DNA of 64,000 nt from Syntrophales bacterium (lineage in GTDB: Bacteria > Desulfobacterota > Syntrophia > Syntrophales > UBA2210). The notes under the pieces are model-generated. The model saw nothing but the letters and a program-made list of their open reading frames with translations. It made no database searches and was not told the origin of the DNA. Within the stretch, counting starts at the first letter, position 1. The number at the start of each line of letters is the position of its first letter. Shown in pieces: positions 1-64,000 of the stretch. The position numbers and the translations under genes are program-made. Location of the stretch: contig CAXXNF010000002.1 in NCBI GenBank assembly GCA_963666365.2, positions 384,001 to 448,000 of the forward strand, read 5' to 3'.

Positions 1-1134
<1,134 letters not shown>

Positions 1135-1399
1135 TCCATTTCGGGTGCATACCCAATGATCAGTACCCTAACCAGAGAGGCACCAAATGTCAAATCAAAT
1201 AATATCGCACAAATAAACCTTGTGTTTTTCACTCTTCACGCTATAATTACTCGCCTGTGAGCCGGTAAAACAGCGATTATTGGTGATACTCTTGTATTCA
1301 ACCCGGGATCTGCCACAGACCGACGCTTCAGCACGTGTACTTCCATAGGATTTCTCGAAAAAAAGGCTTGAACCACACTTCACGAAACGCGGGTATGTA

Positions 1400-1867
1400 A
1401 TGAAAACAATTATATCGCCAGGAAGAATCAAATATATCAGAGAAGAGAAACAGGCGGCGGGCTGCGTGTTATGTACGGAATCCGCAAGAGATGCCGATCT
1501 TGTGTTGTACGAAGGTACGACATGCTATGCCATCATGAATAAATATCCCTACACATCAGGGCATATTATGATCGTTCCCTACCGTCACCTGGGCGAGTTT
1601 GCCGGTTTATCTCAGGACGAAAAGCTCGAACTGATGGATCTTGCAGATAAAGCGGTAGAGGCCCTGCAAAAGGCATTCACCCCGGAAGGGTTCAATATAG
1701 GAATGAACCTTGGAAAGGCGGCAGGCGCCGGCCTGGATCAACACCTTCATCTTCATGTAGTGCCGCGGTGGGCAGGTGATACTAATTATATTACGGTGTT
1801 GGGTGATGCACGCATTATTCCGGAAGAGATAGAAAAAACGAGAGACATATTACTGAAATATTTTTGA
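1400..1867 (+). CDS. HIT family hydrolase (Ap4A phosphorylase-like)
   Basis: CxxC near the N-terminus, NKYPYTSGH, and the HLHLHVVPRW histidine triad. Confidence 0.9.
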   Translation: MKTIISPGRIKYIREEKQAAGCVLCTESARDADLVLYEGTTCYAIMNKYPYTSGHIMIVPYRHLGEFAGLSQDEKLELMDLADKAVEALQKAFTPEGFNIGMNLGKAAGAGLDQHLHLHVVPRWAGDTNYITVLGDARIIPEEIEKTRDILLKYF

Positions 1868-1883
1868 GAGAGGGGAAAGTGCC

Positions 1884-2225
1884 ATGAAGCTTCTGTCTAC
1901 AATCATAATCACGTTGGTTTTGTTGTTTGTGATTTCCTTTTCGCTGTCAAACACGGAGTTGGTTCACCTGACCTATTATGACCTGATTGATGTGAGTTCG
2001 CCATCCTACCTCCTTATTTTTGTCTGTTTCGGAGTAGGGGTGATATTTGCGGGTCTCTTCGGCATTGTGGAGCGATGGAGACTGGCACGGAAGGTGGCGA
2101 AACTCGAAAAACATATAGGGGATCTGAAAAAGAAAATTTCCGAAAATGAGGAAGATGAATCCCCGATTTCCGTTGTGGCGCCACTTCCGGAAGATGCAAT
2201 CAATGAAGTTTCTGACCGATCGTAA
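1884..2225 (+). CDS. LapA/DUF1049-like membrane protein
   Basis: Two hydrophobic helices followed by a coiled coil. Confidence 0.7.
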   Translation: MKLLSTIIITLVLLFVISFSLSNTELVHLTYYDLIDVSSPSYLLIFVCFGVGVIFAGLFGIVERWRLARKVAKLEKHIGDLKKKISENEEDESPISVVAPLPEDAINEVSDRS

Positions 2226-2670
2226 TCTCGGAAAACTTGCAAAATGGTTGAGAATACTGGGGTACGACACTGTGTGCCACCAGGGAGATATCGACAGGAC
2301 GTTTTTGGAGAGAGGGCGCGCAGAAGGCAGAGTAGTGCTCTCCAGGCGTCGCGATCTTGTAAAAAGAAATTACCGGGGGCGGATGGCAATTATCTATGCC
2401 GACACTGTCGCAGATCAGATTGATGAAATTATCGACACACTTGGAGTGCACCCCGACCCGACGCTCTATTTTACTCGATGCCTCAGATGCAACGCGAAGC
2501 TCTCTGAAGTTCCGAAAGCAGAGATTGAATGTTCCGTTCCCCCCTATATACATGATACGCAGGAGCGGTTTTTCCTCTGCCCGGAGTGTAAGGCGGTGTT
2601 CTGGGCGGGAACCCACAGGGACAATATGCTCAAAACCCTCACTGAGCACAATCTGACGGATCCCCTTTAA
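2203..2670 (+). CDS. Mut7-C RNase domain protein
   Basis: MKFLTDRNLGKLAKWLRILGYD start, RCLRCN and CPECKAVFWAGTH zinc ribbon; start moved to the ATG at 2203. Confidence 0.9.
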   Translation: MKFLTDRNLGKLAKWLRILGYDTVCHQGDIDRTFLERGRAEGRVVLSRRRDLVKRNYRGRMAIIYADTVADQIDEIIDTLGVHPDPTLYFTRCLRCNAKLSEVPKAEIECSVPPYIHDTQERFFLCPECKAVFWAGTHRDNMLKTLTEHNLTDPL

Positions 2671-3127
2671 CCTTTTCAACGGCGTGCACAAGAGCGGGCA
2701 GCAGGATTGCCAGATTTTCCCTTGCGCCTCGCGGACTTCCCGGCAGATTGATGATAATCGATTCTTTCCTGATCCCGACAACCGCCCTGGAAATCATTGC
2801 GTGCGGTGTTTTTTTCTGGCTTTCCCTTCGCATGACCTCGGCCATGCCTGGTATTTCCTTGTCAAGAACCTCAATCGTCGCATCAGGTGTCACGTCGCGG
2901 GGGCTGACTCCTGTTCCGCCGGTGGTAATTACGAGGTCAAGCCTCTTTACATCAACAAATTCGATAATGGCCGCAGTGATATCCCGCTTTTCATCGGGAA
3001 CAATGCAATAGGCATGGACTTTGGCAGGAAGTGCAGAAAGAACGGCAGTCACTTCTTTACCGCTGATATCTTCTCTTTCCCCCCTGGCGCCGCGATCACT
3101 CACCGTAATCACGCCGGCAGAAATCAC
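2639..3127 (-). CDS. mog: Molybdopterin adenylyltransferase, MogA/MoaB family
   Basis: ITVSDR, TTGGTGVSPRDVTPDAT and NLPGSP motifs. Confidence 0.9.
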   Translation of the reverse strand: MISAGVITVSDRGARGEREDISGKEVTAVLSALPAKVHAYCIVPDEKRDITAAIIEFVDVKRLDLVITTGGTGVSPRDVTPDATIEVLDKEIPGMAEVMRRESQKKTPHAMISRAVVGIRKESIIINLPGSPRGARENLAILLPALVHAVEKVKGDPSDCAQ

Positions 3128-3129
3128 CG

Positions 3130-5214
3130 TTAGGAGTCCTCCTTTTCTTTCTTTGCCTCGGCAATCACCTTTTCCTGAATGTGGGCGGGAACTTCTTCAT
3201 AATGGGAAAATGCATAGGAGAATGAACCTCGACCGCTTGTGATTGAGGTGAGATCGGGGGCATAGGTCAGAATCTCCGCAAGGGGAACCTGACCCTTTAC
3301 CACCTGGTTGGGGCCATTTTTATCCATTCCAAGCACCCGGCCGCGACGACTGTTTAAATCTCCGATCACATCGCCCATATATTCGTCCGGTATCTCTATG
3401 TCGATATCCATGATCGGTTCGAGGAGTGTCGGCTGGCATTGATCGAACCCTTTTTTAAATCCCATAGAGCCTGCGATCTTGAAGGCCATTTCCGAAGAGT
3501 CAACAGTGTGATAGGACCCGTCCACAAGGCGCACCCGCACATCGACCACGGGATAGCCTGCCAGGATTCCGTCAACCATTGCCTCAACGATGCCCTTTTC
3601 GACGGCGGGTATATAGGTCTTGGGGATAACGCCGCCCACGATTGCATCCACGAATTCAAAGCCTTCACCGCGGGGAAGCGGTTCAATCTCAAGCCACGAA
3701 TCGCCGTACTGGCCGCGGCCGCCGGACTGCTTTTTATATTTGCCCTGAACGCGTGTTTTCCCCTTGATGGTTTCCTTATAGGGGACCTTGGGCTGTTTCA
3801 ATGAAACGTCAACGCCGAATTTTCTCTTCAATTTTTCAAGAGTCACATCGATATGCACCTGGCCCATGCCCGAAAGAATCATTTCTCTTGTCTCGTCGTT
3901 TCGGCGCAGTGTAAGCGTGGCGTCTTCTTCGATCAACCGGTTGAGTGAAGAGAATATTTTTTCTTCATCCCCTTTTGACTTGGGGAAGACGGCGAAGGAG
4001 GTTACCGGATTGACTGTCGACACCTTTTCATAAATTATGGGTGCCTTTTCATCGCAAATAGTATCGCCGGTCGATGTTTCTTTCAGTTTGGCCAGCGCCG
4101 CAATATCGCCAGGCACAAGTGATTCCGCAGGTTTTTGGTTTTTCCCTTCCAGATATGAAATGGCGCCGCATTTTTCCGAGAGCTGCTGTGAACTGTTGTA
4201 AAAGGTGAAATCGGCCTTTAATGTCCCTGAATAGACTCTGAAGAGAGTCAGTTTTCCTGCATAGGGATCAGCAATCGTTTTGAACACCATTGCCGAGAAA
4301 GGTTCCGATTCTTCGGGGTTGCGGATCTCTTCTTCTCCCGTTTTGGGGTTTATGCCTTTCACGGGACCCCGGTCGACCGGTGAGGGGAGATAACCGGTAA
4401 TCATATTCATCACGGTGGTGGGACCGATGTTTTTTAGGGCGGAACCGCAGGTGGCGGGAATCAAGTCGCCTGCCATAACCCCCTTGCGCAGACCCGATTT
4501 CAGATCCTCCGCCGAGAGCTCTCCTTCTTCAAGATAACGTTCCATCAACATTTCGTCGCATTCAGCGATGTCTTCCATCATCGCTTCACGATATTCCGAC
4601 GCTATTTCCGCTATATCGGCGGGGATCTCTTCACGTCTGACTTTGCCCTTCGGATCTTCAAAAAGCAATGCTTTCATTTCAATGAGATCGACCAGGCCTT
4701 TAAAAGCATCTTCCTGACCGATGGGAATATACAAGGGCGTTACTTTTTTGCCGAGACGCGCTTTAATGCTTTCGAGTGCAGCCAGGTAATTTGAACGCTC
4801 TCTGTCTATCTTATTGACATAAATGAATCTGGGCAGTTCAAGATCTTCCGCATAGGACCATACCTTTTCGGTTTGAAATTCGACGCCACCTACGGAATCG
4901 ACAACTATAATCGCGGCATCAACGACTCGAAGACAGTTTTTTGTATCCATGGCAAAGTTGCCGTCACCGGGCGTATCAATGAAATTCACTCTGTGTTTGT
5001 TCCATTCGAAATTGCTGACAGCGGAACTGATCGATATATGCCGCTTGTGCTCCTCGGGCTCAAAATCGAGACTTGATGATCCCTCATCGACTCTCCCTAT
5101 TTTGTCGGTCTTGCCGCTGATAAAAAGAAAAGATTCACAAAGGGTGGTCTTGCCTGTGCCACCATGACCGACAATCGCGATATTCCTTAAAGAGTGTGAG
5201 TCGTGTTTTGCCAT
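3130..5214 (-). CDS. fusA: Elongation factor G (EF-G2-type paralogue)
   Basis: GHGGTGKTT P-loop variant, DTPG, NKID, KKQSGGRGQYG; not in an str operon. Confidence 0.92.
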   Translation of the reverse strand: MAKHDSHSLRNIAIVGHGGTGKTTLCESFLFISGKTDKIGRVDEGSSSLDFEPEEHKRHISISSAVSNFEWNKHRVNFIDTPGDGNFAMDTKNCLRVVDAAIIVVDSVGGVEFQTEKVWSYAEDLELPRFIYVNKIDRERSNYLAALESIKARLGKKVTPLYIPIGQEDAFKGLVDLIEMKALLFEDPKGKVRREEIPADIAEIASEYREAMMEDIAECDEMLMERYLEEGELSAEDLKSGLRKGVMAGDLIPATCGSALKNIGPTTVMNMITGYLPSPVDRGPVKGINPKTGEEEIRNPEESEPFSAMVFKTIADPYAGKLTLFRVYSGTLKADFTFYNSSQQLSEKCGAISYLEGKNQKPAESLVPGDIAALAKLKETSTGDTICDEKAPIIYEKVSTVNPVTSFAVFPKSKGDEEKIFSSLNRLIEEDATLTLRRNDETREMILSGMGQVHIDVTLEKLKRKFGVDVSLKQPKVPYKETIKGKTRVQGKYKKQSGGRGQYGDSWLEIEPLPRGEGFEFVDAIVGGVIPKTYIPAVEKGIVEAMVDGILAGYPVVDVRVRLVDGSYHTVDSSEMAFKIAGSMGFKKGFDQCQPTLLEPIMDIDIEIPDEYMGDVIGDLNSRRGRVLGMDKNGPNQVVKGQVPLAEILTYAPDLTSITSGRGSFSYAFSHYEEVPAHIQEKVIAEAKKEKEDS

Positions 5215-5382
5215 GAGAGTTCCTTTCTTTCTTGAACGATACTGATGTGAGTGTGGTTGTTTAGCGTATTTGATCTTTCAAAGTCAAGATAAATTTATGT
5301 TTTAAGGGAACTATTTGACTATCCTAAAGAAATGTGATATATGACATTGTCCTTTTAAAAACGCATGAGGTGTGACAGGAAG

Positions 5383-5865
5383 ATGTTTAAAATTGGAGAT
5401 ATGGCTGTCTATCCGGCGCAAGGCGTCGGGATTATAGAGGCCATTGAAACACGAGAGATCATGGGCAATGAGCAGTCCTTCTACGTGATAAAGATACTCG
5501 GCAACAACGCAAAGATAATGATTCCAAAAACCGGCGCTCAATCGGTCGGTCTGCGCGAGGTGATTTCTGAAGAAGAGATTCCACGTGTCTACGAGATCCT
5601 GAGAGAAAGAAGAGCCATCGTAGATAAGCAGACATGGAATAAGCGGTATAAGGAATATTGGGAGAAAATCAAAACGGGATCAGTATATGAAATTGCGGAA
5701 GTGCTGAGGGATCTTTTGATGTTAAAGGTGGACAAGGATTTGTCCTTTGGCGAAAGAAAAATGATGGATATTGCAAAAAATCTTCTGGTTATGGAGATAT
5801 CCATTGCCAGGGACTGCAACGAGGAAATGGTCGAAAAAGATCTGAATCAAATATTTGCAATGTAG
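5383..5865 (+). CDS. carD: CarD family transcriptional regulator
   Basis: FKIGDMAVYPAQGVG and WNKRY motifs; heads the carD-yacL-ispD-ispF cluster. Confidence 0.92.
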   Translation: MFKIGDMAVYPAQGVGIIEAIETREIMGNEQSFYVIKILGNNAKIMIPKTGAQSVGLREVISEEEIPRVYEILRERRAIVDKQTWNKRYKEYWEKIKTGSVYEIAEVLRDLLMLKVDKDLSFGERKMMDIAKNLLVMEISIARDCNEEMVEKDLNQIFAM

Positions 5866-6106
5866 TCCGCCGACAAGTTCAGCAATGCAGTTCTTTGACA
5901 TATGGGAGTGCTGATTGTTTCGCAACAACTTTCCGAGAAGTACTGCCGGCTGAATATGATTTGTGGGAGTCCTCTCCATTACTTGATCAGGCGCGAAATA
6001 TATCCTTGATTATCATATAAATTATACGATGCGCCGCTTCTGATGGATCATATTTTGCCGCTTTATGCGAAACCGCTGATCAATCACTACATAAAGAGGG
6101 GGGAAG

Positions 6107-7132
6107 ATGTCAAAATTCTTCATCAGATGTATCCTCGTGTGCGCCTGTTCTATTATTGGTTATTTCATCGTTTCGAGATATTATACATTCCCGATTTCAT
6201 TGATAGGATTACTTTCCGGGTTCCTCATTTCACTTATTGTGTTGAGGACGGAGCAGATCGCGAGAAATCTTTCTCTTCCTGTGATACTGGGGGGAGGTCT
6301 CGGAACGGTAATCGGTCTTGTACTTGCCTATCTCGCCACCCTCGGCCTGCGATATATGCCTGGTCTGGAAGATCAAACGATCGTTCCGTGGCCCTATCTA
6401 TTTGGGCTGCTTGCATTTATTCTAGGATACCTGGGCCTTCAACTAGGGGGGAAAAAGGGGGGAGAAACAACCTATGTCGGTGTTACCGCATCTCAAATAG
6501 ACGGCGAGGGAGAGGGCGGTAAAATATTGGATACGAGTGTCATCATTGACGGCAGAATGGCGGATATCTGTGATACCGGTTTTATAGAGGGAACCCTGAC
6601 CGTGCCGCGATTCGTGCTTGAAGAGCTTCAACTGATAGCCGATTCATCGGATTCAATGAAACGGTCTCGGGGGAGAAGGGGGCTGGATATCCTTAATAGA
6701 ATGCAAAAAAGCAACGGCATCAGGATCGACATAACCGACATGGACTTTCCAAAGTTAAAGGGGGTGGATGCGAAACTCGTTGCCCTGGCGAAAAAGCGGG
6801 GCGGCAAAATCATTACCAATGATTACAACCTCAATAAAGTGGCGGAGTTGCAGGGAATAAAAATTCTCAATGTCAATGAACTTGCCAATGCCTTGAAACC
6901 CTTGGTATTGCCGGGGGAAACGATGGTGGTGAAGGCAATTAAGGAGGGAAAGGAACCGGGACAGGGAGTGGCCTATCTTGATGACGGCACAATGGTCATA
7001 GTGGACAATGGTAACCGGTATCTGAGGCAGAATGTGGAAGTCGTTGTGACAAGCGTGTTGCAGACAACTGCAGGAAGAATGATTTTTTCCACGGTGAAAG
7101 AGAGTAATCACAACAACAAAAAGGGCGAGTAA
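6107..7132 (+). CDS. PIN/TRAM domain membrane protein (YacL-like)
   Basis: N-terminal TM helices, ILDTSVIIDGR PIN motif, C-terminal TRAM (GVAYLDDGTMV, VLQTTAGRMIF). Confidence 0.92.
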   Translation: MSKFFIRCILVCACSIIGYFIVSRYYTFPISLIGLLSGFLISLIVLRTEQIARNLSLPVILGGGLGTVIGLVLAYLATLGLRYMPGLEDQTIVPWPYLFGLLAFILGYLGLQLGGKKGGETTYVGVTASQIDGEGEGGKILDTSVIIDGRMADICDTGFIEGTLTVPRFVLEELQLIADSSDSMKRSRGRRGLDILNRMQKSNGIRIDITDMDFPKLKGVDAKLVALAKKRGGKIITNDYNLNKVAELQGIKILNVNELANALKPLVLPGETMVVKAIKEGKEPGQGVAYLDDGTMVIVDNGNRYLRQNVEVVVTSVLQTTAGRMIFSTVKESNHNNKKGE

Positions 7133-7205
7133 TTCCAATCATAACAGAGCCATACAAGCCTGGAATATGCACTGTTATGACAAGTTTTATCTGTATGGGG
7201 AGACC

Positions 7206-7901
7206 ATGGCGGATGTAGTTGCGGTCGTTGTCGCCGGCGGCAGCGGAAAAAGAATGAAGGGAGACGTGGCGAAGCAGTTCCTTTCACTGGGGGATATGCC
7301 GATTCTGGCGAGGACGCTCCTGGCATTTGAAAAAAACACATCTGTAGATGCAATAATCATCACAGCGCCCGCTGGGGACAGGGAACGCGTACAAAGGGAT
7401 ATTGTCGATAAATACGCCATTTCGAAGGTGCGCCATGTGACTCCCGGCGGGCCGATGAGGCAGGATTCGGTAAGGAACGGGCTTGTGGCAGTTGATGAGA
7501 AAACCGACATAGTCATTGTGCATGATGGGGTAAGGCCCTTTGTTTCGGACGTCCTGATAGCAGAAACCGTTGATGCGGCGCGCGTCTACGGCGCGGCCCT
7601 GGCCGCGGTTCCCGTAACCGATACCATAAAGCGGAGAGACGGCGAAGGATTCGTGGCGGAGACTTTGCACAGAGAGGAGCTTCTGGCGGTGCAGACCCCT
7701 CAGGCATTCCAATGGCCCATACTGAAAAAGGCTTATGAAAGGGCCTATGATGATGCATTTTACGGGACCGACGATGCTATGCTGGTTGAGCGGCTGGGCG
7801 TGAAGATAAAGATCGTCGGAGGCTTCTACGACAACATAAAAATAACGACAAGAGAGGATCTCCGGCGCGGCGAGCTGATATTGAGTCGCAGACACGGCTA
7901 G
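7206..7901 (+). CDS. ispD: 2-C-methyl-D-erythritol 4-phosphate cytidylyltransferase
   Basis: AGGSGKRM...KQF, HDGVRP, QTPQAF, TDDA, NIKITT. Confidence 0.95.
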   Translation: MADVVAVVVAGGSGKRMKGDVAKQFLSLGDMPILARTLLAFEKNTSVDAIIITAPAGDRERVQRDIVDKYAISKVRHVTPGGPMRQDSVRNGLVAVDEKTDIVIVHDGVRPFVSDVLIAETVDAARVYGAALAAVPVTDTIKRRDGEGFVAETLHREELLAVQTPQAFQWPILKKAYERAYDDAFYGTDDAMLVERLGVKIKIVGGFYDNIKITTREDLRRGELILSRRHG

Positions 7902-7927
7902 TCGCAAAGGATGGAAGACAGGCGCAC

Positions 7928-8422
7928 ATGGAGTCTTCAGGATTACTGCGGGTGGGGTTCGGGTACGACAGTCACAGGTTTGTCGAAGGGAGAAAATTAT
8001 TTCTGGGGGGGGTTGAAATTCCCCATGAGAAGGGACTCCTGGGACATTCCGATGCGGATGTGGTGCTGCACGCGATAGGGGACGCACTGCTCGGCGCCGC
8101 CAGCGCAGGCGACCTGGGGGTGCATTTCCCCGACAATGACCCGCTGTATAAAGACATCTCAAGCAGGATGCTGGTTTTAAAAATAATGGAGCTCTTTGCG
8201 GCAGGCAACTACAGGGTCAACAATGTCGATGCGACGATTGTCTGTGAGCGTCCCCGTTTGCGTGAATACATCGACGCCATGGAAGAGGCCATAGCGGGCA
8301 TGCTTGGGGTAGGCAAGGATCGAATCAACGTCAAAGCAACGACAAATGAAGGCATGGGATCGATCGGTCGAGGTGAAGGTGTTGCCGCGTACGCCGTTGC
8401 GACAATAGTGATCCTTCGATAA
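7928..8422 (+). CDS. ispF: 2-C-methyl-D-erythritol 2,4-cyclodiphosphate synthase
   Basis: GFGYDSH, GHSDADVVLHA, KATTNEG. Confidence 0.95.
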   Translation: MESSGLLRVGFGYDSHRFVEGRKLFLGGVEIPHEKGLLGHSDADVVLHAIGDALLGAASAGDLGVHFPDNDPLYKDISSRMLVLKIMELFAAGNYRVNNVDATIVCERPRLREYIDAMEEAIAGMLGVGKDRINVKATTNEGMGSIGRGEGVAAYAVATIVILR

Positions 8423-8508
8423 AGGCCACTTATGGCTTGACCGAAAGACGAAGCTCATATATAGGTCGAAGGCACAGTGCTCATGCACTAGAAAAAGAGG
8501 TGCAGAAG

Positions 8509-9708
8509 ATGAAGTTCATTGATGATATCGATATCAAAAACAAGAAATTGCTCTGTCGGTTCGATTACAATGTTCCCATGGATGAAAACCTTAATATTGT
8601 CGATGACAGAAGGATCAGGGCCTCGCTTCCGACGATCAATTACGCGCTGGATGAAGGGGCAAAAGTAATTGTGATATCCCATCTGGGGAGGCCGAAGGGT
8701 AATATGGTGCCGGGTTTAAGCCTTGCTCCTGTTGCAAAACGCCTTACACGACTTCTCGGAAAGGACGTGCCGCTGCTGAATGATTGCGTAGGCGAAGAAG
8801 TGGAAAAGGCCGTAAACGCGATGGAATCCGGCTGTATTCTCATGCTTGAAAATCTCAGGTTTCACATAGAAGAAACAAAAAACGACGCCTCTTTCGCGCA
8901 GCAGCTTGGAAGTATTGCCGATGTGTATATTGACGACGCCTTTGGAAATGCTCACAGAAGCCATGCCTCAAACGTGGGAATCACGGAATACGTCAAAGAA
9001 TGCGGCATGGGTTATTTGATGAAACGGGAGCTGAACTATTTTAAAGGGGCGCTGGAGAACCCTGTACGACCTTTTGTGGCCATAATCGGGGGTTCTAAAG
9101 TGTCGGATAAGCTGGAAGCGTTGGGGAATCTTATCGGACGGGTTGATAAAATGATTATCGGCGGCGGCATGGCGTTTACCTTCCTCAAGGCTCAGGGATA
9201 CGAGATCGGTAAATCAATTGTGGAGGAAGACCTCCTCGGCGTGGCGAGAAGAGGTATTGAGAGAGCCCGTGAATTGGGTGTGAAATTATATTTTCCCGTT
9301 GATTGTGTAATAGCTGAAAGCATGGATGCCAAGGCGGTGACGAAGATCGTTCCGATACAGGAGATATATCCGGATTGGATGGGCCTGGATATAGGTCCCG
9401 CGACGATTGCACTTTTCAGAGAAGTCCTCAATGATGCAAAGACGGTTATATGGAATGGTCCCATGGGAGTGTTCGAACTTGATGCGTTCTCACGGGGAAC
9501 CTACGCCATGGTCCACGCGATTGCCGCCTCTCATGCATTAACGATCGTCGGGGGGGGCGATACGGATGTGGCAGTTCACCGAACCGGTGAGAGCGACAGC
9601 ATTACCTATATATCAACGGGAGGCGGCGCATCGCTCGAACTTTTGGAAGGCAAGACGCTGCCGGCTATCCGCGCACTCGAGGAGTGCGAGAAGCGGTTGA
9701 ACAAGTGA
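8509..9708 (+). CDS. pgk: Phosphoglycerate kinase
   Basis: RFDYNVP, SHLGRPKG, LENLRF, WNGPMGVFE, ISTGGGASLE. Confidence 0.97.
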   Translation: MKFIDDIDIKNKKLLCRFDYNVPMDENLNIVDDRRIRASLPTINYALDEGAKVIVISHLGRPKGNMVPGLSLAPVAKRLTRLLGKDVPLLNDCVGEEVEKAVNAMESGCILMLENLRFHIEETKNDASFAQQLGSIADVYIDDAFGNAHRSHASNVGITEYVKECGMGYLMKRELNYFKGALENPVRPFVAIIGGSKVSDKLEALGNLIGRVDKMIIGGGMAFTFLKAQGYEIGKSIVEEDLLGVARRGIERARELGVKLYFPVDCVIAESMDAKAVTKIVPIQEIYPDWMGLDIGPATIALFREVLNDAKTVIWNGPMGVFELDAFSRGTYAMVHAIAASHALTIVGGGDTDVAVHRTGESDSITYISTGGGASLELLEGKTLPAIRALEECEKRLNK

Positions 9709-9781
9709 TCGAACTCGATTGCAATAAGAACAAGGGTTAGCCGACGCCGGTTAACCCTTTTTTATGGGTGCGGTGCTCCTG

Positions 9782-10519
9782 ATGAGAAACATTCGAATAA
9801 TCGTCGAATACGACGGTACTTGTTACCACGGGTGGCAAAGGCAGCCAAACGGGATAACCATACAGCAGGTTCTTGAAGAGGCGGCGGGCAGGATTGTGAA
9901 CAGGCCGGTAAAGATTGTCGGCTCCGGACGAACGGACGCCGGCGTTCATGCACTGAATCAGGTTGCACATTTTCAAACGGAATCGACACTCCCGGCGTGC
10001 AATCTTCTGAGAGGGATAAACAGTCTCATGCCTGCCGATATTGTCATCAAAGACCTGGCCGATGCGGAGGAGGGCTTTCACGCCCGTTATGACGCCAGGT
10101 CTAAAATTTATCTCTATTACCTACATAATGAATTGATTCGATCACCGCTCTTTGACCGATATTCATGGCATGTGTCAGGGCGTCTTGATGTCGATCGCAT
10201 GCGCAAAGCGGCTGAATACCTGCGGGGAACGCATGATTTTTCTTCCTTTTGCGCTGCCGGGGGAGATGTGATTGATCACGTGAGAAAGGTTTTCGGAATA
10301 TCCCTGTGCCGTCGCGCCCATGGTCTGATCAGTTTTTTAATAGAAGCAGACGGGTTTTTGAGATATATGGTGAGGAATATTGTGGGAACGCTGGTCGATG
10401 CAGGCAGCGGTAAGATCAATCCGGAGGATGTGAGGGATATACTGGCATCTCAAAACCGCACAGCGGCAGGAATAACGGCGCCGCCGAGGGGCCTGTTCCT
10501 TAAGGAAGTGAAGTATTGA
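9782..10519 (+). CDS. truA: tRNA pseudouridine(38-40) synthase
   Basis: YDGTCYHGWQ, GRTDAGVHA, GFLRYMVR. Confidence 0.95.
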   Translation: MRNIRIIVEYDGTCYHGWQRQPNGITIQQVLEEAAGRIVNRPVKIVGSGRTDAGVHALNQVAHFQTESTLPACNLLRGINSLMPADIVIKDLADAEEGFHARYDARSKIYLYYLHNELIRSPLFDRYSWHVSGRLDVDRMRKAAEYLRGTHDFSSFCAAGGDVIDHVRKVFGISLCRRAHGLISFLIEADGFLRYMVRNIVGTLVDAGSGKINPEDVRDILASQNRTAAGITAPPRGLFLKEVKY

Positions 10520-11370
10520 TGAAAATTCTTGTCGTGGGACACAGAGGGATGCTGGGAAGTGAACTGATGAAGGCCTTCGGGGCGCACCACGAGGTTGAAG
10601 GCAGGGATGTGGACAGGCTCGATATTACCTCGCTGCCGCAGTGCCTTGATGCCGTAGCCGACAGCGCACCTCAGGCAGTAATTAATGCGGCCGCCTATAC
10701 CGATGTAGAGGGGAGCGAGCATAATTATGCGCAATGTAGTGCAATCAACGGGGACGGTGTACGAAACCTGGCCGTCGCCTGCAGCAAATTCAACCGTACG
10801 ATGATGGTTCACTTTTCAACGGACTATGTATTCGATGGTACAAAGGGAGCTCCCTACGAAGAAGAGGATACATGCACACCGATCAATGCCTATGGAAGAT
10901 CGAAACTGGAGGGAGAATGCAACCTCAGGGAAGAGCTTCCCGGCAGACACATACTGATCAGAACGTCCTGGCTGTTTGGCAAAAACGGAAAAAATTTTGT
11001 AAGGTCAATTATTGAAAAGGCGGAATCGCAGCGGGAATTATCCGTGGTGAATGACCAGATTGGGTCGCCCACCTATGCAAAGGATCTTGCCCATGCGGTG
11101 AATATCTTGGTCGAGGGAGGTCACAGAGGGACATTTCACATAACGAACAGGGGGCGCTGCAGCTGGTACGAATATGCCTGTAAGATTGTCGAGTATGCCT
11201 GTATGAAGGGAATCGTCGTGACTCCCGTTTCATCGGCCGATTACAGGACGGAGGCTGCGCGTCCCGCATATTCAGTGCTGAGTTCAAGGAAATTCATGAA
11301 AGTGACTCATAAAACCATGCGGTTTTGGCAGGTTGCCCTTTCCGAGTTTATCGAAAAAATGAATTATTGA
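10516..11370 (+). CDS. rfbD: dTDP-4-dehydrorhamnose reductase
   Basis: GHRGMLG, NAAAYT, STDYVFDG, YGRSK, DQIGSPT. Confidence 0.93.
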   Translation: MMKILVVGHRGMLGSELMKAFGAHHEVEGRDVDRLDITSLPQCLDAVADSAPQAVINAAAYTDVEGSEHNYAQCSAINGDGVRNLAVACSKFNRTMMVHFSTDYVFDGTKGAPYEEEDTCTPINAYGRSKLEGECNLREELPGRHILIRTSWLFGKNGKNFVRSIIEKAESQRELSVVNDQIGSPTYAKDLAHAVNILVEGGHRGTFHITNRGRCSWYEYACKIVEYACMKGIVVTPVSSADYRTEAARPAYSVLSSRKFMKVTHKTMRFWQVALSEFIEKMNY

Positions 11371-11453
11371 TTTCTGTCTGCCTCGCTTTCCCCCGATCTA
11401 TTGCGGGAAACCCTGCGTAATTTCATTCAGAAGGTTCTACAGAGAGGTGTACT

Positions 11454-13244
11454 GTGAAAGGCAAAATTGTGGTGATGGCCGAAGATCTTGCACACAAGAT
11501 CGCCGCCGGGGAAGTGGTGGAGCGACCTGCATCAATTGTAAAGGAGTTGCTTGAAAATTCCATCGATGCCGGCGCCACGGATATTACCGTTGAAATTGAA
11601 GGTGGGGGCAATGCCTTGATACAGGTCCGGGACAACGGAGAGGGAATTGAAGCATCCGATGTGCCGCTGGTTTTTCAGCGACACGCGACAAGCAAGATCT
11701 ATTCTTTTGATGATCTCTATCACATCAATTCTCTGGGATTTCGAGGGGAGGCAATGAGCAGCATCGCCGCAGTGTCCCGTGTGGAAATGGTCACGAAGAC
11801 GAAAGATGCCGTTGCCGGGACAAAAATTCTCGTGGATGGCGGGACGGTCAGGGAGATTGTCGATGTGGGGTGTCCGGAGGGAACATTGATCAGGGTGAGC
11901 GACATCTTTTACAATACGCCGGTTCGCAGAAAATTCATGAAAAAGGCATCGACGGAACAGTCACATTGCCTTGAGGTGATTTCCAGGCTTGCACTTGCGA
12001 GGCCTCGCATAAAATTCCGAGTAATAAGTGGAACGAAAACGCTTCTTAACGTGCAAAAAACGGCTGATCTGGAAGAGAGGATTGCACTGGTTCTCGGAGG
12101 CGATTTCCGGAACCATGCACTGTCGGTCGACGGCATGCGGGGCGCCATGCGTCTGAGGGGCCTTGCCGCCGGACCTTCCTTCACACGATCAAACGGAAAC
12201 AACATTATTATTTACGTAAACAATCGTGTGGTCCGTGACGGTCTTCTCAATCAGGCGGTTTTGGCCGCCTACCGTCCCGCGATAGAGGCAAGGAAATACC
12301 CGGCGGCGGTACTGTTTCTCGATATCCCGCCGGAAGAAGTGGATGTCAATGTGCATCCTGCAAAACGAGAGGTCAGATTCAGGGAGCCGGGCACGATATT
12401 CGGGTTTATTTCATCGGTGCTTGCGGAAAGGCTGGCGAAAATAGATATTGCCCAGGGCGCCGCAGTGTATGAAAAAAAACCATTGACCTCCGGTGCGGCG
12501 TCGGATGGACGAAAGGGCGTAGCCGAGGCATTGAGGCGGTATACGCTCTCTTCAGGGACAAAGTCGCTGTTCCCCGCGGCAGAAGTCCATGCCTCTGCCT
12601 CCCGCTCCCCGGAAAAGATGGTCTTCCCTTCGTCGTCGGAACCGTACGACAAGAACGCCGGCGATCTCACATTCTCGTCCCTGCAGTTTATGGGACAGAT
12701 TGGCGGCACCTACCTTGTGTTTTCCTCAGGAGATCGGCTGGTACTCATAGACCAGCATGCCGCCCATGAAAGAATACTCTTCGAGAGATTAAAGAGATCA
12801 GAGGCGAAAAGCCAAAGTCAACGGTTGTTGCTTCCTGAAATTGTGGAATTCACACCGGCGGATCATGCGCGTTTCATAGAACAGAGCCAGTTCTTCACCG
12901 ATGCTGGGTTTGAGATCGAGCCTCTCGGTGCGCACACCATCTCAGTGAAGGCCGTGCCTGCACTACTTTCAGGCGAGGACATTTCCCTTCTTATTCAGGA
13001 TGCAATAGATGAAATTGAGAAAACGGGAAAGAATGACACCCTTGAAATTATGAAAGAAAGGCTGTTTGCCTTCATTGCCTGCCGGGCAGCGGTAAAGGCT
13101 CACCATCGAATGAGCGAAGAAGAGGCAGACCGTCTGTGTAAAGATCTTGATGCGACCCCTTACGGCGCCGCCTGTCCCCACGGCAGGCCGACATTCGTGA
13201 TAATAGACGCCGCCGCGTTGGAAAGAATGTTTAAAAGGAGATAG
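11454..13244 (+). CDS. mutL: DNA mismatch repair protein MutL
   Basis: IAAGEVVERP, GFRGEA, DVNVHPAK, DQHAAHER endonuclease motif, CPHGRP. Confidence 0.97.
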   Translation: MKGKIVVMAEDLAHKIAAGEVVERPASIVKELLENSIDAGATDITVEIEGGGNALIQVRDNGEGIEASDVPLVFQRHATSKIYSFDDLYHINSLGFRGEAMSSIAAVSRVEMVTKTKDAVAGTKILVDGGTVREIVDVGCPEGTLIRVSDIFYNTPVRRKFMKKASTEQSHCLEVISRLALARPRIKFRVISGTKTLLNVQKTADLEERIALVLGGDFRNHALSVDGMRGAMRLRGLAAGPSFTRSNGNNIIIYVNNRVVRDGLLNQAVLAAYRPAIEARKYPAAVLFLDIPPEEVDVNVHPAKREVRFREPGTIFGFISSVLAERLAKIDIAQGAAVYEKKPLTSGAASDGRKGVAEALRRYTLSSGTKSLFPAAEVHASASRSPEKMVFPSSSEPYDKNAGDLTFSSLQFMGQIGGTYLVFSSGDRLVLIDQHAAHERILFERLKRSEAKSQSQRLLLPEIVEFTPADHARFIEQSQFFTDAGFEIEPLGAHTISVKAVPALLSGEDISLLIQDAIDEIEKTGKNDTLEIMKERLFAFIACRAAVKAHHRMSEEEADRLCKDLDATPYGAACPHGRPTFVIIDAAALERMFKRR

Positions 13245-13251
13245 TGCATAT

Positions 13252-14208
13252 ATGATCATCGCGGCAGCCGAAAAGCCGAGAGTAGTGATAATCCTTGGTC
13301 CCACGGCCGCAGGGAAGACGAGAGCGGCCATTGAGATGGCTCCACGGTTTTCGGGAGAGATTATCAGTGCCGACTCAATGCAGGTGTATCGGTACCTGAA
13401 CATCGGCACAGCAAAACCAAAGGCGGAAGAACAACGAAGTGTGAGACACCACCTCATTGATGTGGTCGACCCGGATGAGGAGTACAGCGCCGCCCGCTTT
13501 GCCGAAGAGGCCGGTCTGTGTATTGAGAAAATCATTGCACAGGGTAAGGTTCCCTTTATTGTAGGTGGAACCGGATTGTATATCGACTCGCTTCTTGGAG
13601 GGCTTATTGAAGGTCCGCCGGCCGATCCGGAACTGAGGGCGTATTATAAAAGACACGCTGTACAGCACGGCAGTTCAGACCTTCATCAACTACTTCACAG
13701 ACGCGATGCGGCGGCGGCCGCGAGAATTCATCCTCACGATACGGTCAGAATAATCCGGGCGCTTGAGGTGTGGGAATACACCGGCCGGTCGATCGTATCC
13801 CGTCAGAGAGACCATGGGTTCAAGGAAGAGAGGTATTATTGTATAAAGATAGGATTGAATGCGGAAAGGTCCCATCTTTTCGAAAGAATCAGCGAAAGGG
13901 CAACCCGAATGATTCAGGACGGATTGATTCAGGAAGTGGAGGATCTGCTTTCCAGGGGGTACCCTGACAGGTGTCTCCCCTTGCAGTCATTTTCATATCG
14001 ATCAGTCATGGAATTTCTTAAGGGTAAACTTTCCATTGAGGAGATGCATAGCATTATAGCACGGGACACACGGCATTATGCAAAGCGCCAGCTGACCTGG
14101 TTTAAGCGGGACAATCACATTGTGTGGTTTAAGCCCCGGGAATCCGATCGTATCGAGGAAACGGTACGACAGTTTCTGGAATCTCCGGATACCAGGCCAG
14201 TCGATTGA
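13252..14208 (+). CDS. miaA: tRNA dimethylallyltransferase
   Basis: GPTAAGKT, DSMQVY, GGTGLY, YAKRQLTWF; follows mutL. Confidence 0.96.
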   Translation: MIIAAAEKPRVVIILGPTAAGKTRAAIEMAPRFSGEIISADSMQVYRYLNIGTAKPKAEEQRSVRHHLIDVVDPDEEYSAARFAEEAGLCIEKIIAQGKVPFIVGGTGLYIDSLLGGLIEGPPADPELRAYYKRHAVQHGSSDLHQLLHRRDAAAAARIHPHDTVRIIRALEVWEYTGRSIVSRQRDHGFKEERYYCIKIGLNAERSHLFERISERATRMIQDGLIQEVEDLLSRGYPDRCLPLQSFSYRSVMEFLKGKLSIEEMHSIIARDTRHYAKRQLTWFKRDNHIVWFKPRESDRIEETVRQFLESPDTRPVD

Positions 14209-14285
14209 AAAATTATCGCTGCGGCTGAGATATGTTTTTTCAACTCTGCAGAGAACGCCGGAAAACTACTTGACTTCCCCATGGT

Positions 14286-15488
14286 ATGAATATAACTATT
14301 CAACCGATATTTATCGGTGACTTACTGAGGACGCACATGAATCTCGGTTCAACGGAAAATCGAATCATCGTCGGGAAGAAATACGCCAGGATTCTGCTGG
14401 GGATCCTTTATTGTGTTGTTGCCATCTCCTGCACGGTTTCCGAGCGAAAACCCCTGAGCATTCTTGATACGTCGCATCATCATACCTATACGGGCATTGT
14501 TATGATGAAGCAGGGAAAGTACAGGGACGCAAGGCGTGAGTTCGATCTTTCACTGGAACTCAATAATAAAGAAGCGAAGAGCTATGCTGGAATAGCCCTT
14601 ATTAACGCATACGAGGGTGAATACAAAAGCGCTTTCGAATATATGGCGAAAGCGGAACAGTACGCCCAAAAAAAGGAAGAAAAACTTTTTGTGTACATTG
14701 GAAAATTGAGACTCTACACGATGAGCCGGGAGGGAGAAGACTGGATATCGAAGGCCCGCAGTCAATTCGAAAGTGCCTGTGCAATTAATTCACGCGCATC
14801 GGTTGCATACTATTTCATGGGACTTGCGTTCAAAATGAACTTTGAATTCAGCAATGCGGGCGCCATGTTTGTCAAGGTGCTTGATCTCAATGATGAATAC
14901 GTGGAAGAGGCAAACAGGGAATGGAAACTCATAAAGAAAATATTGAGCGTACAGCCTTTAACCCTGACCGGGAAAAAGATTGCTATCGCAGATACGGTGA
15001 CGAGAGCGGAAGTTGCCGCGCTGCTTATAGAAGAATTACAACTCGATGAACTTTACAGGAGGCTGGGAATACAAAATTCGGAAACCCTTGCCGCGCAAAT
15101 TCAATCGAAGGCAGCGCCATACCCGTATCAGGGGGATGTGGAGAAAATCCTTCAAATCGGGGTGAAAGGACTGGAATTGTATCCCGATGGTGAGTTTCAT
15201 CCTCACGATTTGGTCACAAGGGTAATATTGGCCGTTATAATTGTCGATGTAATGAAAAAAATCACAAAAGATGTCTCCCTCGTGCAGTCCTATGAGGCCA
15301 TGGCGTCGCCCTACAAGAACCTGAGTCAGGATTTGCCCTATTACGGAGAGATCATGACCGTTCTGTCAATAGGGATAATGGACGCGGGGACATTGACATC
15401 AAGCAGGCTGGCGCCCTACGAGCCGCTGTCAGGGATCGATGCGCTTGTCGCACTGCAAGAGCTGAAGGACGTGCTCATTAATTTATGA
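14286..15488 (+). CDS. TPR-repeat, S-layer-homology-like putative lipoprotein
   Basis: Hydrophobic stretch ending AISC, TPR-like helices, TRAEVAALL and YPDGEFHP SLH-like motifs; start codon uncertain. Confidence 0.7.
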   Translation: MNITIQPIFIGDLLRTHMNLGSTENRIIVGKKYARILLGILYCVVAISCTVSERKPLSILDTSHHHTYTGIVMMKQGKYRDARREFDLSLELNNKEAKSYAGIALINAYEGEYKSAFEYMAKAEQYAQKKEEKLFVYIGKLRLYTMSREGEDWISKARSQFESACAINSRASVAYYFMGLAFKMNFEFSNAGAMFVKVLDLNDEYVEEANREWKLIKKILSVQPLTLTGKKIAIADTVTRAEVAALLIEELQLDELYRRLGIQNSETLAAQIQSKAAPYPYQGDVEKILQIGVKGLELYPDGEFHPHDLVTRVILAVIIVDVMKKITKDVSLVQSYEAMASPYKNLSQDLPYYGEIMTVLSIGIMDAGTLTSSRLAPYEPLSGIDALVALQELKDVLINL

Positions 15489-15558
15489 TGAATGCCGCTG
15501 TCGATGCGCCATATGTTTCTGGGGCGATAAAAAACTGATTCACAGGGAAGTATATACT

Positions 15559-18216
15559 ATGACGAAGGAAGAATTGAACAAATCGTACGAGCCTCGTGAA
15601 GTTGAGGCGAAATGGTATCAGGAATGGCTGGAAAAATCGTTTTTCAGGGCTGAGGACAAAAGTGATAAACAACCCTTTGCAATAGTGATTCCACCACCAA
15701 ATGTCACGGGAATGCTCCATATGGGTCATGCCCTGAACAATACCCTCCAGGACATCGTGATCCGTCGAAAAAGAATGCAGGGCTGCAATGCGCTTTGGAT
15801 GCCCGGCACTGATCATGCGGGTATTGCCACACAGAATGTGGTGGAACAGGAGCTGGCCAAAGAGGGGATAAGCAGGCATGACATAGGGCGAGAAGCATTC
15901 ATCGAACGGGTTTGGGAATGGCGTGAAAAATACGGCGGCATAATATTGAACCAGTTGAGAAAGCTGGGATGTTCCTGTGACTGGTCGCGTGAGCGGTTTA
16001 CCATGGATGAGGGGCTTTCAAGAGCAGTGCGAGAGGTGTTTGTGCGCCTCTATAAAGACGGCATGATCTATCAGGATGATTACATTGTCAACTGGTGCCC
16101 TCGATGCCATACGGCGATATCGGATCTGGAAGTCGAATACGAAACGGAGGCAACCCATCTGTGGCACATCCGGTATCCCTATGCGGATGGCGCCGGTGAA
16201 ATAGTCGTTGCCACCACGCGTCCTGAAACAATGCTTGGTGATACCGCCGTAGCGGTAAATCCCGATGATGAGCGGTACAAAGACATAATCGGAAAGACGG
16301 TGATTCTCCCGCTGATGAACAAGGAAATACCTGTAATAGCGGACGACTACGTGTCGAAAGAATTCGGCACGGGTGCGGTGAAGATTACTCCGTCCGCCGA
16401 TCCGAACGACTTCGCCATGGCGCAACGGCACAACCTGGACATCGTCATCATTATGGACGGCCATGCAATCATCAATGAAAATGGCGGTTCCTATCAGGGT
16501 CAGGACTGTTATACCTGCAGAAAGAATGTGGTGGAAGACCTCAAGACCCAGGGATACTTTATCAAAGAGGAACCTTACACGCACAATGTAGGGCGCTGCT
16601 ACCGGTGCAAGACCGTGGTTGAACCCATGGTTTCGAAACAGTGGTTCGTCAGGGTCAAGGAACTTTCCCGGGCCGCAACTGCAGCAGTGGTAAAGGGTGA
16701 AACGAAAATTGTGCCACCTATGTGGGAGGGCACCTATTTTGATTGGCTTGAAAATATCCGAGACTGGTGTATATCACGACAGATATGGTGGGGACATAGA
16801 ATCCCTGTGTGGTATTGTGACGAGTGCGGAAAAATTATCGTGGCGACGGAGGCGCCGAAAGAATGTCCCGAATGCGCCAATAGTTCGCTCAGACAGGATG
16901 AGGACGTACTGGACACGTGGTTCAGTTCCGGTCTCTGGCCTTTCTCTACGCTCGGATGGCCCGACGATACCGAAGCCCTTGCCACGTTTTACCCCACATC
17001 GCTTCTGATTACGGGATTCGATATCATATTCTTCTGGGTGGCCAGAATGATGATGATGGGGCTTTACGTCATGAAGGATGTCCCCTTCCGCACCGTCTAT
17101 CTCCATGCCCTTGTCCGCGACGAAAAGGGCGATAAAATGAGCAAGTCCAAGGGAAACATCATTGATCCGCTCAAAATGATTGATAAATACGGTGCCGATG
17201 CCTTTCGGTTTACCCTGGCTGCCTTTACCGCACAGGGACGGGACGTCAAAATGTCGGAGGCGAGGATCGAAGGGTACCGACATTTTGTCAACAAGCTCTG
17301 GAATGCCTCCAGATTTTGCATGATGAATCTGGAAGACGACAATGAAGAGGGTGGTGTGAAAAGTGAAGACTATTCGCTGGCAGATCGCTGGATCAAAGCA
17401 AGGTTAAATCAGACGATCATCGACGTAAACGGGGCGCTTGAGGAGTACCGATTTAATGATGCAACGGGAAAGCTCTATCAATTCGTATGGCATGAGTTCT
17501 GCGACTGGTATCTCGAGATGATAAAGCCTGTCCTTTATGGGACCGATTCGCAGGGCGCAAAGCGGGCTGCCCGGGAAACATTGCGTATCGTGCTGAGGGA
17601 TGCCATAAAACTCCTTCATCCCTTCATTCCTTTTGTGACGGAAGAAATATGGCAGCACATTGCCGACAACGGCAAATCGATTATGATAAGCGAGTATCCG
17701 GAACCACGGGAAGAACTGATCGACCGCGAAGCGGATGCCAGGGTTGCATTTTTGAAGGACATTATCACATCGATACGCAATATCAGAGGAGTCATGCATG
17801 TCCCTCCGTCCAAGAAAATGAAAGCGATAGTGGCCTGTCCCGAGGAATCGCTGCGGCACGTTGCAGTGGAAGGCAAGGATTATATCATCGATCTTGCCGG
17901 CCTCAGCGAATGTGCCGTTGTTGACGAGGCCATTGAGCCGGAAGGCGCCGCCGTCGGGGTGGTCGGTTCAGTGAAGGTGTACGTATTTCTTGGCGGGATG
18001 ATCGATATTGCAAAAGAGCGGGCACGGCTTGAAAAGGAACGGGCAAAAATCACGAAGGACATGGAAGTCGTATCGAAAAAACTGGCAAATCCTCACTTTA
18101 TGGAAAAGGCCTCGGAAGAGATAGTCCGGAAAGAAGAGGATAAATACGCCGCGCTGAAGGAAAAAGACGGCATCCTTCAGGACGCATTGATGAATCTTTC
18201 AACCATCAGGGTATAG
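15559..18216 (+). CDS. valS: Valine--tRNA ligase
   Basis: PPPNVTGMLHMGH, KMSKS, C-terminal coiled coil. Confidence 0.98.
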   Translation: MTKEELNKSYEPREVEAKWYQEWLEKSFFRAEDKSDKQPFAIVIPPPNVTGMLHMGHALNNTLQDIVIRRKRMQGCNALWMPGTDHAGIATQNVVEQELAKEGISRHDIGREAFIERVWEWREKYGGIILNQLRKLGCSCDWSRERFTMDEGLSRAVREVFVRLYKDGMIYQDDYIVNWCPRCHTAISDLEVEYETEATHLWHIRYPYADGAGEIVVATTRPETMLGDTAVAVNPDDERYKDIIGKTVILPLMNKEIPVIADDYVSKEFGTGAVKITPSADPNDFAMAQRHNLDIVIIMDGHAIINENGGSYQGQDCYTCRKNVVEDLKTQGYFIKEEPYTHNVGRCYRCKTVVEPMVSKQWFVRVKELSRAATAAVVKGETKIVPPMWEGTYFDWLENIRDWCISRQIWWGHRIPVWYCDECGKIIVATEAPKECPECANSSLRQDEDVLDTWFSSGLWPFSTLGWPDDTEALATFYPTSLLITGFDIIFFWVARMMMMGLYVMKDVPFRTVYLHALVRDEKGDKMSKSKGNIIDPLKMIDKYGADAFRFTLAAFTAQGRDVKMSEARIEGYRHFVNKLWNASRFCMMNLEDDNEEGGVKSEDYSLADRWIKARLNQTIIDVNGALEEYRFNDATGKLYQFVWHEFCDWYLEMIKPVLYGTDSQGAKRAARETLRIVLRDAIKLLHPFIPFVTEEIWQHIADNGKSIMISEYPEPREELIDREADARVAFLKDIITSIRNIRGVMHVPPSKKMKAIVACPEESLRHVAVEGKDYIIDLAGLSECAVVDEAIEPEGAAVGVVGSVKVYVFLGGMIDIAKERARLEKERAKITKDMEVVSKKLANPHFMEKASEEIVRKEEDKYAALKEKDGILQDALMNLSTIRV

Positions 18217-18217
18217 T

Positions 18218-19066
18218 ATGGACGTCACAGGCAGCATACATGATCTGGTGTTGCGGGCTCTTGATGAAGATATAGGATCGGGGGATGTAACCGCCTCTGC
18301 CCTGCTCGGAGAGTGTGAAAAGGGAGAGGCCAGAGCAATTGCGAAAAGCCCTCTTGTGGTTGCAGGTCTCGATGTGTTCAGGGAAGTGTTTATGGCGGTG
18401 GACAGTGCCGTTGAACTGCAAGGCGATCACCAGGATGGTGACCGCCTTGAGACAGGCGAAGAGATTGCCCGAGTTACCGGCCTGTGTAAGGGCATTCTTA
18501 TGGCTGAGCGGGTGGCCCTGAATTTTCTCCAGCGTATGAGCGGCATTGCCACATTGACCAGCGCCTTCGTAAAAGAAGTTGCCGGTACGGGGGTGCGCAT
18601 ACTCGATACGAGAAAAACGACGCCGGGAATGAGAATTCTGGAAAAGTACGCAGTACGGGTTGGCGGAGGCCTGAATCACCGCTTCGGTCTTTACGGCGGA
18701 GCGATGATAAAGGAAAATCATATTGCCGCAGCCGGCGGGATAGCCGAAGCGGTCGAAAAGGTGAGAAGGAGCATACCGCCGACGCTGAAGGTGGAACTGG
18801 AAGTAAAAAATATTTCGGAAGTGAAAGAGGCCTTGAACGCGAAGGTTGATATCATCATGCTTGATAACATGGCCTCCGGCGACATGCGCGACGCCGTAAC
18901 GCTGATAGCGAAAAGGGCGCTCGTTGAAGCCTCCGGCAATGTCACCCTTTCCAATGTACGGGAAATTGCACAGACCGGTGTGGATTTTATATCAATCGGT
19001 GTACTGACTCATTCTGCTCCTGCGGCAGACATATCTCTTCTTGTTGACAACTTGCGACGGCAATGA
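18218..19066 (+). CDS. nadC: Nicotinate-nucleotide diphosphorylase (carboxylating)
   Basis: DTRKTTPG, NHRFGL, KENH, MLDNM, EASG. Confidence 0.96.
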   Translation: MDVTGSIHDLVLRALDEDIGSGDVTASALLGECEKGEARAIAKSPLVVAGLDVFREVFMAVDSAVELQGDHQDGDRLETGEEIARVTGLCKGILMAERVALNFLQRMSGIATLTSAFVKEVAGTGVRILDTRKTTPGMRILEKYAVRVGGGLNHRFGLYGGAMIKENHIAAAGGIAEAVEKVRRSIPPTLKVELEVKNISEVKEALNAKVDIIMLDNMASGDMRDAVTLIAKRALVEASGNVTLSNVREIAQTGVDFISIGVLTHSAPAADISLLVDNLRRQ

Positions 19067-19863
19067 ATTCCATAGACATTGATGAAGTAAAGAAAGGCCT
19101 TGCGGGCTCTGTGATAGGATGCAGGGTTCATTTTCTCGAGGAAATCGATTCCACCAACACCTATGCAATGCGCCTGGCCGGTTTGGGTGCTGAAGAAGGA
19201 GAAGTGGTAATCGCCGAAAGCCAGAGCGGTGGACGGGGACGTCTGAGAGGCAGATCGTGGCAATCTCCTGCAGGAGTCAATCTCTATTGCTCCGTTATTC
19301 TCAGGCCATCCATCGATCCGGCCGTTGCTGCCTCAATGACGCTTATGGCGGGCGTCGCCGTTGCCGATGTGCTCTCCGAATACTGTCCGGGAAGGGTACA
19401 TCTGAAATGGCCAAATGATGTGCTGATCGGAGAAAAAAAAATCTGCGGCATTCTTACGGAGATGAAGACAAAAGAAGGCAGAATCGAGTATGTCATCGTC
19501 GGAATCGGTATCAATCTTAATATTGAGAAAAAGAATTTCGGTGAGGAGTTCAGGGCCCGATCGACATCGCTCCGGGAAGAATTATCGCATGTGGTTCCTA
19601 GAAGTGAGATAGCCGCGAAAGTGTTCAAAGCGCTGGACCTGTGGTATCACGCATTCCTTGTCGATGGATTTGCCCCGGTAAGGGCAAAATGGCTCGACTA
19701 CACCGGACTGCTGGGGAAAAGGGTCGAGGTGCAGGGCACAGGCGCCGTAGAGAGGGGAGTGGTGCTCGGAATAGACGAAGAAGGGGCCCTCGTTCTTGAA
19801 GATGACAGGTCAGAAATGCTTAAAATTATATCGGGCGACGTTTTTTTTAAAGAGGGGGAATAA
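19063..19863 (+). CDS. birA: Biotin--[acetyl-CoA-carboxylase] ligase (no HTH)
   Basis: DSTN, QSGGRGR, KWPND, KICGIL. Confidence 0.94.
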   Translation: MNSIDIDEVKKGLAGSVIGCRVHFLEEIDSTNTYAMRLAGLGAEEGEVVIAESQSGGRGRLRGRSWQSPAGVNLYCSVILRPSIDPAVAASMTLMAGVAVADVLSEYCPGRVHLKWPNDVLIGEKKICGILTEMKTKEGRIEYVIVGIGINLNIEKKNFGEEFRARSTSLREELSHVVPRSEIAAKVFKALDLWYHAFLVDGFAPVRAKWLDYTGLLGKRVEVQGTGAVERGVVLGIDEEGALVLEDDRSEMLKIISGDVFFKEGE

Positions 19864-19866
19864 ATT

Positions 19867-20637
19867 ATGCTGTTAGTAATCGACGTGGGAAACACAAATA
19901 CGGTGATCGGTCTTTACGACGGCGACGAGATGTCCCAATGGTGGCGTATCAGGACCGTTTCAGATCATACAATTGACGAATACGGTATGCTCATTCTGCA
20001 ACTCTACAATACGGTGAAGATAGAGACAAAGCGCATAGATGCAATCATAATTTCCTGCGTCGTTCCTCCCATGTTAAACATTCTGGAGCCGCTCTGCGAA
20101 AAGTATTTTCACGTGAAGCCTCTGATTATCGGTCCCGGTATCAAGACCGGTATGCCCATATATTACGACAATCCGAAGGAAGTGGGCGCCGACAGGATTG
20201 TCAATGCCGTTGCTGCGCACGAGAAATACGAGGGCAACCTGATTATTGTCGATTTCGGCACCGCCACCACCTTTGATTATGTAACGAAGAAAGGTGAATA
20301 TATGGGTGGCTGTATTGCGCCCGGCATCGCCATCTCAAGCGAGGCGCTTTTCGAGCGGGCCTCGAAACTGCCGAGGGTTGAGTTCGGCATACCAAAATCG
20401 ATCATTGCAAAGGACACGGTCAGCAGCATGCAGGCAGGCATCATGTTTGGGTATGCGGGACTGATAGACGGCATTGTAGAGCGCATGAAACGGGAGGCAA
20501 AGAGCGAAGCGACGGTAATTGCGACAGGGGGGCTTGCCGTGGTGATCGCTCCTGAAACGAAAAGCATCGACAAGGTCGATGAAATGCTGACCCTTGACGG
20601 ATTGAGACTGATTTACATGAGGAACCGTAAAGATTGA
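19867..20637 (+). CDS. coaX: Type III pantothenate kinase
   Basis: IDVGNTN, GADR, DFGTATT, TGG. Confidence 0.95.
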
Positions 20638-20685
20638 TGGTGGATGAGAGGCTGAAGGAGCAAGGGAGCTCACCGGTTTCGGCCT

Positions 20686-21999
20686 TCAGTCCATTGCCTC
20701 CCTTTTCCATGCCGTAAGATCGGCACAGGCCCGCTCCGCATAGCGTGACCCTCGTTCCTTTTTTCGAAACCGCTTCTCGAGAGGGGGAAAGAGGCCGAAA
20801 TTCACATTCATCGGCTGAAAGGTTCTTTCGCTGCTTTCAGTAATATGACTGACAAGCGCACCAATGGCGGTCGTGCGAGGAGGGGGGATTGAAGGCATTC
20901 CGGAAAGATACCGGTACACTGATATCCCCGACCAAAGTCCCATGGCGCTCGACTCCAGATACCCTTCTACGCCGGTAATCTGACCCGCGAAAAAGAGAGA
21001 GGTCCTTTTTTTCAATTGCAACGATTTGCTGAGAAGCGCCGGCGCATTGAGAAAGGTGTTTCGATGAATGCTGCCGAAACGAGCAAATTCTGCCTTTTCG
21101 AGGCCGGGAATCATTCGGAAAATTCTTTGCTGTTCAGGGCGGGCAAGCTTGGTCTGAAATCCTACCATGTTATAGAGGGTGGCCTCGAGATTCTCCTGCC
21201 GCAGTTGAATCACCGCATGGGGCTGGGCGCCGGTTTTCGGGTCAATCAATCCGACCGGTTTCATGGGGCCGAAACGGAGTGTGTCGATGCCCCGCCTCGC
21301 CATTACCTCGACAGGCAGACATCCTTCGAAGCATTTTTTATCTTCAAAATCTCTGAGAAGAATTTCCCTTCCATTTAAAATTTCCTCCCGGAATTGCTCG
21401 TACTGTTCCTTCGTGAGAGGGCAGTTCAAATAGTCTCCTTCGCCCTCCTGATATCGTGAGGCGCGGAACGCCACAGTACCATCTATGGAGGAGGTTTCAA
21501 CGACCGGTGAAATTGCATCGTAAAAATAGAGATGTTCTCCACCGGTAATGCCCGAGATTGATTCTGCAAGGGCTTCCGATGTGAGAGGGCCCGTCGCGAT
21601 TATGCAGATAGGATCATCGGGAATGTGCGATACTTCACCCTGTAAAAGTCGAAAATTTCGTTGCGACAAGAGCCGCTTTTCGATGTAAAGAGAAAAGAGC
21701 GAACGATCCACGGCAAGGGCCTTGCCTGCGGGGACTCGCGTGGCGGCGGCGGCCTCCATTATAAGCGAGTCCAGCAATTTCATTTCGTGCTTAAGCAGAC
21801 CGACGGCGCTTTCGGGGCTTTCCGACCGAAAGGAATTACTGCAGACCAATTCAGCCAGATGGGGCGAACGGTGGGCCGGTGAAAAGAACGCAGGCTTCAT
21901 CTCCATAAGCTTAACGAAAAATCCCCTTCGAAGCAGTTGCCATGCCGCCTCGCAACCGGCCAGACCGCCACCGATAATGGTAACCTCAGGAAATTTCAT
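20686..21999 (-). CDS. trmFO: tRNA (uracil-54) methyltransferase TrmFO
   Basis: [36 protein letters not shown]. Confidence 0.96.
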
Positions 22000-24344
22000 T
22001 TTCCGGTTTTATTCTTTGGCATTTTTTTTATTGTTTTGCATTCAGGGTAGCCGGTGCAGGCCAGGAAGGGTCCGAATCGGCCTCGCTTGACGGCCATCGG
22101 TTTTCCACATTTTTCGCACACTTCATCCGTGACGATTGATTCCTGGGCCGCCGCCGTCACTTTGCCGTCTTTGCCGAGCTTTTTAATGTTTTTGCATTCA
22201 GGGTAGCCGGTACACCCCAGAAAAGATCCGTAACGGCCGCGCTTGACCGCCATGGGTTTTCCGCATACCTCACAGGTTACATCTGTTGACGGCGCCTCCT
22301 GCGGGACGAGATCCCCTTTTTCATTCCTGGCAGCATTCATGGTGTTTTTGCATTCAGGATAGCCTGAGCAGGCCAGAAAGGGTCCGAAACGCCCTTCCTT
22401 CACCACCATGGTTCTGCCGCATTTGTTGCACTGAATGTCTGTGGTTTTAGCTTCCACGTGTTTTACCTTTCCGTTTTCGTCATGGGTGAAATTCATGGTG
22501 TTCTTGCATTCGGGATATTGGGAGCAGGCGAGAAACCTTCCATTTTTACCCCATTTTATTACCATGGTACTGCCGCACTTCTCACAGAGTATATCAGTGG
22601 GTACCTCTTCCCGCTTAATGTTGCGCATCGATGTTTTGGCCTTGGTGAGCTCCGACTCGAAGGGTCCGTAAAAATCGCGCAGCGTATCCGATCTGGTGAT
22701 CGATCCATCTTCGATGTGATCCAGTTTGTCTTCCATGGATGCGGTGAACTTGATATCAAGTATGTTTGGAAAATTCTCCACGAGGAGATCGGTGACCAGT
22801 GTGCCCAGCTCGGTGGGATGAAATCGTCTTTCTTTCAAGTCGACATAGTCGCGGTCCTGAATGGTACTGAGTATTGACGCGTACGTACTTGGTCTTCCGA
22901 TTCCTTTTTCTTCAAGCTCCCTGACAAGCGATGCCTCGGTGAAGCGCGGCGGAGGCTGGGTAAAATTCTGCTGAGAGTCAAGGGACTGCAATGACAGGGC
23001 ATCCTTTTCTTTGACATTCGGCAGTGTAAGTCCTATTGCATCTTCATCGGCGCCGTTGTCTTCCTTGGTGTCCATATAGAGCACGGTAAAACCTGCTGAT
23101 TTCATTACGGATCCCTGTGCCCGAAGAAGATAGCGACCCGCGGCGATATCGATGGTGGTTCGGTCAAAAACGGCTGGATTCATTTGTGAGGCGATAAACC
23201 GATTCCAGATGAGCTGATATAAACGAAATTCATCTCTCGAAAGAAATTGTTCGATCTGTTTCGGCGGATAGTGGAGCGAGGCGGGCCGTATGGCTTCATG
23301 TGCATCCTGAGCCCGGCGCCCGCTTTTAAAAATGCGCGCCTTCGGAGGGAGAAAGTCCGCGCCATAGCCATCTTTGATAAAGGATCTGGCCTCTTCGATC
23401 GCCTCCTTTGCAACGCGCACGGAGTCGGTGCGCATGTAGGTAATCAGTCCCACCGATCCTTCCGTTCCAAGTTCAGCGCCTTCGTACAGTTTCTGCGCGA
23501 GCCGCATGGTCTTTTTTGCGGGAAAACGGAATCTACGCGACGCTTCCTGCTGAAGCTTGCTTGTAGTGAAAGGCGGCGAAGGATGACGCTTTACTTCCTT
23601 TTTTTCTACGGTATCGACGACGTAGTCACTTTTTTCGAGATCGGCAATGATCGCGCCGGCTTCTTCTTTTGATCCTACTGTCTGTTTTTTCCCGCTTATT
23701 TTGAAAAGTTTCGCCTCAAAGGGAGGGGGGCTGTCGCCTTCCAGCCGGGCGGCTATGTTCCAGTATTCCAACGGTACGAAGGCGGCGATTTCACGTTCCC
23801 TGTCGCATATGATTCGGACCGCTACGGACTGCACTCTTCCCGCGCTCAATCCCCGCTTTACTTTATCCCACAGGATCGGACTGATCTGATATCCCACCAG
23901 TCTGTCGAGAATTCGTCGCGTCTGTTGGGCCTCGTACTTTTGTTCGTCAAGGGGGAGAGGATTTTCGAGGGCAGAAAGGACGGTGTTTTTTGTCAGGTCA
24001 TTAAAAAGAACGCGTCGGATTTTCTTGTTTTTCCCCCCAATCTCTTCAGCAATGTGCCAGGCGATGGCTTCACCCTCCCTGTCGGGGTCAGGGGCAAGAA
24101 ATATCTCATCGACCTTTCTGGCGGCCGCGACCAAATCCGCCATCGTTTTTTTACGATCGGCGATTACGTGGTACGTGGGGCTGAAATCGTGTTCGATATC
24201 AATTCCCAGCGTACTTTTAGGAAGATCTTTTATGTGGCCGACCGTGGCCTTCACGTCAAAATCCGATCCGAGATATTTTTTTATCGTTTTAACCTTTGTG
24301 GGGGATTCAACCACAATGAGAGCAGAGGGCATAGTAAATCTCAC
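21996..24344 (-). CDS. topA: DNA topoisomerase I with four C-terminal zinc ribbons
   Basis: [27 protein letters not shown], four CxxCG...C..YPEC repeats. Confidence 0.98.
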
Positions 24345-25462
24345 TCCTTTATCACAAAATATTTTCCCGGTAATTGCGTGATGTGTCCCTGAACCTCCAG
24401 CGACAACAGTATAGTAAGTGCTTCATGTACGGCAATTCCCGATTTTTCGATCACGCTGTCGATATGAATCGGTGTCGTGCTCATATGCCGAATTACTTTT
24501 TCTTCCGAAGGATCAAGTTTCGGGATAGCGGGAGTATCGGTATTGTCGCTTTTCCCCGGCATGGCAGCGCCACGATCAGCGAACTCCACCTGCGGCATAA
24601 TCTCGTTGAGAATATCATCGACGTCCTGAACAAGCTTTGCTCCCTCCTTGATAAGTTTATTGGCCCCCCGCGAACCGCTGGAATCGATACTGCCGGGAAC
24701 GGCAAAGACCTCGCGACCCTGTTCCAGTGCCATGCGCGCCGTAATGAGAGAGCCGCTTTTTTCCGTTGCTTCAACGACGACAACTCCCAGGGAAAGTCCA
24801 CTGATGATACGGTTCCGACGGGGAAAATGATGTCCCTGCGGAGCGGTGGCAAAGGGATATTCAGAGATCACCGCGCCGCTGGAAGCTATTTTATCGAACA
24901 ATTTCTTGTTTTCCGGCGGATAGATGACATCAATGCCGGACCCCAGTACGGCGATCGTTCTTCCCCTGGCGGCAAGCGCACCGGTGTGAGCCGCTGAATC
25001 TATGCCGCGGGCCATTCCACTGACCACAGTAAGCCCTTTCATTACAAGTGCCCGGGCGATTCTGTCGGTAATAAATATCCCATGGGGCGAGGCGTTCCGC
25101 GATCCCACAATGCCGATATTTATGTCGGTACGGCATATTTCCCCTTTTATGTATATAAGAGGGGGGGCATCATATATATGACGGAGAAGCCGCGGGTAGC
25201 GCTCATCCCACTTTGCAACAAGTGAGACGTTCATCTTCCGGGCCTGTGCAATTTCTTTTTCAACTCGTGACCACTGACCAAATGTGGCAATCTGCGCTGC
25301 GATTCGTCGAGATACGCCGGCGACGCCAACAAGTTCATCCCCTGAAGCCCGAAATACTGAAGAGGGCGAACCGAAGGCATCTACAAGTCCCATTGCGGTG
25401 ACGGGACCGATGTTGTCGATCATCGTCAGTGCGATGAGATGTGTCAGTTCTTCATATTCCAT
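24341..25462 (-). CDS. dprA: DNA-processing protein DprA
   Basis: IVGSR, VSGMARGID, FPRRNRIISG, SGSLITA. Confidence 0.96.
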   Translation of the reverse strand: MEYEELTHLIALTMIDNIGPVTAMGLVDAFGSPSSVFRASGDELVGVAGVSRRIAAQIATFGQWSRVEKEIAQARKMNVSLVAKWDERYPRLLRHIYDAPPLIYIKGEICRTDINIGIVGSRNASPHGIFITDRIARALVMKGLTVVSGMARGIDSAAHTGALAARGRTIAVLGSGIDVIYPPENKKLFDKIASSGAVISEYPFATAPQGHHFPRRNRIISGLSLGVVVVEATEKSGSLITARMALEQGREVFAVPGSIDSSGSRGANKLIKEGAKLVQDVDDILNEIMPQVEFADRGAAMPGKSDNTDTPAIPKLDPSEEKVIRHMSTTPIHIDSVIEKSGIAVHEALTILLSLEVQGHITQLPGKYFVIKE

Positions 25463-25701
25463 CCATTTCCCTCACTGAGCCGGTGCCGGTACATTTTTAC
25501 GAGTGACAGTTCGCAGGATGGAACCGCCCATACAATGGCGCTCCTAGTCGATTTAAAAACGGAGTATGCAGGGAATACCGTTCAGTCAAGGGACTATATA
25601 TGGTAGGGTAAAACAGTGTCAAGCTATTTTGCCGGTACCGGTTCTTGACAAGCGCAATGCCCTGTATTACGCTGCGGATAAGGAAAAATCGAGGGTGAAA
25701 G

Positions 25702-28182
25702 ATGCATATACAAAGAGGACGTAGGCGCCTCATAAAAGGAATATGTGCGTTGTTTGTTTTTTTTCTGGTGTTTTCCTTGTGGGGACTCAGACTGGCGCAC
25801 TGCGATGACAAAAAGAACCCGTTGAGGGTAATGCCCCGGAGTATTGATTTAGAAATCGCCAGCGATCACAAAACGTTACCGGCGAGTCCGGTGCGGGTCG
25901 AGGAAGAGAAGGGGCCGCTTCTCAAGGTGTCATGGCAGGACTCTACACTGGGACGTCTGGAAGAACATACATTAAAAAATATTATTGTAAAAATAACTGC
26001 CCGAGGATCGGGAACGCTTTCATGGACTGTCGAATGCACCGAGCCATGGCTTCACCTGAATAAAGAGGACTTTCAGGAAAAATCCGATCATCATGCCTTA
26101 TCTGTCTCCACGGAGGGAAGGGACGGGGCAGAAGAGACGAGTCCGCACAATTCCGAAGAGGTGTTTCTGATGCCTTCTGCACGAAATGGGGCTTTTTTCA
26201 CTGGCCAGGGAGACCGTACCTTCACGGTCACTGTAGATACCCATGGATTGTCCCCGGGAGAGTACAAGGGTTATGTGTATATTCGATCGCAGAGGGGAGA
26301 CGAAAATATTCCGATTTCATTTACAGTAGCGCGTCTTGAATCAATAGCCCTTTCCCCTCAATTAATTACTGTTCCCCTGGGAAGAAAACGACTTTTTAAC
26401 CCAGTCGGTATTTGGTCTGACGGGGTAAGAAGAGATGTTTCGGGGTCATCGGAAGGAGTATGGCGACTCTCAAACCCGGCGGTGGGGTCGTTTTTGCGGC
26501 ATAAGCCCCTCTTTATTGCCACGTCGCCCGGGGTTACGGAAATAGTACGTATTTTCAGAGACATTGAAAGCGAACCGGCCTATGTTGAGGTACGCATGGT
26601 CAATGACGAACCACTGTTGCGCATTATGCCCCAGGAAATCAATTTCGGTAAAATCGGTCCCGGTGAGACATCAAGCAATCAATTTATTCTTGAGAATGTC
26701 GGATCAGGAAGCTTGAATTGGATCACGGGAATGCTTGAAGGATGGGAACAATTGGATGAAACATATCTTTCGGGTATCATCAAAGATGCGCCCTGTCCAC
26801 TGGAGGTGTCAGTCCGGTCACTGCCCAATGAAGAGGCTGGAAAGAAGAATGGAAGCACAGAGAGCCTGTACCCGATTGAGATTGCAATAACGCAGGGTGA
26901 TAAAACAGCGGTCTTTAGAAATCACTTGCGAGAGGGCGCATACCGGGAATCAATCAAACTCTACGCGCACTCCGCCCATCGCACGATATTTCTATCATAT
27001 GAAATTGTCAATGAAGGGTCCAGGGCGTCATTGGATGTGGCCCCTCACGGGTTTAGTCTGGGGACAGGAGAAGCGGGAAGTCGGTATTTCAGAAAAATAC
27101 GAGTGCGAAACAGCGGCAAGTCCCTGCTGCGCTGGACTGTGGCTCGTCAGAAGAATCGGCGCATTTTTTACGGCATATTGCTGCCTGAAGGGCGGTATGT
27201 ATCCTTTGTGAATCCTGCGGTGAGGGACAATGAACCCTATCGCATTCCGGAAGCAATGACTGCATCGCTCAATGTGCGGGGCGGGTGGTATGGCAATAAC
27301 GGATATCCCTACAGTTCGGAAGAAGGGGATGTGCTGAAATACATTTTCAACGGCACAGGGATCGCGATATTCTTATGGAGGCACAGGGATGGCGGGTCAA
27401 TCAAGGCGTTCATAGATGATAGATTTGTCGCGGATATCGACTGCGGAGGAACGTCGAAGGAGCGGTCAGAGCACCTGGTGGCGGAGGGCCTTGAAAAGGG
27501 GCCGCATGTACTCACGCTTGCTACGGTGAAAGAAGGGGCGGTTGTGGTGGAGGGCGCCCGTGTGCACGGGGCAGGGTGTAGAAATGCTGGGGGTAATTGG
27601 ATCACTCTTTTACCGGACAGGGGGACCACTGCGGGAGAAACGGACTATGTGAATGTGGCGGTGGATCTTCGCGGCCTGAACCCCGGCTGCTACAAGGAGT
27701 ATCTGCTCTTCGACTCCAATGGGGGAAGAGATGTGGTCGAAATATCAGTTGATGTAGAGGCGAAAACGCAGTCCGAACTGATAGCCATTCACCGATACTC
27801 AAAAGGAAATGATTGCCTGCTGCTGGCAGGGAAGGGAAAAAGAGACAGTGACCGGATGCTGGGATACCAGGACGAGGGTTTTGCATTTGCACTGTTCAGT
27901 CAATCCCTTCCCGGTACTGCCGAGTTCTATGCCTGGTACAGTCCGGTGCTTCAGGGCCATTATTATTCAAGTGACAGGACTGGGGACGGAAAGAATCTTG
28001 AGGGGTATATCTTTGAAGGATCGATAGGAAACATCGCTGTGGTGCCGTTGCCCGACACAAGGGAACTCTACCGATTCTACAACCCGGAGACAAAACACTA
28101 CGCCTACACCACAGAACTGAAGGGCGGAGAATACCGCACCAGAGGATACCGCTACGACGGCATTGCCGGTTATGTGCGATGA
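25702..28182 (+). CDS. Large secreted multi-Ig/BACON-like repeat protein
   Basis: Signal peptide; repeated GSGTLSW / GSGSLNW / GKSLLRW BACON-like motifs; aromatic C-terminal repeat (ELYRFYNP...HYAYT...GYRYDGIAGYV). Confidence 0.7.
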   Translation: MHIQRGRRRLIKGICALFVFFLVFSLWGLRLAHCDDKKNPLRVMPRSIDLEIASDHKTLPASPVRVEEEKGPLLKVSWQDSTLGRLEEHTLKNIIVKITARGSGTLSWTVECTEPWLHLNKEDFQEKSDHHALSVSTEGRDGAEETSPHNSEEVFLMPSARNGAFFTGQGDRTFTVTVDTHGLSPGEYKGYVYIRSQRGDENIPISFTVARLESIALSPQLITVPLGRKRLFNPVGIWSDGVRRDVSGSSEGVWRLSNPAVGSFLRHKPLFIATSPGVTEIVRIFRDIESEPAYVEVRMVNDEPLLRIMPQEINFGKIGPGETSSNQFILENVGSGSLNWITGMLEGWEQLDETYLSGIIKDAPCPLEVSVRSLPNEEAGKKNGSTESLYPIEIAITQGDKTAVFRNHLREGAYRESIKLYAHSAHRTIFLSYEIVNEGSRASLDVAPHGFSLGTGEAGSRYFRKIRVRNSGKSLLRWTVARQKNRRIFYGILLPEGRYVSFVNPAVRDNEPYRIPEAMTASLNVRGGWYGNNGYPYSSEEGDVLKYIFNGTGIAIFLWRHRDGGSIKAFIDDRFVADIDCGGTSKERSEHLVAEGLEKGPHVLTLATVKEGAVVVEGARVHGAGCRNAGGNWITLLPDRGTTAGETDYVNVAVDLRGLNPGCYKEYLLFDSNGGRDVVEISVDVEAKTQSELIAIHRYSKGNDCLLLAGKGKRDSDRMLGYQDEGFAFALFSQSLPGTAEFYAWYSPVLQGHYYSSDRTGDGKNLEGYIFEGSIGNIAVVPLPDTRELYRFYNPETKHYAYTTELKGGEYRTRGYRYDGIAGYVR

Positions 28183-28265
28183 TGCCGTACAAGGTGTTTT
28201 ACTATCTATTTTACTTGACAATTACAGACAAAGCGGTTAGTCATAACGGCCTGATTACCACATGT

Positions 28266-28342
<77 letters not shown>

Positions 28343-28344
28343 AA

Positions 28345-28390
28345 AAATCAAGGCCTTACGTCACTTAACGATGTAAGGCCTTTTTGATTT
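28345..28390 (+). terminator. Intrinsic terminator after the tRNA
   Basis: Hairpin AGGCCTTACGTC-ACTTAAC-GATGTAAGGCCT followed by a T run. Confidence 0.8.
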
Positions 28391-28396
28391 GGGCTT

Positions 28397-28417
28397 CATG
28401 TAGCCACCATGTAGCCA
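28397..28417. repeat. Tandem 10-bp direct repeat CATGTAGCCA x2 (candidate integrase arm-type sites)
   Basis: Two exact copies with an 11-bp period, about 55 bp inside the island from the tRNA 3' end. Confidence 0.5.
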
Positions 28418-28712
28418 TTTCGGAAAAAAATAACAGGATTTATCCTGCATTCATAAATGGGAATTCATGATAATGAATCAAGCGGTGCTATGTTTTTACA
28501 TGCGTGTAATCTACGGAATAAGGATGGCAAGAAGGATGCCTAGAATTGGCACTCCCACAAAAAACCATATTACCCACGCATTAACGCCTCCCTTATGCCG
28601 TAGCTTTGCAAGTAAATTATTTTCATCATGTATGTTTTTTTTGCCTTGTTAATTTCCCGTTTTATGCTTTTGTGGTAGAGATTGTCATAATCTGTACCAT
28701 GCTTTCCTGTAC

Positions 28713-28777
28713 ACCTAACGCATAGCTAAGAGTCTCGGCGGCTTTTTGCCGCATCCCTCTTTAGCGATTTGTTCAAG
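28713..28777 (-). other. attC-like recombination site (65 bp)
   Basis: ACCTAAC ... GCTAAGAG..CGGC-TTTTT-GCCG..CTCTTTAGC ... GTTCAAG: imperfect palindrome with AAC/GTT cores, right after the stop of ORF 28783-29007. Confidence 0.75.
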
Positions 28778-28782
28778 CACTC

Positions 28783-29007
28783 TTATAGGTGTTCCGCACA
28801 ATGCTGAATACTTGCTGACCAAGGATTCTCGAGCAGGTCAACGACCTCATATTCTGGCATTCTGGAAATCACGTCCAAGGCTGCCTGGATTACAGCGGCA
28901 TTCGTCCCCTTCTGTACTAGGTCGGGTGCCAAGTCTGACATGCAGAAACGTTCAGTGGAATCCCTGTTTTCCATCACATCGATAATGCGGCGGCATATTT
29001 CATTCAC
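28783..29007 (-). CDS. Small hypothetical cassette ORF
   Basis: Stop codon lies 5 bp from an attC-like site; start uncertain. Confidence 0.5.
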   Translation of the reverse strand: MNEICRRIIDVMENRDSTERFCMSDLAPDLVQKGTNAAVIQAALDVISRMPEYEVVDLLENPWSASIQHCAEHL

Positions 29008-29189
29008 GACTTCAGACTCATCCGATATTCCGTTCTCCTTTGAGTTCGTTGAGGAGCCCGAATGCTACACATTCTCATAAAAGCTCCAGTAGAGCGGATT
29101 CGCGTGATGAACCCAGTCATCGTGCTTCTGTCTGAACTGCTCCGCCCGCGCATCAATGTGCTGCTTGTGCTCTCCCGAAGTTATTTGTC

Positions 29190-29666
29190 CTTCTGCCAGT
29201 TCACGGTGAATATATTTCATGTCCAACACTTCCCGGGATGGAGACCCTTTCGTCGCTGGAGGCGGGAAGAGAAGGGCTTCAAGACGACTGTCGTCGAGAC
29301 CGGCTGCCTGCGGCCAGGCAAGACCGGCGTTTTCGGCGCGAGCCACATACTCCCTGACGGTGCTGCGGGCAATGTTGCAACTTTGAGCAATCTGTTTGTT
29401 GGAGAACTTTTTTTCCCATTTCAATCGCAATACTTCCTTTATGGTACGCATGGATAACCTTTCCGCCGCCACAACTTCCTCCCGTTTTTGTCGGAGGTTC
29501 TAACGGCTTTTGTGAAGTTTATCCAGCGTCGCTCATGTCGAACTCAGGGGGTAGCGGAATGATCATATTTGGGTGGCGGAATGCGTCGGAATCAGGTGGC
29601 GGAATGAATCATATTCGGGTGGCGCGTTCCATCATATTTGGGTGGCGGAATGCGTCGGAATATCCA
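29190..29666 (-). mobile_element. istA: Truncated IS21-family element (terminal repeats + istA 5' fragment)
   Basis: TG-initiated end at 29666 with multiple GGTGGCGGAATG subterminal repeats. ORF MAAERLSMRTIKEVLRLKWE...SRLEALLFP...YIHREL is then fused to unrelated sequence; junction position approximate. Confidence 0.85.
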
Positions 29667-29740
29667 ATATCCCGAAGTATTGGTTTCCCCTAGGGACCTT
29701 TCGTGTTGTATTGCCCAATTTTTGTACAAACAACTATCAA

Positions 29741-30225
29741 ATAAAAAAGCCCTACCTCTCACTTTGAGAAACAGGGCTTTTGACAGTCAAACCATAATCC
29801 CCCCTTGGGTTACAGCTGCTTCAAAGTAAACAAATGCATTCAAGATCGGCAAGTTATGTTAATCAGTAACTCTGTTAATGACGTTTTGTCAAGGGATATT
29901 GGCCTTTTAATTCAGCCGATACAATCCAACCCACTTCTATCGCGACAAAATCCCACAATGTGAGAATTTGCAATCAGCATATCAGCAGATAGAACCCCTC
30001 GAAGCCCAAGATATGAGACAATCTCTACCTTACCCCTCGGAGTTCGGTTTCTTTCCGTGGTACCCGCCAAAACACCCCCTACAGAGCAAAAGAAGGGGAG
30101 TATGTGAGATGGCGTTACCGTTTCCTGTACGGCATGTACGGGTACAAGGGACAGTCAGGGATTTGGCACTCAACCCGTCCGTCGATGAAGTAGCCCATAC
30201 ACTCATTACATTCGCAAGAATGTTT
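29741..30225. repeat. Island repeat R1, copy 1 (includes a relic of the Cys-rich gene)
   Basis: Colinear with 44438-44722 and 56986-57450. Confidence 0.9.
30115..30225 (-). pseudogene. 3' remnant of a paralogue of the Cys-rich ORF 57345-57551
   Basis: Translates ...CNECMGYFIDGRVECQIPDCPLYPYMPYRKR*, versus CCECSGYYIDGRVDCDIPDCPLYLHMPYRKP*. Confidence 0.85.
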
Positions 30226-30257
30226 TCTGTTTCGACATTTGGTTGTGAGTCACTTCT

Positions 30258-31061
30258 TCAACCCAACCATCTTTTGCGCCTTTTGTAATGCTTTACTTCC
30301 CTATAGCTCCTCCTTTCATTGATTCGGCTGAGCCCAAGATAGAACTCCTTAACATCTTCATTATTCTTTAGTTTTTCCATTGTGCCATCTAAAACAATTC
30401 TGCCGTTCTCCATAACAAATCCATATTCAGCAATTGAAAGAGCAGCGTTGGCATTTTGTTCGACCAAGAGGATTGTTGCTTTTTCTTCCTGATTTATTTT
30501 TTTCACGATGGCAAATATTTCCTTTACAAGGATTGGACTTAACCCTAAAGATGGCTCATCTAGTAAAAGTATTCTGGGGGATGCCATTACACAAGAACCT
30601 ATGACCAGCATCTGCATTTCTCCGCCCGATAAATAGCCGCTTTCGAGATTTTTTACATCTTTTAAGCGAGGAAAGTAATTGTAAATCTTATCAAGATTCT
30701 TTTTAATCCCAATCCGTTTTGTCCCCCTATTAGCTACAACCCTCAAATTTTCCTCTACTGTTAGATGCTCAAAAACCTTGCGACCTTCCAATGCTTGCAA
30801 AATACCCATCTGCGATATTTCTTCTGGTTTCATTCGATCTATCTTTTTCCCGTTGAACTCTATGCTACCATGAGTTACTTCACCGTCCTCAGTATGAAGC
30901 AAACCAGAAATAGCCTTAAGAGTCGTTGTCTTTCCCGCTCCATTGGCACCGATTATAGTAACAATTTTCCCTTCTGTAAGACTGAAAGAAACTCCTTTCA
31001 ATACTAAAATGGCATTTTGATATTTCACCTCGATATTGTTTACGTTCAGTAACATCTGCAT
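30258..31061 (-). CDS. Liv-type ABC transporter ATP-binding protein (LivF-like)
   Basis: GANGAGKTT, LSGGE, DEPSLGL, LVEQN; basic tail KHYKRRKRWLG. Confidence 0.92.
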   Translation of the reverse strand: MQMLLNVNNIEVKYQNAILVLKGVSFSLTEGKIVTIIGANGAGKTTTLKAISGLLHTEDGEVTHGSIEFNGKKIDRMKPEEISQMGILQALEGRKVFEHLTVEENLRVVANRGTKRIGIKKNLDKIYNYFPRLKDVKNLESGYLSGGEMQMLVIGSCVMASPRILLLDEPSLGLSPILVKEIFAIVKKINQEEKATILLVEQNANAALSIAEYGFVMENGRIVLDGTMEKLKNNEDVKEFYLGLSRINERRSYREVKHYKRRKRWLG

Positions 31062-31211
31062 TTACCGTTCCTTTGTCATATCGAAAAATCTCTAAATCAA
31101 GCTCAAAATACGATGGAGCCTTAAATTGACTCAAAGATATGAATGCCATCGGAAAGACCGGTGGTAATTCACATCGCGAAACAATAGATCTATGCAAACA
31201 ATTACTGTCCC

Positions 31212-32492
31212 TTAGCGCTTTGGCACTTCAAATAATGGGCCCTTCGTCCAATAGGTTTTCGGGCTGAGGTTTGGGAGGGGCTCCCAATCAACCATCGTAA
31301 CATCAATTCCGTTTTCGTCATATGTATACATCTGTGCCCACAATAGAGATGGCCGGTTTTTGGTGTAGGATGTTCTGAAGCCTAACTCTGTCATAGGATC
31401 ATATTCAAGAGAAAGAAAAGCATTTCTTATGGCCTCACCGTTAATATTTTTCCAACCAACCTCCTTCACTACCTTCGAATATACCTTTCTGATTGTCAGT
31501 GCAATTTGCCAAGTATTAAGCGTACCCATCTGACCGGGATAGTCAGGGGGATGGATCTTGTAGTGAGCGCTACGCATCAGTTTTACTCCTTCACGATCTT
31601 TATCACCCCATGCCTGGGTACTTCCCACGGCTACCCACCCTGATTTGTAAGCAAGCTTTGGTCCGATAATTTTCACCGTGTCTCTCCCGCAACTCCAAGG
31701 ACCCCCCGCGAAATGCAATTTGCCAAGCAAACCTAAAGTCTCGGCGCTCTTTATCAGTGCCGCTGGCCCGGCACCCAGAGTATTGTTGTAAATCCAGGTA
31801 CCCGTTCCGCCTTTTGAGTAAATTCTGGTTAACTGAGTACTTGCATCAACCGTCGTTGGTGGATAAAATTCTTCAGCGACAAGTTCAATACCCTTCTTTT
31901 TTAAATAATCCTTTGCTTCCTTCGACCAAAATCCTCGGCCAAATTCCGTATCCCAAGTGCAAATAGCAATTTTGTGGGGTGCGGGTTTCGTTTTTACTAG
32001 CCAATCACAAAACAAGCCAAACTGATCCGGATAGCTTGCCGTAGTACCAAAGACATAGCCTGGCGGATAAATAGACATAAATGTCGGTGAATTTGTATAA
32101 ACACATATTTTATCTCGATCACATCGAGGCTTTAAGGCTTCTATTTGAGCTGAATGACTATAGTGCATAAAAAAAGGAACTTTTGCCTCCTTCCATTCCA
32201 CATAATAGGAAAGTGCAGCCTCCAGTTTCCCCAAATCTTCATGGTCTACCCGCCTCATTGGCACTCCGTTACACCCTCCGGAAGAATTAATATATTTCAT
32301 AGCAGCATCAAAGGATTCGGCCGACTCGGCGTTGACCGAGGCGTAGGGACCAGCCATGTCAGCCATCCGATACCAAACAATCTCTTTTGGCGCATCTTTT
32401 TCTGCCGCCGTTGCAAAAGTGTTGCATGAAATCACCATTGCAATCGACAATAGGAAAATAACAAAAAAATTAATATTATGTTTTCCTTTCAT
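31212..32492 (-). CDS. Liv-type ABC transporter substrate-binding protein
   Basis: Signal peptide; GPYAS..., INSSGGCNGVP, WDTEFGRG; lies in the ABC operon. Confidence 0.85.
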   Translation of the reverse strand: MKGKHNINFFVIFLLSIAMVISCNTFATAAEKDAPKEIVWYRMADMAGPYASVNAESAESFDAAMKYINSSGGCNGVPMRRVDHEDLGKLEAALSYYVEWKEAKVPFFMHYSHSAQIEALKPRCDRDKICVYTNSPTFMSIYPPGYVFGTTASYPDQFGLFCDWLVKTKPAPHKIAICTWDTEFGRGFWSKEAKDYLKKKGIELVAEEFYPPTTVDASTQLTRIYSKGGTGTWIYNNTLGAGPAALIKSAETLGLLGKLHFAGGPWSCGRDTVKIIGPKLAYKSGWVAVGSTQAWGDKDREGVKLMRSAHYKIHPPDYPGQMGTLNTWQIALTIRKVYSKVVKEVGWKNINGEAIRNAFLSLEYDPMTELGFRTSYTKNRPSLLWAQMYTYDENGIDVTMVDWEPLPNLSPKTYWTKGPLFEVPKR

Positions 32493-32600
32493 TTTACACC
32501 TCCCATGTCATTGTTATTCTGGTTTAGTGCTCTTCTTATGCCATCAAACAGTACTGGGCATTTATCATTATTTATTTAACTACTCACAAGATCCTCCTTT

Positions 32601-33656
32601 TTAATATGAGAAAGGACGCAATCGGTATCTAGTTTTCACTATTTCCCATAGATGGGCTAGGCCCCTTGGCTCAAATATCAAAAATACGATGATTACAAGG
32701 CCAAAGACCACAGGTGAAAGAGCAGTGGAGCGGACAACTCCGAGGCCCATGGCTGCAAATGCCGGTATCAAATACAACCGAACCACATTGTCAAGAAGGA
32801 GGATAAATATTGAGCCGAATACCGCACCAGTAATACTGCCCATACCCCCGACGATAAGCATTCCCAAGAACCAAATTGATCGCATCAAATCGAAATGCTC
32901 GTAATTTATTGCTCCTGCCCAATGTGCCCAGAGCCCGCCTGCAATTCCAGCATAAAAAGAGCAAATAAAGAACGAAAGAAGCTTATATCGAAATATATTA
33001 ATGCCCATAACTTCCGCAGCTAAATCATTGTCTCGTATGGCGATAAATGCCCGCCCAATGCCAGTCCTAACAATATTTTTGGCAAAATAAATCATTACTA
33101 TGGCGACGGGCATAATAATGAATAAGATGTCTCTTTGACTCTCGAAGTACTTACCTAATAATTGAATTGGAGGTACCAGCAACGCTCTGACTCCCCCTGT
33201 GAGGTCAGGAAAACCATTAATGATTAAGGCTATTACGATAAACTGGGCAGCAAGTGTAGTAATGGCAAGATAGAAACCTTTTAAATTTAATGATGGCAGG
33301 CCAAAAACGAGCCCAACTAAGCCCGCGGATATACCTCCACACAAAAGGTTAATCAAAAAAGGAAACTTAAGATGGATTGCAAAAAGTGCGCAGGTGTAAG
33401 CACCTACTGCCATAAAAGCAGCCTGTCCAACGTTTATCTGGCCAGTATATCCAGTTAGAATATTGAGCCCTTGAACAGCAATAACTAAGATCCCGATCAT
33501 ATTTACCAGATAAATCCAACGCACTGGCAGATAAAGTGGCAATGTGAAGATGAAAACTAAACCTAGGATTAAAATTACCCAATGTACCCAAGTTCTAAAA
33601 ATCATCATATCCTGAGAATATTTCTGGTCATAGATGCCACAACGTAAGCCGCCCAT
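32601..33656 (-). CDS. Liv-type ABC permease (LivM-like)
   Basis: GLNILTGYTGQINVGQAAF, GRAFIAIRDN, EPRGL. Confidence 0.92.
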   Translation of the reverse strand: MGGLRCGIYDQKYSQDMMIFRTWVHWVILILGLVFIFTLPLYLPVRWIYLVNMIGILVIAVQGLNILTGYTGQINVGQAAFMAVGAYTCALFAIHLKFPFLINLLCGGISAGLVGLVFGLPSLNLKGFYLAITTLAAQFIVIALIINGFPDLTGGVRALLVPPIQLLGKYFESQRDILFIIMPVAIVMIYFAKNIVRTGIGRAFIAIRDNDLAAEVMGINIFRYKLLSFFICSFYAGIAGGLWAHWAGAINYEHFDLMRSIWFLGMLIVGGMGSITGAVFGSIFILLLDNVVRLYLIPAFAAMGLGVVRSTALSPVVFGLVIIVFLIFEPRGLAHLWEIVKTRYRLRPFSY

Positions 33657-33657
33657 A

Positions 33658-34536
33658 TCAAATCCTTTCTATTCTTTCCATGCCAAATAATCCATGGGGC
33701 CTAAAGAACATAAATATGACTAAAATAGCGTAGGGACTTACTTCCATCCAGCATGGATTGATATAGCCTCCTACTAGTTGTTCTAACACTCCAATGATCA
33801 ATCCAGCAACAATGGCTCCCCGGATAGAATCGAGTCCCCCTAAGATGACAACAGGAAACGCCTTAAGTCCATAGTTGGCCATTTCAGGCCCTACGCCAAT
33901 TCGAACCCCGAGCAGAATGGCGCAAACCATAGAAATTAAGCCCGCTAGCATCCAGGTAACTGTAAAAATACGGTTTATACTTAAACCTTTCGCCGTGGCC
34001 AACTGATGGCTTTCAGCTGTAGCTCTCATTTCCAGACCAATCCTGCTATGTTGGTAAAGGAGAGAAAAAAGAGCTATTAGAAAGATTGATATAAGAAATG
34101 CCAAAAAAAGATCTGCAGAAATGTGTATGTCTCCTAACTTCCATCCTCCACTGGGAAAGAGGCCAGGGAAGCCGCAAGGCATATTCTTCCAGAGCAGACC
34201 ATCTAGCCCCTTGAACACAGATACGAGGGCAAGTGTGACCATAACAGATGCTAAAATGGGTTGTCCAATTAACGGACGCAATACAACTCTCTGAATGGCC
34301 ATTCCCAGAGCCATCGCACAGAGTGAAGCCAGAATAAAGGAACCGAAGATATTTATTTTAAACAAAATATAAAAGCTCCAGAAAAACATACCTCCCAACA
34401 TCATCATTTCGCCTATTGCGAAATTGAAGACGGCGGTGGCTTTGAAAATTAGGACAACGCTCAGAGCAATTAATGCATAAATGGCCCCCACTAATAAACC
34501 TGTCACTATAAACTGCCCCAAAGTACCCATAGCCAT
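33658..34536 (-). CDS. Liv-type ABC permease (LivH-like)
   Basis: GAIYALIAL, NFAIGE, ILGGLDSI, RPHGLFG. Confidence 0.92.
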   Translation of the reverse strand: MAMGTLGQFIVTGLLVGAIYALIALSVVLIFKATAVFNFAIGEMMMLGGMFFWSFYILFKINIFGSFILASLCAMALGMAIQRVVLRPLIGQPILASVMVTLALVSVFKGLDGLLWKNMPCGFPGLFPSGGWKLGDIHISADLFLAFLISIFLIALFSLLYQHSRIGLEMRATAESHQLATAKGLSINRIFTVTWMLAGLISMVCAILLGVRIGVGPEMANYGLKAFPVVILGGLDSIRGAIVAGLIIGVLEQLVGGYINPCWMEVSPYAILVIFMFFRPHGLFGMERIERI

Positions 34537-34546
34537 ATTTTCCTTA

Positions 34547-36466
34547 TCACACTGTGTTGATCTTAATGTCTGTTTTTATTTTACCCCGCCTTCCATCCTG
34601 ATATAGGATTTCAGATTCTGTGGTAAATGCTTCTTTATTCTCAAACATTGCTTTTCTTAGCTCATTGTAACCAGCTTCAACAAAACTCCTGCGCAGCTTC
34701 CTGCTTCTCGTCAGTTCTGCCTCGTCAGGGTCGAAATCCTTATGCAAAGTGACAAACTTTCGTATTTTGTTCCATTCATCAAGCAAGATGTTAACTTTTT
34801 GGATTTCCCCTCTAATTAATTCTATCACCTCTGGCTTTTGTGAAAGGTCGCTCATTGTAGTGTACGGGATACGATGTGTTTCTGCCCAACGTCCAACGTT
34901 TTCAAAGTCAATATTTATCACGGAAACGATATCTGTTTGATCTTCTTCCCCCATAACCAGTGCATTTCTTATGTAAGGACTAAATCTTAGTCTTATCTCT
35001 AGATATTGCGGTGAAAAGCTATGTCCTCCTGCTATTTCCCTCACATCTTTCATACGGTCCATTACAATGATATGGCCGTCGTCTCTAATGGTCCCAAAGT
35101 CACCGGTATGAAACCACCCTTGTTCATCCACTACGGCTTTGGATTCCATCTTATAATAGCCTGAAAACAAGTGTTCACCTCTTACCAAGATTTCTCCCTT
35201 TTTGCTTAGCCGGACTTCCATGCCTTTAACAACCACTCCCGAGGTTTCTGGGTAGCAGTCCCCCCCTCTATGCATGGCGATTATGGGGCATTCAGAGGAA
35301 CCATACATTTGCTTAAGATTTACGCCAATGCCCATAAAGAATTTTAGCAGATCAGGACTCAGTGCGGCACCACCAGTATAACAAGCTTTAATTTTCGAGA
35401 GTCCGAGCTTGTCAAGCAGTTCACGATATAGAAAAAAATGCCCGATAAATTGTAGAGTCTTCCACAACCAGCGGTTTTTCCGTCTACCGATTTCGGAGTC
35501 GGCGGCACGATAGGCCACAGCTGAGAATACCTTGAAAAGAAAACGGTCTAGAAAAATTGAATCAGGGATCTTTGCCTGCACCATTCTCATAAGGTTTTCC
35601 CATAAGCTTGGGGCAAAAAACAGAAATGACGGCCCAATTTCGCGGATATCTTCCCTGACCGTTTCTGGTGATTCAGGAAAGTTCAGAGTCATCCCGGTAA
35701 GCATTGAATTTGTAATACTTAAGCCCTGGTCTGTAACCCAAGCTGGTGATAGAAAGCAAACATAGTTGTCCTTCTCACTAAATTGCTCAGTTTCTCTAAT
35801 CCGACGTATACCCGAGATTAATTGTCTATGCGACAACATTACCCCCTTGGGATTGCCTGTTGTGCCCGAAGTATAGCTAAAAATAGCGATGTCATCTGCT
35901 TTACCTTCTTCAATACTTCGTTCAAAGTAATCATAATCCGTCTCTTCATATTTCTTTCCCAGACCCAGTATTTCCTCGAAACTTGCAAGGATTGGATCGT
36001 TGTAGTTCCACAGTCCTTTCATTTCCCAATAGATTATCTTTTTTAGAAGCGGAAGGTCATCTTTGATTTGCAGACCTTTATCAACTTGTTCCTGATCTCC
36101 TGCAATCAAAATCACTGAATCTGAATTTTCCAGATAAAATTTCACTTCTTCAGGCATGCAGTCGGTAAAAACGCCAATTGGGGTGCCTCCGGCAGCTTGA
36201 GTGGCCAGTTCAGCCCAGACCCACTCCGGCCTGTTATCACCTAAAATGCATAGCTTATCTCCCCGTTTAAACCCTAAAGCCACTAGACCCAAAGAAAAAT
36301 ACTTTATTTTTTCATAAGAATCCTTCCATGTAAAAGGTTGCCAGATACCATAATCCTTTTCACGCATTGCTATCTGCTTATCTCCGTACTTTTCATAATT
36401 TCTTTTTAGGAGTTTAGGGAGAGTCTCTTCCAGTATTATATCGACCTTCTGATTGGAAATGTTCAT
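34547..36466 (-). CDS. Long-chain acyl-CoA synthetase-like AMP-binding protein
   Basis: YTSGTTGNPKG, YGSSE, GWFHTGD, ELTRSRKLRR. Confidence 0.9.
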   Translation of the reverse strand: MNISNQKVDIILEETLPKLLKRNYEKYGDKQIAMREKDYGIWQPFTWKDSYEKIKYFSLGLVALGFKRGDKLCILGDNRPEWVWAELATQAAGGTPIGVFTDCMPEEVKFYLENSDSVILIAGDQEQVDKGLQIKDDLPLLKKIIYWEMKGLWNYNDPILASFEEILGLGKKYEETDYDYFERSIEEGKADDIAIFSYTSGTTGNPKGVMLSHRQLISGIRRIRETEQFSEKDNYVCFLSPAWVTDQGLSITNSMLTGMTLNFPESPETVREDIREIGPSFLFFAPSLWENLMRMVQAKIPDSIFLDRFLFKVFSAVAYRAADSEIGRRKNRWLWKTLQFIGHFFLYRELLDKLGLSKIKACYTGGAALSPDLLKFFMGIGVNLKQMYGSSECPIIAMHRGGDCYPETSGVVVKGMEVRLSKKGEILVRGEHLFSGYYKMESKAVVDEQGWFHTGDFGTIRDDGHIIVMDRMKDVREIAGGHSFSPQYLEIRLRFSPYIRNALVMGEEDQTDIVSVINIDFENVGRWAETHRIPYTTMSDLSQKPEVIELIRGEIQKVNILLDEWNKIRKFVTLHKDFDPDEAELTRSRKLRRSFVEAGYNELRKAMFENKEAFTTESEILYQDGRRGKIKTDIKINTV

Positions 36467-37263
36467 TACTCCTCTCCAAGATAAGCTTTTATTACCTTCT
36501 GATCCCTTTTGATTTCATCTGGCAAGCCTTCGGCTAGTTTAAACCCGAAATCTAAAACACATATTCTTTCCGCAATATCCATCACTACTTCCATGTCATG
36601 TTCTACCAGGATAATGGGAATTTTCCATAACTCATATACATCTATAATGAATCTCGCCATATCTTCTTTTTCATTGGCACTCATCCCTGCCATAGGTTCA
36701 TCTAATAGAAGAATTTTGGGATCAACAGCCAAAGCTCGCCCCAAGTCCACTCTTTTTCGCCAGCCATAGGAAAGTGTTCCCACAACTTTTTTTCTGACAG
36801 ATTCCAACTCCAATAAATCAATAATACCCTCCACAAACTCACGGTGCTTGATCTCTTTTCGCCGCTCTGGCCCAAAAAACAGGGCACCCCATAGAACGGA
36901 AGGTTTTAGATGGCAGTGCCTTGCTGCCATCAGGTTATCAAGGGTGTTTAAGCCGGTATATAGTTGTATGTTTTGGAATGTTCGCGAAATCCCCAATGCA
37001 CCAATTTTGTGAGCTGGCCAACGAGTAATATCAAGCCCGTTAAAATGCACAGAACCTTTAATAGGCCTGTAAAACCCATTAATACAATTAAATATAGATG
37101 TTTTCCCCGCCCCATTGGGTCCAATAATAGCTACTAACTCAGGCTTATTTATTTCCAAGCTCACCCCTGAAAGAACCATATTGTTTGCAAACTTGAGCCA
37201 AAGATCATTTAACTTTAAAGATACATCCTCAGCTACGTTTCGCATTTTAATACACTTGGCCAC
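36466..37263 (-). CDS. Liv-type ABC transporter ATP-binding protein (LivG-like)
   Basis: GPNGAGKT, RTFQN, DEPMAGM, EHDM, AYLG; AAGGAGG RBS upstream. Confidence 0.92.
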   Translation of the reverse strand: MAKCIKMRNVAEDVSLKLNDLWLKFANNMVLSGVSLEINKPELVAIIGPNGAGKTSIFNCINGFYRPIKGSVHFNGLDITRWPAHKIGALGISRTFQNIQLYTGLNTLDNLMAARHCHLKPSVLWGALFFGPERRKEIKHREFVEGIIDLLELESVRKKVVGTLSYGWRKRVDLGRALAVDPKILLLDEPMAGMSANEKEDMARFIIDVYELWKIPIILVEHDMEVVMDIAERICVLDFGFKLAEGLPDEIKRDQKVIKAYLGEE

Positions 37264-37424
37264 TCACAACGACCTCCTTTAGATTTAGAATCCAACGCCT
37301 CAAAACATTTACCAGAAGCTTCTATAAAACCAGAATCATTTAATGTTGTTGTGGGCTCGCGTTATGCAGCATTATAGATTTTGTAGATATGGTTTATTAG
37401 CCAAAAAAAGCGACAACCCTTTAA

Positions 37425-37885
37425 TGGGAGGTCTCTATATACCGATACCTCGTACTCTAAAAAAGGAAGAATGCAATGAGCTTGGAGCACTGACACACCA
37501 GGAAAAGAGCCAGAAAGGTTTCCGATGTATTAGCAGTAGGGTGAGAGGTTGATCAATTGAGCATTTAAAGAAATGATTTTGGGGTAATGAACCGGAGGTA
37601 GTACTGGAGAGCAAGCCGCGGTACAAACCGCAACGAGAGACCAAGTTCAATGAGGCTTTTGAAGGTAAGTCTATAGCATTAACCTGACCATAAGTTCCGC
37701 AGGAATACCACTGATGGTGGACGGTCAGACTGCTGGCTGATATGGCTGTTGAGTTGCAATATGCCAAATCGCCGTTGTGAATGTCAATACAAAAGTTTTG
37801 AAAAAAAATGAACTCAAGCCTTGCTACAATAAATGCTAGGAAATTCCTCCAGAATGCAGCATGGAGTTTGTAGCAAATATGGCTG
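37425..37885 (+). pseudogene. Heavily decayed IS630-family transposase
   Basis: Residual matches to the IS630 at 45504 (ATTGAGCATTTAAAGAA, TGGACGGTCAGACTGCTGGCTGA, A8 frameshift tract); many stops. Confidence 0.75.
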
Positions 37886-38083
37886 CATGGCAAAGATAAT
37901 GAAACAGAAATTCGAGGAGGATGATCTATCAACTTAAACCTCCCACAGCAGTGGTCTGGTAGATGCGATCATATCCAAATCCGCAGTTTTAATTGTAACC
38001 TGGGACCAGCTTCCCTCTTTTCAGCGGGGCTTCAGATTCCCCCCACCCCCAAAGAATAACTGAAATTAATTTGCTTTACGTTT

Positions 38084-38350
38084 CTATATTTTGACTCTAA
38101 GATTAGCTTCTTCCGAAAATATTTTATCCCTATACGCACTCAACTGAGAACAATTCACACCCCTACACTTCCACTCTTTTAGTTTTTTCGATTTCCTTCT
38201 GAATAAGACTCCGGCTCGATAATTCTTATTTTTCTCATACTGCTCCTGGCCTGTACACTTGACTGACATATCTTTTGCAAGCAACAAGGTTACATCCCCA
38301 TTAACATCACCACAGTAAATAGTGGTCGATGTTACTTCCCAGTCTATCAT
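38084..38350 (-). CDS. Small Cys-containing hypothetical protein
   Basis: 88-aa ORF with four Cys (YCG, KCTG, KCRGVNC) and an upstream purine-rich RBS. Confidence 0.7.
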   Translation of the reverse strand: MIDWEVTSTTIYCGDVNGDVTLLLAKDMSVKCTGQEQYEKNKNYRAGVLFRRKSKKLKEWKCRGVNCSQLSAYRDKIFSEEANLRVKI

Positions 38351-39039
38351 CTTGCTTCTCTACCTATCCTTTTATGTGTTAAATATTTAATTCAAGGCAA
38401 TTGGAACTAATACGACACTAAATTACCAATTAATGATCGAAAAATGAAAAGGAGAACCTATCTCCTACGGTATTGGAAGTAACTCTATTTAGTGTCCCCC
38501 TCGGGGATGTTTGAAATCCTTACCTACAGGTGAAGAGAGATTTGGCGAAGCCCTTAAGGGACAATAAATCCCACATTATTCAATAAGATAGTCCTTTAAC
38601 CCCACGGCTTATAGCCAATTGTAGGTTCAGTAAGGAGTTCATAAAATGTAAAAATCGCCCTTGTAATCTGGATACTATTCAACTTTCGACTTGTTGTCAA
38701 GTACAAATGTCAGGAGCGTCAGGAGTGTGAATAGCTTTCGGTGTCCCTACTGCGCTCCGGGTAAAAAGGCGGTGTCTCGTCGGAATATGACAAGGGGTAT
38801 TTATCGGATCGGCTGAAGTCTTTAAGGGGTCGGTTTCAGAAGCGGTATAAGAAGGTCGTATAAGTTCGGGCGCGGCCAATTTGTCGTTGTTCGGGTTTGT
38901 TGAGTGAAGGTAATATATCGCCTATGATTCGTGAATGTCAAAAAGAAAATGACAGCGGCTGATAGGCCAAACGCCCTTTTCAAAGCTATAATTGCGGCTG
39001 CTTCTTTATTCGCCTTCATTGCTGTCTCCTTTGCTGATG

Positions 39040-39113
39040 GCATAACGCTCCGCATAACCGGCTGGCAGTGGAGCGCAGCGGAATTGGCGTCCGTGTGAGT
39101 GGCACTGTTGGCA
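39040..39113 (-). other. attC site (74 bp)
   Basis: GCATAAC...GTTGGCA imperfect palindrome, 31 bp after the stop of 39145-40617. GTTGGCAT matches the cassette start GTTGACAT at 41537 in 7/8 positions. Confidence 0.8.
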
Positions 39114-39144
39114 TTTCATGTTAATGCATTGCGGATGTCGTTGC

Positions 39145-40617
39145 TCATTCCTGTTTCCCTAGCGATACCAGTTCAATCGTTTCGGCATACGATCGCTTGA
39201 GAATCTCGTCACCTGCCATGGCGAGCTCGGTCCAACCTTTGTCCGCAATTCTGCCCATGTGTTCAAGCCGCAGTTGGGAGCGGTCGAAGAGCCAGTACTT
39301 CAGTGACGGCAAGAGGTAGCGGACCAATGACAACCATTCCGCATAGTTGATGGCAAGGGGGTTCCCTTTACACAAGGCCACCTTGCCTGCGTTTCCGGCA
39401 CAAGCAACAGCATGTGCGGAAAGAAGCATAGACCTGTATTTCGGGTTCTTGGCCAGTAGAAAAGGTACTTCACCGTTCTTTGCGTAGTGCCGGATCATGA
39501 GGTAGCCCCCCAGAATGATCTCGATGACTGCCGGCGTGATACCCATCACAAGGAAATGCCGGAAATCGTAACCATTCGTATACATCCATCTGGCCACTTG
39601 TCCTACCGTCCGTCCTCCTTTCCCAAGATTACCTGCGTTGATGCCCTGAAAAAGGGTGAAGAATGGAGGAGGAATGCCCGGAGGCGTCGCTACATCAGAA
39701 ATCAGATGGCCCATTTGCTTGAGGATCGCCGTAATCAGGCCCACTGGCTCAAGGTTGGTCCAGACCTGGCCCTGTACGAGTTCGTGAACGCCAGAGAGCT
39801 TGTCGTACGAGAACCCCGTAATCGTACCTTTCATGATGTCAAGTACCCCGAAGATGAAGCCAAGGACGGGATCATGGCCCAAAGTCTGGAACCTGTGGGT
39901 TGTTCCCCCCGCACCCATCAGGCTTTCCAGCTTTCCACTTTTCTCGAAGACCGTTCCGTCGTATGGAACTCTGCATTTCGACTCCAGACTGCGCGCCCAT
40001 CTAGCGAACCAATCCTGTCGTCCGTCCTGCTTCCGGGAATCGTACTTCTTCAGCCATTCCGTAATAGGGCTCGCCTGCTGCCCCGAATACTGTCCCGTGT
40101 TGAAGCTGCGAGGGATCTTCACCAAAAGGAAATCAGTCAGACTCGCTATCACCCCGGCTGCGCCCACAAAAGCGTAATCCCACTTGTCCCATCGGTACTG
40201 TGCCCCGTAATCCTCCTGCTTCAGGCGCTCAAGATCGTCATTGCTCAAGAACGCTTCCCAAGGCAGGGAACAGTCCAAATCATACTCTGCGCAATATGCT
40301 ACACTGTCACGGACGAACTGGTCCCAATCGACAAAGGCTAGGACAGAGGTCTCCCGCGCGACAGCCTCCCGCCGGCGCTGATAGATGCTCTCGATTTCCC
40401 CTGGGTCCCAATCCGCCATGTCGGCGGCGCAAAGGAGCCCGCTCTTCTGCTCGATCTCGTCCATGAGGCATGACAACGCTTGAAGCTGGTCAGCCTGTCC
40501 GTTCGCTTCTCCGAGCGCCGGAGCCAAAGCGTCCAGCCGTCCGCTCGCTTGCTCCAGCACATGCCGCTGAGCTTGGAGTACGGCCCGTAACGAATGGAGT
40601 TCCGACGCGGTCGTCAT
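39145..40617 (-). CDS. Hypothetical protein, partner of the TerB-like protein (candidate defence gene)
   Basis: 490 aa; ATGA overlap with the upstream gene; N-terminal coiled coil, HRFQTLGHDP motif, hydrophobic segments; lies inside a cassette. Confidence 0.8.
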   Translation of the reverse strand: MTTASELHSLRAVLQAQRHVLEQASGRLDALAPALGEANGQADQLQALSCLMDEIEQKSGLLCAADMADWDPGEIESIYQRRREAVARETSVLAFVDWDQFVRDSVAYCAEYDLDCSLPWEAFLSNDDLERLKQEDYGAQYRWDKWDYAFVGAAGVIASLTDFLLVKIPRSFNTGQYSGQQASPITEWLKKYDSRKQDGRQDWFARWARSLESKCRVPYDGTVFEKSGKLESLMGAGGTTHRFQTLGHDPVLGFIFGVLDIMKGTITGFSYDKLSGVHELVQGQVWTNLEPVGLITAILKQMGHLISDVATPPGIPPPFFTLFQGINAGNLGKGGRTVGQVARWMYTNGYDFRHFLVMGITPAVIEIILGGYLMIRHYAKNGEVPFLLAKNPKYRSMLLSAHAVACAGNAGKVALCKGNPLAINYAEWLSLVRYLLPSLKYWLFDRSQLRLEHMGRIADKGWTELAMAGDEILKRSYAETIELVSLGKQE

Positions 40618-41486
40618 GCAACAGCCCTCGCTTCCCTTTGGCGAAGCACCTGTTTCAGGGAGGTGAGTCGCTCCGTCAGAATTGCGATCGCCTCCCGGTT
40701 GGCTTGGGATTCCGCCGCGTTTGCTTCCAGCGACTCAATCCTGTTGATTATTTGAGTAATGGCATCCTGAAGGTTCTTGATGACTAGTTGCGCCTTCCGT
40801 TCCTGCTCTGCGCGAAGCTTCTCTTCCTTGACCTTTCTACTGTCCCCGAGAAGCCACTTTGTGCCCAGAAACACGGCTGTTCCAAGCACTATCGCGACTC
40901 CGATACCAGGCACCATGCCAAACCCCAACCCAAGCGCGGCAAGACCCCCGGTAATACCCGCTGCGCTCAGACCGATGATCGTACCGCTGAAGTACACTGC
41001 GGCAATGGGCACTCCCACCGCACCGAGCCCTGCTGCAGCGGCCTTGATGGCCTTCTCCGCAGCATTGTTGTCAAGGCCCTCGCGAGCAACGCGGCGAGCC
41101 TCCTTCACGAAATTGATGATGGCCTTCCGCTGGTCTTCGGTGACCCGTAATCGTGTGCACACGGATGAGAGGAACTCCTTCTCCTCTTCTTCCATAATGT
41201 CGTCAGCCAATATGGTCTCCACCACGGCTACGATCACCGCATATCGCAGTTCGTCACGTGCGTTAACCAGTTGGTCCAGACAAGAATCGAGATTAGGTGG
41301 AGTCAAGACGAACCCTTGAACCTGCTTGCGATTGTCTTGGTCCAGTGCATCGAGGTCGAGCGATCCGAAAATTGCCAACATCTCTTCCTTAGAGGCATGC
41401 CCATCGGCGGCGGATGCAGCGAAACTCAAGCCGTAGAAGGCTACCAACTGGTCCTGCGGGATTGTTTTCATGTCGAACTTGGCCAT
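40614..41486 (-). CDS. TerB-like domain protein with glycine-zipper TM region and coiled coil
   Basis: ADGHASKEE and ADDIMEEEEKEFL TerB-type motifs; GLSAAGITGGLAALGLG zipper. Confidence 0.8.
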   Translation of the reverse strand: MAKFDMKTIPQDQLVAFYGLSFAASAADGHASKEEMLAIFGSLDLDALDQDNRKQVQGFVLTPPNLDSCLDQLVNARDELRYAVIVAVVETILADDIMEEEEKEFLSSVCTRLRVTEDQRKAIINFVKEARRVAREGLDNNAAEKAIKAAAAGLGAVGVPIAAVYFSGTIIGLSAAGITGGLAALGLGFGMVPGIGVAIVLGTAVFLGTKWLLGDSRKVKEEKLRAEQERKAQLVIKNLQDAITQIINRIESLEANAAESQANREAIAILTERLTSLKQVLRQREARAVA

Positions 41487-41530
41487 TGCTGTTTTCCTTT
41501 CTCATTGGTTGATTCGGTGATCTAGTCTGA

Positions 41531-41660
41531 TGTCAACGCCGCAAATCACGGGCCGGGCGGCGAATCACGAAAACGGCCAGTAAACGAAAGAGGTCGAAAA
41601 AAGAAAGCCATCAATCACTGCACGCTCCTCGCCCGGTCCCAGTGAATTTGCTTGTTATGC
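41531..41660 (-). other. attC site (130 bp)
   Basis: TGTCAAC-GCCGCAAATCACGGGCCGGGCG ... CGCCCGGTCCCAGTGAATTTGC-TT-GTTATGC; imperfect arms with a long variable terminal structure. Confidence 0.85.
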
Positions 41661-41692
41661 GCAAAAATATTTTTAATTTCAATTAGTTAAAT

Positions 41693-41875
41693 CTATTCCT
41701 TACTTTCTTTTATTTTGACAATAGTAGGTTCGAATATTCGGCATACAATAAAAAGAACAACACCAATTAATAGGAGAAGAAACCCCATAACAAATCCATG
41801 TTGGCCACCAGCAAACCAAGCAATACCGATAATTGAGATAACGACAGAAAGCAATTTTAAAATTTTCCAGATCAT
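41693..41875 (-). CDS. Small two-TM membrane protein (cassette-like)
   Basis: 60 aa, two hydrophobic helices, GAGG RBS, followed by an attC. Confidence 0.65.
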   Translation of the reverse strand: MIWKILKLLSVVISIIGIAWFAGGQHGFVMGFLLLLIGVVLFIVCRIFEPTIVKIKESKE

Positions 41876-41897
41876 GACAGAATATTTTCCTCTTTTG

Positions 41898-42082
41898 TTT
41901 AAGGTTGCATACGGAGTTAGTCATAATTCCGCATACAATCCTGTTGGACTACGCCGCAATTCAGCGCTCCCTTATGGGGATTCAATAATGTGGCTTTGTC
42001 CTATGTTTCCATCAAAAATATCGATATGGTCCTTGATTGAATAGCGTATTTACGAAAAAGTGGGGCAAAAAAAGGCTCCTTT
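41898..42082 (-). mobile_element. Orphan copy of the downstream end of the YR-IS91 element
   Basis: About 185 bp colinear with 54270-54452, including GTTGGACTACGCCGC and the TTGCATACGGA...TCCGCATACAA hairpin. Confidence 0.85.
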
Positions 42083-42108
42083 ATGAGGCTACCCGCAGCG
42101 TTATATCG

Positions 42109-44403
42109 CTACTCTCTCATTCCCGACAGAAGCTGGAGGTGGTAGATAATCTCAAGAATGCCAATTTTACCATCAGCATCGACATCCCATTCCGCTACGG
42201 CATCGATTAACGCCTGATCCAACTGTTCCTGGGTAAACATGGAAGCGATGATCTCATCCTTGGCAGCCTCTACTTCGGCAACAGCCCCCTCAACGGTCTG
42301 ATTCAGCTGCTCTTCAGTAAACATGGAAGCAATGATCCCATCCTTCGCTGCTTCGGCATCAGCAACAGCCTGATCCAACTGCGCCTGGGTAAACATGGAG
42401 GCTATGACCTGCTCCTTCTCAGCGATGATGAGATCCTTTGCGGCATTCGCATCGGATACTGCTTGATCCAGTTGTTCTTGTGTAAACATGGCTTGAAAAT
42501 TCATCGCCGGCAAAACGCCTAAATCGAGTGATATGTTCTCTTCTAAGGTTACATTTTGTGTAATGGTAGTCAGACCGGACGATGTAACAGTTAAGACATA
42601 ATTTCCGCCTGGAATTCCCGCCAGAATAAACCACCCGTTATCTCCAGTTACAGTCGAGTATGCATCTGAAGGACCATTAGATGTAAGATCTACATGCGCC
42701 CCAGGGACCGGAAAGTTTGGGTAACCTTCCTGTGAAAGAACCACCTTGCCGGAAAGAATCGGCATTGCAAACGTTGCCTGAACCGCAATGTCTGCAATTA
42801 CATTAGTGTCTGTCCTCGGATTCTCCAATTTGCCGTCGCTCCACTTAACGAAATGATATTTGGGATCAGGCACAGCTTCGACAGCAGTACCATCAGCCCC
42901 ATGTTCAACTACCTGAATTGCCGTTCCTGAGATAGAACCGCCTTCACTTGCAATGTAGCTTATCGTGTACTCATTGATGGCAAATACAGCGGTTACAGCA
43001 GTGTTGGATGTAACCTTTTCGCTAGTGCGCGGATTGTCGGTTACCCCGTCGCTCCATTGCACAAAGTGGTATCCTTCATTCGGTACTGCAATGGCAGCTC
43101 CTCCTGACTCGCCATAATTTACTATTTTGGATTCCGGGCCATATACGAATCCATTATCCTCGGTTGCATAACTAACTGTATACTGATTAATAGCGAAATT
43201 TGCCATAACGGTCATATCGCCAGTAATATTCGTGTCCCTTCGTGTTGCGGATGTTACCCCATCGCTCCATGCTACAAAATGATACCCGACATCAGGAGTA
43301 GCAGTGACTTCGGTTCCGTCTCTTCCTTGATCGATTAGTTGTAAAACAGATCCTGTAATAGTGCCGTTGTTACCCGCTATATATGTCAGAGTGTACTGAT
43401 CAATCGCTTCGATAATAGTAATGGTTCCACTTTTTATTGTGTCAGCACCTTTTACTGCCTGTACTTTGAAGGTTCCTGCCTTGAGCAAATTAACGGTTAC
43501 GGAATTGCCGGTGGTTGTTCCTGAGATTTCAGCCACGCCATCCTCCGATGCATCGACGATGGACCAGATATAGTCGGTAGCCTCGGTACCTTGCAGTATA
43601 AATACCTGGGTGCCATCATTCAGATCGATGGTGGCCGTATCGGGATTGATACTGATAGGTGCGAGCAGGGTCACCGTGGCCGTGGCGGGGGCTTTGGAGA
43701 TGTTTCCCACGCTGTCCTCGAACCAGGCGTAGATGGTTTTGCTTCCCGGGGCGGTATTGGCCAATTCGTATACCACCCCATTGGCATAGGTGACGCCCGT
43801 AAGCGGCCGCGTCGAGGTCTCGCTCAGATACATCTTCACAGGTGCGATTGCAGCCAAAAGCTTGAGATTCAGAGCGGTGTTCTTTGTCGAGGTGATGACG
43901 ATTCCCTCGGAGTCGGTGATCTGGACGGTACCCGTGGGGGCCACGTTGTCAATGTTGATAGGTCCGATTTTCACGTCGCTGCTCCAGGAAACATCACCCC
44001 CCGCGCTTATGTCGAGATATTTCGTTTTTACATGGAGGTAGCGCAAGGTGGTGGAATCGTCATTAGCAAAGAACGCCGCCGCCTTGGTGACTATGGGGGG
44101 GTCGAGGCTGGGATCAACGGTACCATCCGGGCTTATGCCATCCCAGGCCAGGGCGCTGGTGTTCCATTTATAGTCGAAGCCCATAAGCGTGTCACCGGCA
44201 CCGCTCAAATCGGGTTTTTCCCACTGGATTTCCACGTTGCCGGTCCATGCGACGATCGTGCCATCGGTGGGTACACCATTCGTCTGTACGTCGGATGTAG
44301 ATATCTCGTGCTCGGCCTGGGCGGACGCCGCAAAGACCAGAAGAAGGGCCACCACACAGCAAAGCAATCCCCCGGTCATAAGGTTCTTCAGGTATCGCTT
44401 CAT
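42109..44403 (-). CDS. Secreted surface protein with three InlB-B/Flg_new-like repeats, a carboxypeptidase-regulatory-like domain, MFTQEQLDQAV repeats and a dockerin-like tail
   Basis: Signal peptide; (G/K)YHFVxWSDG x3; MFTxxQLxQ x4; WDVDADGKIGILEIIYHLQ. Confidence 0.85.
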   Translation of the reverse strand: MKRYLKNLMTGGLLCCVVALLLVFAASAQAEHEISTSDVQTNGVPTDGTIVAWTGNVEIQWEKPDLSGAGDTLMGFDYKWNTSALAWDGISPDGTVDPSLDPPIVTKAAAFFANDDSTTLRYLHVKTKYLDISAGGDVSWSSDVKIGPINIDNVAPTGTVQITDSEGIVITSTKNTALNLKLLAAIAPVKMYLSETSTRPLTGVTYANGVVYELANTAPGSKTIYAWFEDSVGNISKAPATATVTLLAPISINPDTATIDLNDGTQVFILQGTEATDYIWSIVDASEDGVAEISGTTTGNSVTVNLLKAGTFKVQAVKGADTIKSGTITIIEAIDQYTLTYIAGNNGTITGSVLQLIDQGRDGTEVTATPDVGYHFVAWSDGVTSATRRDTNITGDMTVMANFAINQYTVSYATEDNGFVYGPESKIVNYGESGGAAIAVPNEGYHFVQWSDGVTDNPRTSEKVTSNTAVTAVFAINEYTISYIASEGGSISGTAIQVVEHGADGTAVEAVPDPKYHFVKWSDGKLENPRTDTNVIADIAVQATFAMPILSGKVVLSQEGYPNFPVPGAHVDLTSNGPSDAYSTVTGDNGWFILAGIPGGNYVLTVTSSGLTTITQNVTLEENISLDLGVLPAMNFQAMFTQEQLDQAVSDANAAKDLIIAEKEQVIASMFTQAQLDQAVADAEAAKDGIIASMFTEEQLNQTVEGAVAEVEAAKDEIIASMFTQEQLDQALIDAVAEWDVDADGKIGILEIIYHLQLLSGMRE

Positions 44404-44437
44404 AGATGTCTCCCTTTCTATTGATCGGATCTTTTCA

Positions 44438-44722
44438 ATAAAAAAGCCCTATCTCTCATTTTGAGAAACAGGGCTTGATAATCAGACCATAATCCCTCCC
44501 AGGTTATAGCTGTTCGCAATCATACACATAAATTCAAGATCATGGTATCTCAGTAACTCCGTCCTTAACGTTTTGTCAAGGGATATTGCCCTTTTAATTC
44601 ATCCGATACAATCTAACCCACTTCTATCGCGACAAAATCCCACAATGTGGGAATTTGCAATCAGCATATCAACAGATAAAACCCCTCGAAGTCCAAGATA
44701 TGAGTCAACCCCTACCCTTACC
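44438..44722. repeat. Island repeat R1, copy 2 (directly upstream of the surface-protein gene)
   Basis: Colinear with 29741-30035 and 56986-57266. Confidence 0.9.
44440..44478 (-). terminator. Intrinsic terminator in the R1 leader (also at 29743-29779 and ~56986-57026)
   Basis: Minus strand AAGCCCTGTTTCTCA-AAA-TGAGAGATAGGGC-TTTTTT, about 36 bp before the ATG at 44403. Confidence 0.75.
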
Positions 44723-45249
44723 CGGAAACCGGGATAAATGTCCCAGTTTATACGCTGTTACCTGAATATCGTAGGCTATGAGCCGCATAGTGCCATCGCA
44801 CTAGGCCGCGTTATCGAATCGGTACTGTATGCTCCAACAAAGCGGTAGGCTTCTGACAAATCGGCATTTTTTGCCGTTTTGTTTTGATGCCTGTGCTTCG
44901 AGGGTTTCAATCTGCTTGTAGGCGGCTTGCAAATCATCCAAAATGGATAATTTGTTTTGATACTCGTATAACTTATACAAATATATGTGTTCCCGTCCGG
45001 GACACTTATCGGCCTGACTTACTCCCACCTGTGAGTAAGTTAAATTCCTTGAAGGTGGAAGATTGCTTGCGGGTTAGGCCAACGTCGGAAAGGGTTTTTT
45101 TAACCCTGTTCCCCTCGGTAACAAGGTTTGCTTGATTTTCTGATTGCCTCGCTATTTCCCCCCGTTCCTGCCCTTCACGAATGAGCTTGCCTATTTCTCG
45201 GCTTTTGCCCAGACTTCGATTGCTTTCACTAATCTTGGTGGGGGGACAA

Positions 45250-45452
45250 GCGGCTCGCAAATCCGCAATTTTTACGGTTTTGTGGCGATAGGCGTCTTGC
45301 AAATCGGACAAAATGGCCGTTTTGGTGCGGTAGGCGGTTTGCAAATCCGAATTTAATTCGGTTTATATGCTGTCTGTAAATTGGGAATAATTCCCGTTTT
45401 GTCACGGTAGGCGGTTTGCAAATCCGACAGAATGGCGGTTTTGTCACGGTAA
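45250..45452 (-). repeat. Five-unit tandem array (periods 42, 42, 35, 42 bp), each unit with a variable 25-bp palindrome
   Basis: Palindromes start at 45258, 45300, 45342, 45377 and 45419; units read as YRDKTAILSDLQTA-type peptides on the minus strand. Confidence 0.9.
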
Positions 45453-45503
45453 GAATAGAGCCGGGAGCTTTGTGCCAACTGGCACAGACCACATCCCGAC
45501 CTA

Positions 45504-46726
45504 GTACCATGTAACATAATATATTTCGTATTTATGGAAAATATGATATACTGGCGGCAATCCAACAAAGGAGGTTGCTATGTCGCCAAGATATCGAGTA
45601 ACCCTTACCAAAGAAGAGCGTAGAGAGCTTGAGGCAATGACACACAAAGGAAAGACCCATGCCAGAAAATTCATCCATGCTCGTGCGTTGCTGTTGTGCG
45701 ACGCCGGCGCTGACGGTTCTGCATGGAACGTTTCCGATGTCGCAGAGGCGCTTGGGGTGTCGAGCCGTTCGATTGAACATCTCAAGAAGCGGTTTGTGGA
45801 AGAAGGGCTTGAAGCCGCACTCGCACGCAGAGCACGGGAAAAACCTCCGCGCGACATCATCTTTGACGGCGCCTTTGAGGCGCGACTGGTTGCACTTGCC
45901 TGCTCGGATGCCCCGGAAGGGCGTCGGCGCTGGACGGTCAGATTGCTTGCCGACAAAGCCGTTGAGCTTGGCATTGCCGAATCCGTATCGCATATGACGG
46001 TGCAGCGGGTGTTAAAAAAAACGAATTTAAGCCTCACATCAGAAAGTACTGGAAAATCCCTCCCGAAGGGAACGCAGCCTTTGTAGCGTGCATGGAAGAT
46101 GTGCTGGAGATATATCATATGCCTTATGATCCCGCGTATCCGGTAGTATGCATGGATGAATCCTGCAAGCAGCTTGTCGGCGAAGTGCGAGAGCCCATGC
46201 CGTGCGTGCCGGGAAGACCGGCGCGCACAGATGACGAGTATGTCAGAAACGGGGTAGTGGAAATATTTATGGAAGTAGAGCCTCTCGCTGGCAGACGACA
46301 TGTGGCAATCACGGAACATCGCACCGGAAAGGATTGGGCGATGCAGATCAAGCAGATGCTCGATGAACGCTATTCCGGCGCTGTCAAGGTGCGCTTGGTC
46401 ATGGATAATCTGAATACCCATAGGATTGCCTCACTCTACGAAACATTCGAACCCGGTGAAGCCCGGCGTTTGGCGGAACGGCTAGAAATCCATTACACGC
46501 CCAAACATGGCAGTTGGCTCAATATGGCAGAGATCGAATTCAGCGCCCTGAAAGGACAATGCCTTGATCGCCGGATTCCTGATATAACAACCATGCGGGC
46601 TGAAGTAGCCGCATGGGAAAAAGACCGAAACAACAGTGCGAAGAACATTGTATGGCAATTTACTACCCCAGACGCTCGGATTAAATTGAAGCGTCTTTAT
46701 CCGAAGGTATAAAGGTTACATGGTAC
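45504..46726 (+). mobile_element. IS630-family insertion sequence
   Basis: Inverted ends GTACCATGTAAC / GTTACATGGTAC with TA duplicated in a CTAG target. Confidence 0.93.
45580..46712 (+). CDS. IS630 transposase (two ORFs joined by a probable -1 frameshift at the A8 tract ~46014-46021)
   Basis: HTH ORF 45580-46086 plus DDE ORF ending at 46712 (VCMDES, MDNLNTH, SWLNMAEIE). Confidence 0.9.
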
Positions 46727-46994
46727 TAGTGCCATGTGGCACGAGGTATCGAAGCTTGTGCTTCAACGAAATTATCAAAACGGAATTAATTGCCGATTTG
46801 CAAACGGCCTACCCGCAAGTAGACACCCTCGAAGCAAAGGAAATATGGGTCTCTTTGAAGAACTATACCATTCCTCCCACCGGCATTGACAGACGGATGT
46901 CGCACTAGGCTCAAGATGTGGCGAGTGTTTACGGGAAAGACGTGGAATCACATGGCGAAATCACAGTAATACACCTACGGACGCAGATAACTTT

Positions 46995-48494
46995 TTAATA
47001 GGACTGCTGGACTCCATTAATATAGGAGCTAGTGATTGTGTAAGTATCACTTCCTACGACTTGTTTCACAGACCCAATACCCTTGTAGAACCAGTAATAT
47101 ACTGTATTCCCAGGTACAGCTTGACCCGTTTCAATCACATACTGATCATAACGGACGGAAACCTTAATGCAATCTAATAATGTTTGACTGCCTATTACAA
47201 GATCTTCTAATTCAAGAATAGTCACTGTTGAGGTGATATTAACATGGTACGCAGAACCAGAATAGATGAATGAATAAGTTGAATTAGAAACCTGGGTTGT
47301 ACCAATTTGAGTGTTGTTCGGCATTAACAACAGTGGCGTGCTAAAGTAAATATCGCCCATTAAATATGGCGATATTACATATTGTCCATAAATTTTTACA
47401 CCATTTACATCGGAGGTATAATAATCCTTTTGTCCGTCCCAATAGATCCTTTCCTTTGTAGGAACATCACCAATATATCTTGGTCCTGTTGTATAAGACC
47501 GCTGAATTAACCCTGTGGAAGAACACTTGAAATCCTGCCAGTCCCCAATATTCAGCGGAAAATAGTCAGAGGCAACAAAAGAAAGGATTTTGTTATTAAC
47601 CGTGATGGTAACCGTTTCAGAATCAAAAGCGCCTAATGAATTAGTCACTATGAAGGTAACGTCATATGTTCCAGCCTGAGAATAAGTGGGTGTCCAAGAA
47701 AAGGTTCTATTAGCGGTGTCAAAAATGGCCCCATTAGGCAGATTGAAAGCAAGGTAAGTCATGGGGGAATGATCTGCAGTAGACGCCACTAAAGTGAAAG
47801 ATAATTCTGATTTTTCATCAATTGATTTGTTCCCAATTGGATCTAACGCAGGGGAGTGGCTACGCAGACCTGATATTATTTGAAGGGCATAAATTGCTTC
47901 TACAACGTCTATCCTCCCATTTCTATTTATGTCCGATTCTTTATGGACTTCTGATTTTGGAGTAACCCCTGCATGAAGTTGAAGTGCAGCAATTCCATCT
48001 TCTATGCTAATTACGCCATCATTATCAATATCGCCGGTCAAAGAATTTCGCCCGGTATGTTGCAGATTTTTGTGAAACATGGGCCAAGAAGATTGAGCCA
48101 AGCCCAATGAACTGCCATTGATAGCATATAGCTTATCATCATATGACCCGACGTAAATAGTACCATCAGAGCTTATGGCTGGAAATGAGGATACATGACC
48201 TCCGGTCTGAAAAGCCCATTTTTGCGATCCATCTGGATTTATAGCATATAGATTATAATCGTCTGATCCCACATAGATCGTACCATCAGATCCTATTGCT
48301 GGCGAAGAAAATACATCACCTCCAGTTAGAAACGCCCATTTCAAGGCACCTTCTTCTGAAAATGATACAATTGGAAACAAAATAATTATCAGCAATAAAA
48401 GCGTCATCCAAAATAATAATTGAAATCTTGTTTTTTTCATCTTAGCACTTTTTAGGGTCAGAATCCCTTTACTTTCGATTGACCATGTTTTCAA
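46995..48494 (-). CDS. Secreted mosaic protein: PQQ-like repeats, dockerin-like domain, putative Ig domain, C-terminal beta domain
   Basis: SSPAIGSDGTIYVGS x2, WPMFHKNLQHTG, GDIDNDG...DINRNG, LPNGAIFD...FSWTP, YWFYKGIG. Confidence 0.8.
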   Translation of the reverse strand: MKTWSIESKGILTLKSAKMKKTRFQLLFWMTLLLLIIILFPIVSFSEEGALKWAFLTGGDVFSSPAIGSDGTIYVGSDDYNLYAINPDGSQKWAFQTGGHVSSFPAISSDGTIYVGSYDDKLYAINGSSLGLAQSSWPMFHKNLQHTGRNSLTGDIDNDGVISIEDGIAALQLHAGVTPKSEVHKESDINRNGRIDVVEAIYALQIISGLRSHSPALDPIGNKSIDEKSELSFTLVASTADHSPMTYLAFNLPNGAIFDTANRTFSWTPTYSQAGTYDVTFIVTNSLGAFDSETVTITVNNKILSFVASDYFPLNIGDWQDFKCSSTGLIQRSYTTGPRYIGDVPTKERIYWDGQKDYYTSDVNGVKIYGQYVISPYLMGDIYFSTPLLLMPNNTQIGTTQVSNSTYSFIYSGSAYHVNITSTVTILELEDLVIGSQTLLDCIKVSVRYDQYVIETGQAVPGNTVYYWFYKGIGSVKQVVGSDTYTITSSYINGVQQSY

Positions 48495-48588
48495 AGATTT
48501 TCCTCTGGTCTTTTATCTGATTCAATCTTCAAAACCATCCCAGGATTATCGAACCTTTTCCCCTATAGCCCGCGGCTTCTTTAACCAT

Positions 48589-48631
48589 GGATTAGTTCCG
48601 AACTCTCGTTCCTCGACTCGGGACTAATCCT
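48589..48631. repeat. Hairpin whose 3' 27 bp is repeated exactly at 49177-49203
   Basis: GGATTAGTTCCGA...TCGGGACTAATCC stem; CTCGTTCCTCGACTCGGGACTAATCCT at 48605-48631 and 49177-49203. Confidence 0.85.
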
Positions 48632-49057
48632 TTATTTGTTAGGCTCATTCTTTTCCTTCTTCTTTGTTTCTTTCTTTAGAAGATTCTCATAATAGATCTG
48701 CATAAGAAATCTATCTTTTGAAGAAACAGCGGACTTGCACTCGCCGGTTTCCAAGTTTAACACCTCGACATAATCATGTTGAGGCGTGCCGTCTTTGCCC
48801 TCTTCGTAGATTGTATATGAATACCTCAAAGTCTCCCCAGTTTCCTTGTTAAATCTGTAAACCGCAAATACATTAGACCACTTTTCCTTGCCAGCATAAT
48901 GAAACATGTATGGCTCAGATTTCTTATTTTCATCCAATCTGGCGCTTGCTTGATTTTTTGCCGATATATGCTCTTTGGTGAAGTAATGATGTTGAAAGAC
49001 GGCTACGTTCATAGCGATTGAAATAAGTAATACTGAGATTAAAAGGGTCGTTCTCAT
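48632..49057 (-). CDS. Hypothetical exported protein
   Basis: 141 aa, N-terminal hydrophobic helix, GGAG RBS. Confidence 0.7.
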   Translation of the reverse strand: MRTTLLISVLLISIAMNVAVFQHHYFTKEHISAKNQASARLDENKKSEPYMFHYAGKEKWSNVFAVYRFNKETGETLRYSYTIYEEGKDGTPQHDYVEVLNLETGECKSAVSSKDRFLMQIYYENLLKKETKKKEKNEPNK

Positions 49058-49083
49058 ATCTTCTTATCTCCTTCGATCCTATC

Positions 49084-49136
49084 TGGATATTCCGACGCAT
49101 TCCGCCACCCAAATATGATCATTCCGCCACCCCTGA
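49084..49136 (+). mobile_element. Solo IS21 terminal fragment
   Basis: TGGATATTCCGACGCATTCCGCCACCCAAATATGATCATTCCGCCACCCCTGA is the reverse complement of the end at 29544-29666 with the internal repeats collapsed. Confidence 0.85.
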
Positions 49137-49195
49137 AAGGGTGCGCTCTTCGATCCACAAGATTTGACAATATCTCCTCGTTCCTCGACTCGGGA

Positions 49196-50488
49196 CTAAT
49201 CCTGTATTTGTTTCTTTTGCTGATCGGCTTTCTTTTTAGGCATAATTTCGATATCTGCCTTAGGATAAAATTCATGTTCATAAACAGAATTTATATTGAG
49301 ATCAAATTCATATCCGTTATAAGCTGCCTTGATAATTCTAAGAACAGGCTCCTGTGCACGTAATTCACCGATTCTTTCTTTGACATGATTTAAGAGATCA
49401 ACACGCAACTGATTTGGATAACGCAAATAAAAATTCTTGCTTTTTATATCAAGGAATATTTTGTCGTCTTTAGCCAACTTATAAGATTTCTTTATATCGA
49501 ATCTTGCCTTTATTGATGTTTTTGGTGCATATTTTTTTTGAAATTCTGCGAAAAGCTTCTCTATTTTTCTTTCTTTTAAGGCTGCTTTTTTCTTCTTTTC
49601 AGCTTCTTTCACTTGTAACATTCGTTCTTTCATTTCAGCCTTAGAAATTAGCCTACAATCGATTTTGCATCCACCCTCATAAATGCTAACAATTTTGGCA
49701 TCACACCCCGGAGCATTGCGTATAGTTTTAAAAAGTTCGTCAGGGCAAACGCCGATCTTACCTTCACCAAAATCAGTCCCTTGTCTATAAATGAATATTT
49801 CCCGTGTTCCTTCTGCGACCCAAAGGTTGACATCATCACCTTCTTTGCAATTTGAAAGCTCGAATAAGTTGAGCTCGTTGACGATAAACTCTATATGATT
49901 CGGCTGATTGTCGGAAACTGAATCGCTCTGCACAATATTCATTTCTGGCTTACTATCGGGAAGAGTCAAGTCCAAATCAAGCCATACACCATAACTTCCT
50001 TCTTTAAATGCTCCCCTATCCCATACAATTTTTGCTGGACAGATTACTACTCCCGTATGTTTATCAGATATCATTTTGCTGCGCCATATCCGGGCGTTTT
50101 TCCTACTGAGATGGCCAACAAGTTTTTGTTCAATTTCAACACTAACGGCGTAGGCGTCACTAGAATTCCCATCGTCGGGAATTACGTTTGCTTGTGTAAG
50201 TAAAGCTATTCCCTCCTCTCGTCTGTTACAAAAAATCTCCTCTAATGTCTCTTGGTAAAAGGATACTCCAACAACGATAACCTCGAACTTATCATGACTA
50301 GAGGGTGTCACCTTGTCATTCTGCAATAAATTTTCATCAATTTCAAAAAGTTGTTTATATTGGGCTGTTGTGAATGGTTTGTATTCAGTTGTTAAGCGTA
50401 GAGGTTTAAAATCGGCTTGATAGTCTTTATTAGGATTACCCTTGGGTTTCTTGTCTAAAAAATTCAATATTTTTTTCAACAAAGCCAT
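49196..50488 (-). CDS. HIRAN-like domain protein
   Basis: VVGVSFYQE...PDDGNSSDAYAVSV...VGHL resembles HIRAN; AT-rich. Confidence 0.65.
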   Translation of the reverse strand: MALLKKILNFLDKKPKGNPNKDYQADFKPLRLTTEYKPFTTAQYKQLFEIDENLLQNDKVTPSSHDKFEVIVVGVSFYQETLEEIFCNRREEGIALLTQANVIPDDGNSSDAYAVSVEIEQKLVGHLSRKNARIWRSKMISDKHTGVVICPAKIVWDRGAFKEGSYGVWLDLDLTLPDSKPEMNIVQSDSVSDNQPNHIEFIVNELNLFELSNCKEGDDVNLWVAEGTREIFIYRQGTDFGEGKIGVCPDELFKTIRNAPGCDAKIVSIYEGGCKIDCRLISKAEMKERMLQVKEAEKKKKAALKERKIEKLFAEFQKKYAPKTSIKARFDIKKSYKLAKDDKIFLDIKSKNFYLRYPNQLRVDLLNHVKERIGELRAQEPVLRIIKAAYNGYEFDLNINSVYEHEFYPKADIEIMPKKKADQQKKQIQD

Positions 50489-50553
50489 CTGCCACCACTA
50501 TAAAGAATTTACATAGAATCGATTTTATGGAAAACCAAAATACTCACATCCAT

Positions 50554-50617
50554 TCCCAACGCCCGGCATTAGCGGGCGCACGCTTTTTGCGATCCGCTGA
50601 ATGCCGATTTGTTAGAG
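50554..50617 (-). other. attC site (64 bp)
   Basis: TCCCAAC-GCCCGGCATTAGCGG GCGCACGCTTTTTGCGAT CCGCTGAATGCCG-ATTT-GTTAGAG; 9 bp after the cassette stop. Confidence 0.88.
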
Positions 50618-51097
50618 ACATTGTTCCTATCTTGGCTTTCGCTTCTTTGCGTCTTCCTCAAGCAGTTCTTTGGTTTGGTGAAGCATATCAAGAACACCCT
50701 TAGTTGCCTCATCAAATTTATGGCCTGGACCAGTAAAGAATGGCAACAGTGGTCTCTTTTCCTGAATGGCAGCATTGACCTGGCCAACGATATTCACAAA
50801 GTAATTCTTGGCGTGAATGCGTATTTGACTTGGAGGGAACCCCCTGTTCTGGATTCCTTCTGAAATGGTTATTATGCGCAGAAGAACATTATCGCTAATC
50901 GTCTCCATCCCGGTCCATGTATTCGATGGCAATAGGTGTTGGATTGTACCATGTTTCTTTGCCTCAAGTAGAAGTTTGTATCCGTTGGACACCTCTTCTA
51001 TCAGTGCCTCGACGACAGCTACAGCGTAACCGTACGACCAACTCATCTTTCGCTTGAACGCACATTGGATTATAGCTTCCCGTCATGAACACATTTC

Positions 51098-51427
51098 ATG
51101 ATTGGAGGATGCCCTATGACACAACAAGAACGCACCGCCCACTGGTCGGCCATCGTAGAGCGGCAGATCGCAAGCGGGATGAGCGGTCTGGCCTGGTGCC
51201 AGATGCATCAGATCAATACGGCAAGTTTCTACTCCTGGCGCCGGAAACTCACTGAACCGCAAGGACAACAGGGATTTATCGAACTTGCATCCTCGACGGC
51301 CGACTATGCCGGCATTCGCATTTGCATGGGGCCGCTTCTTTCCATCGAAGTGGAACGCGGCTTCGATCCCGTTACCCTGCGCACCGTTATTGAAACGCTT
51401 CATAATGGTTCCCCATGTTCGGCCTGA
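51098..51427 (+). CDS. tnpA: IS66 accessory protein TnpA
   Basis: W...SGMS...WC...FYSWRRKL HTH. Confidence 0.88.
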   Translation: MIGGCPMTQQERTAHWSAIVERQIASGMSGLAWCQMHQINTASFYSWRRKLTEPQGQQGFIELASSTADYAGIRICMGPLLSIEVERGFDPVTLRTVIETLHNGSPCSA

Positions 51428-51756
51428 CAGCATCGGCACGCATCTATCTTTATCGCAGCCCCTGCGACATGCGCAAGTCCTTCGACGGCCTGTGCGGCAT
51501 TGTCCGCGCCGAACTTAGCGCCGATCCCCTTTCGGGATCACTCTTCGTCTTCGTCAACCGGCGGCGGAACATGGTGAAGCTCCTGTACTGGGACAGCGAC
51601 GGCATGGCCATCTGGCTGAAACGTCTGGAGCAGGGGTCCTTCGTGCTGCCTTCCCGGCAGTCCCGCGACGGTCATATCGAGCGCCGGGATCTGGCCATGC
51701 TCCTTGAGGGAATCGTGCCGAAAAAAGTGGGAAAACGGTACAAAATATGTGCATAA
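51415..51756 (+). CDS. tnpB: IS66 accessory protein TnpB
   Basis: DMRKSFDGL, FVFVNRRR, LYWDSDG, KRLEQG. Confidence 0.93.
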   Translation: MFGLTASARIYLYRSPCDMRKSFDGLCGIVRAELSADPLSGSLFVFVNRRRNMVKLLYWDSDGMAIWLKRLEQGSFVLPSRQSRDGHIERRDLAMLLEGIVPKKVGKRYKICA

Positions 51757-51808
51757 AAAATAATATAAACACTTGACATTATTATAGTTATGTGCTATAC
51801 GCCCGCTC

Positions 51809-53419
51809 ATGATATTGACGGAAGCACAAGAGATTATCGACCGAAAAGATGCTGCCTGGATTCTGGAATTTGCCGCCCAAAAGGATGCCCAGATCGAAGC
51901 GCTTACCCAGAAGCTCGAATCCGCCCAGCGCCAGTTGACCACCCTGCAGCATCAGATGGAACAGCTGCTGAAACGGCTCTACGGCCGCAAGTCCGAAAAG
52001 ATCAACCCCGGTCAGCTGATGTTCGACGACATGGTGCTTCAATCATTAGAGCAGAATGCGGCGGTGAAAGCACAGTTCGAAGACGCTTCTGCCACAGAGA
52101 CTGTCAAGAAGCCCCGCAAGGCCTCCCGGCATCACGGCCGGGTTCCCATTCCGGAGCATCTCGAACGGGTGGAGATTCTGCTGGACGTGCCCGAGGATGA
52201 AAAGATCGATGCGGACACGGGCGCACCCCTGAAGGTCATTTCCGTGGAAGTCTCGGAGAAGCTGGAATACCGGCCGGGGAGACTGATCGTCAACGTCTAC
52301 AAGCGGCCCCAGTATGCGCTGCCGGAGGCATCGGAATCTACCGCCGGCGTCATCGCCGCCTCGCTGCCCGATCACCCCATCGCCAAGTGCAAAGCCGACG
52401 TGGGGCTGCTTTCTCATCTGATCGTCAGCAAGTACGCCGATCATCTGCCTCTCTACCGACAGAACAGCATTCTGGAGCGGGAAGGAGTGGACATTCCCCG
52501 GGCCACCCAAACCAGCTGGCTCATGCAGGTCTATGAGAGCATTCGTCCCTTGGAAACAGTGCTTCAAAAGGCCGTCCTTGAGAGGGACGTGCTCTTTACC
52601 GACGATACGCCCGTTCCTCTGCAGGTCAAGGGAAACGGCAAGGTAAAGAAGGCCCGTCTCTGGGTCTATCTGCGGGGCGGTCCGGGACCGCCGCTGACGG
52701 CCTATGACTTCTCCATTGATCGGAGCAAGACGCGCCCACTGGAGTATCTCAATGATTACCAGGGGTACGTCCATGCCGACGCCTACGGCGGCTACGACGA
52801 ACTTTTCAAAAAAGAAGAGATTATCGAAGTGGGTTGCTGGGCCCATACCAGACGGAAGTTCGACGAGGCGGTTTCATCGCGTCCTCAAGAGGCCACGGAC
52901 ATCCTTGCCCGCATCGCCCGGCTCTATCACGAGGTGGAGACCCCCTGTGCCGAGATGACGCCCGAGGAGCGGCGCCGTTTCCGGCAGGCGCATGCAACGC
53001 CGCTGCTTGAGGGAATCTTTGCAAAGATTGAGGAACTGAGGCCCCGGACGACGCCCTCGGAGCCGTTGCGGACGGCCATCAACTACGCCCTGAATCAGCG
53101 GGAGGCGCTCTGCCGCTATCTGAAAGACGGACGGTTAAGACCCGACAACAACCTGGCGGAAAACGCCATTCGGCCCATAGCGGTAGGTCGAAAAAACTGG
53201 CTCTTCGTGGGCAGCGAACGGGGCGGCCGGGCGGCGGCCCTTTATATGGGTCTCGTTCAATCTTGCAAAAACTGCGACGTCAACCCCTGGGAGTACTTTG
53301 ACGACATGCTTCGGCGGATCATGAGCCATCCCGTAAACCGCCTGCGGGAACTGCTTCCCGATCAGTGGAAGCCTGTGCCCAGGGATGAACGGGGCCTGAT
53401 CATCCAGGGAAAACAATAA
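51809..53419 (+). CDS. tnpC: IS66 DDE transposase TnpC
   Basis: KYADHLPLYRQ, DDTPV, CWAHTRRKF, DNNLAENAIR, GRKNWLF. Confidence 0.96.
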   Translation: MILTEAQEIIDRKDAAWILEFAAQKDAQIEALTQKLESAQRQLTTLQHQMEQLLKRLYGRKSEKINPGQLMFDDMVLQSLEQNAAVKAQFEDASATETVKKPRKASRHHGRVPIPEHLERVEILLDVPEDEKIDADTGAPLKVISVEVSEKLEYRPGRLIVNVYKRPQYALPEASESTAGVIAASLPDHPIAKCKADVGLLSHLIVSKYADHLPLYRQNSILEREGVDIPRATQTSWLMQVYESIRPLETVLQKAVLERDVLFTDDTPVPLQVKGNGKVKKARLWVYLRGGPGPPLTAYDFSIDRSKTRPLEYLNDYQGYVHADAYGGYDELFKKEEIIEVGCWAHTRRKFDEAVSSRPQEATDILARIARLYHEVETPCAEMTPEERRRFRQAHATPLLEGIFAKIEELRPRTTPSEPLRTAINYALNQREALCRYLKDGRLRPDNNLAENAIRPIAVGRKNWLFVGSERGGRAAALYMGLVQSCKNCDVNPWEYFDDMLRRIMSHPVNRLRELLPDQWKPVPRDERGLIIQGKQ

Positions 53420-53726
53420 TCAGTGCACCGTATTCCGGCGGTTGAATCCCGTAATCATATTATCAAAGAGCACCGGCTGTACCGGTTTTAGGTACAGCGT
53501 ACTTCATGTAAAATTCTTTTGCTATATGAGTTGGTCGTACGCTTACGCTACAGCAAGTTTTGAATCTTTCCGCTTCGTTCGATTGTCGTTTCTTAGCTCT
53601 TTCCATTGTGATAACAGAAATCCAACTGCCACGCCTGCTAGAGGTGCAAATACCTTGGAATTCACAATGTCCAGTGACCACTGGAGGATGATCTTCAACA
53701 ATTCCATTTTCTCCCGGTCCTTATGT

Positions 53727-53801
53727 CGCTAACGACGCGGTTAAGTGGGCGGCAAAGGAGCGAAGCGGATTTGCTGATCCATCTTCAACCGCTTGTTCGG
53801 A
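53727..53801 (-). other. attC site (75 bp)
   Basis: CGCTAAC-GACGCGGTTAAG..GGCAAA.GGAGCGAAGCGGA.TTTGCT...CTTCAACCGC-TT-GTTCGGA; abuts the stop at 53803. Confidence 0.88.
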
Positions 53802-53802
53802 A

Positions 53803-54243
53803 TTACTTAGCTTCCATTTCAGCAATTGCCTTCTTGTAAGCTTCCACCATTAATGTTTGAAGATGTGGCATGGCATCTGCCATGTATTGTCCGAATTTGG
53901 TCATGGCTGATTTACCTATGGAGGAACCATAGAAATTAGCCAGCGCATTCAGCTCGGCAGCGGTAAAATGCCTGACCAAAACATCCTTAATTATATCGGT
54001 GAGTTTCTCCAAATCGAGGTGTTTCGTCATCAAGCGTATGAATGGTCTTCGTTGTTCTTCGGGAAGCCGCACAGACATTCTTGTTACCATATCAGTGATC
54101 ATGTCCTTTGGCGGCATTACGGTTAGATAACGGTCGGCCTCCGATAGTCTGTTCTGTAAAGTGTCTTCGATTGCCTTGGTTTGAGCAAAGGCAATAGAGG
54201 ACAGGACTATCACGGCTATAATAGAAAAAACGAGTTTTCTCAT
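53803..54243 (-). CDS. DUF2059-like exported protein (first cassette after YR-IS91)
   Basis: Signal peptide; HFTAAELNALANFYGSSIGKS motif; start moved to the ATG at 54243 with a GGGAAG RBS. Confidence 0.85.
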   Translation of the reverse strand: MRKLVFSIIAVIVLSSIAFAQTKAIEDTLQNRLSEADRYLTVMPPKDMITDMVTRMSVRLPEEQRRPFIRLMTKHLDLEKLTDIIKDVLVRHFTAAELNALANFYGSSIGKSAMTKFGQYMADAMPHLQTLMVEAYKKAIAEMEAK

Positions 54244-54261
54244 GACTTCCCTTTCCATTTT

Positions 54262-54321
54262 TCCGAACATTTAAGGTTGTATGCGGAGTTAGCCATAATT
54301 CCGCATACAATCCTGTTGGAC
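54262..54321 (-). other. Atypical attC-like site at the downstream end of the YR-IS91 module
   Basis: Minus strand GTCCAAC-AGGAT-TGTATGCG-N16-CGCATACA-ACCTTAAAT-GTTCGGA. Confidence 0.65.
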
Positions 54322-54585
54322 TAAGCCGCAACTCGGTGTTTCCCTATGGGGATTCAATAACGCGGCTTCGTCCTATTTTTCCATTAAAATATCGATATGG
54401 TCATTGATTGAATAGCGTTTTTACGAAAAAGCCCGGCAAAAAATGCTCCTTTGTTGCTGTGAGCGCTGTTGATGCTGCCTTCGGTGGCGTGGATGTTGAG
54501 ACATATCTCCGAAAAGGGCGCACAGATCCGACGCAATCTTTTGGTGTTCCGATATTCGACTGCAATCATTGATCAACATCCCTTT

Positions 54586-55770
54586 CTATGGAGGCCACCT
54601 ACCGGTTTGTGACAGAAGAACCTCCTTCCGCACCATGATTCCCTTGCCGCAATGGGGGCATATCCGAAGATCAACGCCGGTCACCCGGAGGAATGTCTCT
54701 TCCCAGGGTTCTTTGGGGGAATCATTTTTCTCTGCCTGTTCCGGTATGCCGAGGAGCTTTTTGCACTGAGCAAGCTTTCTCTTTCGGTTCCGGTTGCTCA
54801 GCAGTCCGTAATAGCGGATCTTCATGAACTGATCGGGGAGAATGTGCAGGAGAAAGCGGCGGATGAACTCGAAGGCGTCGAGGGTCATGAGCTTGGTCTT
54901 GCCTTCCTTTGACGGATCGCGCACTCGGAAGGTAACATCGCGGGGGCCTATCCTAACAATTCTGTCGTTCGAGATGGCCACACGGTGGGTGTAGCGACCG
55001 AGATACTCGATGACATGTTTTGCGCTTCTGAAGGGTTCCTTGCAGTAGACAACCCACTCTTTGCGATAAAGATCGGCAACGAACTGTCGAAAGGTCGCCC
55101 GTTCCTTTAGGGCCTCGATCTTGCCGGGGAATCTCAGATCGGCTGCTTCGTAGGCTTTTTTGAGATAGTGAAGAAACTTACCCCGAAAGAGCCGGGAAAG
55201 AACCTTGACCGGCAGGAAGTAGTCCTCCTTCGCCGGAATCCATCGCTCCCCGTCAAGGGAAAGTCCGCCGCCTGTCACGATGCAGTGAACATGGGGATGA
55301 TCGATCAGGCTCTGCGACCAGGTGTGCAGGATGGCAATGCAGCCGATCTCAGCACCCAGATGACGATGATCGCGGGAAAGATCCATGATGGTCTCGGAGG
55401 CGGCCTTGAAAAGTATGTGGTAGAGGGTCTTCTGGTTCCGCAGGGCCAGCGGTCGAAGTTCCTGGGGAATCGTGAAAACGATATGCACGTAGGAAATGGG
55501 CAGCAAGTCCTTTTTTCTTGCCTCCAGCCACAGCTCTCGCTTCAGTCCCTGGCATTTGGGGCAGTGGCGATTCCGGCAGGAGTTGTAGGAGATCCGAACG
55601 GCACCGCAATGGTCGCATTCATCCACATGTCCGCCAAGCGCGGCGGTCCGGCATAGTTCAATGGCTCGCATCGCCCGGTGGTGTCGTCCGGCCATTCTGC
55701 CGCCATGGATATCTCGATAGGCCTCCCCAAATTCACGGAAGACCTGGGCCACTTCCGTGGTTCCACGCAT
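54586..55770 (-). CDS. IS91-family (HUH, Y2) rolling-circle transposase
   Basis: Zn-binding CRT..LGG...CDHC...NSCRNRHCPKC, HPHVH HUH motif, YLGRY Y2 motif, IRYYGLL. Confidence 0.95.
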   Translation of the reverse strand: MRGTTEVAQVFREFGEAYRDIHGGRMAGRHHRAMRAIELCRTAALGGHVDECDHCGAVRISYNSCRNRHCPKCQGLKRELWLEARKKDLLPISYVHIVFTIPQELRPLALRNQKTLYHILFKAASETIMDLSRDHRHLGAEIGCIAILHTWSQSLIDHPHVHCIVTGGGLSLDGERWIPAKEDYFLPVKVLSRLFRGKFLHYLKKAYEAADLRFPGKIEALKERATFRQFVADLYRKEWVVYCKEPFRSAKHVIEYLGRYTHRVAISNDRIVRIGPRDVTFRVRDPSKEGKTKLMTLDAFEFIRRFLLHILPDQFMKIRYYGLLSNRNRKRKLAQCKKLLGIPEQAEKNDSPKEPWEETFLRVTGVDLRICPHCGKGIMVRKEVLLSQTGRWPP

Positions 55771-55784
55771 GAAACGGCGACCCG

Positions 55785-56639
55785 CTAAAGAACGCTGTCC
55801 CGCGAGGCGGCGATCACGTCGAGGGGATTGGCGATCCGTTCAAAGTCCTTTCGAGAGAGGTGGAGGTAAACGGCCGTAGTCTTGGGGCTGGCGTGCCCCA
55901 GAAGCCGCTGTATGTGGTACAGGTCCGCCCCGTTCTCCAAGAGATGGGTGGCAAAGCTGTGGCGCAGGGTATGGACGCTCCCCGCTTTCCTAACGCCCGC
56001 TCTGAGCAGCGCATCTTTAAAGGCTTTCTGGACGCTTGACACTGAAAGAGGCGACCACTTGTCTTTGCCGAAGAAGAGCCAGTTCACGGGATGGCACTGC
56101 GACCAGTAAAACCGCAGTTCTTCCAGGGTCCGTTTGGCCAGCAGGGTGTAGCGGTCTTTGTTTCCCTTCCCCTGGCGTATGCGAATCACCATGCGTTCGC
56201 TGTCGATGTCGGACACTCTCAGATGCACGGCTTCATTGAGCCGCAATCCTCCCGAGTAGATCGTCATGAGAATGGCCCGATGCTTCAGATTGCCGACGAC
56301 CGAAAGAACGGCCCGCACCTCCTCCGGCGAAAAAACCGCAGGTAGGCTCTTTTGTTTCTTCGCACGAGGTATCCGGTAGGAGATCCAGTCGCGCTTCAAT
56401 GTCGTCTCATAGAAAAACTTCAGGGCGCTGTAAGTCTGACTCACCGTTGACTGAGAAGCCTTCTTCTCTTCGATGAGATAGTGAAGATAGGTCTTGATCT
56501 CTTCTTCTCCCAACGTCTCCGGCGACGCCCCAAAGTGACGCACAAATCTGCGCATGTGCTCCAGATAGCATTCCCGCGTCCTCCGGCTGAGGTGGCGCAG
56601 CTCCATATCGCGTTTCATCTGATCGCGCAGTCTTCCCAT
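55785..56639 (-). CDS. Tyrosine recombinase with N-terminal SAM-like domain (IntI-related, no IntI insertion)
   Basis: YSGGLR, KGNKDR, HTLRHSFATHLLE, LLGH...TTAVY; short segment between WLF and the HxLR box; ATG 56639 with AGGAG RBS. Confidence 0.92.
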   Translation of the reverse strand: MGRLRDQMKRDMELRHLSRRTRECYLEHMRRFVRHFGASPETLGEEEIKTYLHYLIEEKKASQSTVSQTYSALKFFYETTLKRDWISYRIPRAKKQKSLPAVFSPEEVRAVLSVVGNLKHRAILMTIYSGGLRLNEAVHLRVSDIDSERMVIRIRQGKGNKDRYTLLAKRTLEELRFYWSQCHPVNWLFFGKDKWSPLSVSSVQKAFKDALLRAGVRKAGSVHTLRHSFATHLLENGADLYHIQRLLGHASPKTTAVYLHLSRKDFERIANPLDVIAASRDSVL

Positions 56640-56985
56640 ATCTTTTCTCCTTTCTTGCATGAATGATGAATCATCCTTACAAAAAGAAGAACGATCAGGA
56701 CAGCAACAATGTACGCTATTCAATTGTCAAAGAACGACCATTTTTACTTAAAATACCGCCGCGTAGCGGCTTAGTTCAACTATTGTTTATACAGTTTCTG
56801 TGTAAATCCTTTACATAGCTGATTCAGCTATGTAATACATATTTTAATTGCGTTAAAAATCTTTATAAGTTGCTGCAATAAATAGGATATTGTGAAATTC
56901 GTCATTTATTTGAGTGTTTTATACAGAAACTGCGTAATACACCTTTCCGGTATGACTATCGCAATATTGATCTGAGCTGACCACC

Positions 56986-57450
56986 AAAAACAAAAGCCCT
57001 CTCTCATTTTGAGAAACACGGCTTCGATGATCAGACCATAATCCCCCCTTGGGTTATAGCTGTTTCAATTCAAGATCGGCAAGGTATGTTAATCAGTAAC
57101 TCTGTTAATGACGTTTTGTCAAGGGATATTGCCCTTTTAATTCATCCGATACAATCTAACCCACTTCTATCGCGACACAATCCCACAATGTGGGAATTTG
57201 CAATCAGCATGTCAACAGATAGAACCCCTCGAAGCCCAAGATATGAGTCAACCCCTACCTTACCCCTCAGAGTTTGGTTTCTTTCCTGGCACCCCCCTAA
57301 AACACCCACGCCAGAGCAAAGGAAAGGGTATATGAGATATGGCGCTACGGTTTGCGGTAGGGCATGTGAAGATAAAGGGGGCAGTCCGGTATGTCGCAAT
57401 CAACACGCCCGTCGATATAGTAGCCCGAGCACTCGCAGCATTTTGCAAGG
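56986..57450. repeat. Island repeat R1, copy 3 (in its intact context next to the satellite core)
   Basis: Colinear with copies 1 and 2. Confidence 0.9.
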
Positions 57451-57551
57451 ATCGCCTGTTTAAAACTGAGTCGCTGTCCCGCGTGATGCTTCAAAAGCTC
57501 GCGTTTTCCCTTAGCTCTGGGCGCTTTTTCAACGTTTTCGATGTGCTTCAT
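57345..57551 (-). CDS. Small Cys-rich protein (CxxC...CxxxxCPL)
   Basis: 68 aa, overlaps the upstream stop codon; a diverged relic is conserved at 30115-30225. Confidence 0.8.
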   Translation of the reverse strand: MKHIENVEKAPRAKGKRELLKHHAGQRLSFKQAILAKCCECSGYYIDGRVDCDIPDCPLYLHMPYRKP

Positions 57552-57814
57552 TTCGCCCCACCTTCAGCAAGTTTGCGAAGGAGCTCTTTTTGATTTCGAT
57601 AATCGGCCGAGAGAATTTCAAGAGTTATGTCATCGTGCCGCCACTTTCGCCCGTCTTTTCTGGGGAAGCGTTCGTCGAAATCCTCGCACAGGATATCGTA
57701 TAGCTCGGCGTCCGACATCTGTTCCACCGGATTTGCCCCTGGAGGCTTTAGCTTCTCTTCGAGTTTCGCGAGTCTGTTTTTATTGTCTTTCATTCTCCCT
57801 CGCCTCTCTTTCAT
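57548..57814 (-). CDS. Hypothetical protein
   Basis: Part of an overlapping small-gene operon; start probably the internal MKDNK. Confidence 0.65.
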   Translation of the reverse strand: MKERRGRMKDNKNRLAKLEEKLKPPGANPVEQMSDAELYDILCEDFDERFPRKDGRKWRHDDITLEILSADYRNQKELLRKLAEGGAK

Positions 57815-58004
57815 TCAGCCGTTTTTCAAGTGTGGTTATTCTGTCCTCTATTTCCGAATCTGCGAGGATTTTATGAAGTATTGACACGAGATAGCCGAGT
57901 TTACCGGCTGTCGCAGCATCCACTTCGCCACTGTCTAGCCGGTTAACCAGCCCCGAAAGATATCGCCGCACATCGTTCAGATTGTTTAATCGCTTCATTG
58001 TCAC
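57780..58004 (-). CDS. Small helical hypothetical protein
   Basis: EIEDRITTLEKRL coiled tail; AAGGCGG RBS; operon context. Confidence 0.7.
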   Translation of the reverse strand: MTMKRLNNLNDVRRYLSGLVNRLDSGEVDAATAGKLGYLVSILHKILADSEIEDRITTLEKRLNEREARENERQ

Positions 58005-58125
58005 CGCCTTTTTACTCTTTTTTGTATGCTAAAGTGACTCTAAGGCCATGTTTTTGTTGTAAAAGGTGAGCTGTACCCCCTCTCTCTTTTACGCGAATGC
58101 TTCCACAACTTCAGGTCAAGCAAGC

Positions 58126-58917
58126 TCATAACACCGCCCGGATGCTCGAATATCGTTTTGGAAATTCAGTAATCGTTTCGCGCTCCGAAAAAACCCACTC
58201 AATTACTTCCGGATCTACCCCTAACGCTGCAACATCCATTGCAAACTTCATGGGGTTCGCGTCATATATCTTGAATAACTTACCCCAACCCAGGCAAAAG
58301 CGATTGAACTCATCAAATTTAGGAAGATCGGCCTTGATTTCGTTTAGCGCCCGCCCAAGATTGCGTTCCGCACGTATCAATTTTATCGCCGCCTCATTTT
58401 GCAGTTCTTTTAGGCGATCAACGATTTGCTTGACAATTCTGATTTGCTCATCTCTGGGAAGGGTATCATCTAGGTCATCTAGCTCTTTCCTCAGCGCCTC
58501 AATCTCTGACCGCACATCATCATAATGCGCCGATTTTTCACCCTCATCGTGGCTAAGTAGCTTATAGGCGCTTGTCAAATCGGAAACTGTTTCCGTTTTC
58601 AGCCTGTCACGCTCTCGATAAAGCCGCATATAACTACGCGCCGTCCGTGGCGTAAAAGGCAAATTGCCTTCAATCCACTTTTCAAATTCTCCGTGCTGAA
58701 GTTCAGACTTTGCAGACAGAAGCAGCTCTCCGATCCTGATTGCATCGGCAAGGGCATTTTTCATATATCCGCCGACTTGTTCATGAAGATGAATAATGGC
58801 GGCAACTCTTTCTTTCTGGCTCAGCTCACTGTCAAGGTTCGCCGCCTGCATAGCTTCTTTCGTGCCGCCTCTGTCATACACTTCCTGAATCTTGTTTGCT
58901 CTGCTCTGCTCATCCAT
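58126..58917 (-). CDS. DUF3102-like DNA-binding protein
   Basis: AIRIGELLLSAKSELQHGEFEKWIEGNLPFTPRTARSYMRLY is the DUF3102-type signature; GGAG RBS. Confidence 0.8.
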   Translation of the reverse strand: MDEQSRANKIQEVYDRGGTKEAMQAANLDSELSQKERVAAIIHLHEQVGGYMKNALADAIRIGELLLSAKSELQHGEFEKWIEGNLPFTPRTARSYMRLYRERDRLKTETVSDLTSAYKLLSHDEGEKSAHYDDVRSEIEALRKELDDLDDTLPRDEQIRIVKQIVDRLKELQNEAAIKLIRAERNLGRALNEIKADLPKFDEFNRFCLGWGKLFKIYDANPMKFAMDVAALGVDPEVIEWVFSERETITEFPKRYSSIRAVL

Positions 58918-59063
58918 TGTTCTGCTCTCCTTTGGGTCTGCTCTGGTGTCCTAGCTTTAGGGTTTTGGATAGGAAAGAAAGTCTATAATGAGACTTTCTT
59001 CCTATTCCCCAAAAACCCCCTATGCGGTTTAGGACATAGGCCGAATAGGACAGAAATTTCCGT

Positions 59064-60671
59064 CTATGGGAACCAGTCCCCGATCGGCCGCATTTCGGCG
59101 CCTCCAATCAATTTGTAATGCCTTTTCAGGCCTCGAGGGTTCCGTGAATTCCGCCATGCTTTGCAATCAATGATCTTTATACGGTTTGCCCTCGTTTCTG
59201 GTTCCCAGTCTAAGGCAATATACAGGCGCGCCTTTTCACGTGAGAAATCAGCGCCCCTTCCAACGTCCTTTCCGTCGGCCTTTTGCAACCCCAGGAATGC
59301 TATTCCTTTCCTCAATTTGTCATGAATAGCACCAATCGTTAAGGCAATTTTAGAGAAGTCCTCTGCGATTTCGAGGAAGTCAACGATCCATATTGCATCT
59401 GAGCCATCAATGAAGTCCGCTGGCATCTGACTTGATTTCAGGTTGTACACCCTCATGTGACTTGCCCACTCTTCAAGTTGTGTATCTTTGAAGGCCTGCA
59501 GACGCTTTCGCATCTCATTTGCGCCCATTTCGGAATTCAGGTAAACTACTCGGCGACGCCCCAGGTTCAAATGAGCCAAGTTTAGAAGGAATGCAGTCTT
59601 TCCCGCCTCCTTGCTTCCGGCAACAACGGCAATGTTTCCGGGGTATAGAATCCCCTGCTCTGCAAGGCCCAGTGGCAAAGCAATGTCGTATTCCTTCCCG
59701 TCGGCGCTGAGAAAGTCCATTTCTTCAAAATCCTTGTCAACGCGCCGGTAAACACCCGCCTGCTTTCCATACTTTTCGATGAGCCCCTCTTCCTTGAGCC
59801 GGTGAAAGATAACCCTGATCTGCCGTTTCTCTTCCGGTGAAACGCTTTGAAACTCTCTGTGACACTCTGAAACGTTTATGAAACCCTCTTGAAACGTCAG
59901 CCAGTCACGAACCTGCTCAACAAGATTTCCATCACGCCGCTTTGCACGCTTCAATGCACTGTCAATTTTTGCATTTACTTCGCTTATCGGGAACGGTGGA
60001 TTGCATGAAAAAGCAAGTCGTTGCAATATGTTAGTGGTTAGCTCTGTTTGACATCCGCCTTTGACGAGGCAGCTCGCAATGTGAAAAAGGGTGTCATCCC
60101 GCCGCCCTTCCATGAAACGCTCTGAAACGTCTGAAACGCTTTGAAACGTAGGTGTTTCATGCCCCTTATATTTTAATTTATTTAATAAGGCATCGGGGCA
60201 CGGTGCAGGTGCAGTCTCGTGAATGCTCAGTCCTTCAAGCCACTGGTACGCCTTGCCTGTCCCATTCACAGAAGGCGGTGCGATCACGTAGCCCCCGTCC
60301 CCACGCACATCAACACCAGGGATAATGCCCGTCGCATTGCCGATGCTCTGGCCCGGAGGCATGGCGAGGTAAATGTGGTACCCCCTGGGCGTTTTTGCAA
60401 TAGCGGTGATAAACGCATCGGGCAACAGCTCCTGAATGCGCTGGTATGCTTCCTCGTTATCGCAATCGACGACGAACACCCCTGATATTGCGCCGGTCAC
60501 AACCCCGATCATCGCATTGGGCCATCGCGTCCACCAATCTTGCAGCTCCTCTGCTGTCGCTTGTCTGCTCTGGTACTGTTCCCATTTGATGAACGGGCTC
60601 TTGTCGGGCCGCACAGGGATCACGGAAAATCCCCTTCCGTTGTATTGCAAGGCTGAATCGATCATATTCAT
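59064..60671 (-). CDS. Bifunctional primase-polymerase + PriCT + P-loop (RecA-like) helicase
   Basis: VVDCD, TPRGYH, DVRGDGGYVIAPPS, EGRRDDTLF, GSKEAGKT Walker A, IVDFLE Walker B; start at 60671 (ATGA overlap). Confidence 0.9.
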   Translation of the reverse strand: MNMIDSALQYNGRGFSVIPVRPDKSPFIKWEQYQSRQATAEELQDWWTRWPNAMIGVVTGAISGVFVVDCDNEEAYQRIQELLPDAFITAIAKTPRGYHIYLAMPPGQSIGNATGIIPGVDVRGDGGYVIAPPSVNGTGKAYQWLEGLSIHETAPAPCPDALLNKLKYKGHETPTFQSVSDVSERFMEGRRDDTLFHIASCLVKGGCQTELTTNILQRLAFSCNPPFPISEVNAKIDSALKRAKRRDGNLVEQVRDWLTFQEGFINVSECHREFQSVSPEEKRQIRVIFHRLKEEGLIEKYGKQAGVYRRVDKDFEEMDFLSADGKEYDIALPLGLAEQGILYPGNIAVVAGSKEAGKTAFLLNLAHLNLGRRRVVYLNSEMGANEMRKRLQAFKDTQLEEWASHMRVYNLKSSQMPADFIDGSDAIWIVDFLEIAEDFSKIALTIGAIHDKLRKGIAFLGLQKADGKDVGRGADFSREKARLYIALDWEPETRANRIKIIDCKAWRNSRNPRGLKRHYKLIGGAEMRPIGDWFP

Positions 60672-60916
60672 ATTGCACCACCTTTTCGCAACTCGGATCG
60701 TAGCACTTTCTCTACCTTCTCGGGCGTTTCGGAATCGTTGCAGCATCGCTGGCATAGGCAGTAGCGAATTAGTCGCGTTTTATCCTCAACCCCGCCGTAC
60801 GCTGCGGGTTCGTCAGGCAGAAAGACGCCGATCACCGCCGCGGCACCGCCGCAAATGAGACATGAATCGCCATCCCGCGGGTGCTTCATCAGTTCGAGGG
60901 CCTCATTCGTCGTCAT
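60668..60916 (-). CDS. Small zinc-finger-like protein
   Basis: CLIC...YCLCQRC; coupled to the primase start. Confidence 0.7.
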   Translation of the reverse strand: MTTNEALELMKHPRDGDSCLICGGAAAVIGVFLPDEPAAYGGVEDKTRLIRYCLCQRCCNDSETPEKVEKVLRSELRKGGAI

Positions 60917-61059
60917 GATCTTCCGCGTCTCCTTTGCTAAAGGCTGTGAACATTCGGTCGCTTATCGCTTGCAGGCGAGCAGCCTCGACGTCGCTCGCCG
61001 CTTCTATATAAATCTGTTCGGGCGTCATCTGCTCGTCGAAACTGAATAATATCATACGT

Positions 61060-61257
61060 TTATCCATTGTTTTCGCCCTCCAAGATTTTCTTGATGTCGG
61101 CGAGCGGCCAGAGCAGCCGGCGGTTTGGTAATTTCACGGGTTTAATTTTTAAATAATGTCCATTGATGCAGAGTCCCCTCCGCATGGTTTCATCTTCGAC
61201 GCCCAGCATCGGCGCAGCTTCCCTTGTCGTAATGTGTGTTATCCGATTTCGTTCCAT
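61060..61257 (-). CDS. AlpA/excisionase-like DNA-binding protein
   Basis: TTREAAPMLGV...KPVKLPNRRLLWP winged-helix pattern; first gene of the replication operon. Confidence 0.75.
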   Translation of the reverse strand: MERNRITHITTREAAPMLGVEDETMRRGLCINGHYLKIKPVKLPNRRLLWPLADIKKILEGENNG

Positions 61258-61420
61258 CCCAGCACCCCCTTTTTCAGTTGATTTGACAACTATGTCTGAA
61301 TTTGGACGGAAGAAATCTTCCGTGCGACGGAAGAAACGGGGAAGAAGTTAATTAAATCGGGATGTTAAAAAAAATAAAGCCGATGAAAAAAAAGTCCACC
61401 GGCTTCAAAGAAAGGAAAAA

Positions 61421-62611
61421 TCAGGATATGATGAGCCATGCAATTGAGGCAGTATATCTTAAGCCATAGCCGCCGTCAGCAACGATGTGTTTATTAAAAT
61501 GTTCGGAGAGTTCGGGTAGTCCAGCTTTTATGTTTTTAAAACTTGCAGTAAGGGCTTTTTTTACGTTTGACTGTGCTTTCTTGGCATTTGGGTCGATCTT
61601 TTTTTCTGGCAACCCCTTCAGTTTTCGCATCATTACGTCAATTTCTTCATCAAATTCGCGCCGCTCAAAGTCGGAATCGACTTTCTCTTTCTCGGCGATG
61701 AGCTGCCGCAATTGCCTCCCCAATGCGTCGCGGCTTTCGTCGGTAAGTTCTTCAGATATACCACCAGATTTATGCAACCCTTCTGCAAGCGCCTGTGAGT
61801 CAGAGATTGCGTCGTTTTGATTAGGGTTATATAATCGATAGAGTTCCAGGCACGAGACAGATTGGCCAATCCGGTTTGGTTCCAAAAGATAAGAGATATA
61901 CCGAATCCCAGCCAAATCTTTAACAGTTGTTAGCTTGCCATCGAAGCTGATTTCCCAGTATTGACCGCATCGCTTTAGGTAGTTCCCGCTGATGTTAACC
62001 TCAACGCTCTCATCTCTTTTTTTCTCTAGGTCCCCGGGGGGTTCCGCCCCGTACAGGATTATGTGCGGTTCGTCAAGCATTACGCCCCGGTTTCCCTCGG
62101 CCAAACGTCTTGTGAAAAATATCCATTCTTTTTTATAATCGGCTCCCGGAGGGTTAAGGTAAATATCTGCGAATCTGGCGTCCATAAGTGCGAGGTACGA
62201 ATCTCTATTTTTGATCGTTTCGGAGCATTCCAGAAAATCGTAAATCGTGGTTTTCTGTGATTTCAACTGCGCGATATGCTCATTTGCGCCCTCGTACAAC
62301 TGTGCCTGAAGCGGGTGAAGTTCGCTGGTTTTCCCGTAGAGCTTTTTTTGAATCATGCGCAACTCGGCGTCGGTGCCCCCCCGTTCGACGGCTTCCTGTA
62401 AAGGGTATTCAAACGGTTTTTCCTCACCGATATCGAAGACAACGCAATATTTTACCGGGTGCTGCAAATGCCTTACCTCTGCGTAGGGGCTTGAATAGTT
62501 GTGAAGTGTAATGCTCTCAACAGTAGCAAAGTCATTGCACTTCTCGGCCCACCTCCGTGCGTACATTTCAAGCAGTTCTATCTTGAAGGGAAATTGATTC
62601 TTGTTGTCCAT
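61421..62611 (-). CDS. Hypothetical protein with a C-terminal regulator-like domain
   Basis: 396-aa ORF; YWEISFDG...KDLAGIRYISYLL...KAQSNVKKAL...LSEHF. Confidence 0.7.
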   Translation of the reverse strand: MDNKNQFPFKIELLEMYARRWAEKCNDFATVESITLHNYSSPYAEVRHLQHPVKYCVVFDIGEEKPFEYPLQEAVERGGTDAELRMIQKKLYGKTSELHPLQAQLYEGANEHIAQLKSQKTTIYDFLECSETIKNRDSYLALMDARFADIYLNPPGADYKKEWIFFTRRLAEGNRGVMLDEPHIILYGAEPPGDLEKKRDESVEVNISGNYLKRCGQYWEISFDGKLTTVKDLAGIRYISYLLEPNRIGQSVSCLELYRLYNPNQNDAISDSQALAEGLHKSGGISEELTDESRDALGRQLRQLIAEKEKVDSDFERREFDEEIDVMMRKLKGLPEKKIDPNAKKAQSNVKKALTASFKNIKAGLPELSEHFNKHIVADGGYGLRYTASIAWLIIS

Positions 62612-62641
62612 TGCGTATCCCCCCGCAATTATCCCAGGTTG

Positions 62642-62699
62642 TGAAGGGGCAGCCGGTGGGATATGTCCGGTCTTCGGGTAGCTTGCCCTATCCCCTTCA
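62642..62699 (+). ncRNA. Three-way-junction structured element resembling the int-alpA RNA motif
   Basis: TGAAGGGG [CCGG..GGA..CCGG] TCTTC [GGGTA..TGCCC] TAT CCCCTTCA, located between the integrase and the AlpA-like gene. Family match from memory; strand uncertain. Confidence 0.5.
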
Positions 62700-62717
62700 G
62701 TCTTATTGTTTTGACTG

Positions 62718-63266
62718 CTACAAAAACACCTTGTAGCTGATGTTCAGTGCCTTCCCTAGGCGCTTTGCCATTTCTTTCCCTATGGGACGTTTCCCGTTTT
62801 CCATTTCGCTGATATGCCGCTGCGGAATGCCGGTCAGTTCAGAGAGCTGAACCTGCGTCAATCCTTCCCGGTAACGTGCGCCAGCAAGCGCCTTACCGGT
62901 AAGCTCTTGTTTGGAACACTCCGGGTAAGCGTCTCGCCAAGGTGCTGCGTTCCCTGAATCATCTGATGTATCCCGACGAGACAACGTAGCTTCCACCTTT
63001 TCGGGAGGTGACCCTGGGTAATACTCGGTCTCCCACACCGGTTGAGGAACTCTCAGACCTTCTTCCGTTTTCGGATATGTTACCGATCGCTGTTTCTTCA
63101 TATGGGCGAATGCCTTTCGAAAGTAGGCGTTGTCTTCTTTCTTCTCTTGCCTTAGCTGCTCGATTTCGGAGGGTGTCAGCGTCTCGGAAACCGATGATGT
63201 ATCCAGCTTCCGCCGCAGTGAGGGTGCCTGGTTCGAATGCGGAACTTCCTTTGATTTCATGTCCAA
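62718..63266 (-). CDS. Xre/HigA-like HTH protein with an unrelated N-terminal extension
   Basis: ARYREGLTQVQLSELTGIPQRHISEMENGKRPIG; GGAGG RBS. Confidence 0.8.
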   Translation of the reverse strand: MDMKSKEVPHSNQAPSLRRKLDTSSVSETLTPSEIEQLRQEKKEDNAYFRKAFAHMKKQRSVTYPKTEEGLRVPQPVWETEYYPGSPPEKVEATLSRRDTSDDSGNAAPWRDAYPECSKQELTGKALAGARYREGLTQVQLSELTGIPQRHISEMENGKRPIGKEMAKRLGKALNISYKVFL

Positions 63267-63275
63267 TCCTCCTTT

Positions 63276-64000
63276 TTAGCCTCCTGCTACTTCCTCAAAC
63301 CGAATCACCTTCTTTTCTTCCTCGCCGCTGGTGATTTTCTTTAAATACCGCTCCCACTTCACCAGAGCGGCCCTTTTCTCTTTTGTGTATTCGTGCCGGT
63401 CATAATGAACGGCCTGTACTCCACTGATACCGTGACTTAAAAGCTGCGCTCGTATATCGCGGTTTATACCCATGCCGGCCAGCATGGTTTCACAGGTGCG
63501 CCGGATATCGAGAAGGTTGAAGGCCTCGCCGCCCATAGCGGTGGATATTTCTGTTACTCGCTTTCCCGGGTAACTGAGATTGATTACAGTGTTCACCGCT
63601 GAGGGAAAAAGCAGGGTTACGCCCTTGGCTTCAGAACGCTTCACAAGTCCGTCAACAATGCCAGCGGCAATTGGCGCAAGAGGCAACAGATGTTCTCGTG
63701 GGCTTTTTCTCTTGCCTTTGGGGTCAGTGAGTCTGAGGGTTTTTGTTTCTTCGTTCCAGTCGGTAACCTCTACTCGTAACAGTTGAGCCATTCTTTGGCC
63801 GCCTGCATAAAGGGTGATCCTTAACGTTTGGTCGATAAGATCATCGTTCAGGGATTCAATGTACTTCTTCAGTTCTTCCCTTGTGAGCGTTCGATTCCTC
63901 GCTTTAACCGGAATAGTGGGCACTACTGTGACGGGATTTGATTCAACATCGAAGGGAATGAAAGAAGAGGGCAAGGCAGCCGATACGGGGGCTTTCATCG
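63276..64000 (-). CDS. int: Island tyrosine integrase, C-terminal part (runs off window end)
   Basis: GGQR, KGK, LLDIRRT (HxxR box with His replaced), LLSHG...HYDRHEY...KRAAL..W, typical of P4-like integrases. Confidence 0.9.
   Translation of the reverse strand, partial: MKAPVSAALPSSFIPFDVESNPVTVVPTIPVKARNRTLTREELKKYIESLNDDLIDQTLRITLYAGGQRMAQLLRVEVTDWNEETKTLRLTDPKGKRKSPREHLLPLAPIAAGIVDGLVKRSEAKGVTLLFPSAVNTVINLSYPGKRVTEISTAMGGEAFNLLDIRRTCETMLAGMGINRDIRAQLLSHGISGVQAVHYDRHEYTKEKRAALVKWERYLKKITSGEEEKKVIRFEEVAGG

Follow-up and report, generated by a model that had tools for sequence, protein, structure and literature searches.

Palindromic units in and around a DUF3102 gene as candidate address sites of a helix-turn-helix protein family of mobile elements

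Analysis of a 64-kb stretch of DNA (hereafter the window) revealed twelve 25-bp imperfect palindromes. The copy inside an intact DUF3102 gene is a conserved DNA element selected at the DNA level, and the eleven other copies appear as bare sites of about nine specificities in decayed mobile-element remnants, with no cognate protein apparently encoded in the genome. These findings favor, on balance, a reading in which the unit is the target of a dimeric DUF3102-type helix-turn-helix protein that has its cognate site in its own gene. The target, or "address," would be double-stranded DNA read by the dimer, and intact genes would encode it 7 to 10 codons downstream of the recognition helix. Because the target is written beside the helix in the gene, helix and site could be passed on and swapped together, forming a single specificity cassette placed where a conserved N-domain meets a variable C-terminal part that may bind partners. 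The allele of the intact window gene is the widespread, invariant one, and the gene belongs to an integrated PrimPol-helicase element, as a component of its replication module.

An initial annotation of the window had listed the twelve palindromes, and re-reading the sequence recovered all of them at the coordinates and on the strands claimed, with 9 to 11 of 12 positions complementary in each 25-mer. A loose motif with at most one mismatch matched the window 23 times against 9.7 expected, a count reached in none of 100 shuffles, and adding a requirement for at least 9/12 pairs left 11 places, compared with a mean of 0.04 and a maximum of 2 in 200 first-order Markov simulations. Throughout the 4.0-Mb genome, a 37-nt pattern with up to two mismatches gave 30 matches, of which the 12 with 9 to 11 pairs all lay inside the window, confined to a single 29-kb stretch, and the remaining 18 had 2 to 8 pairs. 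Among 401 genomes of the phylum, the unit pattern found only the window's genome and one nonpalindromic chance match. The peptide readings first proposed held in general and were amended in three details: the 29946 unit reads KIPQCENL and not KIPQCGNL, the first residue of the 57176 unit is T and not K, and the 45342 unit opens with a stop codon and has two mismatches to the outer motif. A compensatory change from a C-G to a G-C pair between the units at 45300 and 45419, which both read KTAILSDL, proved real. Silent copies were indeed found outside intact genes, with the correction that the 46776 copy is a remnant of a broken plus-strand gene and not free-standing. As a separate observation, the flank of the units contains GTAG on the opposite strand. 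Coordinates are collected in Table 1.

Table 1. Positions of the palindromic units and associated features in the window
Feature	Position	Strand	Remarks
Intact DUF3102 gene, "T-type" (our name), 263 aa	58126..58917	-	Pfam PF11300
In-gene palindrome, reads KTETVSDL	58576..58600	-	7-10 codons past predicted recognition helix
PrimPol-helicase gene, adjoins DUF3102 gene	59064..60755	-	Pfam Prim-Pol 1.4e-35, AAA_25, DnaB_C
Stand-alone unit	57176..57200	+	In conserved end segment (56985-57434) of integrated PrimPol/DUF3102 element
End-segment unit, as at 57176	44633..44657	+	In second, truncated segment copy (44437-44723)
End-segment unit, one base different	29946..29970	+	In third segment copy (29738-30204)
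Stand-alone unit	44857..44881	-	Core class resembles that of intact genes in L144/L052
Stand-alone unit, then conserved Q.AY-KQIETLEAQ	44930..44954	-	End of frameshifted pseudogene
Pseudo-ORF with second kind of helix-turn-helix motif (..TRKQSS..)	45006..45344	-	
Five-unit tandem block (45258, 45300, 45342, 45377, 45419)	45258..45443	-	
16-bp perfect palindrome of another kind	45471..45486	.	Between array and divergent gene remnant
IS630-type insertion	45501..46729	+	HTH_32 and DDE_3 in two frames; 15-bp terminal inverted repeats
"Q-type" DUF3102-like gene remnant	46730..46908	+	Helix trace, unit 46776-46800, then Q.AY..(V)DTLEA

The claim that the 58576 copy lies in frame in a DUF3102-like gene was borne out by Pfam, which scored this gene at 44.7 bits (E 2e-11; curated cut-off, 24.4 bits). 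The window's genome has no other DUF3102 gene, and we found 85 homologues; the N-domain of the T-type gene is conserved, and its C-terminal part is unrelated. Genes of this conserved type are flanked by integrases and by replication genes (DnaB, AAA_25, D5_N/DUF5906, PriCT_2, and PolA), and in the window the PrimPol-helicase and DUF3102 genes form the replication module of an integrated element. The in-gene palindrome occurs once in the window, and the same DNA is present at ten other loci in several phyla (Planctomycetota, "delta proteobacterium," Latescibacterota, Syntrophobacteraceae, Limisphaerales, and Flavobacteriaceae MAGs), with the synonymous sites of the arms frozen. Across the 11 genes compared (the window gene and those at the ten loci), the arm codons were AAA in 10/10, ACG in 8/8, GAA in 11/11, GTT in 11/11, TCC in 10/11, GAT in 9/9, and TTG in 11/11, and variation was confined to the central codon; elsewhere in the domain, each conserved residue was encoded by two to six codons. 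Amino acid changes at the site in three loci kept or improved the pairing.

Structure prediction placed the recognition helix of the window protein at residues 90 to 101. A homodimer model scored 0.54 against 0.00 for the best control, with at least 62% contact agreement between runs and a partner pLDDT of at least 65; of 30 proteins whose solved structures are pairs of one chain, 20 came up to this mark, as did 1 of 23 with single-chain structures. The predicted interface comprises residues 33 to 72 and would thus leave helices 78 to 101 free. ParB-type folds matched the model weakly (Z 3.9 to 4.9), with unrelated helical proteins scoring higher: SopB-DNA 3mkw_B (Z 4.9, rmsd 3.5, 66 aligned), 3mky_P (Z 4.6), P1 ParB 1zx4_A (Z 4.1), VirB 3vwb_A (Z 4.0), and Spo0J 1vz0_A (Z 3.9) all fell below the chance level for helical models. 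Pfam detected no ParB_N (CTPase) domain in the window protein and no ParA among the window ORFs scanned. A PDB profile search returned nothing relevant, Foldseek with the full model gave no match at E up to 0.001, and tblastn gave none against cultured phage genomes. A protein atlas offered unnamed clusters only, and PHROGs matched only families of unknown function. PADLOC assigned no defense family to the DUF3102 gene or its neighbors, and its matches to an HTH_3 protein were to generic HTH models only.

The prediction that the site segment would be hypervariable with palindromy retained failed among close homologues, in which it is invariant, but succeeded in a second, large DUF3102 subfamily of at least 238 proteins, mainly from metagenomes and viral contigs, where the segment is hypervariable and palindromy is always retained. 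Searching metagenome and viral contigs by pattern yielded 132 matches with bimodal pairing, including 55 with 9 to 11 of 12 pairs. Many of these matches fell in intact ORFs of 220 to 330 aa that Pfam scored as DUF3102, and hypervariable-type genes at viral and metagenome loci had DUF3102 E values of 1.5e-6 to 6.6e-13. Pairs 6 to 11 were Watson-Crick in 49 to 61 of 62 distinct units, with two to four Watson-Crick pair types each, and the symmetry of the units fits duplex DNA. A single site was present in a 42-kb viral record, and there was one per element wherever checked, which fits an address or a roadblock, unlike multi-site centromeres or origins.

The palindrome arms covary with the helix 7 to 10 codons upstream and not with the codons in between. 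In 32 genes, arm distance correlated with distance in five helix residues at r = 0.79 (0.65 in 22 hypervariable genes and 0.55 in 20 distinct pairs), whereas r was only 0.02 to 0.19 for the seven residues between helix and site and 0.02 to 0.17 for the N-terminal background; since helix and octapeptide are adjacent in the protein, the covariation could partly be protein-internal. This arm-helix correlation was reached in 0 of 3,000 permutations, a figure that overstates significance because the sequences share descent. An independent sample gathered by protein homology (120 proteins, 102 parsed, 69 distinct octapeptides) gave a partial r with the helix of 0.38, compared with 0.08, 0.20, and -0.07 for other segments, and 0 of 1,000 permutations reached the helix value, with the same overstatement from shared descent. 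Helix positions 1, 4, 5, and 7 were variable in this sample and positions 2, 3, and 6 fixed. The octapeptides followed a rule in which I, L, M, or V at position 2 goes with N at position 7 and T or S goes with D, and these two positions were concordant with base pairing in 93 of the 102 parsed proteins. One genetic background carried different cassettes, and one cassette occurred in different backgrounds.

The remaining units of the window lie in degraded surroundings. The third end-segment copy also retains a remnant of a small zinc-finger ORF. Scanning the end segment for promoters and terminators gave no match, Rfam had no match in 56900-57300 at E up to 1, and in the whole window at gathering score it found tRNA only. 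Within the tandem block, five units with five different cores and 9/12 pairs each follow one another in steps of 42, 42, 35, and 42 bp. The pseudo-ORF at 45006 matched nothing in Pfam or PHROG, and its ..TRKQSS.. motif also precedes a unit in L058/L024. A palindrome similar to the 16-bp one recurs at about 46729-46742, and the 16-bp palindrome is also present beside units in L102. The IS630-type insertion splits the locus and cuts off the N-terminal part of the gene that holds the 46776 unit. Frameshifts and the IS mark the surroundings of the array, and reading frames past the units end within 10 to 45 codons. We detected the array in the probable source sequencing run only, as one identical, low-depth contig of 893 bp without variants; three other runs contained the IS and a repeat and lacked the array. 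By now the window array is probably inactive.

The expectation that arrays would occur elsewhere was borne out in part, with mixed arrays present in other elements and none in the flanks of 11 homologous loci. Small homologous ParA plasmids (L145, L069, and L133) carry mixed 42-bp arrays of two to four units each, with near-identical flanks and differing unit sets, and some of their cores exactly match sites found within genes on viral contigs. The 9.3-kb L145 record, the sole array-plasmid record searched, has no DUF3102 gene. In L069 and L133 the arrays are followed, about 150 bp downstream, by a serine recombinase gene, and such a gene is also present near the L008 gene. Mixed arrays are rare: among viral contigs an array was found in one contig only, and a junction-pattern scan of these contigs returned this known array, one chance match, and nothing else. 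Elsewhere, a primase gene has two units inserted in frame. Eight Leptospira plasmids, two of which were inspected, have a gene for a ParA-like ATPase, the DUF3102 gene directly after it, and then rep; a paper on Leptospira plasmids names the genes at those positions parA-parB-rep (PMC4338851). In the homologue P0065, a ParB_N domain is fused after the DUF3102 domain. We also observed a 26-nt relative in decayed prophage-like DNA of L001.

The sites could be real protein targets while the arrays and scattered copies in the window are functionless debris of recombination, slippage, and decay at a DUF3102-like domain junction. Consistent with this explanation, which we judge rather unlikely, the region is rich in frameshifts and holds an IS insertion, the 46776 and 44930 units are ends of broken genes, one spacer is 7 bp short, one unit opens with a stop codon, and the unit sits where N- and C-terminal parts get shuffled. 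However, noncoding units still have 9 to 11 of 12 pairs with differing cores, and the array units lack a helix and are thus not displaced whole cassettes. Furthermore, arrays of differing content recur between conserved flanks of small, apparently intact plasmids, and the three end-segment copies are far better conserved around the unit than elsewhere. An improbable explanation is that the palindrome folds into a hairpin when the DNA is single-stranded or in RNA, with a core that would need pairing only; it could then be a signal for a primase or for initiation, the target of a transposase or recombinase, or a hairpin that regulates an mRNA. Pairing is kept by compensatory changes, a PrimPol gene adjoins in the window, and one homologue has a sense-strand G-T pair, but the core is not free, as it follows the upstream helix residues and one allele is frozen across phyla. 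G-T mismatches (11) show no clear excess over A-C mismatches (6), the unpaired center is only about 3 nt, and the A-A nonpair of positions 5/21, which 57 of 62 units share and which speaks for a hairpin, is also imposed by the K-T/I and D/N-L codons.

A site-specific recombinase (res/hix- or dif-like) that uses the units for crossover, with arrays as captured cassettes, would suit the serine recombinase genes near the L069 and L133 arrays and the L008 gene, the varying array content of close relatives, and the two in-frame units of the primase gene. No serine recombinase was found among the window ORFs scanned with Pfam, though, and the tyrosine recombinase at 55785-56723 is part of a multicopy IS91-type unit; moreover, both arms change together, where recombination of unlike sites would give hybrids, and cores follow the DUF3102 helix, making this explanation very improbable. 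The initial annotation had offered two readings of its own. The idea of silent donor cassettes that diversify a DNA-binding protein by gene conversion would suit the many variants of one gene segment near an expressed gene and the hypervariability of this segment in the sister subfamily; we find it hardly credible, given that the donors lack the covarying helix, the resident gene belongs to an invariant subfamily with one allele across phyla, no reverse transcriptase or dedicated recombinase is present among the ORFs scanned, and the array showed no variant in the single contig, from the sole run, that covers it. Its other reading, captured operator or decoy sites, comes close to the one we favor, as the units behave like protein targets of many specificities with no cognate protein seen in the genome. 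A genome-wide REP/BIME-like family, to which we assign a negligible probability, likewise has imperfect palindromes, a GTAG-containing opposite-strand flank, clustering, and both orientations, but the 12 copies are clustered within 29 kb instead of being dispersed over the chromosome, and relatives of the units occur inside phage and plasmid genes. Other candidates were rejected: a CRISPR array (the variable part is a self-complementary core of 13 to 15 bp, and no cas family was found among the ORFs scanned), a shufflon or invertible cassettes (frames past the units run for only 10 to 45 codons, and no dedicated recombinase lies beside the array), and transcription terminators (no consistent T-run follows the units). 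Integron attC sites and a diversity-generating retroelement were considered and dropped.

If the units are addresses of DUF3102-type proteins, arrays of foreign sites may attract or titrate proteins that belong to other elements through centromere or origin mimicry, leading to hijack or incompatibility. That the arrays serve to mimic foreign addresses, whether for hijack, titration, or sensing, is a tentative suggestion drawn from their context and from analogy with SGI1. A broader picture, which we likewise offer as speculation, is that phages, plasmids, and integrated elements each carry a one-site address in its reader's gene, forming dozens of orthogonal pairs, and that arrays on other replicons are address libraries used to be replicated or partitioned by incoming elements or to sense, titrate, or expel them, with units as 42-bp modules placeable in frame in unrelated genes. 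A full-text literature search returned only three papers that name DUF3102, each in passing, and our analysis proposes a testable function for this uncharacterized family, which occurs widely among phages, plasmids, and integrated elements. Dozens of natural pairs of recognition helix and operator would offer a potential recognition code and orthogonal parts. The in-gene site would be a case of two codes in one DNA stretch, in which a candidate binding site constrains the amino acids encoded. Should the arrays work as proposed, mobile elements in conflict would have in them a new tactic, aimed at several targets at once.

A literature search for a centromere-binding protein with its site beside the recognition helix gave no fitting precedent, and several known systems share part of this layout. 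Copies of parS can sit inside the parB/spo0J gene, and the DUF3102 system would resemble ParB-parS in having a helix-turn-helix dimer whose palindromic site can lie in the gene of the protein itself, in the parB position of the Leptospira DUF3102 gene, and in the one homologue with ParB_N. Unlike ParB, the window protein has neither a ParB_N/CTPase domain nor a ParA neighbor, and the DUF3102 site is always at a fixed place by the recognition helix, with both varying as a cassette. In bacteriophage lambda, ori-lambda lies inside the O gene, and initiator and origin specificity are swapped together among lambdoid phages. The DUF3102 gene likewise has a site within the gene of its predicted binder, at the junction of N- and C-domains and among replication genes, but it has one site and not four iterons with an AT-rich region. 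Rickettsia palindromic elements are in-frame insertions in genes and, like the units, are short palindromic modules with a length that is a multiple of three inside coding sequences, whereas the 42-bp units are tied to one family of DNA-binding proteins and show no genome-wide spread. The F plasmid sopC consists of 12 43-bp repeats with a 16-bp inverted repeat in each (PMC3177203). The window array is similar in its constant-period tandem repeats with inverted repeats (42 bp versus about 43 bp), but the repeats of sopC hardly differ from one another and all serve a single protein, whereas the core differs in every unit of the window array and the host replicon searched (the L145 record) lacks the protein. 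The parS mimics of SGI1 hijack ParB and expel the helper plasmid (PMC10954446). With its mimicry of IncC parS, SGI1 may offer a parallel in function, as a mobile element that holds copies of an address site belonging to a different element and exploits the foreign protein to stabilize itself and displace that element; SGI1 mimics one partner, whereas the arrays described here mix several specificities.

The twelve 25-bp imperfect palindromes (units; consensus CAAAA-N15-ATTTG) reported in the initial annotation were confirmed at their positions, with 9 to 11 of 12 complementary pairs in each and GCNTAY six bases after most of them. The loose outer motif matched 23 times in the window against 9.7 expected, a count reached by none of 100 shuffles, and 11 places combined this motif with nine or more pairs, compared with an average of 0.04 over 200 Markov simulations. 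When at most two mismatches were allowed, a 37-nt pattern had 30 matches in the whole 4.0-Mb genome. The 12 with 9 to 11 pairs all lie within the window, and the remaining 18 have 2 to 8 pairs; thus, the units form a local family and are not repeated genome-wide. The two KTAILSDL copies do differ by a compensatory swap. Small corrections were required for some peptide readings (unit 45342 starts with a stop codon, 57176 starts with T, and 29946 reads KIPQCENL), and unit 46776 was correctly placed but lies within the remnant of a plus-strand gene interrupted by an insertion sequence. Among 62 distinct units, pairs 6 to 11 are Watson-Crick in 49 to 61, with G-T (11) and A-C (6) mismatches. The symmetry of the units fits duplex DNA.

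We distinguished a conserved kind of DUF3102 gene (T-type) from a hypervariable kind (Q-type), labels coined in this analysis. Among homologues of the intact gene in the window (85 found, 25 aligned), the surroundings of KTETVSDL, the peptide encoded by the in-gene unit of the window, form the best conserved protein segment. The conserved N-domain ends there, and the sequences C-terminal of it are unrelated. Scanning one genome per species yielded 11 loci in several phyla, flanked by replication genes and integrases; 10 of the 11 contain the KTETVSDL segment, encoded by the same DNA. Across these ten loci and the window, each arm position is represented by a single codon, AAA (10/10), ACG (8/8), GAA (11/11), GTT (11/11), TCC (10/11), GAT (9/9), and TTG (11/11), and the central codon is the sole variable codon of the palindrome. 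An amino-acid change in three loci kept or perfected the pairing. These changes and the single arm codons, versus two to six codons per residue at the other conserved residues of the domain, show that selection acts at the DNA level on the palindrome itself besides the peptide. The suggestion that this segment is hypervariable with palindromy did not hold for T-type genes, in which close homologues keep the segment invariant, but did hold for Q-type genes.

Metagenome and viral contigs contained 132 matches to the pattern of the silent copies, with a bimodal distribution of pairing (4 to 7 pairs, n=69; 8 pairs, n=8; 9 to 11 pairs, n=55). Many of the well-paired matches are inside intact ORFs of 220 to 330 aa that Pfam scored as DUF3102. 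These Q-type genes encode a conserved N-domain, K-x6-L, Q.AY.QIE.LEAQ, and a conserved C-terminal part, and in viral contigs an antirepressor-domain gene is upstream and recombination or replication genes are downstream. At E up to 1e-8 the family comprises at least 238 proteins, and a functional name is attached to none of them. The silent copies in the window are Q-type.

In a table of 69 distinct units, identical five-residue helix motifs paired with identical half-sites despite differing surroundings: RTAR.Y with CGG.AA, RTAY.Y with TTGC, RTAQRY with CCGACA, and KTAEKY with TCGAAT. In a Leptospira plasmid gene, an RTAQRY helix is likewise accompanied by a palindrome of the CGACA type at the equivalent place. 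At least five different cassettes (a predicted recognition helix with the palindromic site encoded 7 to 10 codons downstream) occur in one genetic background, and two backgrounds share one cassette. Arm distance correlated with helix distance in all 32 genes (r 0.79), 22 Q-type genes (r 0.65), and 20 distinct pairs (r 0.55), versus r 0.02-0.19 with the seven residues separating helix from site and r 0.02-0.17 with the N-terminal background, all correlation figures being inflated by sequence relatedness. None of 3000 permutations matched the observed helix-arm correlation. The contrast with the intervening residues is most telling for helix-site coupling. In an independent sample collected through protein homology (102 of 120 proteins parsed, 69 distinct octapeptides), peptide positions 2 and 7 agreed with the base pair in 93 of 102, helix positions 1, 4, 5, and 7 on one helix face were variable and 2, 3, and 6 fixed, and the partial correlation with the helix was 0.38 versus 0.08, 0.20, and -0.07 with other segments. 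Judged from these peptides, the sample shows a footprint of palindromy.

The AlphaFold model of the window DUF3102 protein (mean pLDDT 84) has two short helices, at residues 78-85 and 90-101, arranged like a helix-turn-helix; the second of them bears the variable positions, and the octapeptide covers the following two short helices. A homodimer model joined by two long helices (residues 33-72) scored 0.54 against 0.00 for the best control, with at least 62% of contacts common to runs and partner pLDDT of at least 65. Of proteins solved as same-chain pairs, 20 of 30 attained this mark, as did 1 of 23 proteins with single-chain structures. The predicted homodimer fits a symmetric, putative binding site. 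Comparison of the N-domain model with five ParB-family DNA-binding domains gave Z 3.9-4.9, a level that helical models reach by chance; the top rank went to an unrelated protein.

Gene context points to replicon maintenance, as suggested by ParA and rep neighbors, a ParB N-terminal domain fused to one DUF3102 homologue, and helicases, primases, and polymerases as neighbors in other loci. Eight Leptospira plasmids (two inspected) carry the DUF3102 gene between a ParA-like ATPase gene, whose end it overlaps, and rep; a published study of Leptospira plasmids names genes at those positions parA-parB-rep by bioinformatic assignment (PMC4338851). The protein-site pair may have a centromere-like, origin-like, or autoregulatory (roadblock) role, and the unrelated C-terminal parts would act as adaptors for various partners. 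The site count was one in the window and one in a 42-kb viral record.

Features of the window and of related loci elsewhere (L numbers, other contigs; G000, the genome of the window)
Feature	Position	Strand	Details
Stretch rich in insertion sequences and remnants of elements	28-64 kb		starts beside tRNA-Arg(TCT) gene, 28266-28342
Integrated element	~57.0 kb to past window end	-	integrase fragment, HTH_3 protein, 396-aa ORF, PrimPol-helicase, DUF3102 gene (58126-58917), three small ORFs, end segment
End segment	56985-57434; 44437-44723; 29738-30204		83-85% identity, near-perfect around the unit in each copy
~150-bp repeat, window	56985-57132; 29738-29901; 44437-44589		
~150-bp repeat, outside window	G000 C2 near window-relative 1291651, 174001, 1792510; C1 near 186382		
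IS91-type unit, multi-copy	54586-56723	-	directly outside integrated element; Y2 transposase gene, then at once its own tyrosine recombinase gene; near-identical copy ~1.47 Mb farther on same contig
IS66-family transposase	51809-53419	+	
Decayed locus	44.7-46.95 kb		
Two units	in decayed locus	-	end of frameshifted pseudogene with second kind of helix-turn-helix motif
Tandem block of five units	in decayed locus	-	steps 42, 42, 35, 42 bp
16-bp palindrome of different kind (TGTGCCA-N2-TGGCACA type)	45471-45486; ~46729-46742		both sides of IS insertion point
Same palindrome type, L102	~405-420		adjoins units; 1.4-kb metagenome contig
IS630-type insertion	45501-46729		in decayed locus; two-frame transposase (HTH_32, then DDE_3); 15-bp terminal inverted repeats
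Divergent gene remnant with unit 46776	in decayed locus	+	
Cysteine-rich ORF, window	57348-57563; remnant 30118-30249	-	beside units
Cysteine-rich ORF, three unrelated metagenome loci	L085 1106-1570; L093 665-946; L102 2-265		beside units
26-nt relative of unit, L001 (G012:C13)	~1150-1560		genome from the window's family; among duplicated gene fragments, beside tRNA-like stretch and HK97-type capsid gene
Four short direct repeats	L145 ~1000-1100 (-); L069 ~3895-3945; L133		CCGTTACT type, between ParA operon and array
Plasmid primase, L023	3686-4885	-	two 14-codon units in frame between zinc-binding and Toprim parts
Primase, L069	1073-2212	+	

The ~150-bp repeat has at least seven genomic copies, three of which adjoin an end-segment unit. 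On the minus strand a GC-rich hairpin precedes a T-run, and the far end has a TTGACA-like box. The repeat resembles a small transcription unit present in several copies; Rfam and simple promoter and terminator scans returned nothing for it. The small cysteine-rich ORF (CxxC ... CP.YP.R) had no match in Pfam or PHROG. Other sequencing runs, without the array, contained the IS630-type element at high depth, and the palindrome type at its insertion point is possibly an operator of divergent genes.

The eleven Q-type sites of the window fall into about nine half-site classes, and some are identical or near-identical to sites elsewhere. The genome of the window has one DUF3102 gene, and no Q-type gene was found in it. 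Mixed arrays do occur in other elements: three homologous small plasmid-like contigs (L145, L069, and L133) share the order primase, ParA, ribbon-helix-helix ORF, HTH ORF, four short direct repeats, array, and serine recombinase, followed by DnaB in L069. Their flanks are near-identical, and their arrays are differing sets of two to four units with a 42-bp period. Viral contig L141 has an in-gene site with the same sequence as one plasmid-array unit, and we did not find a DUF3102 gene in the 9.3-kb L145 record. The direct repeats are likely the small plasmids' own centromere or iterons. Without its insertions, the L023 primase is 71% identical to that of L069. The array locus in the window is decayed, and the sole contig covering it is without variation.

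These array contents, together with likeness to F sopC and the mimicry described for SGI1, suggest that arrays may be sets of foreign address sites through which proteins from other elements would be recruited or titrated. The main rival for the arrays, that they are debris without function at a recombination-prone junction, is rather unlikely. That the units act as hairpins in single-stranded nucleic acid is improbable, since the core is not free but follows the helix. A serine recombinase adjoins arrays in other loci, as expected if units were recombinase crossover sites, but nothing within the window supports this reading, which we consider very doubtful. The silent donor cassettes for diversification envisaged in the initial annotation are a misfit and highly implausible, as the donors have no matching helix and the resident gene carries the invariant allele. 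A REP-type repeat is excluded by the genome-wide pattern search, in which the well-paired matches all lie in the window.

In literature searches covering few subscription journals, full texts contained only passing mentions of DUF3102, and work on partition and specificity did not describe three features that appear to be new: a single site fixed beside the recognition helix and co-varying with it as a cassette across a large family, synonymous sites frozen across phyla, and arrays of many specificities with no cognate gene found in the one plasmid record and the window's genome searched. Individually, tandem centromere repeats, parS mimicry, and sites located in the gene of the protein that binds them are already known. 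F sopC consists of 12 repeats of 43 bp, each with a 16-bp inverted repeat (PMC3177203); the unit arrays are similar in period and build, whereas no two of their units are the same. SGI1 carries mimics of another element's parS and is thereby partitioned by, and expels, that element (PMC10954446).

Follow-up and report, generated by a model that had tools for sequence, protein, structure and literature searches.

An IS91-family element carrying an IntI-like tyrosine recombinase is probably inserted at the attI site of an integron that lost its integrase

IS91 proper lacks a tyrosine recombinase (YR), yet requires a TT-centred tetranucleotide (GTTC or CTTG) beside its ori end, and ISShvi3 carries an integrase ORF (ISfinder). 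In integrons of the classical type found here, attI comes right after the intI stop codon, and in IMEX of the CTX-phage type folded single-stranded DNA (ssDNA) is recombined with dif by Xer. Literature searches returned no account of insertion at attI G|TT, of dif-like dyad targets or of the IntI-likeness of the YR. The locus analysed here lies in a 64,000-nt stretch (the window) of the genome assembly of a Syntrophales bacterium, and the original prediction took its YR-transposase module for the leader of a cassette array. The array has a classical attI of its own, at the G|TT of which the module is inserted, and we consider it highly probable that the module (copy A) is a YR-carrying element of an IS91 subgroup at the attI G|TT of an integron that lost intI, and that the cassettes are ordinary. 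The features of the module and its left flank are:

54266..56780, minus strand: module, copy A, an insertion sequence of the YR-carrying subgroup of the IS91 family (2515 bp, GTT to GTT)
56758..56780, minus strand: left end, G|TTGAACTAAGCCGC, which is IRL and overlaps the mini-hairpin GCCGC-TAC-GCGGC
55785..56639, minus strand: YR, 284 aa, IntI/Xer-like, IntI-specific insertion absent
54586..55770, minus strand: transposase, IS91-family HUH/Y2, 394 aa
54266..54373, minus strand: right, ori-like end (hairpin 1, hairpin 2, spacer TAAAT, GTT)
56781..56942, minus strand: attI of a classical integron, about 160 bp upstream of copy A, ending ...CTGTATAAACAATAG|TT

The transposase matched Y2_Tnp (PF04986, 1e-63) and the N-terminal zinc-binding Zn_Tnp_IS91 (PF14319, 4.4e-31) in Pfam and NF033538 at 465.3 bits (cut-off 125), and its translation contains HPHVH at residue 158 and the YxxxY motif YLGRY at residue 256, which are presumably catalytic, a role transferred from IS91. 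Judged by the transposase, these motifs, the hairpin at the ori-like end and the lack of a long target duplication, the module appears to be a member of the IS91 family. The YR matched Phage_integrase (2.2e-37) and Phage_int_SAM_4 (1.7e-24) in Pfam. It is the top match to TIGR02249 in this genome, though at 216 bits it stays below the cut-off of 265, and the match falls into two stretches, with profile positions 178-238 left out; the region of the IntI insertion comprises 25 residues in the YR versus 67 in VchIntIA (IntI4). The additional domain of IntI between patches II and III is missing, as the original prediction had stated. The best PDB match of the YR was VchIntIA (2a3v, 145 bits; XerA, 116 bits), and a 36-row tree placed it together with IntI against the two Xer proteins of the host (support 98/96). 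Its identity to the nearest relative in the genome collection was at most 64%.

The start of the module, GTTGAACTAAGCCGC (56780-56766), is complementary to GCGGCTTAGTCCAAC (54329-54315) on the minus strand at 14 of 15 positions. The latter, IRR, lies inside hairpin 1 of the right end (GGACGAAGCCGC...GCGGCTTAGTCC), which is followed by hairpin 2 (54314-54274), the TAAAT spacer and the final GTT. Folded as ssDNA, the 114 nt of the right end reached -27.7 kcal/mol (z -7.2), and the hairpin after the right repeat reached -15.5 kcal/mol (z -5.0; 0 of 200 shuffles equal or better). Inside the 14/15 repeat are the attC-like boxes GTCCAAC and GTTGAAC, with a 17-bp stem carrying a single bulged base between them; on visual inspection, the spacer (TAAAT) occupies one side only, unlike the symmetric unpaired one of attC. 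An Rfam scan of the window gave tRNA only, the attC model not being part of Rfam. The original prediction had read the complementarity of each unit's start to its own end as a cassette signature obeyed by the module as well. All three complementarities (14/15 here, 8/8 and 10/11 in the cassettes below) were found again on the minus strand, but that of the module is the conserved IRL/IRR pair of the IS91 subgroup. The YR, the HUH/Y2 transposase, the DUF2059-like gene and the hairpin were all borne out by Pfam or ssDNA folding.

A second copy of the module (copy B, C2:1855361-1857878) differs from copy A by 16 mismatches in 2515 bp, or 0.6%. The two copies have identical ends and differing flanks, with only the NTT triplet in common, and a relative on a metagenome contig (97%) aligns with limits exactly at 54266 and 56780. 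The module is probably a discrete, self-contained mobile unit with GTT at both bounds. That it moves as a unit is inferred from its copies; neither a circle junction nor an empty-site allele was seen among the contigs compared, in which circles would not show up. After copy B the 108-bp right end is repeated in tandem; this unit reads GTT|GGAC and its internal source ATA|GGAC, which a simple crossover at N|TT leaves unexplained.

The module appears to belong to a widespread IS91 subgroup with a YR gene ahead of the transposase gene. From 149 stretches encoding relatives of the YR, 79 loci were kept, and the Y2 transposase lies directly downstream of the YR in 74 of them; three of the other five are cut by a contig end. 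Most related loci have the left-end motif N|TTGAACTAAACCGCT(T/G)CGCGGTGG 105-223 bp ahead of the YR gene, the first base being variable among copies inside one genome. Both ends are conserved across phyla, the left one as N|TTGAACTAAACCGC... and the right one as IRR, hairpin, 7-8 nt and N. Terminal repeats are complementary at 12-15 of 15 positions in 46 of the 52 loci in which both ends were found. Of 63 related right ends, 58 have a paired arm of at least 10 nt, and the arms come in 29 different sequences. At locus L038 the ori end has a partial tandem copy of 17 bp. Relatives occur in 460 plasmid records, Clostridium included. PGAP names them 'site-specific tyrosine recombinase/integron integrase' and 'IS91 family transposase', so that annotation may take such elements for integron integrases.

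The attI flank (56942-56781) aligned with the DNA right after the stop codons of two intact IntI genes, L102 and L103 (IntI scores of 469 and 458 bits), and also with L024 and the intI-remnant locus of copy B. At L102 and L103 the corresponding attI is empty, reads ...ATATA(T/A)ACA(C/A)TG|TTG and has the first cassette directly after it. The alignments point to insertion of the module at the attI G|TT crossover point of a classical integron. No IntI was found in the window, as predicted, TIGR02249 matching only the YR of the module there, below cut-off. The genome-wide search foreseen in the original prediction gave no IntI over cut-off among 17 TIGR02249 matches, in an assembly that is 94% complete, so that unassembled DNA may hold one. 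Two intI remnants are present in the assembly, both outside the window, with a common truncation point and 13.5% apart. Copy B, which heads another cassette array, lies about 165 bp past an IntI C-terminal remnant. IntI over cut-off was found in 12 of 41 genomes (40 related genomes and this one, itself without). The integron here appears to have lost intI by decay, with remnants persisting, and the array around the module is probably a true integron remnant without intI. As the module landed exactly on the attI of an ordinary integron without an integrase of its own, it is regarded as a parasite of the array and not its engine. Parasitism of attC arrays served by a distant IntI had been named as the alternative; the parasite is the better fit, but IntI is decayed to remnants, not distant. 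Within this genome, two attI sites are occupied by the element, and a third carries its terminal hairpin.

On the other side of copy A, the window contains:

53733..54267, minus strand: cassette 1, DUF2059-like predicted secreted protein, attC 53802-53725
50554..53732, minus strand: cassette 2, ORF interrupted by an IS66 element, attC 50621-50554
51026..53546, plus strand: IS66-family element (tnpA/tnpB/tnpC) inside cassette 2, 8-bp duplication GCTGTAGC
48461..48638, plus strand: solo right end (95.5%) of the genome's second YR-IS91 family, in opposite orientation
41898..42082, minus strand: solo decayed module right end (88%), with a small ORF next and then the canonical attC 41660-41531

The ORF of cassette 1 (54243-53803) matched DUF2059 at 2.7e-10; translation probably begins at the ATG at 54243, which is preceded by the putative ribosome-binding stretch GGAAAGGGAAG. 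Another ATG, at 54270, overlaps with the end of the element. The cassette starts, GTTCGGAA (54268-54261) and GTTAGCGACAT (53733-53723), are complementary to the R'' boxes of their own attC sites, TTCCGAAC (53802-53795, 8/8) and ATGTCTCTAAC (50621-50611, 10/11). The IS66 element (DDE_Tnp_IS66, 1.4e-89; TnpB_IS66, 3.1e-35), which splits the ORF of cassette 2, had gone unmentioned in the original prediction. As ssDNA, the ordinary attC sites 53802-53725, 50617-50554 and 41660-41531 fold imperfectly, into hairpins with bulges (z -2.05, -3.08 and -1.68, respectively), and the neighbouring attC sites have no sequence relation to the module end. With these three attC sites and no intI nearby, the window would be classed as a CALIN (at least two attC). 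Five co-oriented attC sites had been predicted: all five lie on the minus strand, but only three are canonical, the others being the attC-like end of the module and a truncated one (GCCTAAC near 48640). The solo end at 48461..48638 abuts G|TTAGGC, the bottom strand of this R'' box, and a further 34-bp fragment is located at 49177-49210. The cassette with DUF2059, the one split by IS66 and those farther along are all taken as ordinary IntI-type cassettes of the same integron.

Insertion targets were compared over 45 distinct sites; a different left end was found for L036, L038 and L049, and two of these three remain in the set. The joint N|TT has T at +1 in 40 sites and at +2 in 43, and the base before the joint (-1) is G at 26 sites and A at 14. 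Integron attI or attC sites account for at least 12 of the 45, copies A and B counted. At the remaining 33 no integron context was seen, and the flanks of several of these are too short for a judgement. IntI is nearby at four loci, three of them inside the set; it scored 464.7, 358 and 268 bits alongside L024, L092 and L089, respectively. An attC lies on the left of the element at L023 and L031, and a cassette with its own attC on the right at L024, L035, L039, L042, L083 and L091. Many of the remaining targets are dif-like dyad cores. The target arms are symmetric only at a 6-bp spacer (2.93 vs 2.36 matches of 7, z 3.9), a value reached in 0 of 2000 permutations of sites that are not phylogenetically independent. 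The dyad score is at least 5/7 at 11 of 45 sites (7/7 at L086) and lower at 34, including five with a score of 0 (L028, L044, L056 and L100 among them). Read from sequence, these sites show that the subgroup strongly favours attI and attC of integrons and dyad cores of the dif-like kind. Most of its copies appear to lie outside integrons.

We tentatively propose, giving it less than an even chance, that the element performs its own reaction in the manner of integrons, in which an ssDNA circle made by the HUH enzyme, with attC-like folded ends, is joined to an N|TT core by its own YR. The HUH transposase would release a single-stranded circle of the element, and IRL, IRR and the hairpin would fold into an attC-like site. 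The IntI-like YR, despite lacking the insertion, would join this folded site at N|TT to a double-stranded core (attI, attC or dif-like ATAA-N6-TTAT). Replication would then finish the insertion. Counted for the YR step were the dyad at the 6-bp spacer, IntI as the best PDB match and the 36-row tree (98/96); counted against it were the position of the joint, which fits a HUH nick and a YR crossover equally, and the poor symmetry of many targets.

A second explanation, credible but rather unlikely, is that the Y2 transposase alone places the element: N|TT would be the HUH nick, the hairpin with its 7-8 nt would be oriIS, read as a relaxase nic region, and the YR would be accessory, for example in multimer resolution or regulation. 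The HUH-type motifs HPHVH and YLGRY are in the transposase, the hairpin is kept as a structure (58/63 ends, 29 arm sequences), the partial ori-end tandems (108 bp past copy B, 17 bp at L038) resemble products of premature termination or re-initiation, and IS91 proper inserts beside GTTC/CTTG with no YR. However, HUH enzymes read single strands and need no dyad, whereas the targets are symmetric at exactly the 6-bp spacer; the YR gene has stayed intact and in the same gene order at 74 of 79 loci across phyla; and the bias to sites of IntI/Xer-type recombinases would become a coincidence.

It is more doubtful that integrons take up the module as if it were a cassette, with folded ends that mimic attC and a host IntI that inserts it at attI or attC, so that its own enzymes work only in movement elsewhere. 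The first position after attI, held in copies A and B, L024, L092 and L089, is where IntI places new cassettes, R''/R'-like GTCCAAC/GTTGAAC surround a hairpin with one bulged base, and relatives often have IntI (12 of 41 genomes searched). Nevertheless, the N|TT joint is also present at many non-integron sites and in 460 plasmid records, and the module end has no symmetric unpaired spacer such as attC sites have. Since the copies are 0.6% apart and the intI remnants, with their common truncation point, 13.5%, movement after the decay of intI is faintly suggested.

It is very improbable that the whole array is a self-mobile platform driven by the YR and the IS91 transposase in place of IntI. 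The assembly has no intact IntI, the YR is its best TIGR02249 match and the module heads two arrays. However, the classical attI is homologous to that of intact integrons of relatives, intI remnants are present, the nearby attC sites and the module end are unrelated in sequence, the insertion with which IntI acts on folded attC is absent from the YR, and most members lie away from arrays (at least 12 of 45 sites in integrons, no such context seen at 33).

With the attI insertion as the preferred reading, a false lead is removed, in that no novel type of integron is present. The comparison also documents that an IS91 subgroup of wide distribution, equipped with an IntI-like YR, homes to the exact attI/attC crossover point and also to dif-like cores. 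An element inserted there can cap an array or split it and cut cassettes off from their promoter. An ssDNA-making HUH enzyme paired with an IntI-like recombinase offers a testable model for building single-strand recombination systems. If the integron-style reaction is true, folded-ssDNA recombination would be possible without the IntI insertion, and YR-HUH elements could be near the stock that gave rise to integron integrases, for which the small tree (98/96) is cited as support.

Among known systems, ISShvi3-type IS91 elements, with a YR ORF upstream, are alike in the order of YR then Y2, the length of about 2.5 kb and multiple copies. Canonical IS91, IS801 and IS1294 share with the module the transposase family, the hairpin end downstream of the transposase gene, the lack of a long target duplication and a TT-centred target beside the hairpin end (GTTC/CTTG for IS91); the module group differs in its second enzyme, the YR, its complementary terminal repeats and its recombinase-core-like targets. 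Integrons and CALINs resemble it in the G|TT joint, the folded imperfect hairpin end, the AAC/GTT boxes and a recombinase closest to IntI. In contrast to IntI, the YR lacks the insertion, scores 216 against 265 bits and is encoded within the mobile unit beside a HUH enzyme, and the module end has a one-sided 5-nt bulge where attC has a symmetric unpaired spacer. Fixed-position homing to integron recombination sites is cited in PMC9229058 for IS1111-attC elements and group IIC-attC introns; these use other enzymes (DEDD transposase; reverse transcriptase/ribozyme), and the module group additionally uses attI and dif-like sites. CTX-phage-type IMEX, whose integration is mentioned in PMC9345347, would be alike in that a folded single-stranded site is joined to a double-stranded core with a dyad like ATAA-N6-TTAT, and the module would differ from them in an element-encoded recombinase, many pseudo-site targets and a single strand made by a HUH enzyme.

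The features of the integron-like region and its terminal complementarities were located on the minus strand at the positions of the original prediction, and the genes were confirmed with Pfam and NCBIfam. The parts of the module and of the adjoining cassettes are as follows.

56780-56766, minus strand: left end of the module, GTTGAACTAAGCCGC
56639-55785, minus strand: tyrosine recombinase (YR) gene (Pfam, NCBIfam)
55770-54586, minus strand: IS91-type transposase gene (Pfam, NCBIfam)
54329-54315, minus strand: right terminal repeat (IRR), GCGGCTTAGTCCAAC
54314-54274, minus strand: hairpin with a 17-bp stem, then TAAAT and GTT
53802-53727, minus strand: attC ending the DUF2059-like cassette
50621-50554, minus strand: attC ending the second cassette
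51026-53546: IS66-family element (tnpA, tnpB, tnpC) with an 8-bp duplication, GCTGTAGC, splitting the ORF of the second cassette

The complementarities between unit starts and ends were 14/15, 8/8 and 10/11, and fold computation gave good folding for the hairpins of the module and the cassettes. Comparison of the window with Rfam generated a single match, a tRNA. A home-made fold-based attC scan recovered two of three known attC sites, and no counts rest on it.

A nucleotide search of the genome that carries the window (coordinates prefixed C2) detected a second copy of the module (copy B) at C2:1855361-1857878, differing from the copy in the window (copy A) by 16 mismatches over 2,515 positions, and the similarity stopped just beyond GTTGAAC... 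(left end) and ...AAATGTT (right end). The alignment of a 97% relative on a metagenome contig spans exactly 54266-56780. The genome also contains two copies of a second, more distant YR-IS91 family with like end architecture (GTTCAAGTAAGCCGCTACGCGGC ... GCGGCTTCTTGAAC, hairpin, TGTATTTG). Past copy B, at C2:1855253-1855360, the terminal 108 bp of the module (GGACGAAGCCGC...AAATGTT) are repeated in tandem; this extra unit may have arisen as a miniature derivative or from abortive rolling-circle replication, and the same 108 nt also occur in run X16 as a contig piece of their own. In contigs of four public runs, which cannot show absence, neither circle junctions nor empty sites were seen over 53600-57400. 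The one long joint, from 54310 to 57026, was discarded as a junction, being explained by C2:558k, where a hairpin copy lies near the ~310-bp repeat described below.

With one genome scanned per species, 149 stretches encoding relatives of the YR were obtained, and 79 loci were kept. The Y2 transposase gene lay directly 3′ of the YR gene in 74 of these; three of the other five were cut by contig ends, and two had the YR alone. The latter two, from Spirosomaceae (L075 and L090), carry YR relatives of 48% identity, and the 6 kb downstream of them contain no Y2 transposase. Many loci were stand-alone contigs of ~2.5 kb, the pattern expected of multi-copy IS elements. Across phyla, the subgroup has a conserved left end, N|TTGAACTAAACCGCT(T/G)CGCGGTGG, and a right end composed of GCGGYTYAGTYCAAC, a hairpin, 7-8 nt and N. 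A paired arm of at least 10 nt was present in 58 of 63 right ends despite 29 different arm sequences, and the left and right terminal repeats (IRL and IRR) were complementary at 12-15 of 15 positions in 46 of the 52 loci with both ends found. Covariation of IRL and IRR was rejected as proof of single-strand pairing, because two ends bound by one protein co-vary too. As these ends are conserved across the subgroup, the complementarity of the module's start to its own end, correctly noted in the original prediction as a signature shared with the cassettes, is the terminal repeat of this IS subgroup. A relative was present in 460 plasmid records, where PGAP names the YR an integrase (in several records "site-specific tyrosine recombinase/integron integrase") and lists "IS91 family transposase" alongside it wherever the feature is given.

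The alignment indicates that the module YR has the usual catalytic patches. Its best NCBIfam match was TIGR02249, at 216 bits below the cut-off of 265, with profile positions 178-238 skipped, and it has 25 residues at the place of the 67 in IntI4; the lack of the IntI-specific insertion was thus borne out. Among PDB entries, the best match was VchIntIA (145 bits), with XerA at 116. In a 36-row tree, thinly sampled and with long branches flagged, the module YRs and 11 IntI were separated from the host's two Xer and one unrelated YR with support of 98/96; IntI formed one clade (100/99) and the module YRs an unresolved grade. The genome-wide search for IntI generated no TIGR02249 match above cut-off in the whole assembly (two contigs, 94% complete), and the best matches were the module YRs.

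Canonical IntI genes were found in 12 of 41 genomes searched (40 related genomes and that of the window). In two related loci with intact intI and unoccupied attI, L102 (469 bits) and L103 (458 bits), an attI of ~175 bp directly follows the intI stop codon, precedes the first cassette and ends in ...ATATATACACTG|TTGTG and ...ATATAAACAATG|TTGGG, respectively. The stretch adjoining the module upstream, 56942-56781, aligned block by block with these attI and ends in ...GTATAAACAATAG|TTGAAC. Therefore, the module occupies the crossover position of a classical attI. Ahead of this attI, a ~310-bp repeat takes the place of the expected intI. Copy B is located ~165 bp past a 36-residue C-terminal remnant of IntI, with 72% identity to the IntI of the related locus L024, and heads a cassette array whose attC sites are canonical. 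Downstream of a second intI remnant (C2:1791613-1791738) are an unoccupied attI and a cassette, and the attI-like stretch at C2:558k bears only a palindromic copy of the module hairpin. This copy (C2:558286-558338) is perfectly palindromic, has AAC/GTT flanks, and lies inside a truncated attI ahead of a cassette-like ORF.

Copies of the ~310-bp repeat, 76-87% alike, occur at 56990-57300, 44442-44723 and 29745-30071 in the window and at C2:558080-558155 and C2:1675651-1675810; at two loci the repeat is directly 5′ of attI, in the position expected for intI. Within it are a stretch resembling a TTGACA-type promoter and a hairpin resembling a terminator, and no Rfam family matched it. Both intI C-terminal remnants are immediately preceded by a ~220-nt element (92% alike at C2:1791430-1791660 and C2:1858126-1858348), which is better conserved than they are and could represent the end of an element that truncated intI at a single fixed position. 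Elsewhere in the window, 57300-64000 is a probable integrative element with a primase-polymerase/helicase (59064-60755), a DUF3102 protein, an HTH regulator and a phage-type integrase (63276-63998) running off the window end, and at 44900-45440 the motif GATTTGCAA(A/G)CCGCCTAC occurs three times in 540 bp between small ORFs.

We reconstructed 45 distinct insertion sites for the YR-IS91 subgroup. The boundary rule was wrong for L036, L038 and L049 because of their different, longer left end; L038 and L049 are still counted among the 45. The joint was N|TT, with T at +1 in 40 sites, T at +2 in 43 and A at +3 in 27, G (26) or A (14) at -1, and the motif (T/A)A at positions -9/-8. Integron sites made up at least 12 of the 45, copies A and B counted among them. 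IntI was found alongside the insertion in L024, L092 and L089, and also 2.1 kb away in L036 (outside the 45); the 3′ half of an attC was on the left of the insertion in L023 and L031, and to the right of it L024, L035, L039, L042, L083 and L091 had a cassette carrying its own attC. The test for a cassette's own R″ downstream had low power (7/37 sites vs 29/357 in the control), and only individually inspected hits were used; L100 was dropped as a probable chance match. Many other targets were dyad-symmetric dif-type cores, such as GCGATAA-ATAGCC-TTATCGC in L086, and within-site symmetry exceeded that of shuffled pairings solely at a 6-bp spacer (z 3.9, 0 of 2,000 permutations). Solo ends of both IS families were present at cassette borders within the window. 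The solo right ends of the second family (48461-48638 and 49177-49210) are oriented opposite to the array, and the former adjoins G|TTAGGC, the attC R″ box read on the other strand.

The module is thus an IS91-family element with a YR, inserted at attI, and either of its two enzymes is a candidate for making the N|TT joint. The YR is suggested by the dyad symmetry of the targets with their 6-bp spacer, the bias toward sites built for IntI/Xer enzymes, and the strict retention of the YR gene. The HUH transposase is suggested by the hairpin-plus-spacer geometry and by ori-end sequence partially repeated in tandem, as in the 17-bp repeat of L038 and the 108-bp unit past copy B, which reads GTT|GGAC as opposed to ATA|GGAC in its internal source. 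Capture by a host IntI, a further candidate, is consistent with the module being at the first position after attI; however, copies A and B differ by 0.6% and the two intI remnants, which share a truncation point, by 13.5%, which argues weakly that the element moved in after intI decay.

Taken together, these observations do not support a YR and IS91 transposase running the cassette array instead of IntI, and the alternative in the original prediction, an element parasitising attC arrays, is the best fit. By the tests of membership, the module belongs to the IS91 family, whereas its YR falls outside IntI. A passage on the IS91-like ISShvi3 places it in variable regions of Shewanella integrons, once adjoining attC (PMC9229058); beyond that passage, no description of site-specific homing of the YR-IS91 subgroup to attI or attC was found in the literature searched. 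New here are that the element inserts at attI, that dif-like dyads serve as targets, and that the context is one of decayed intI.
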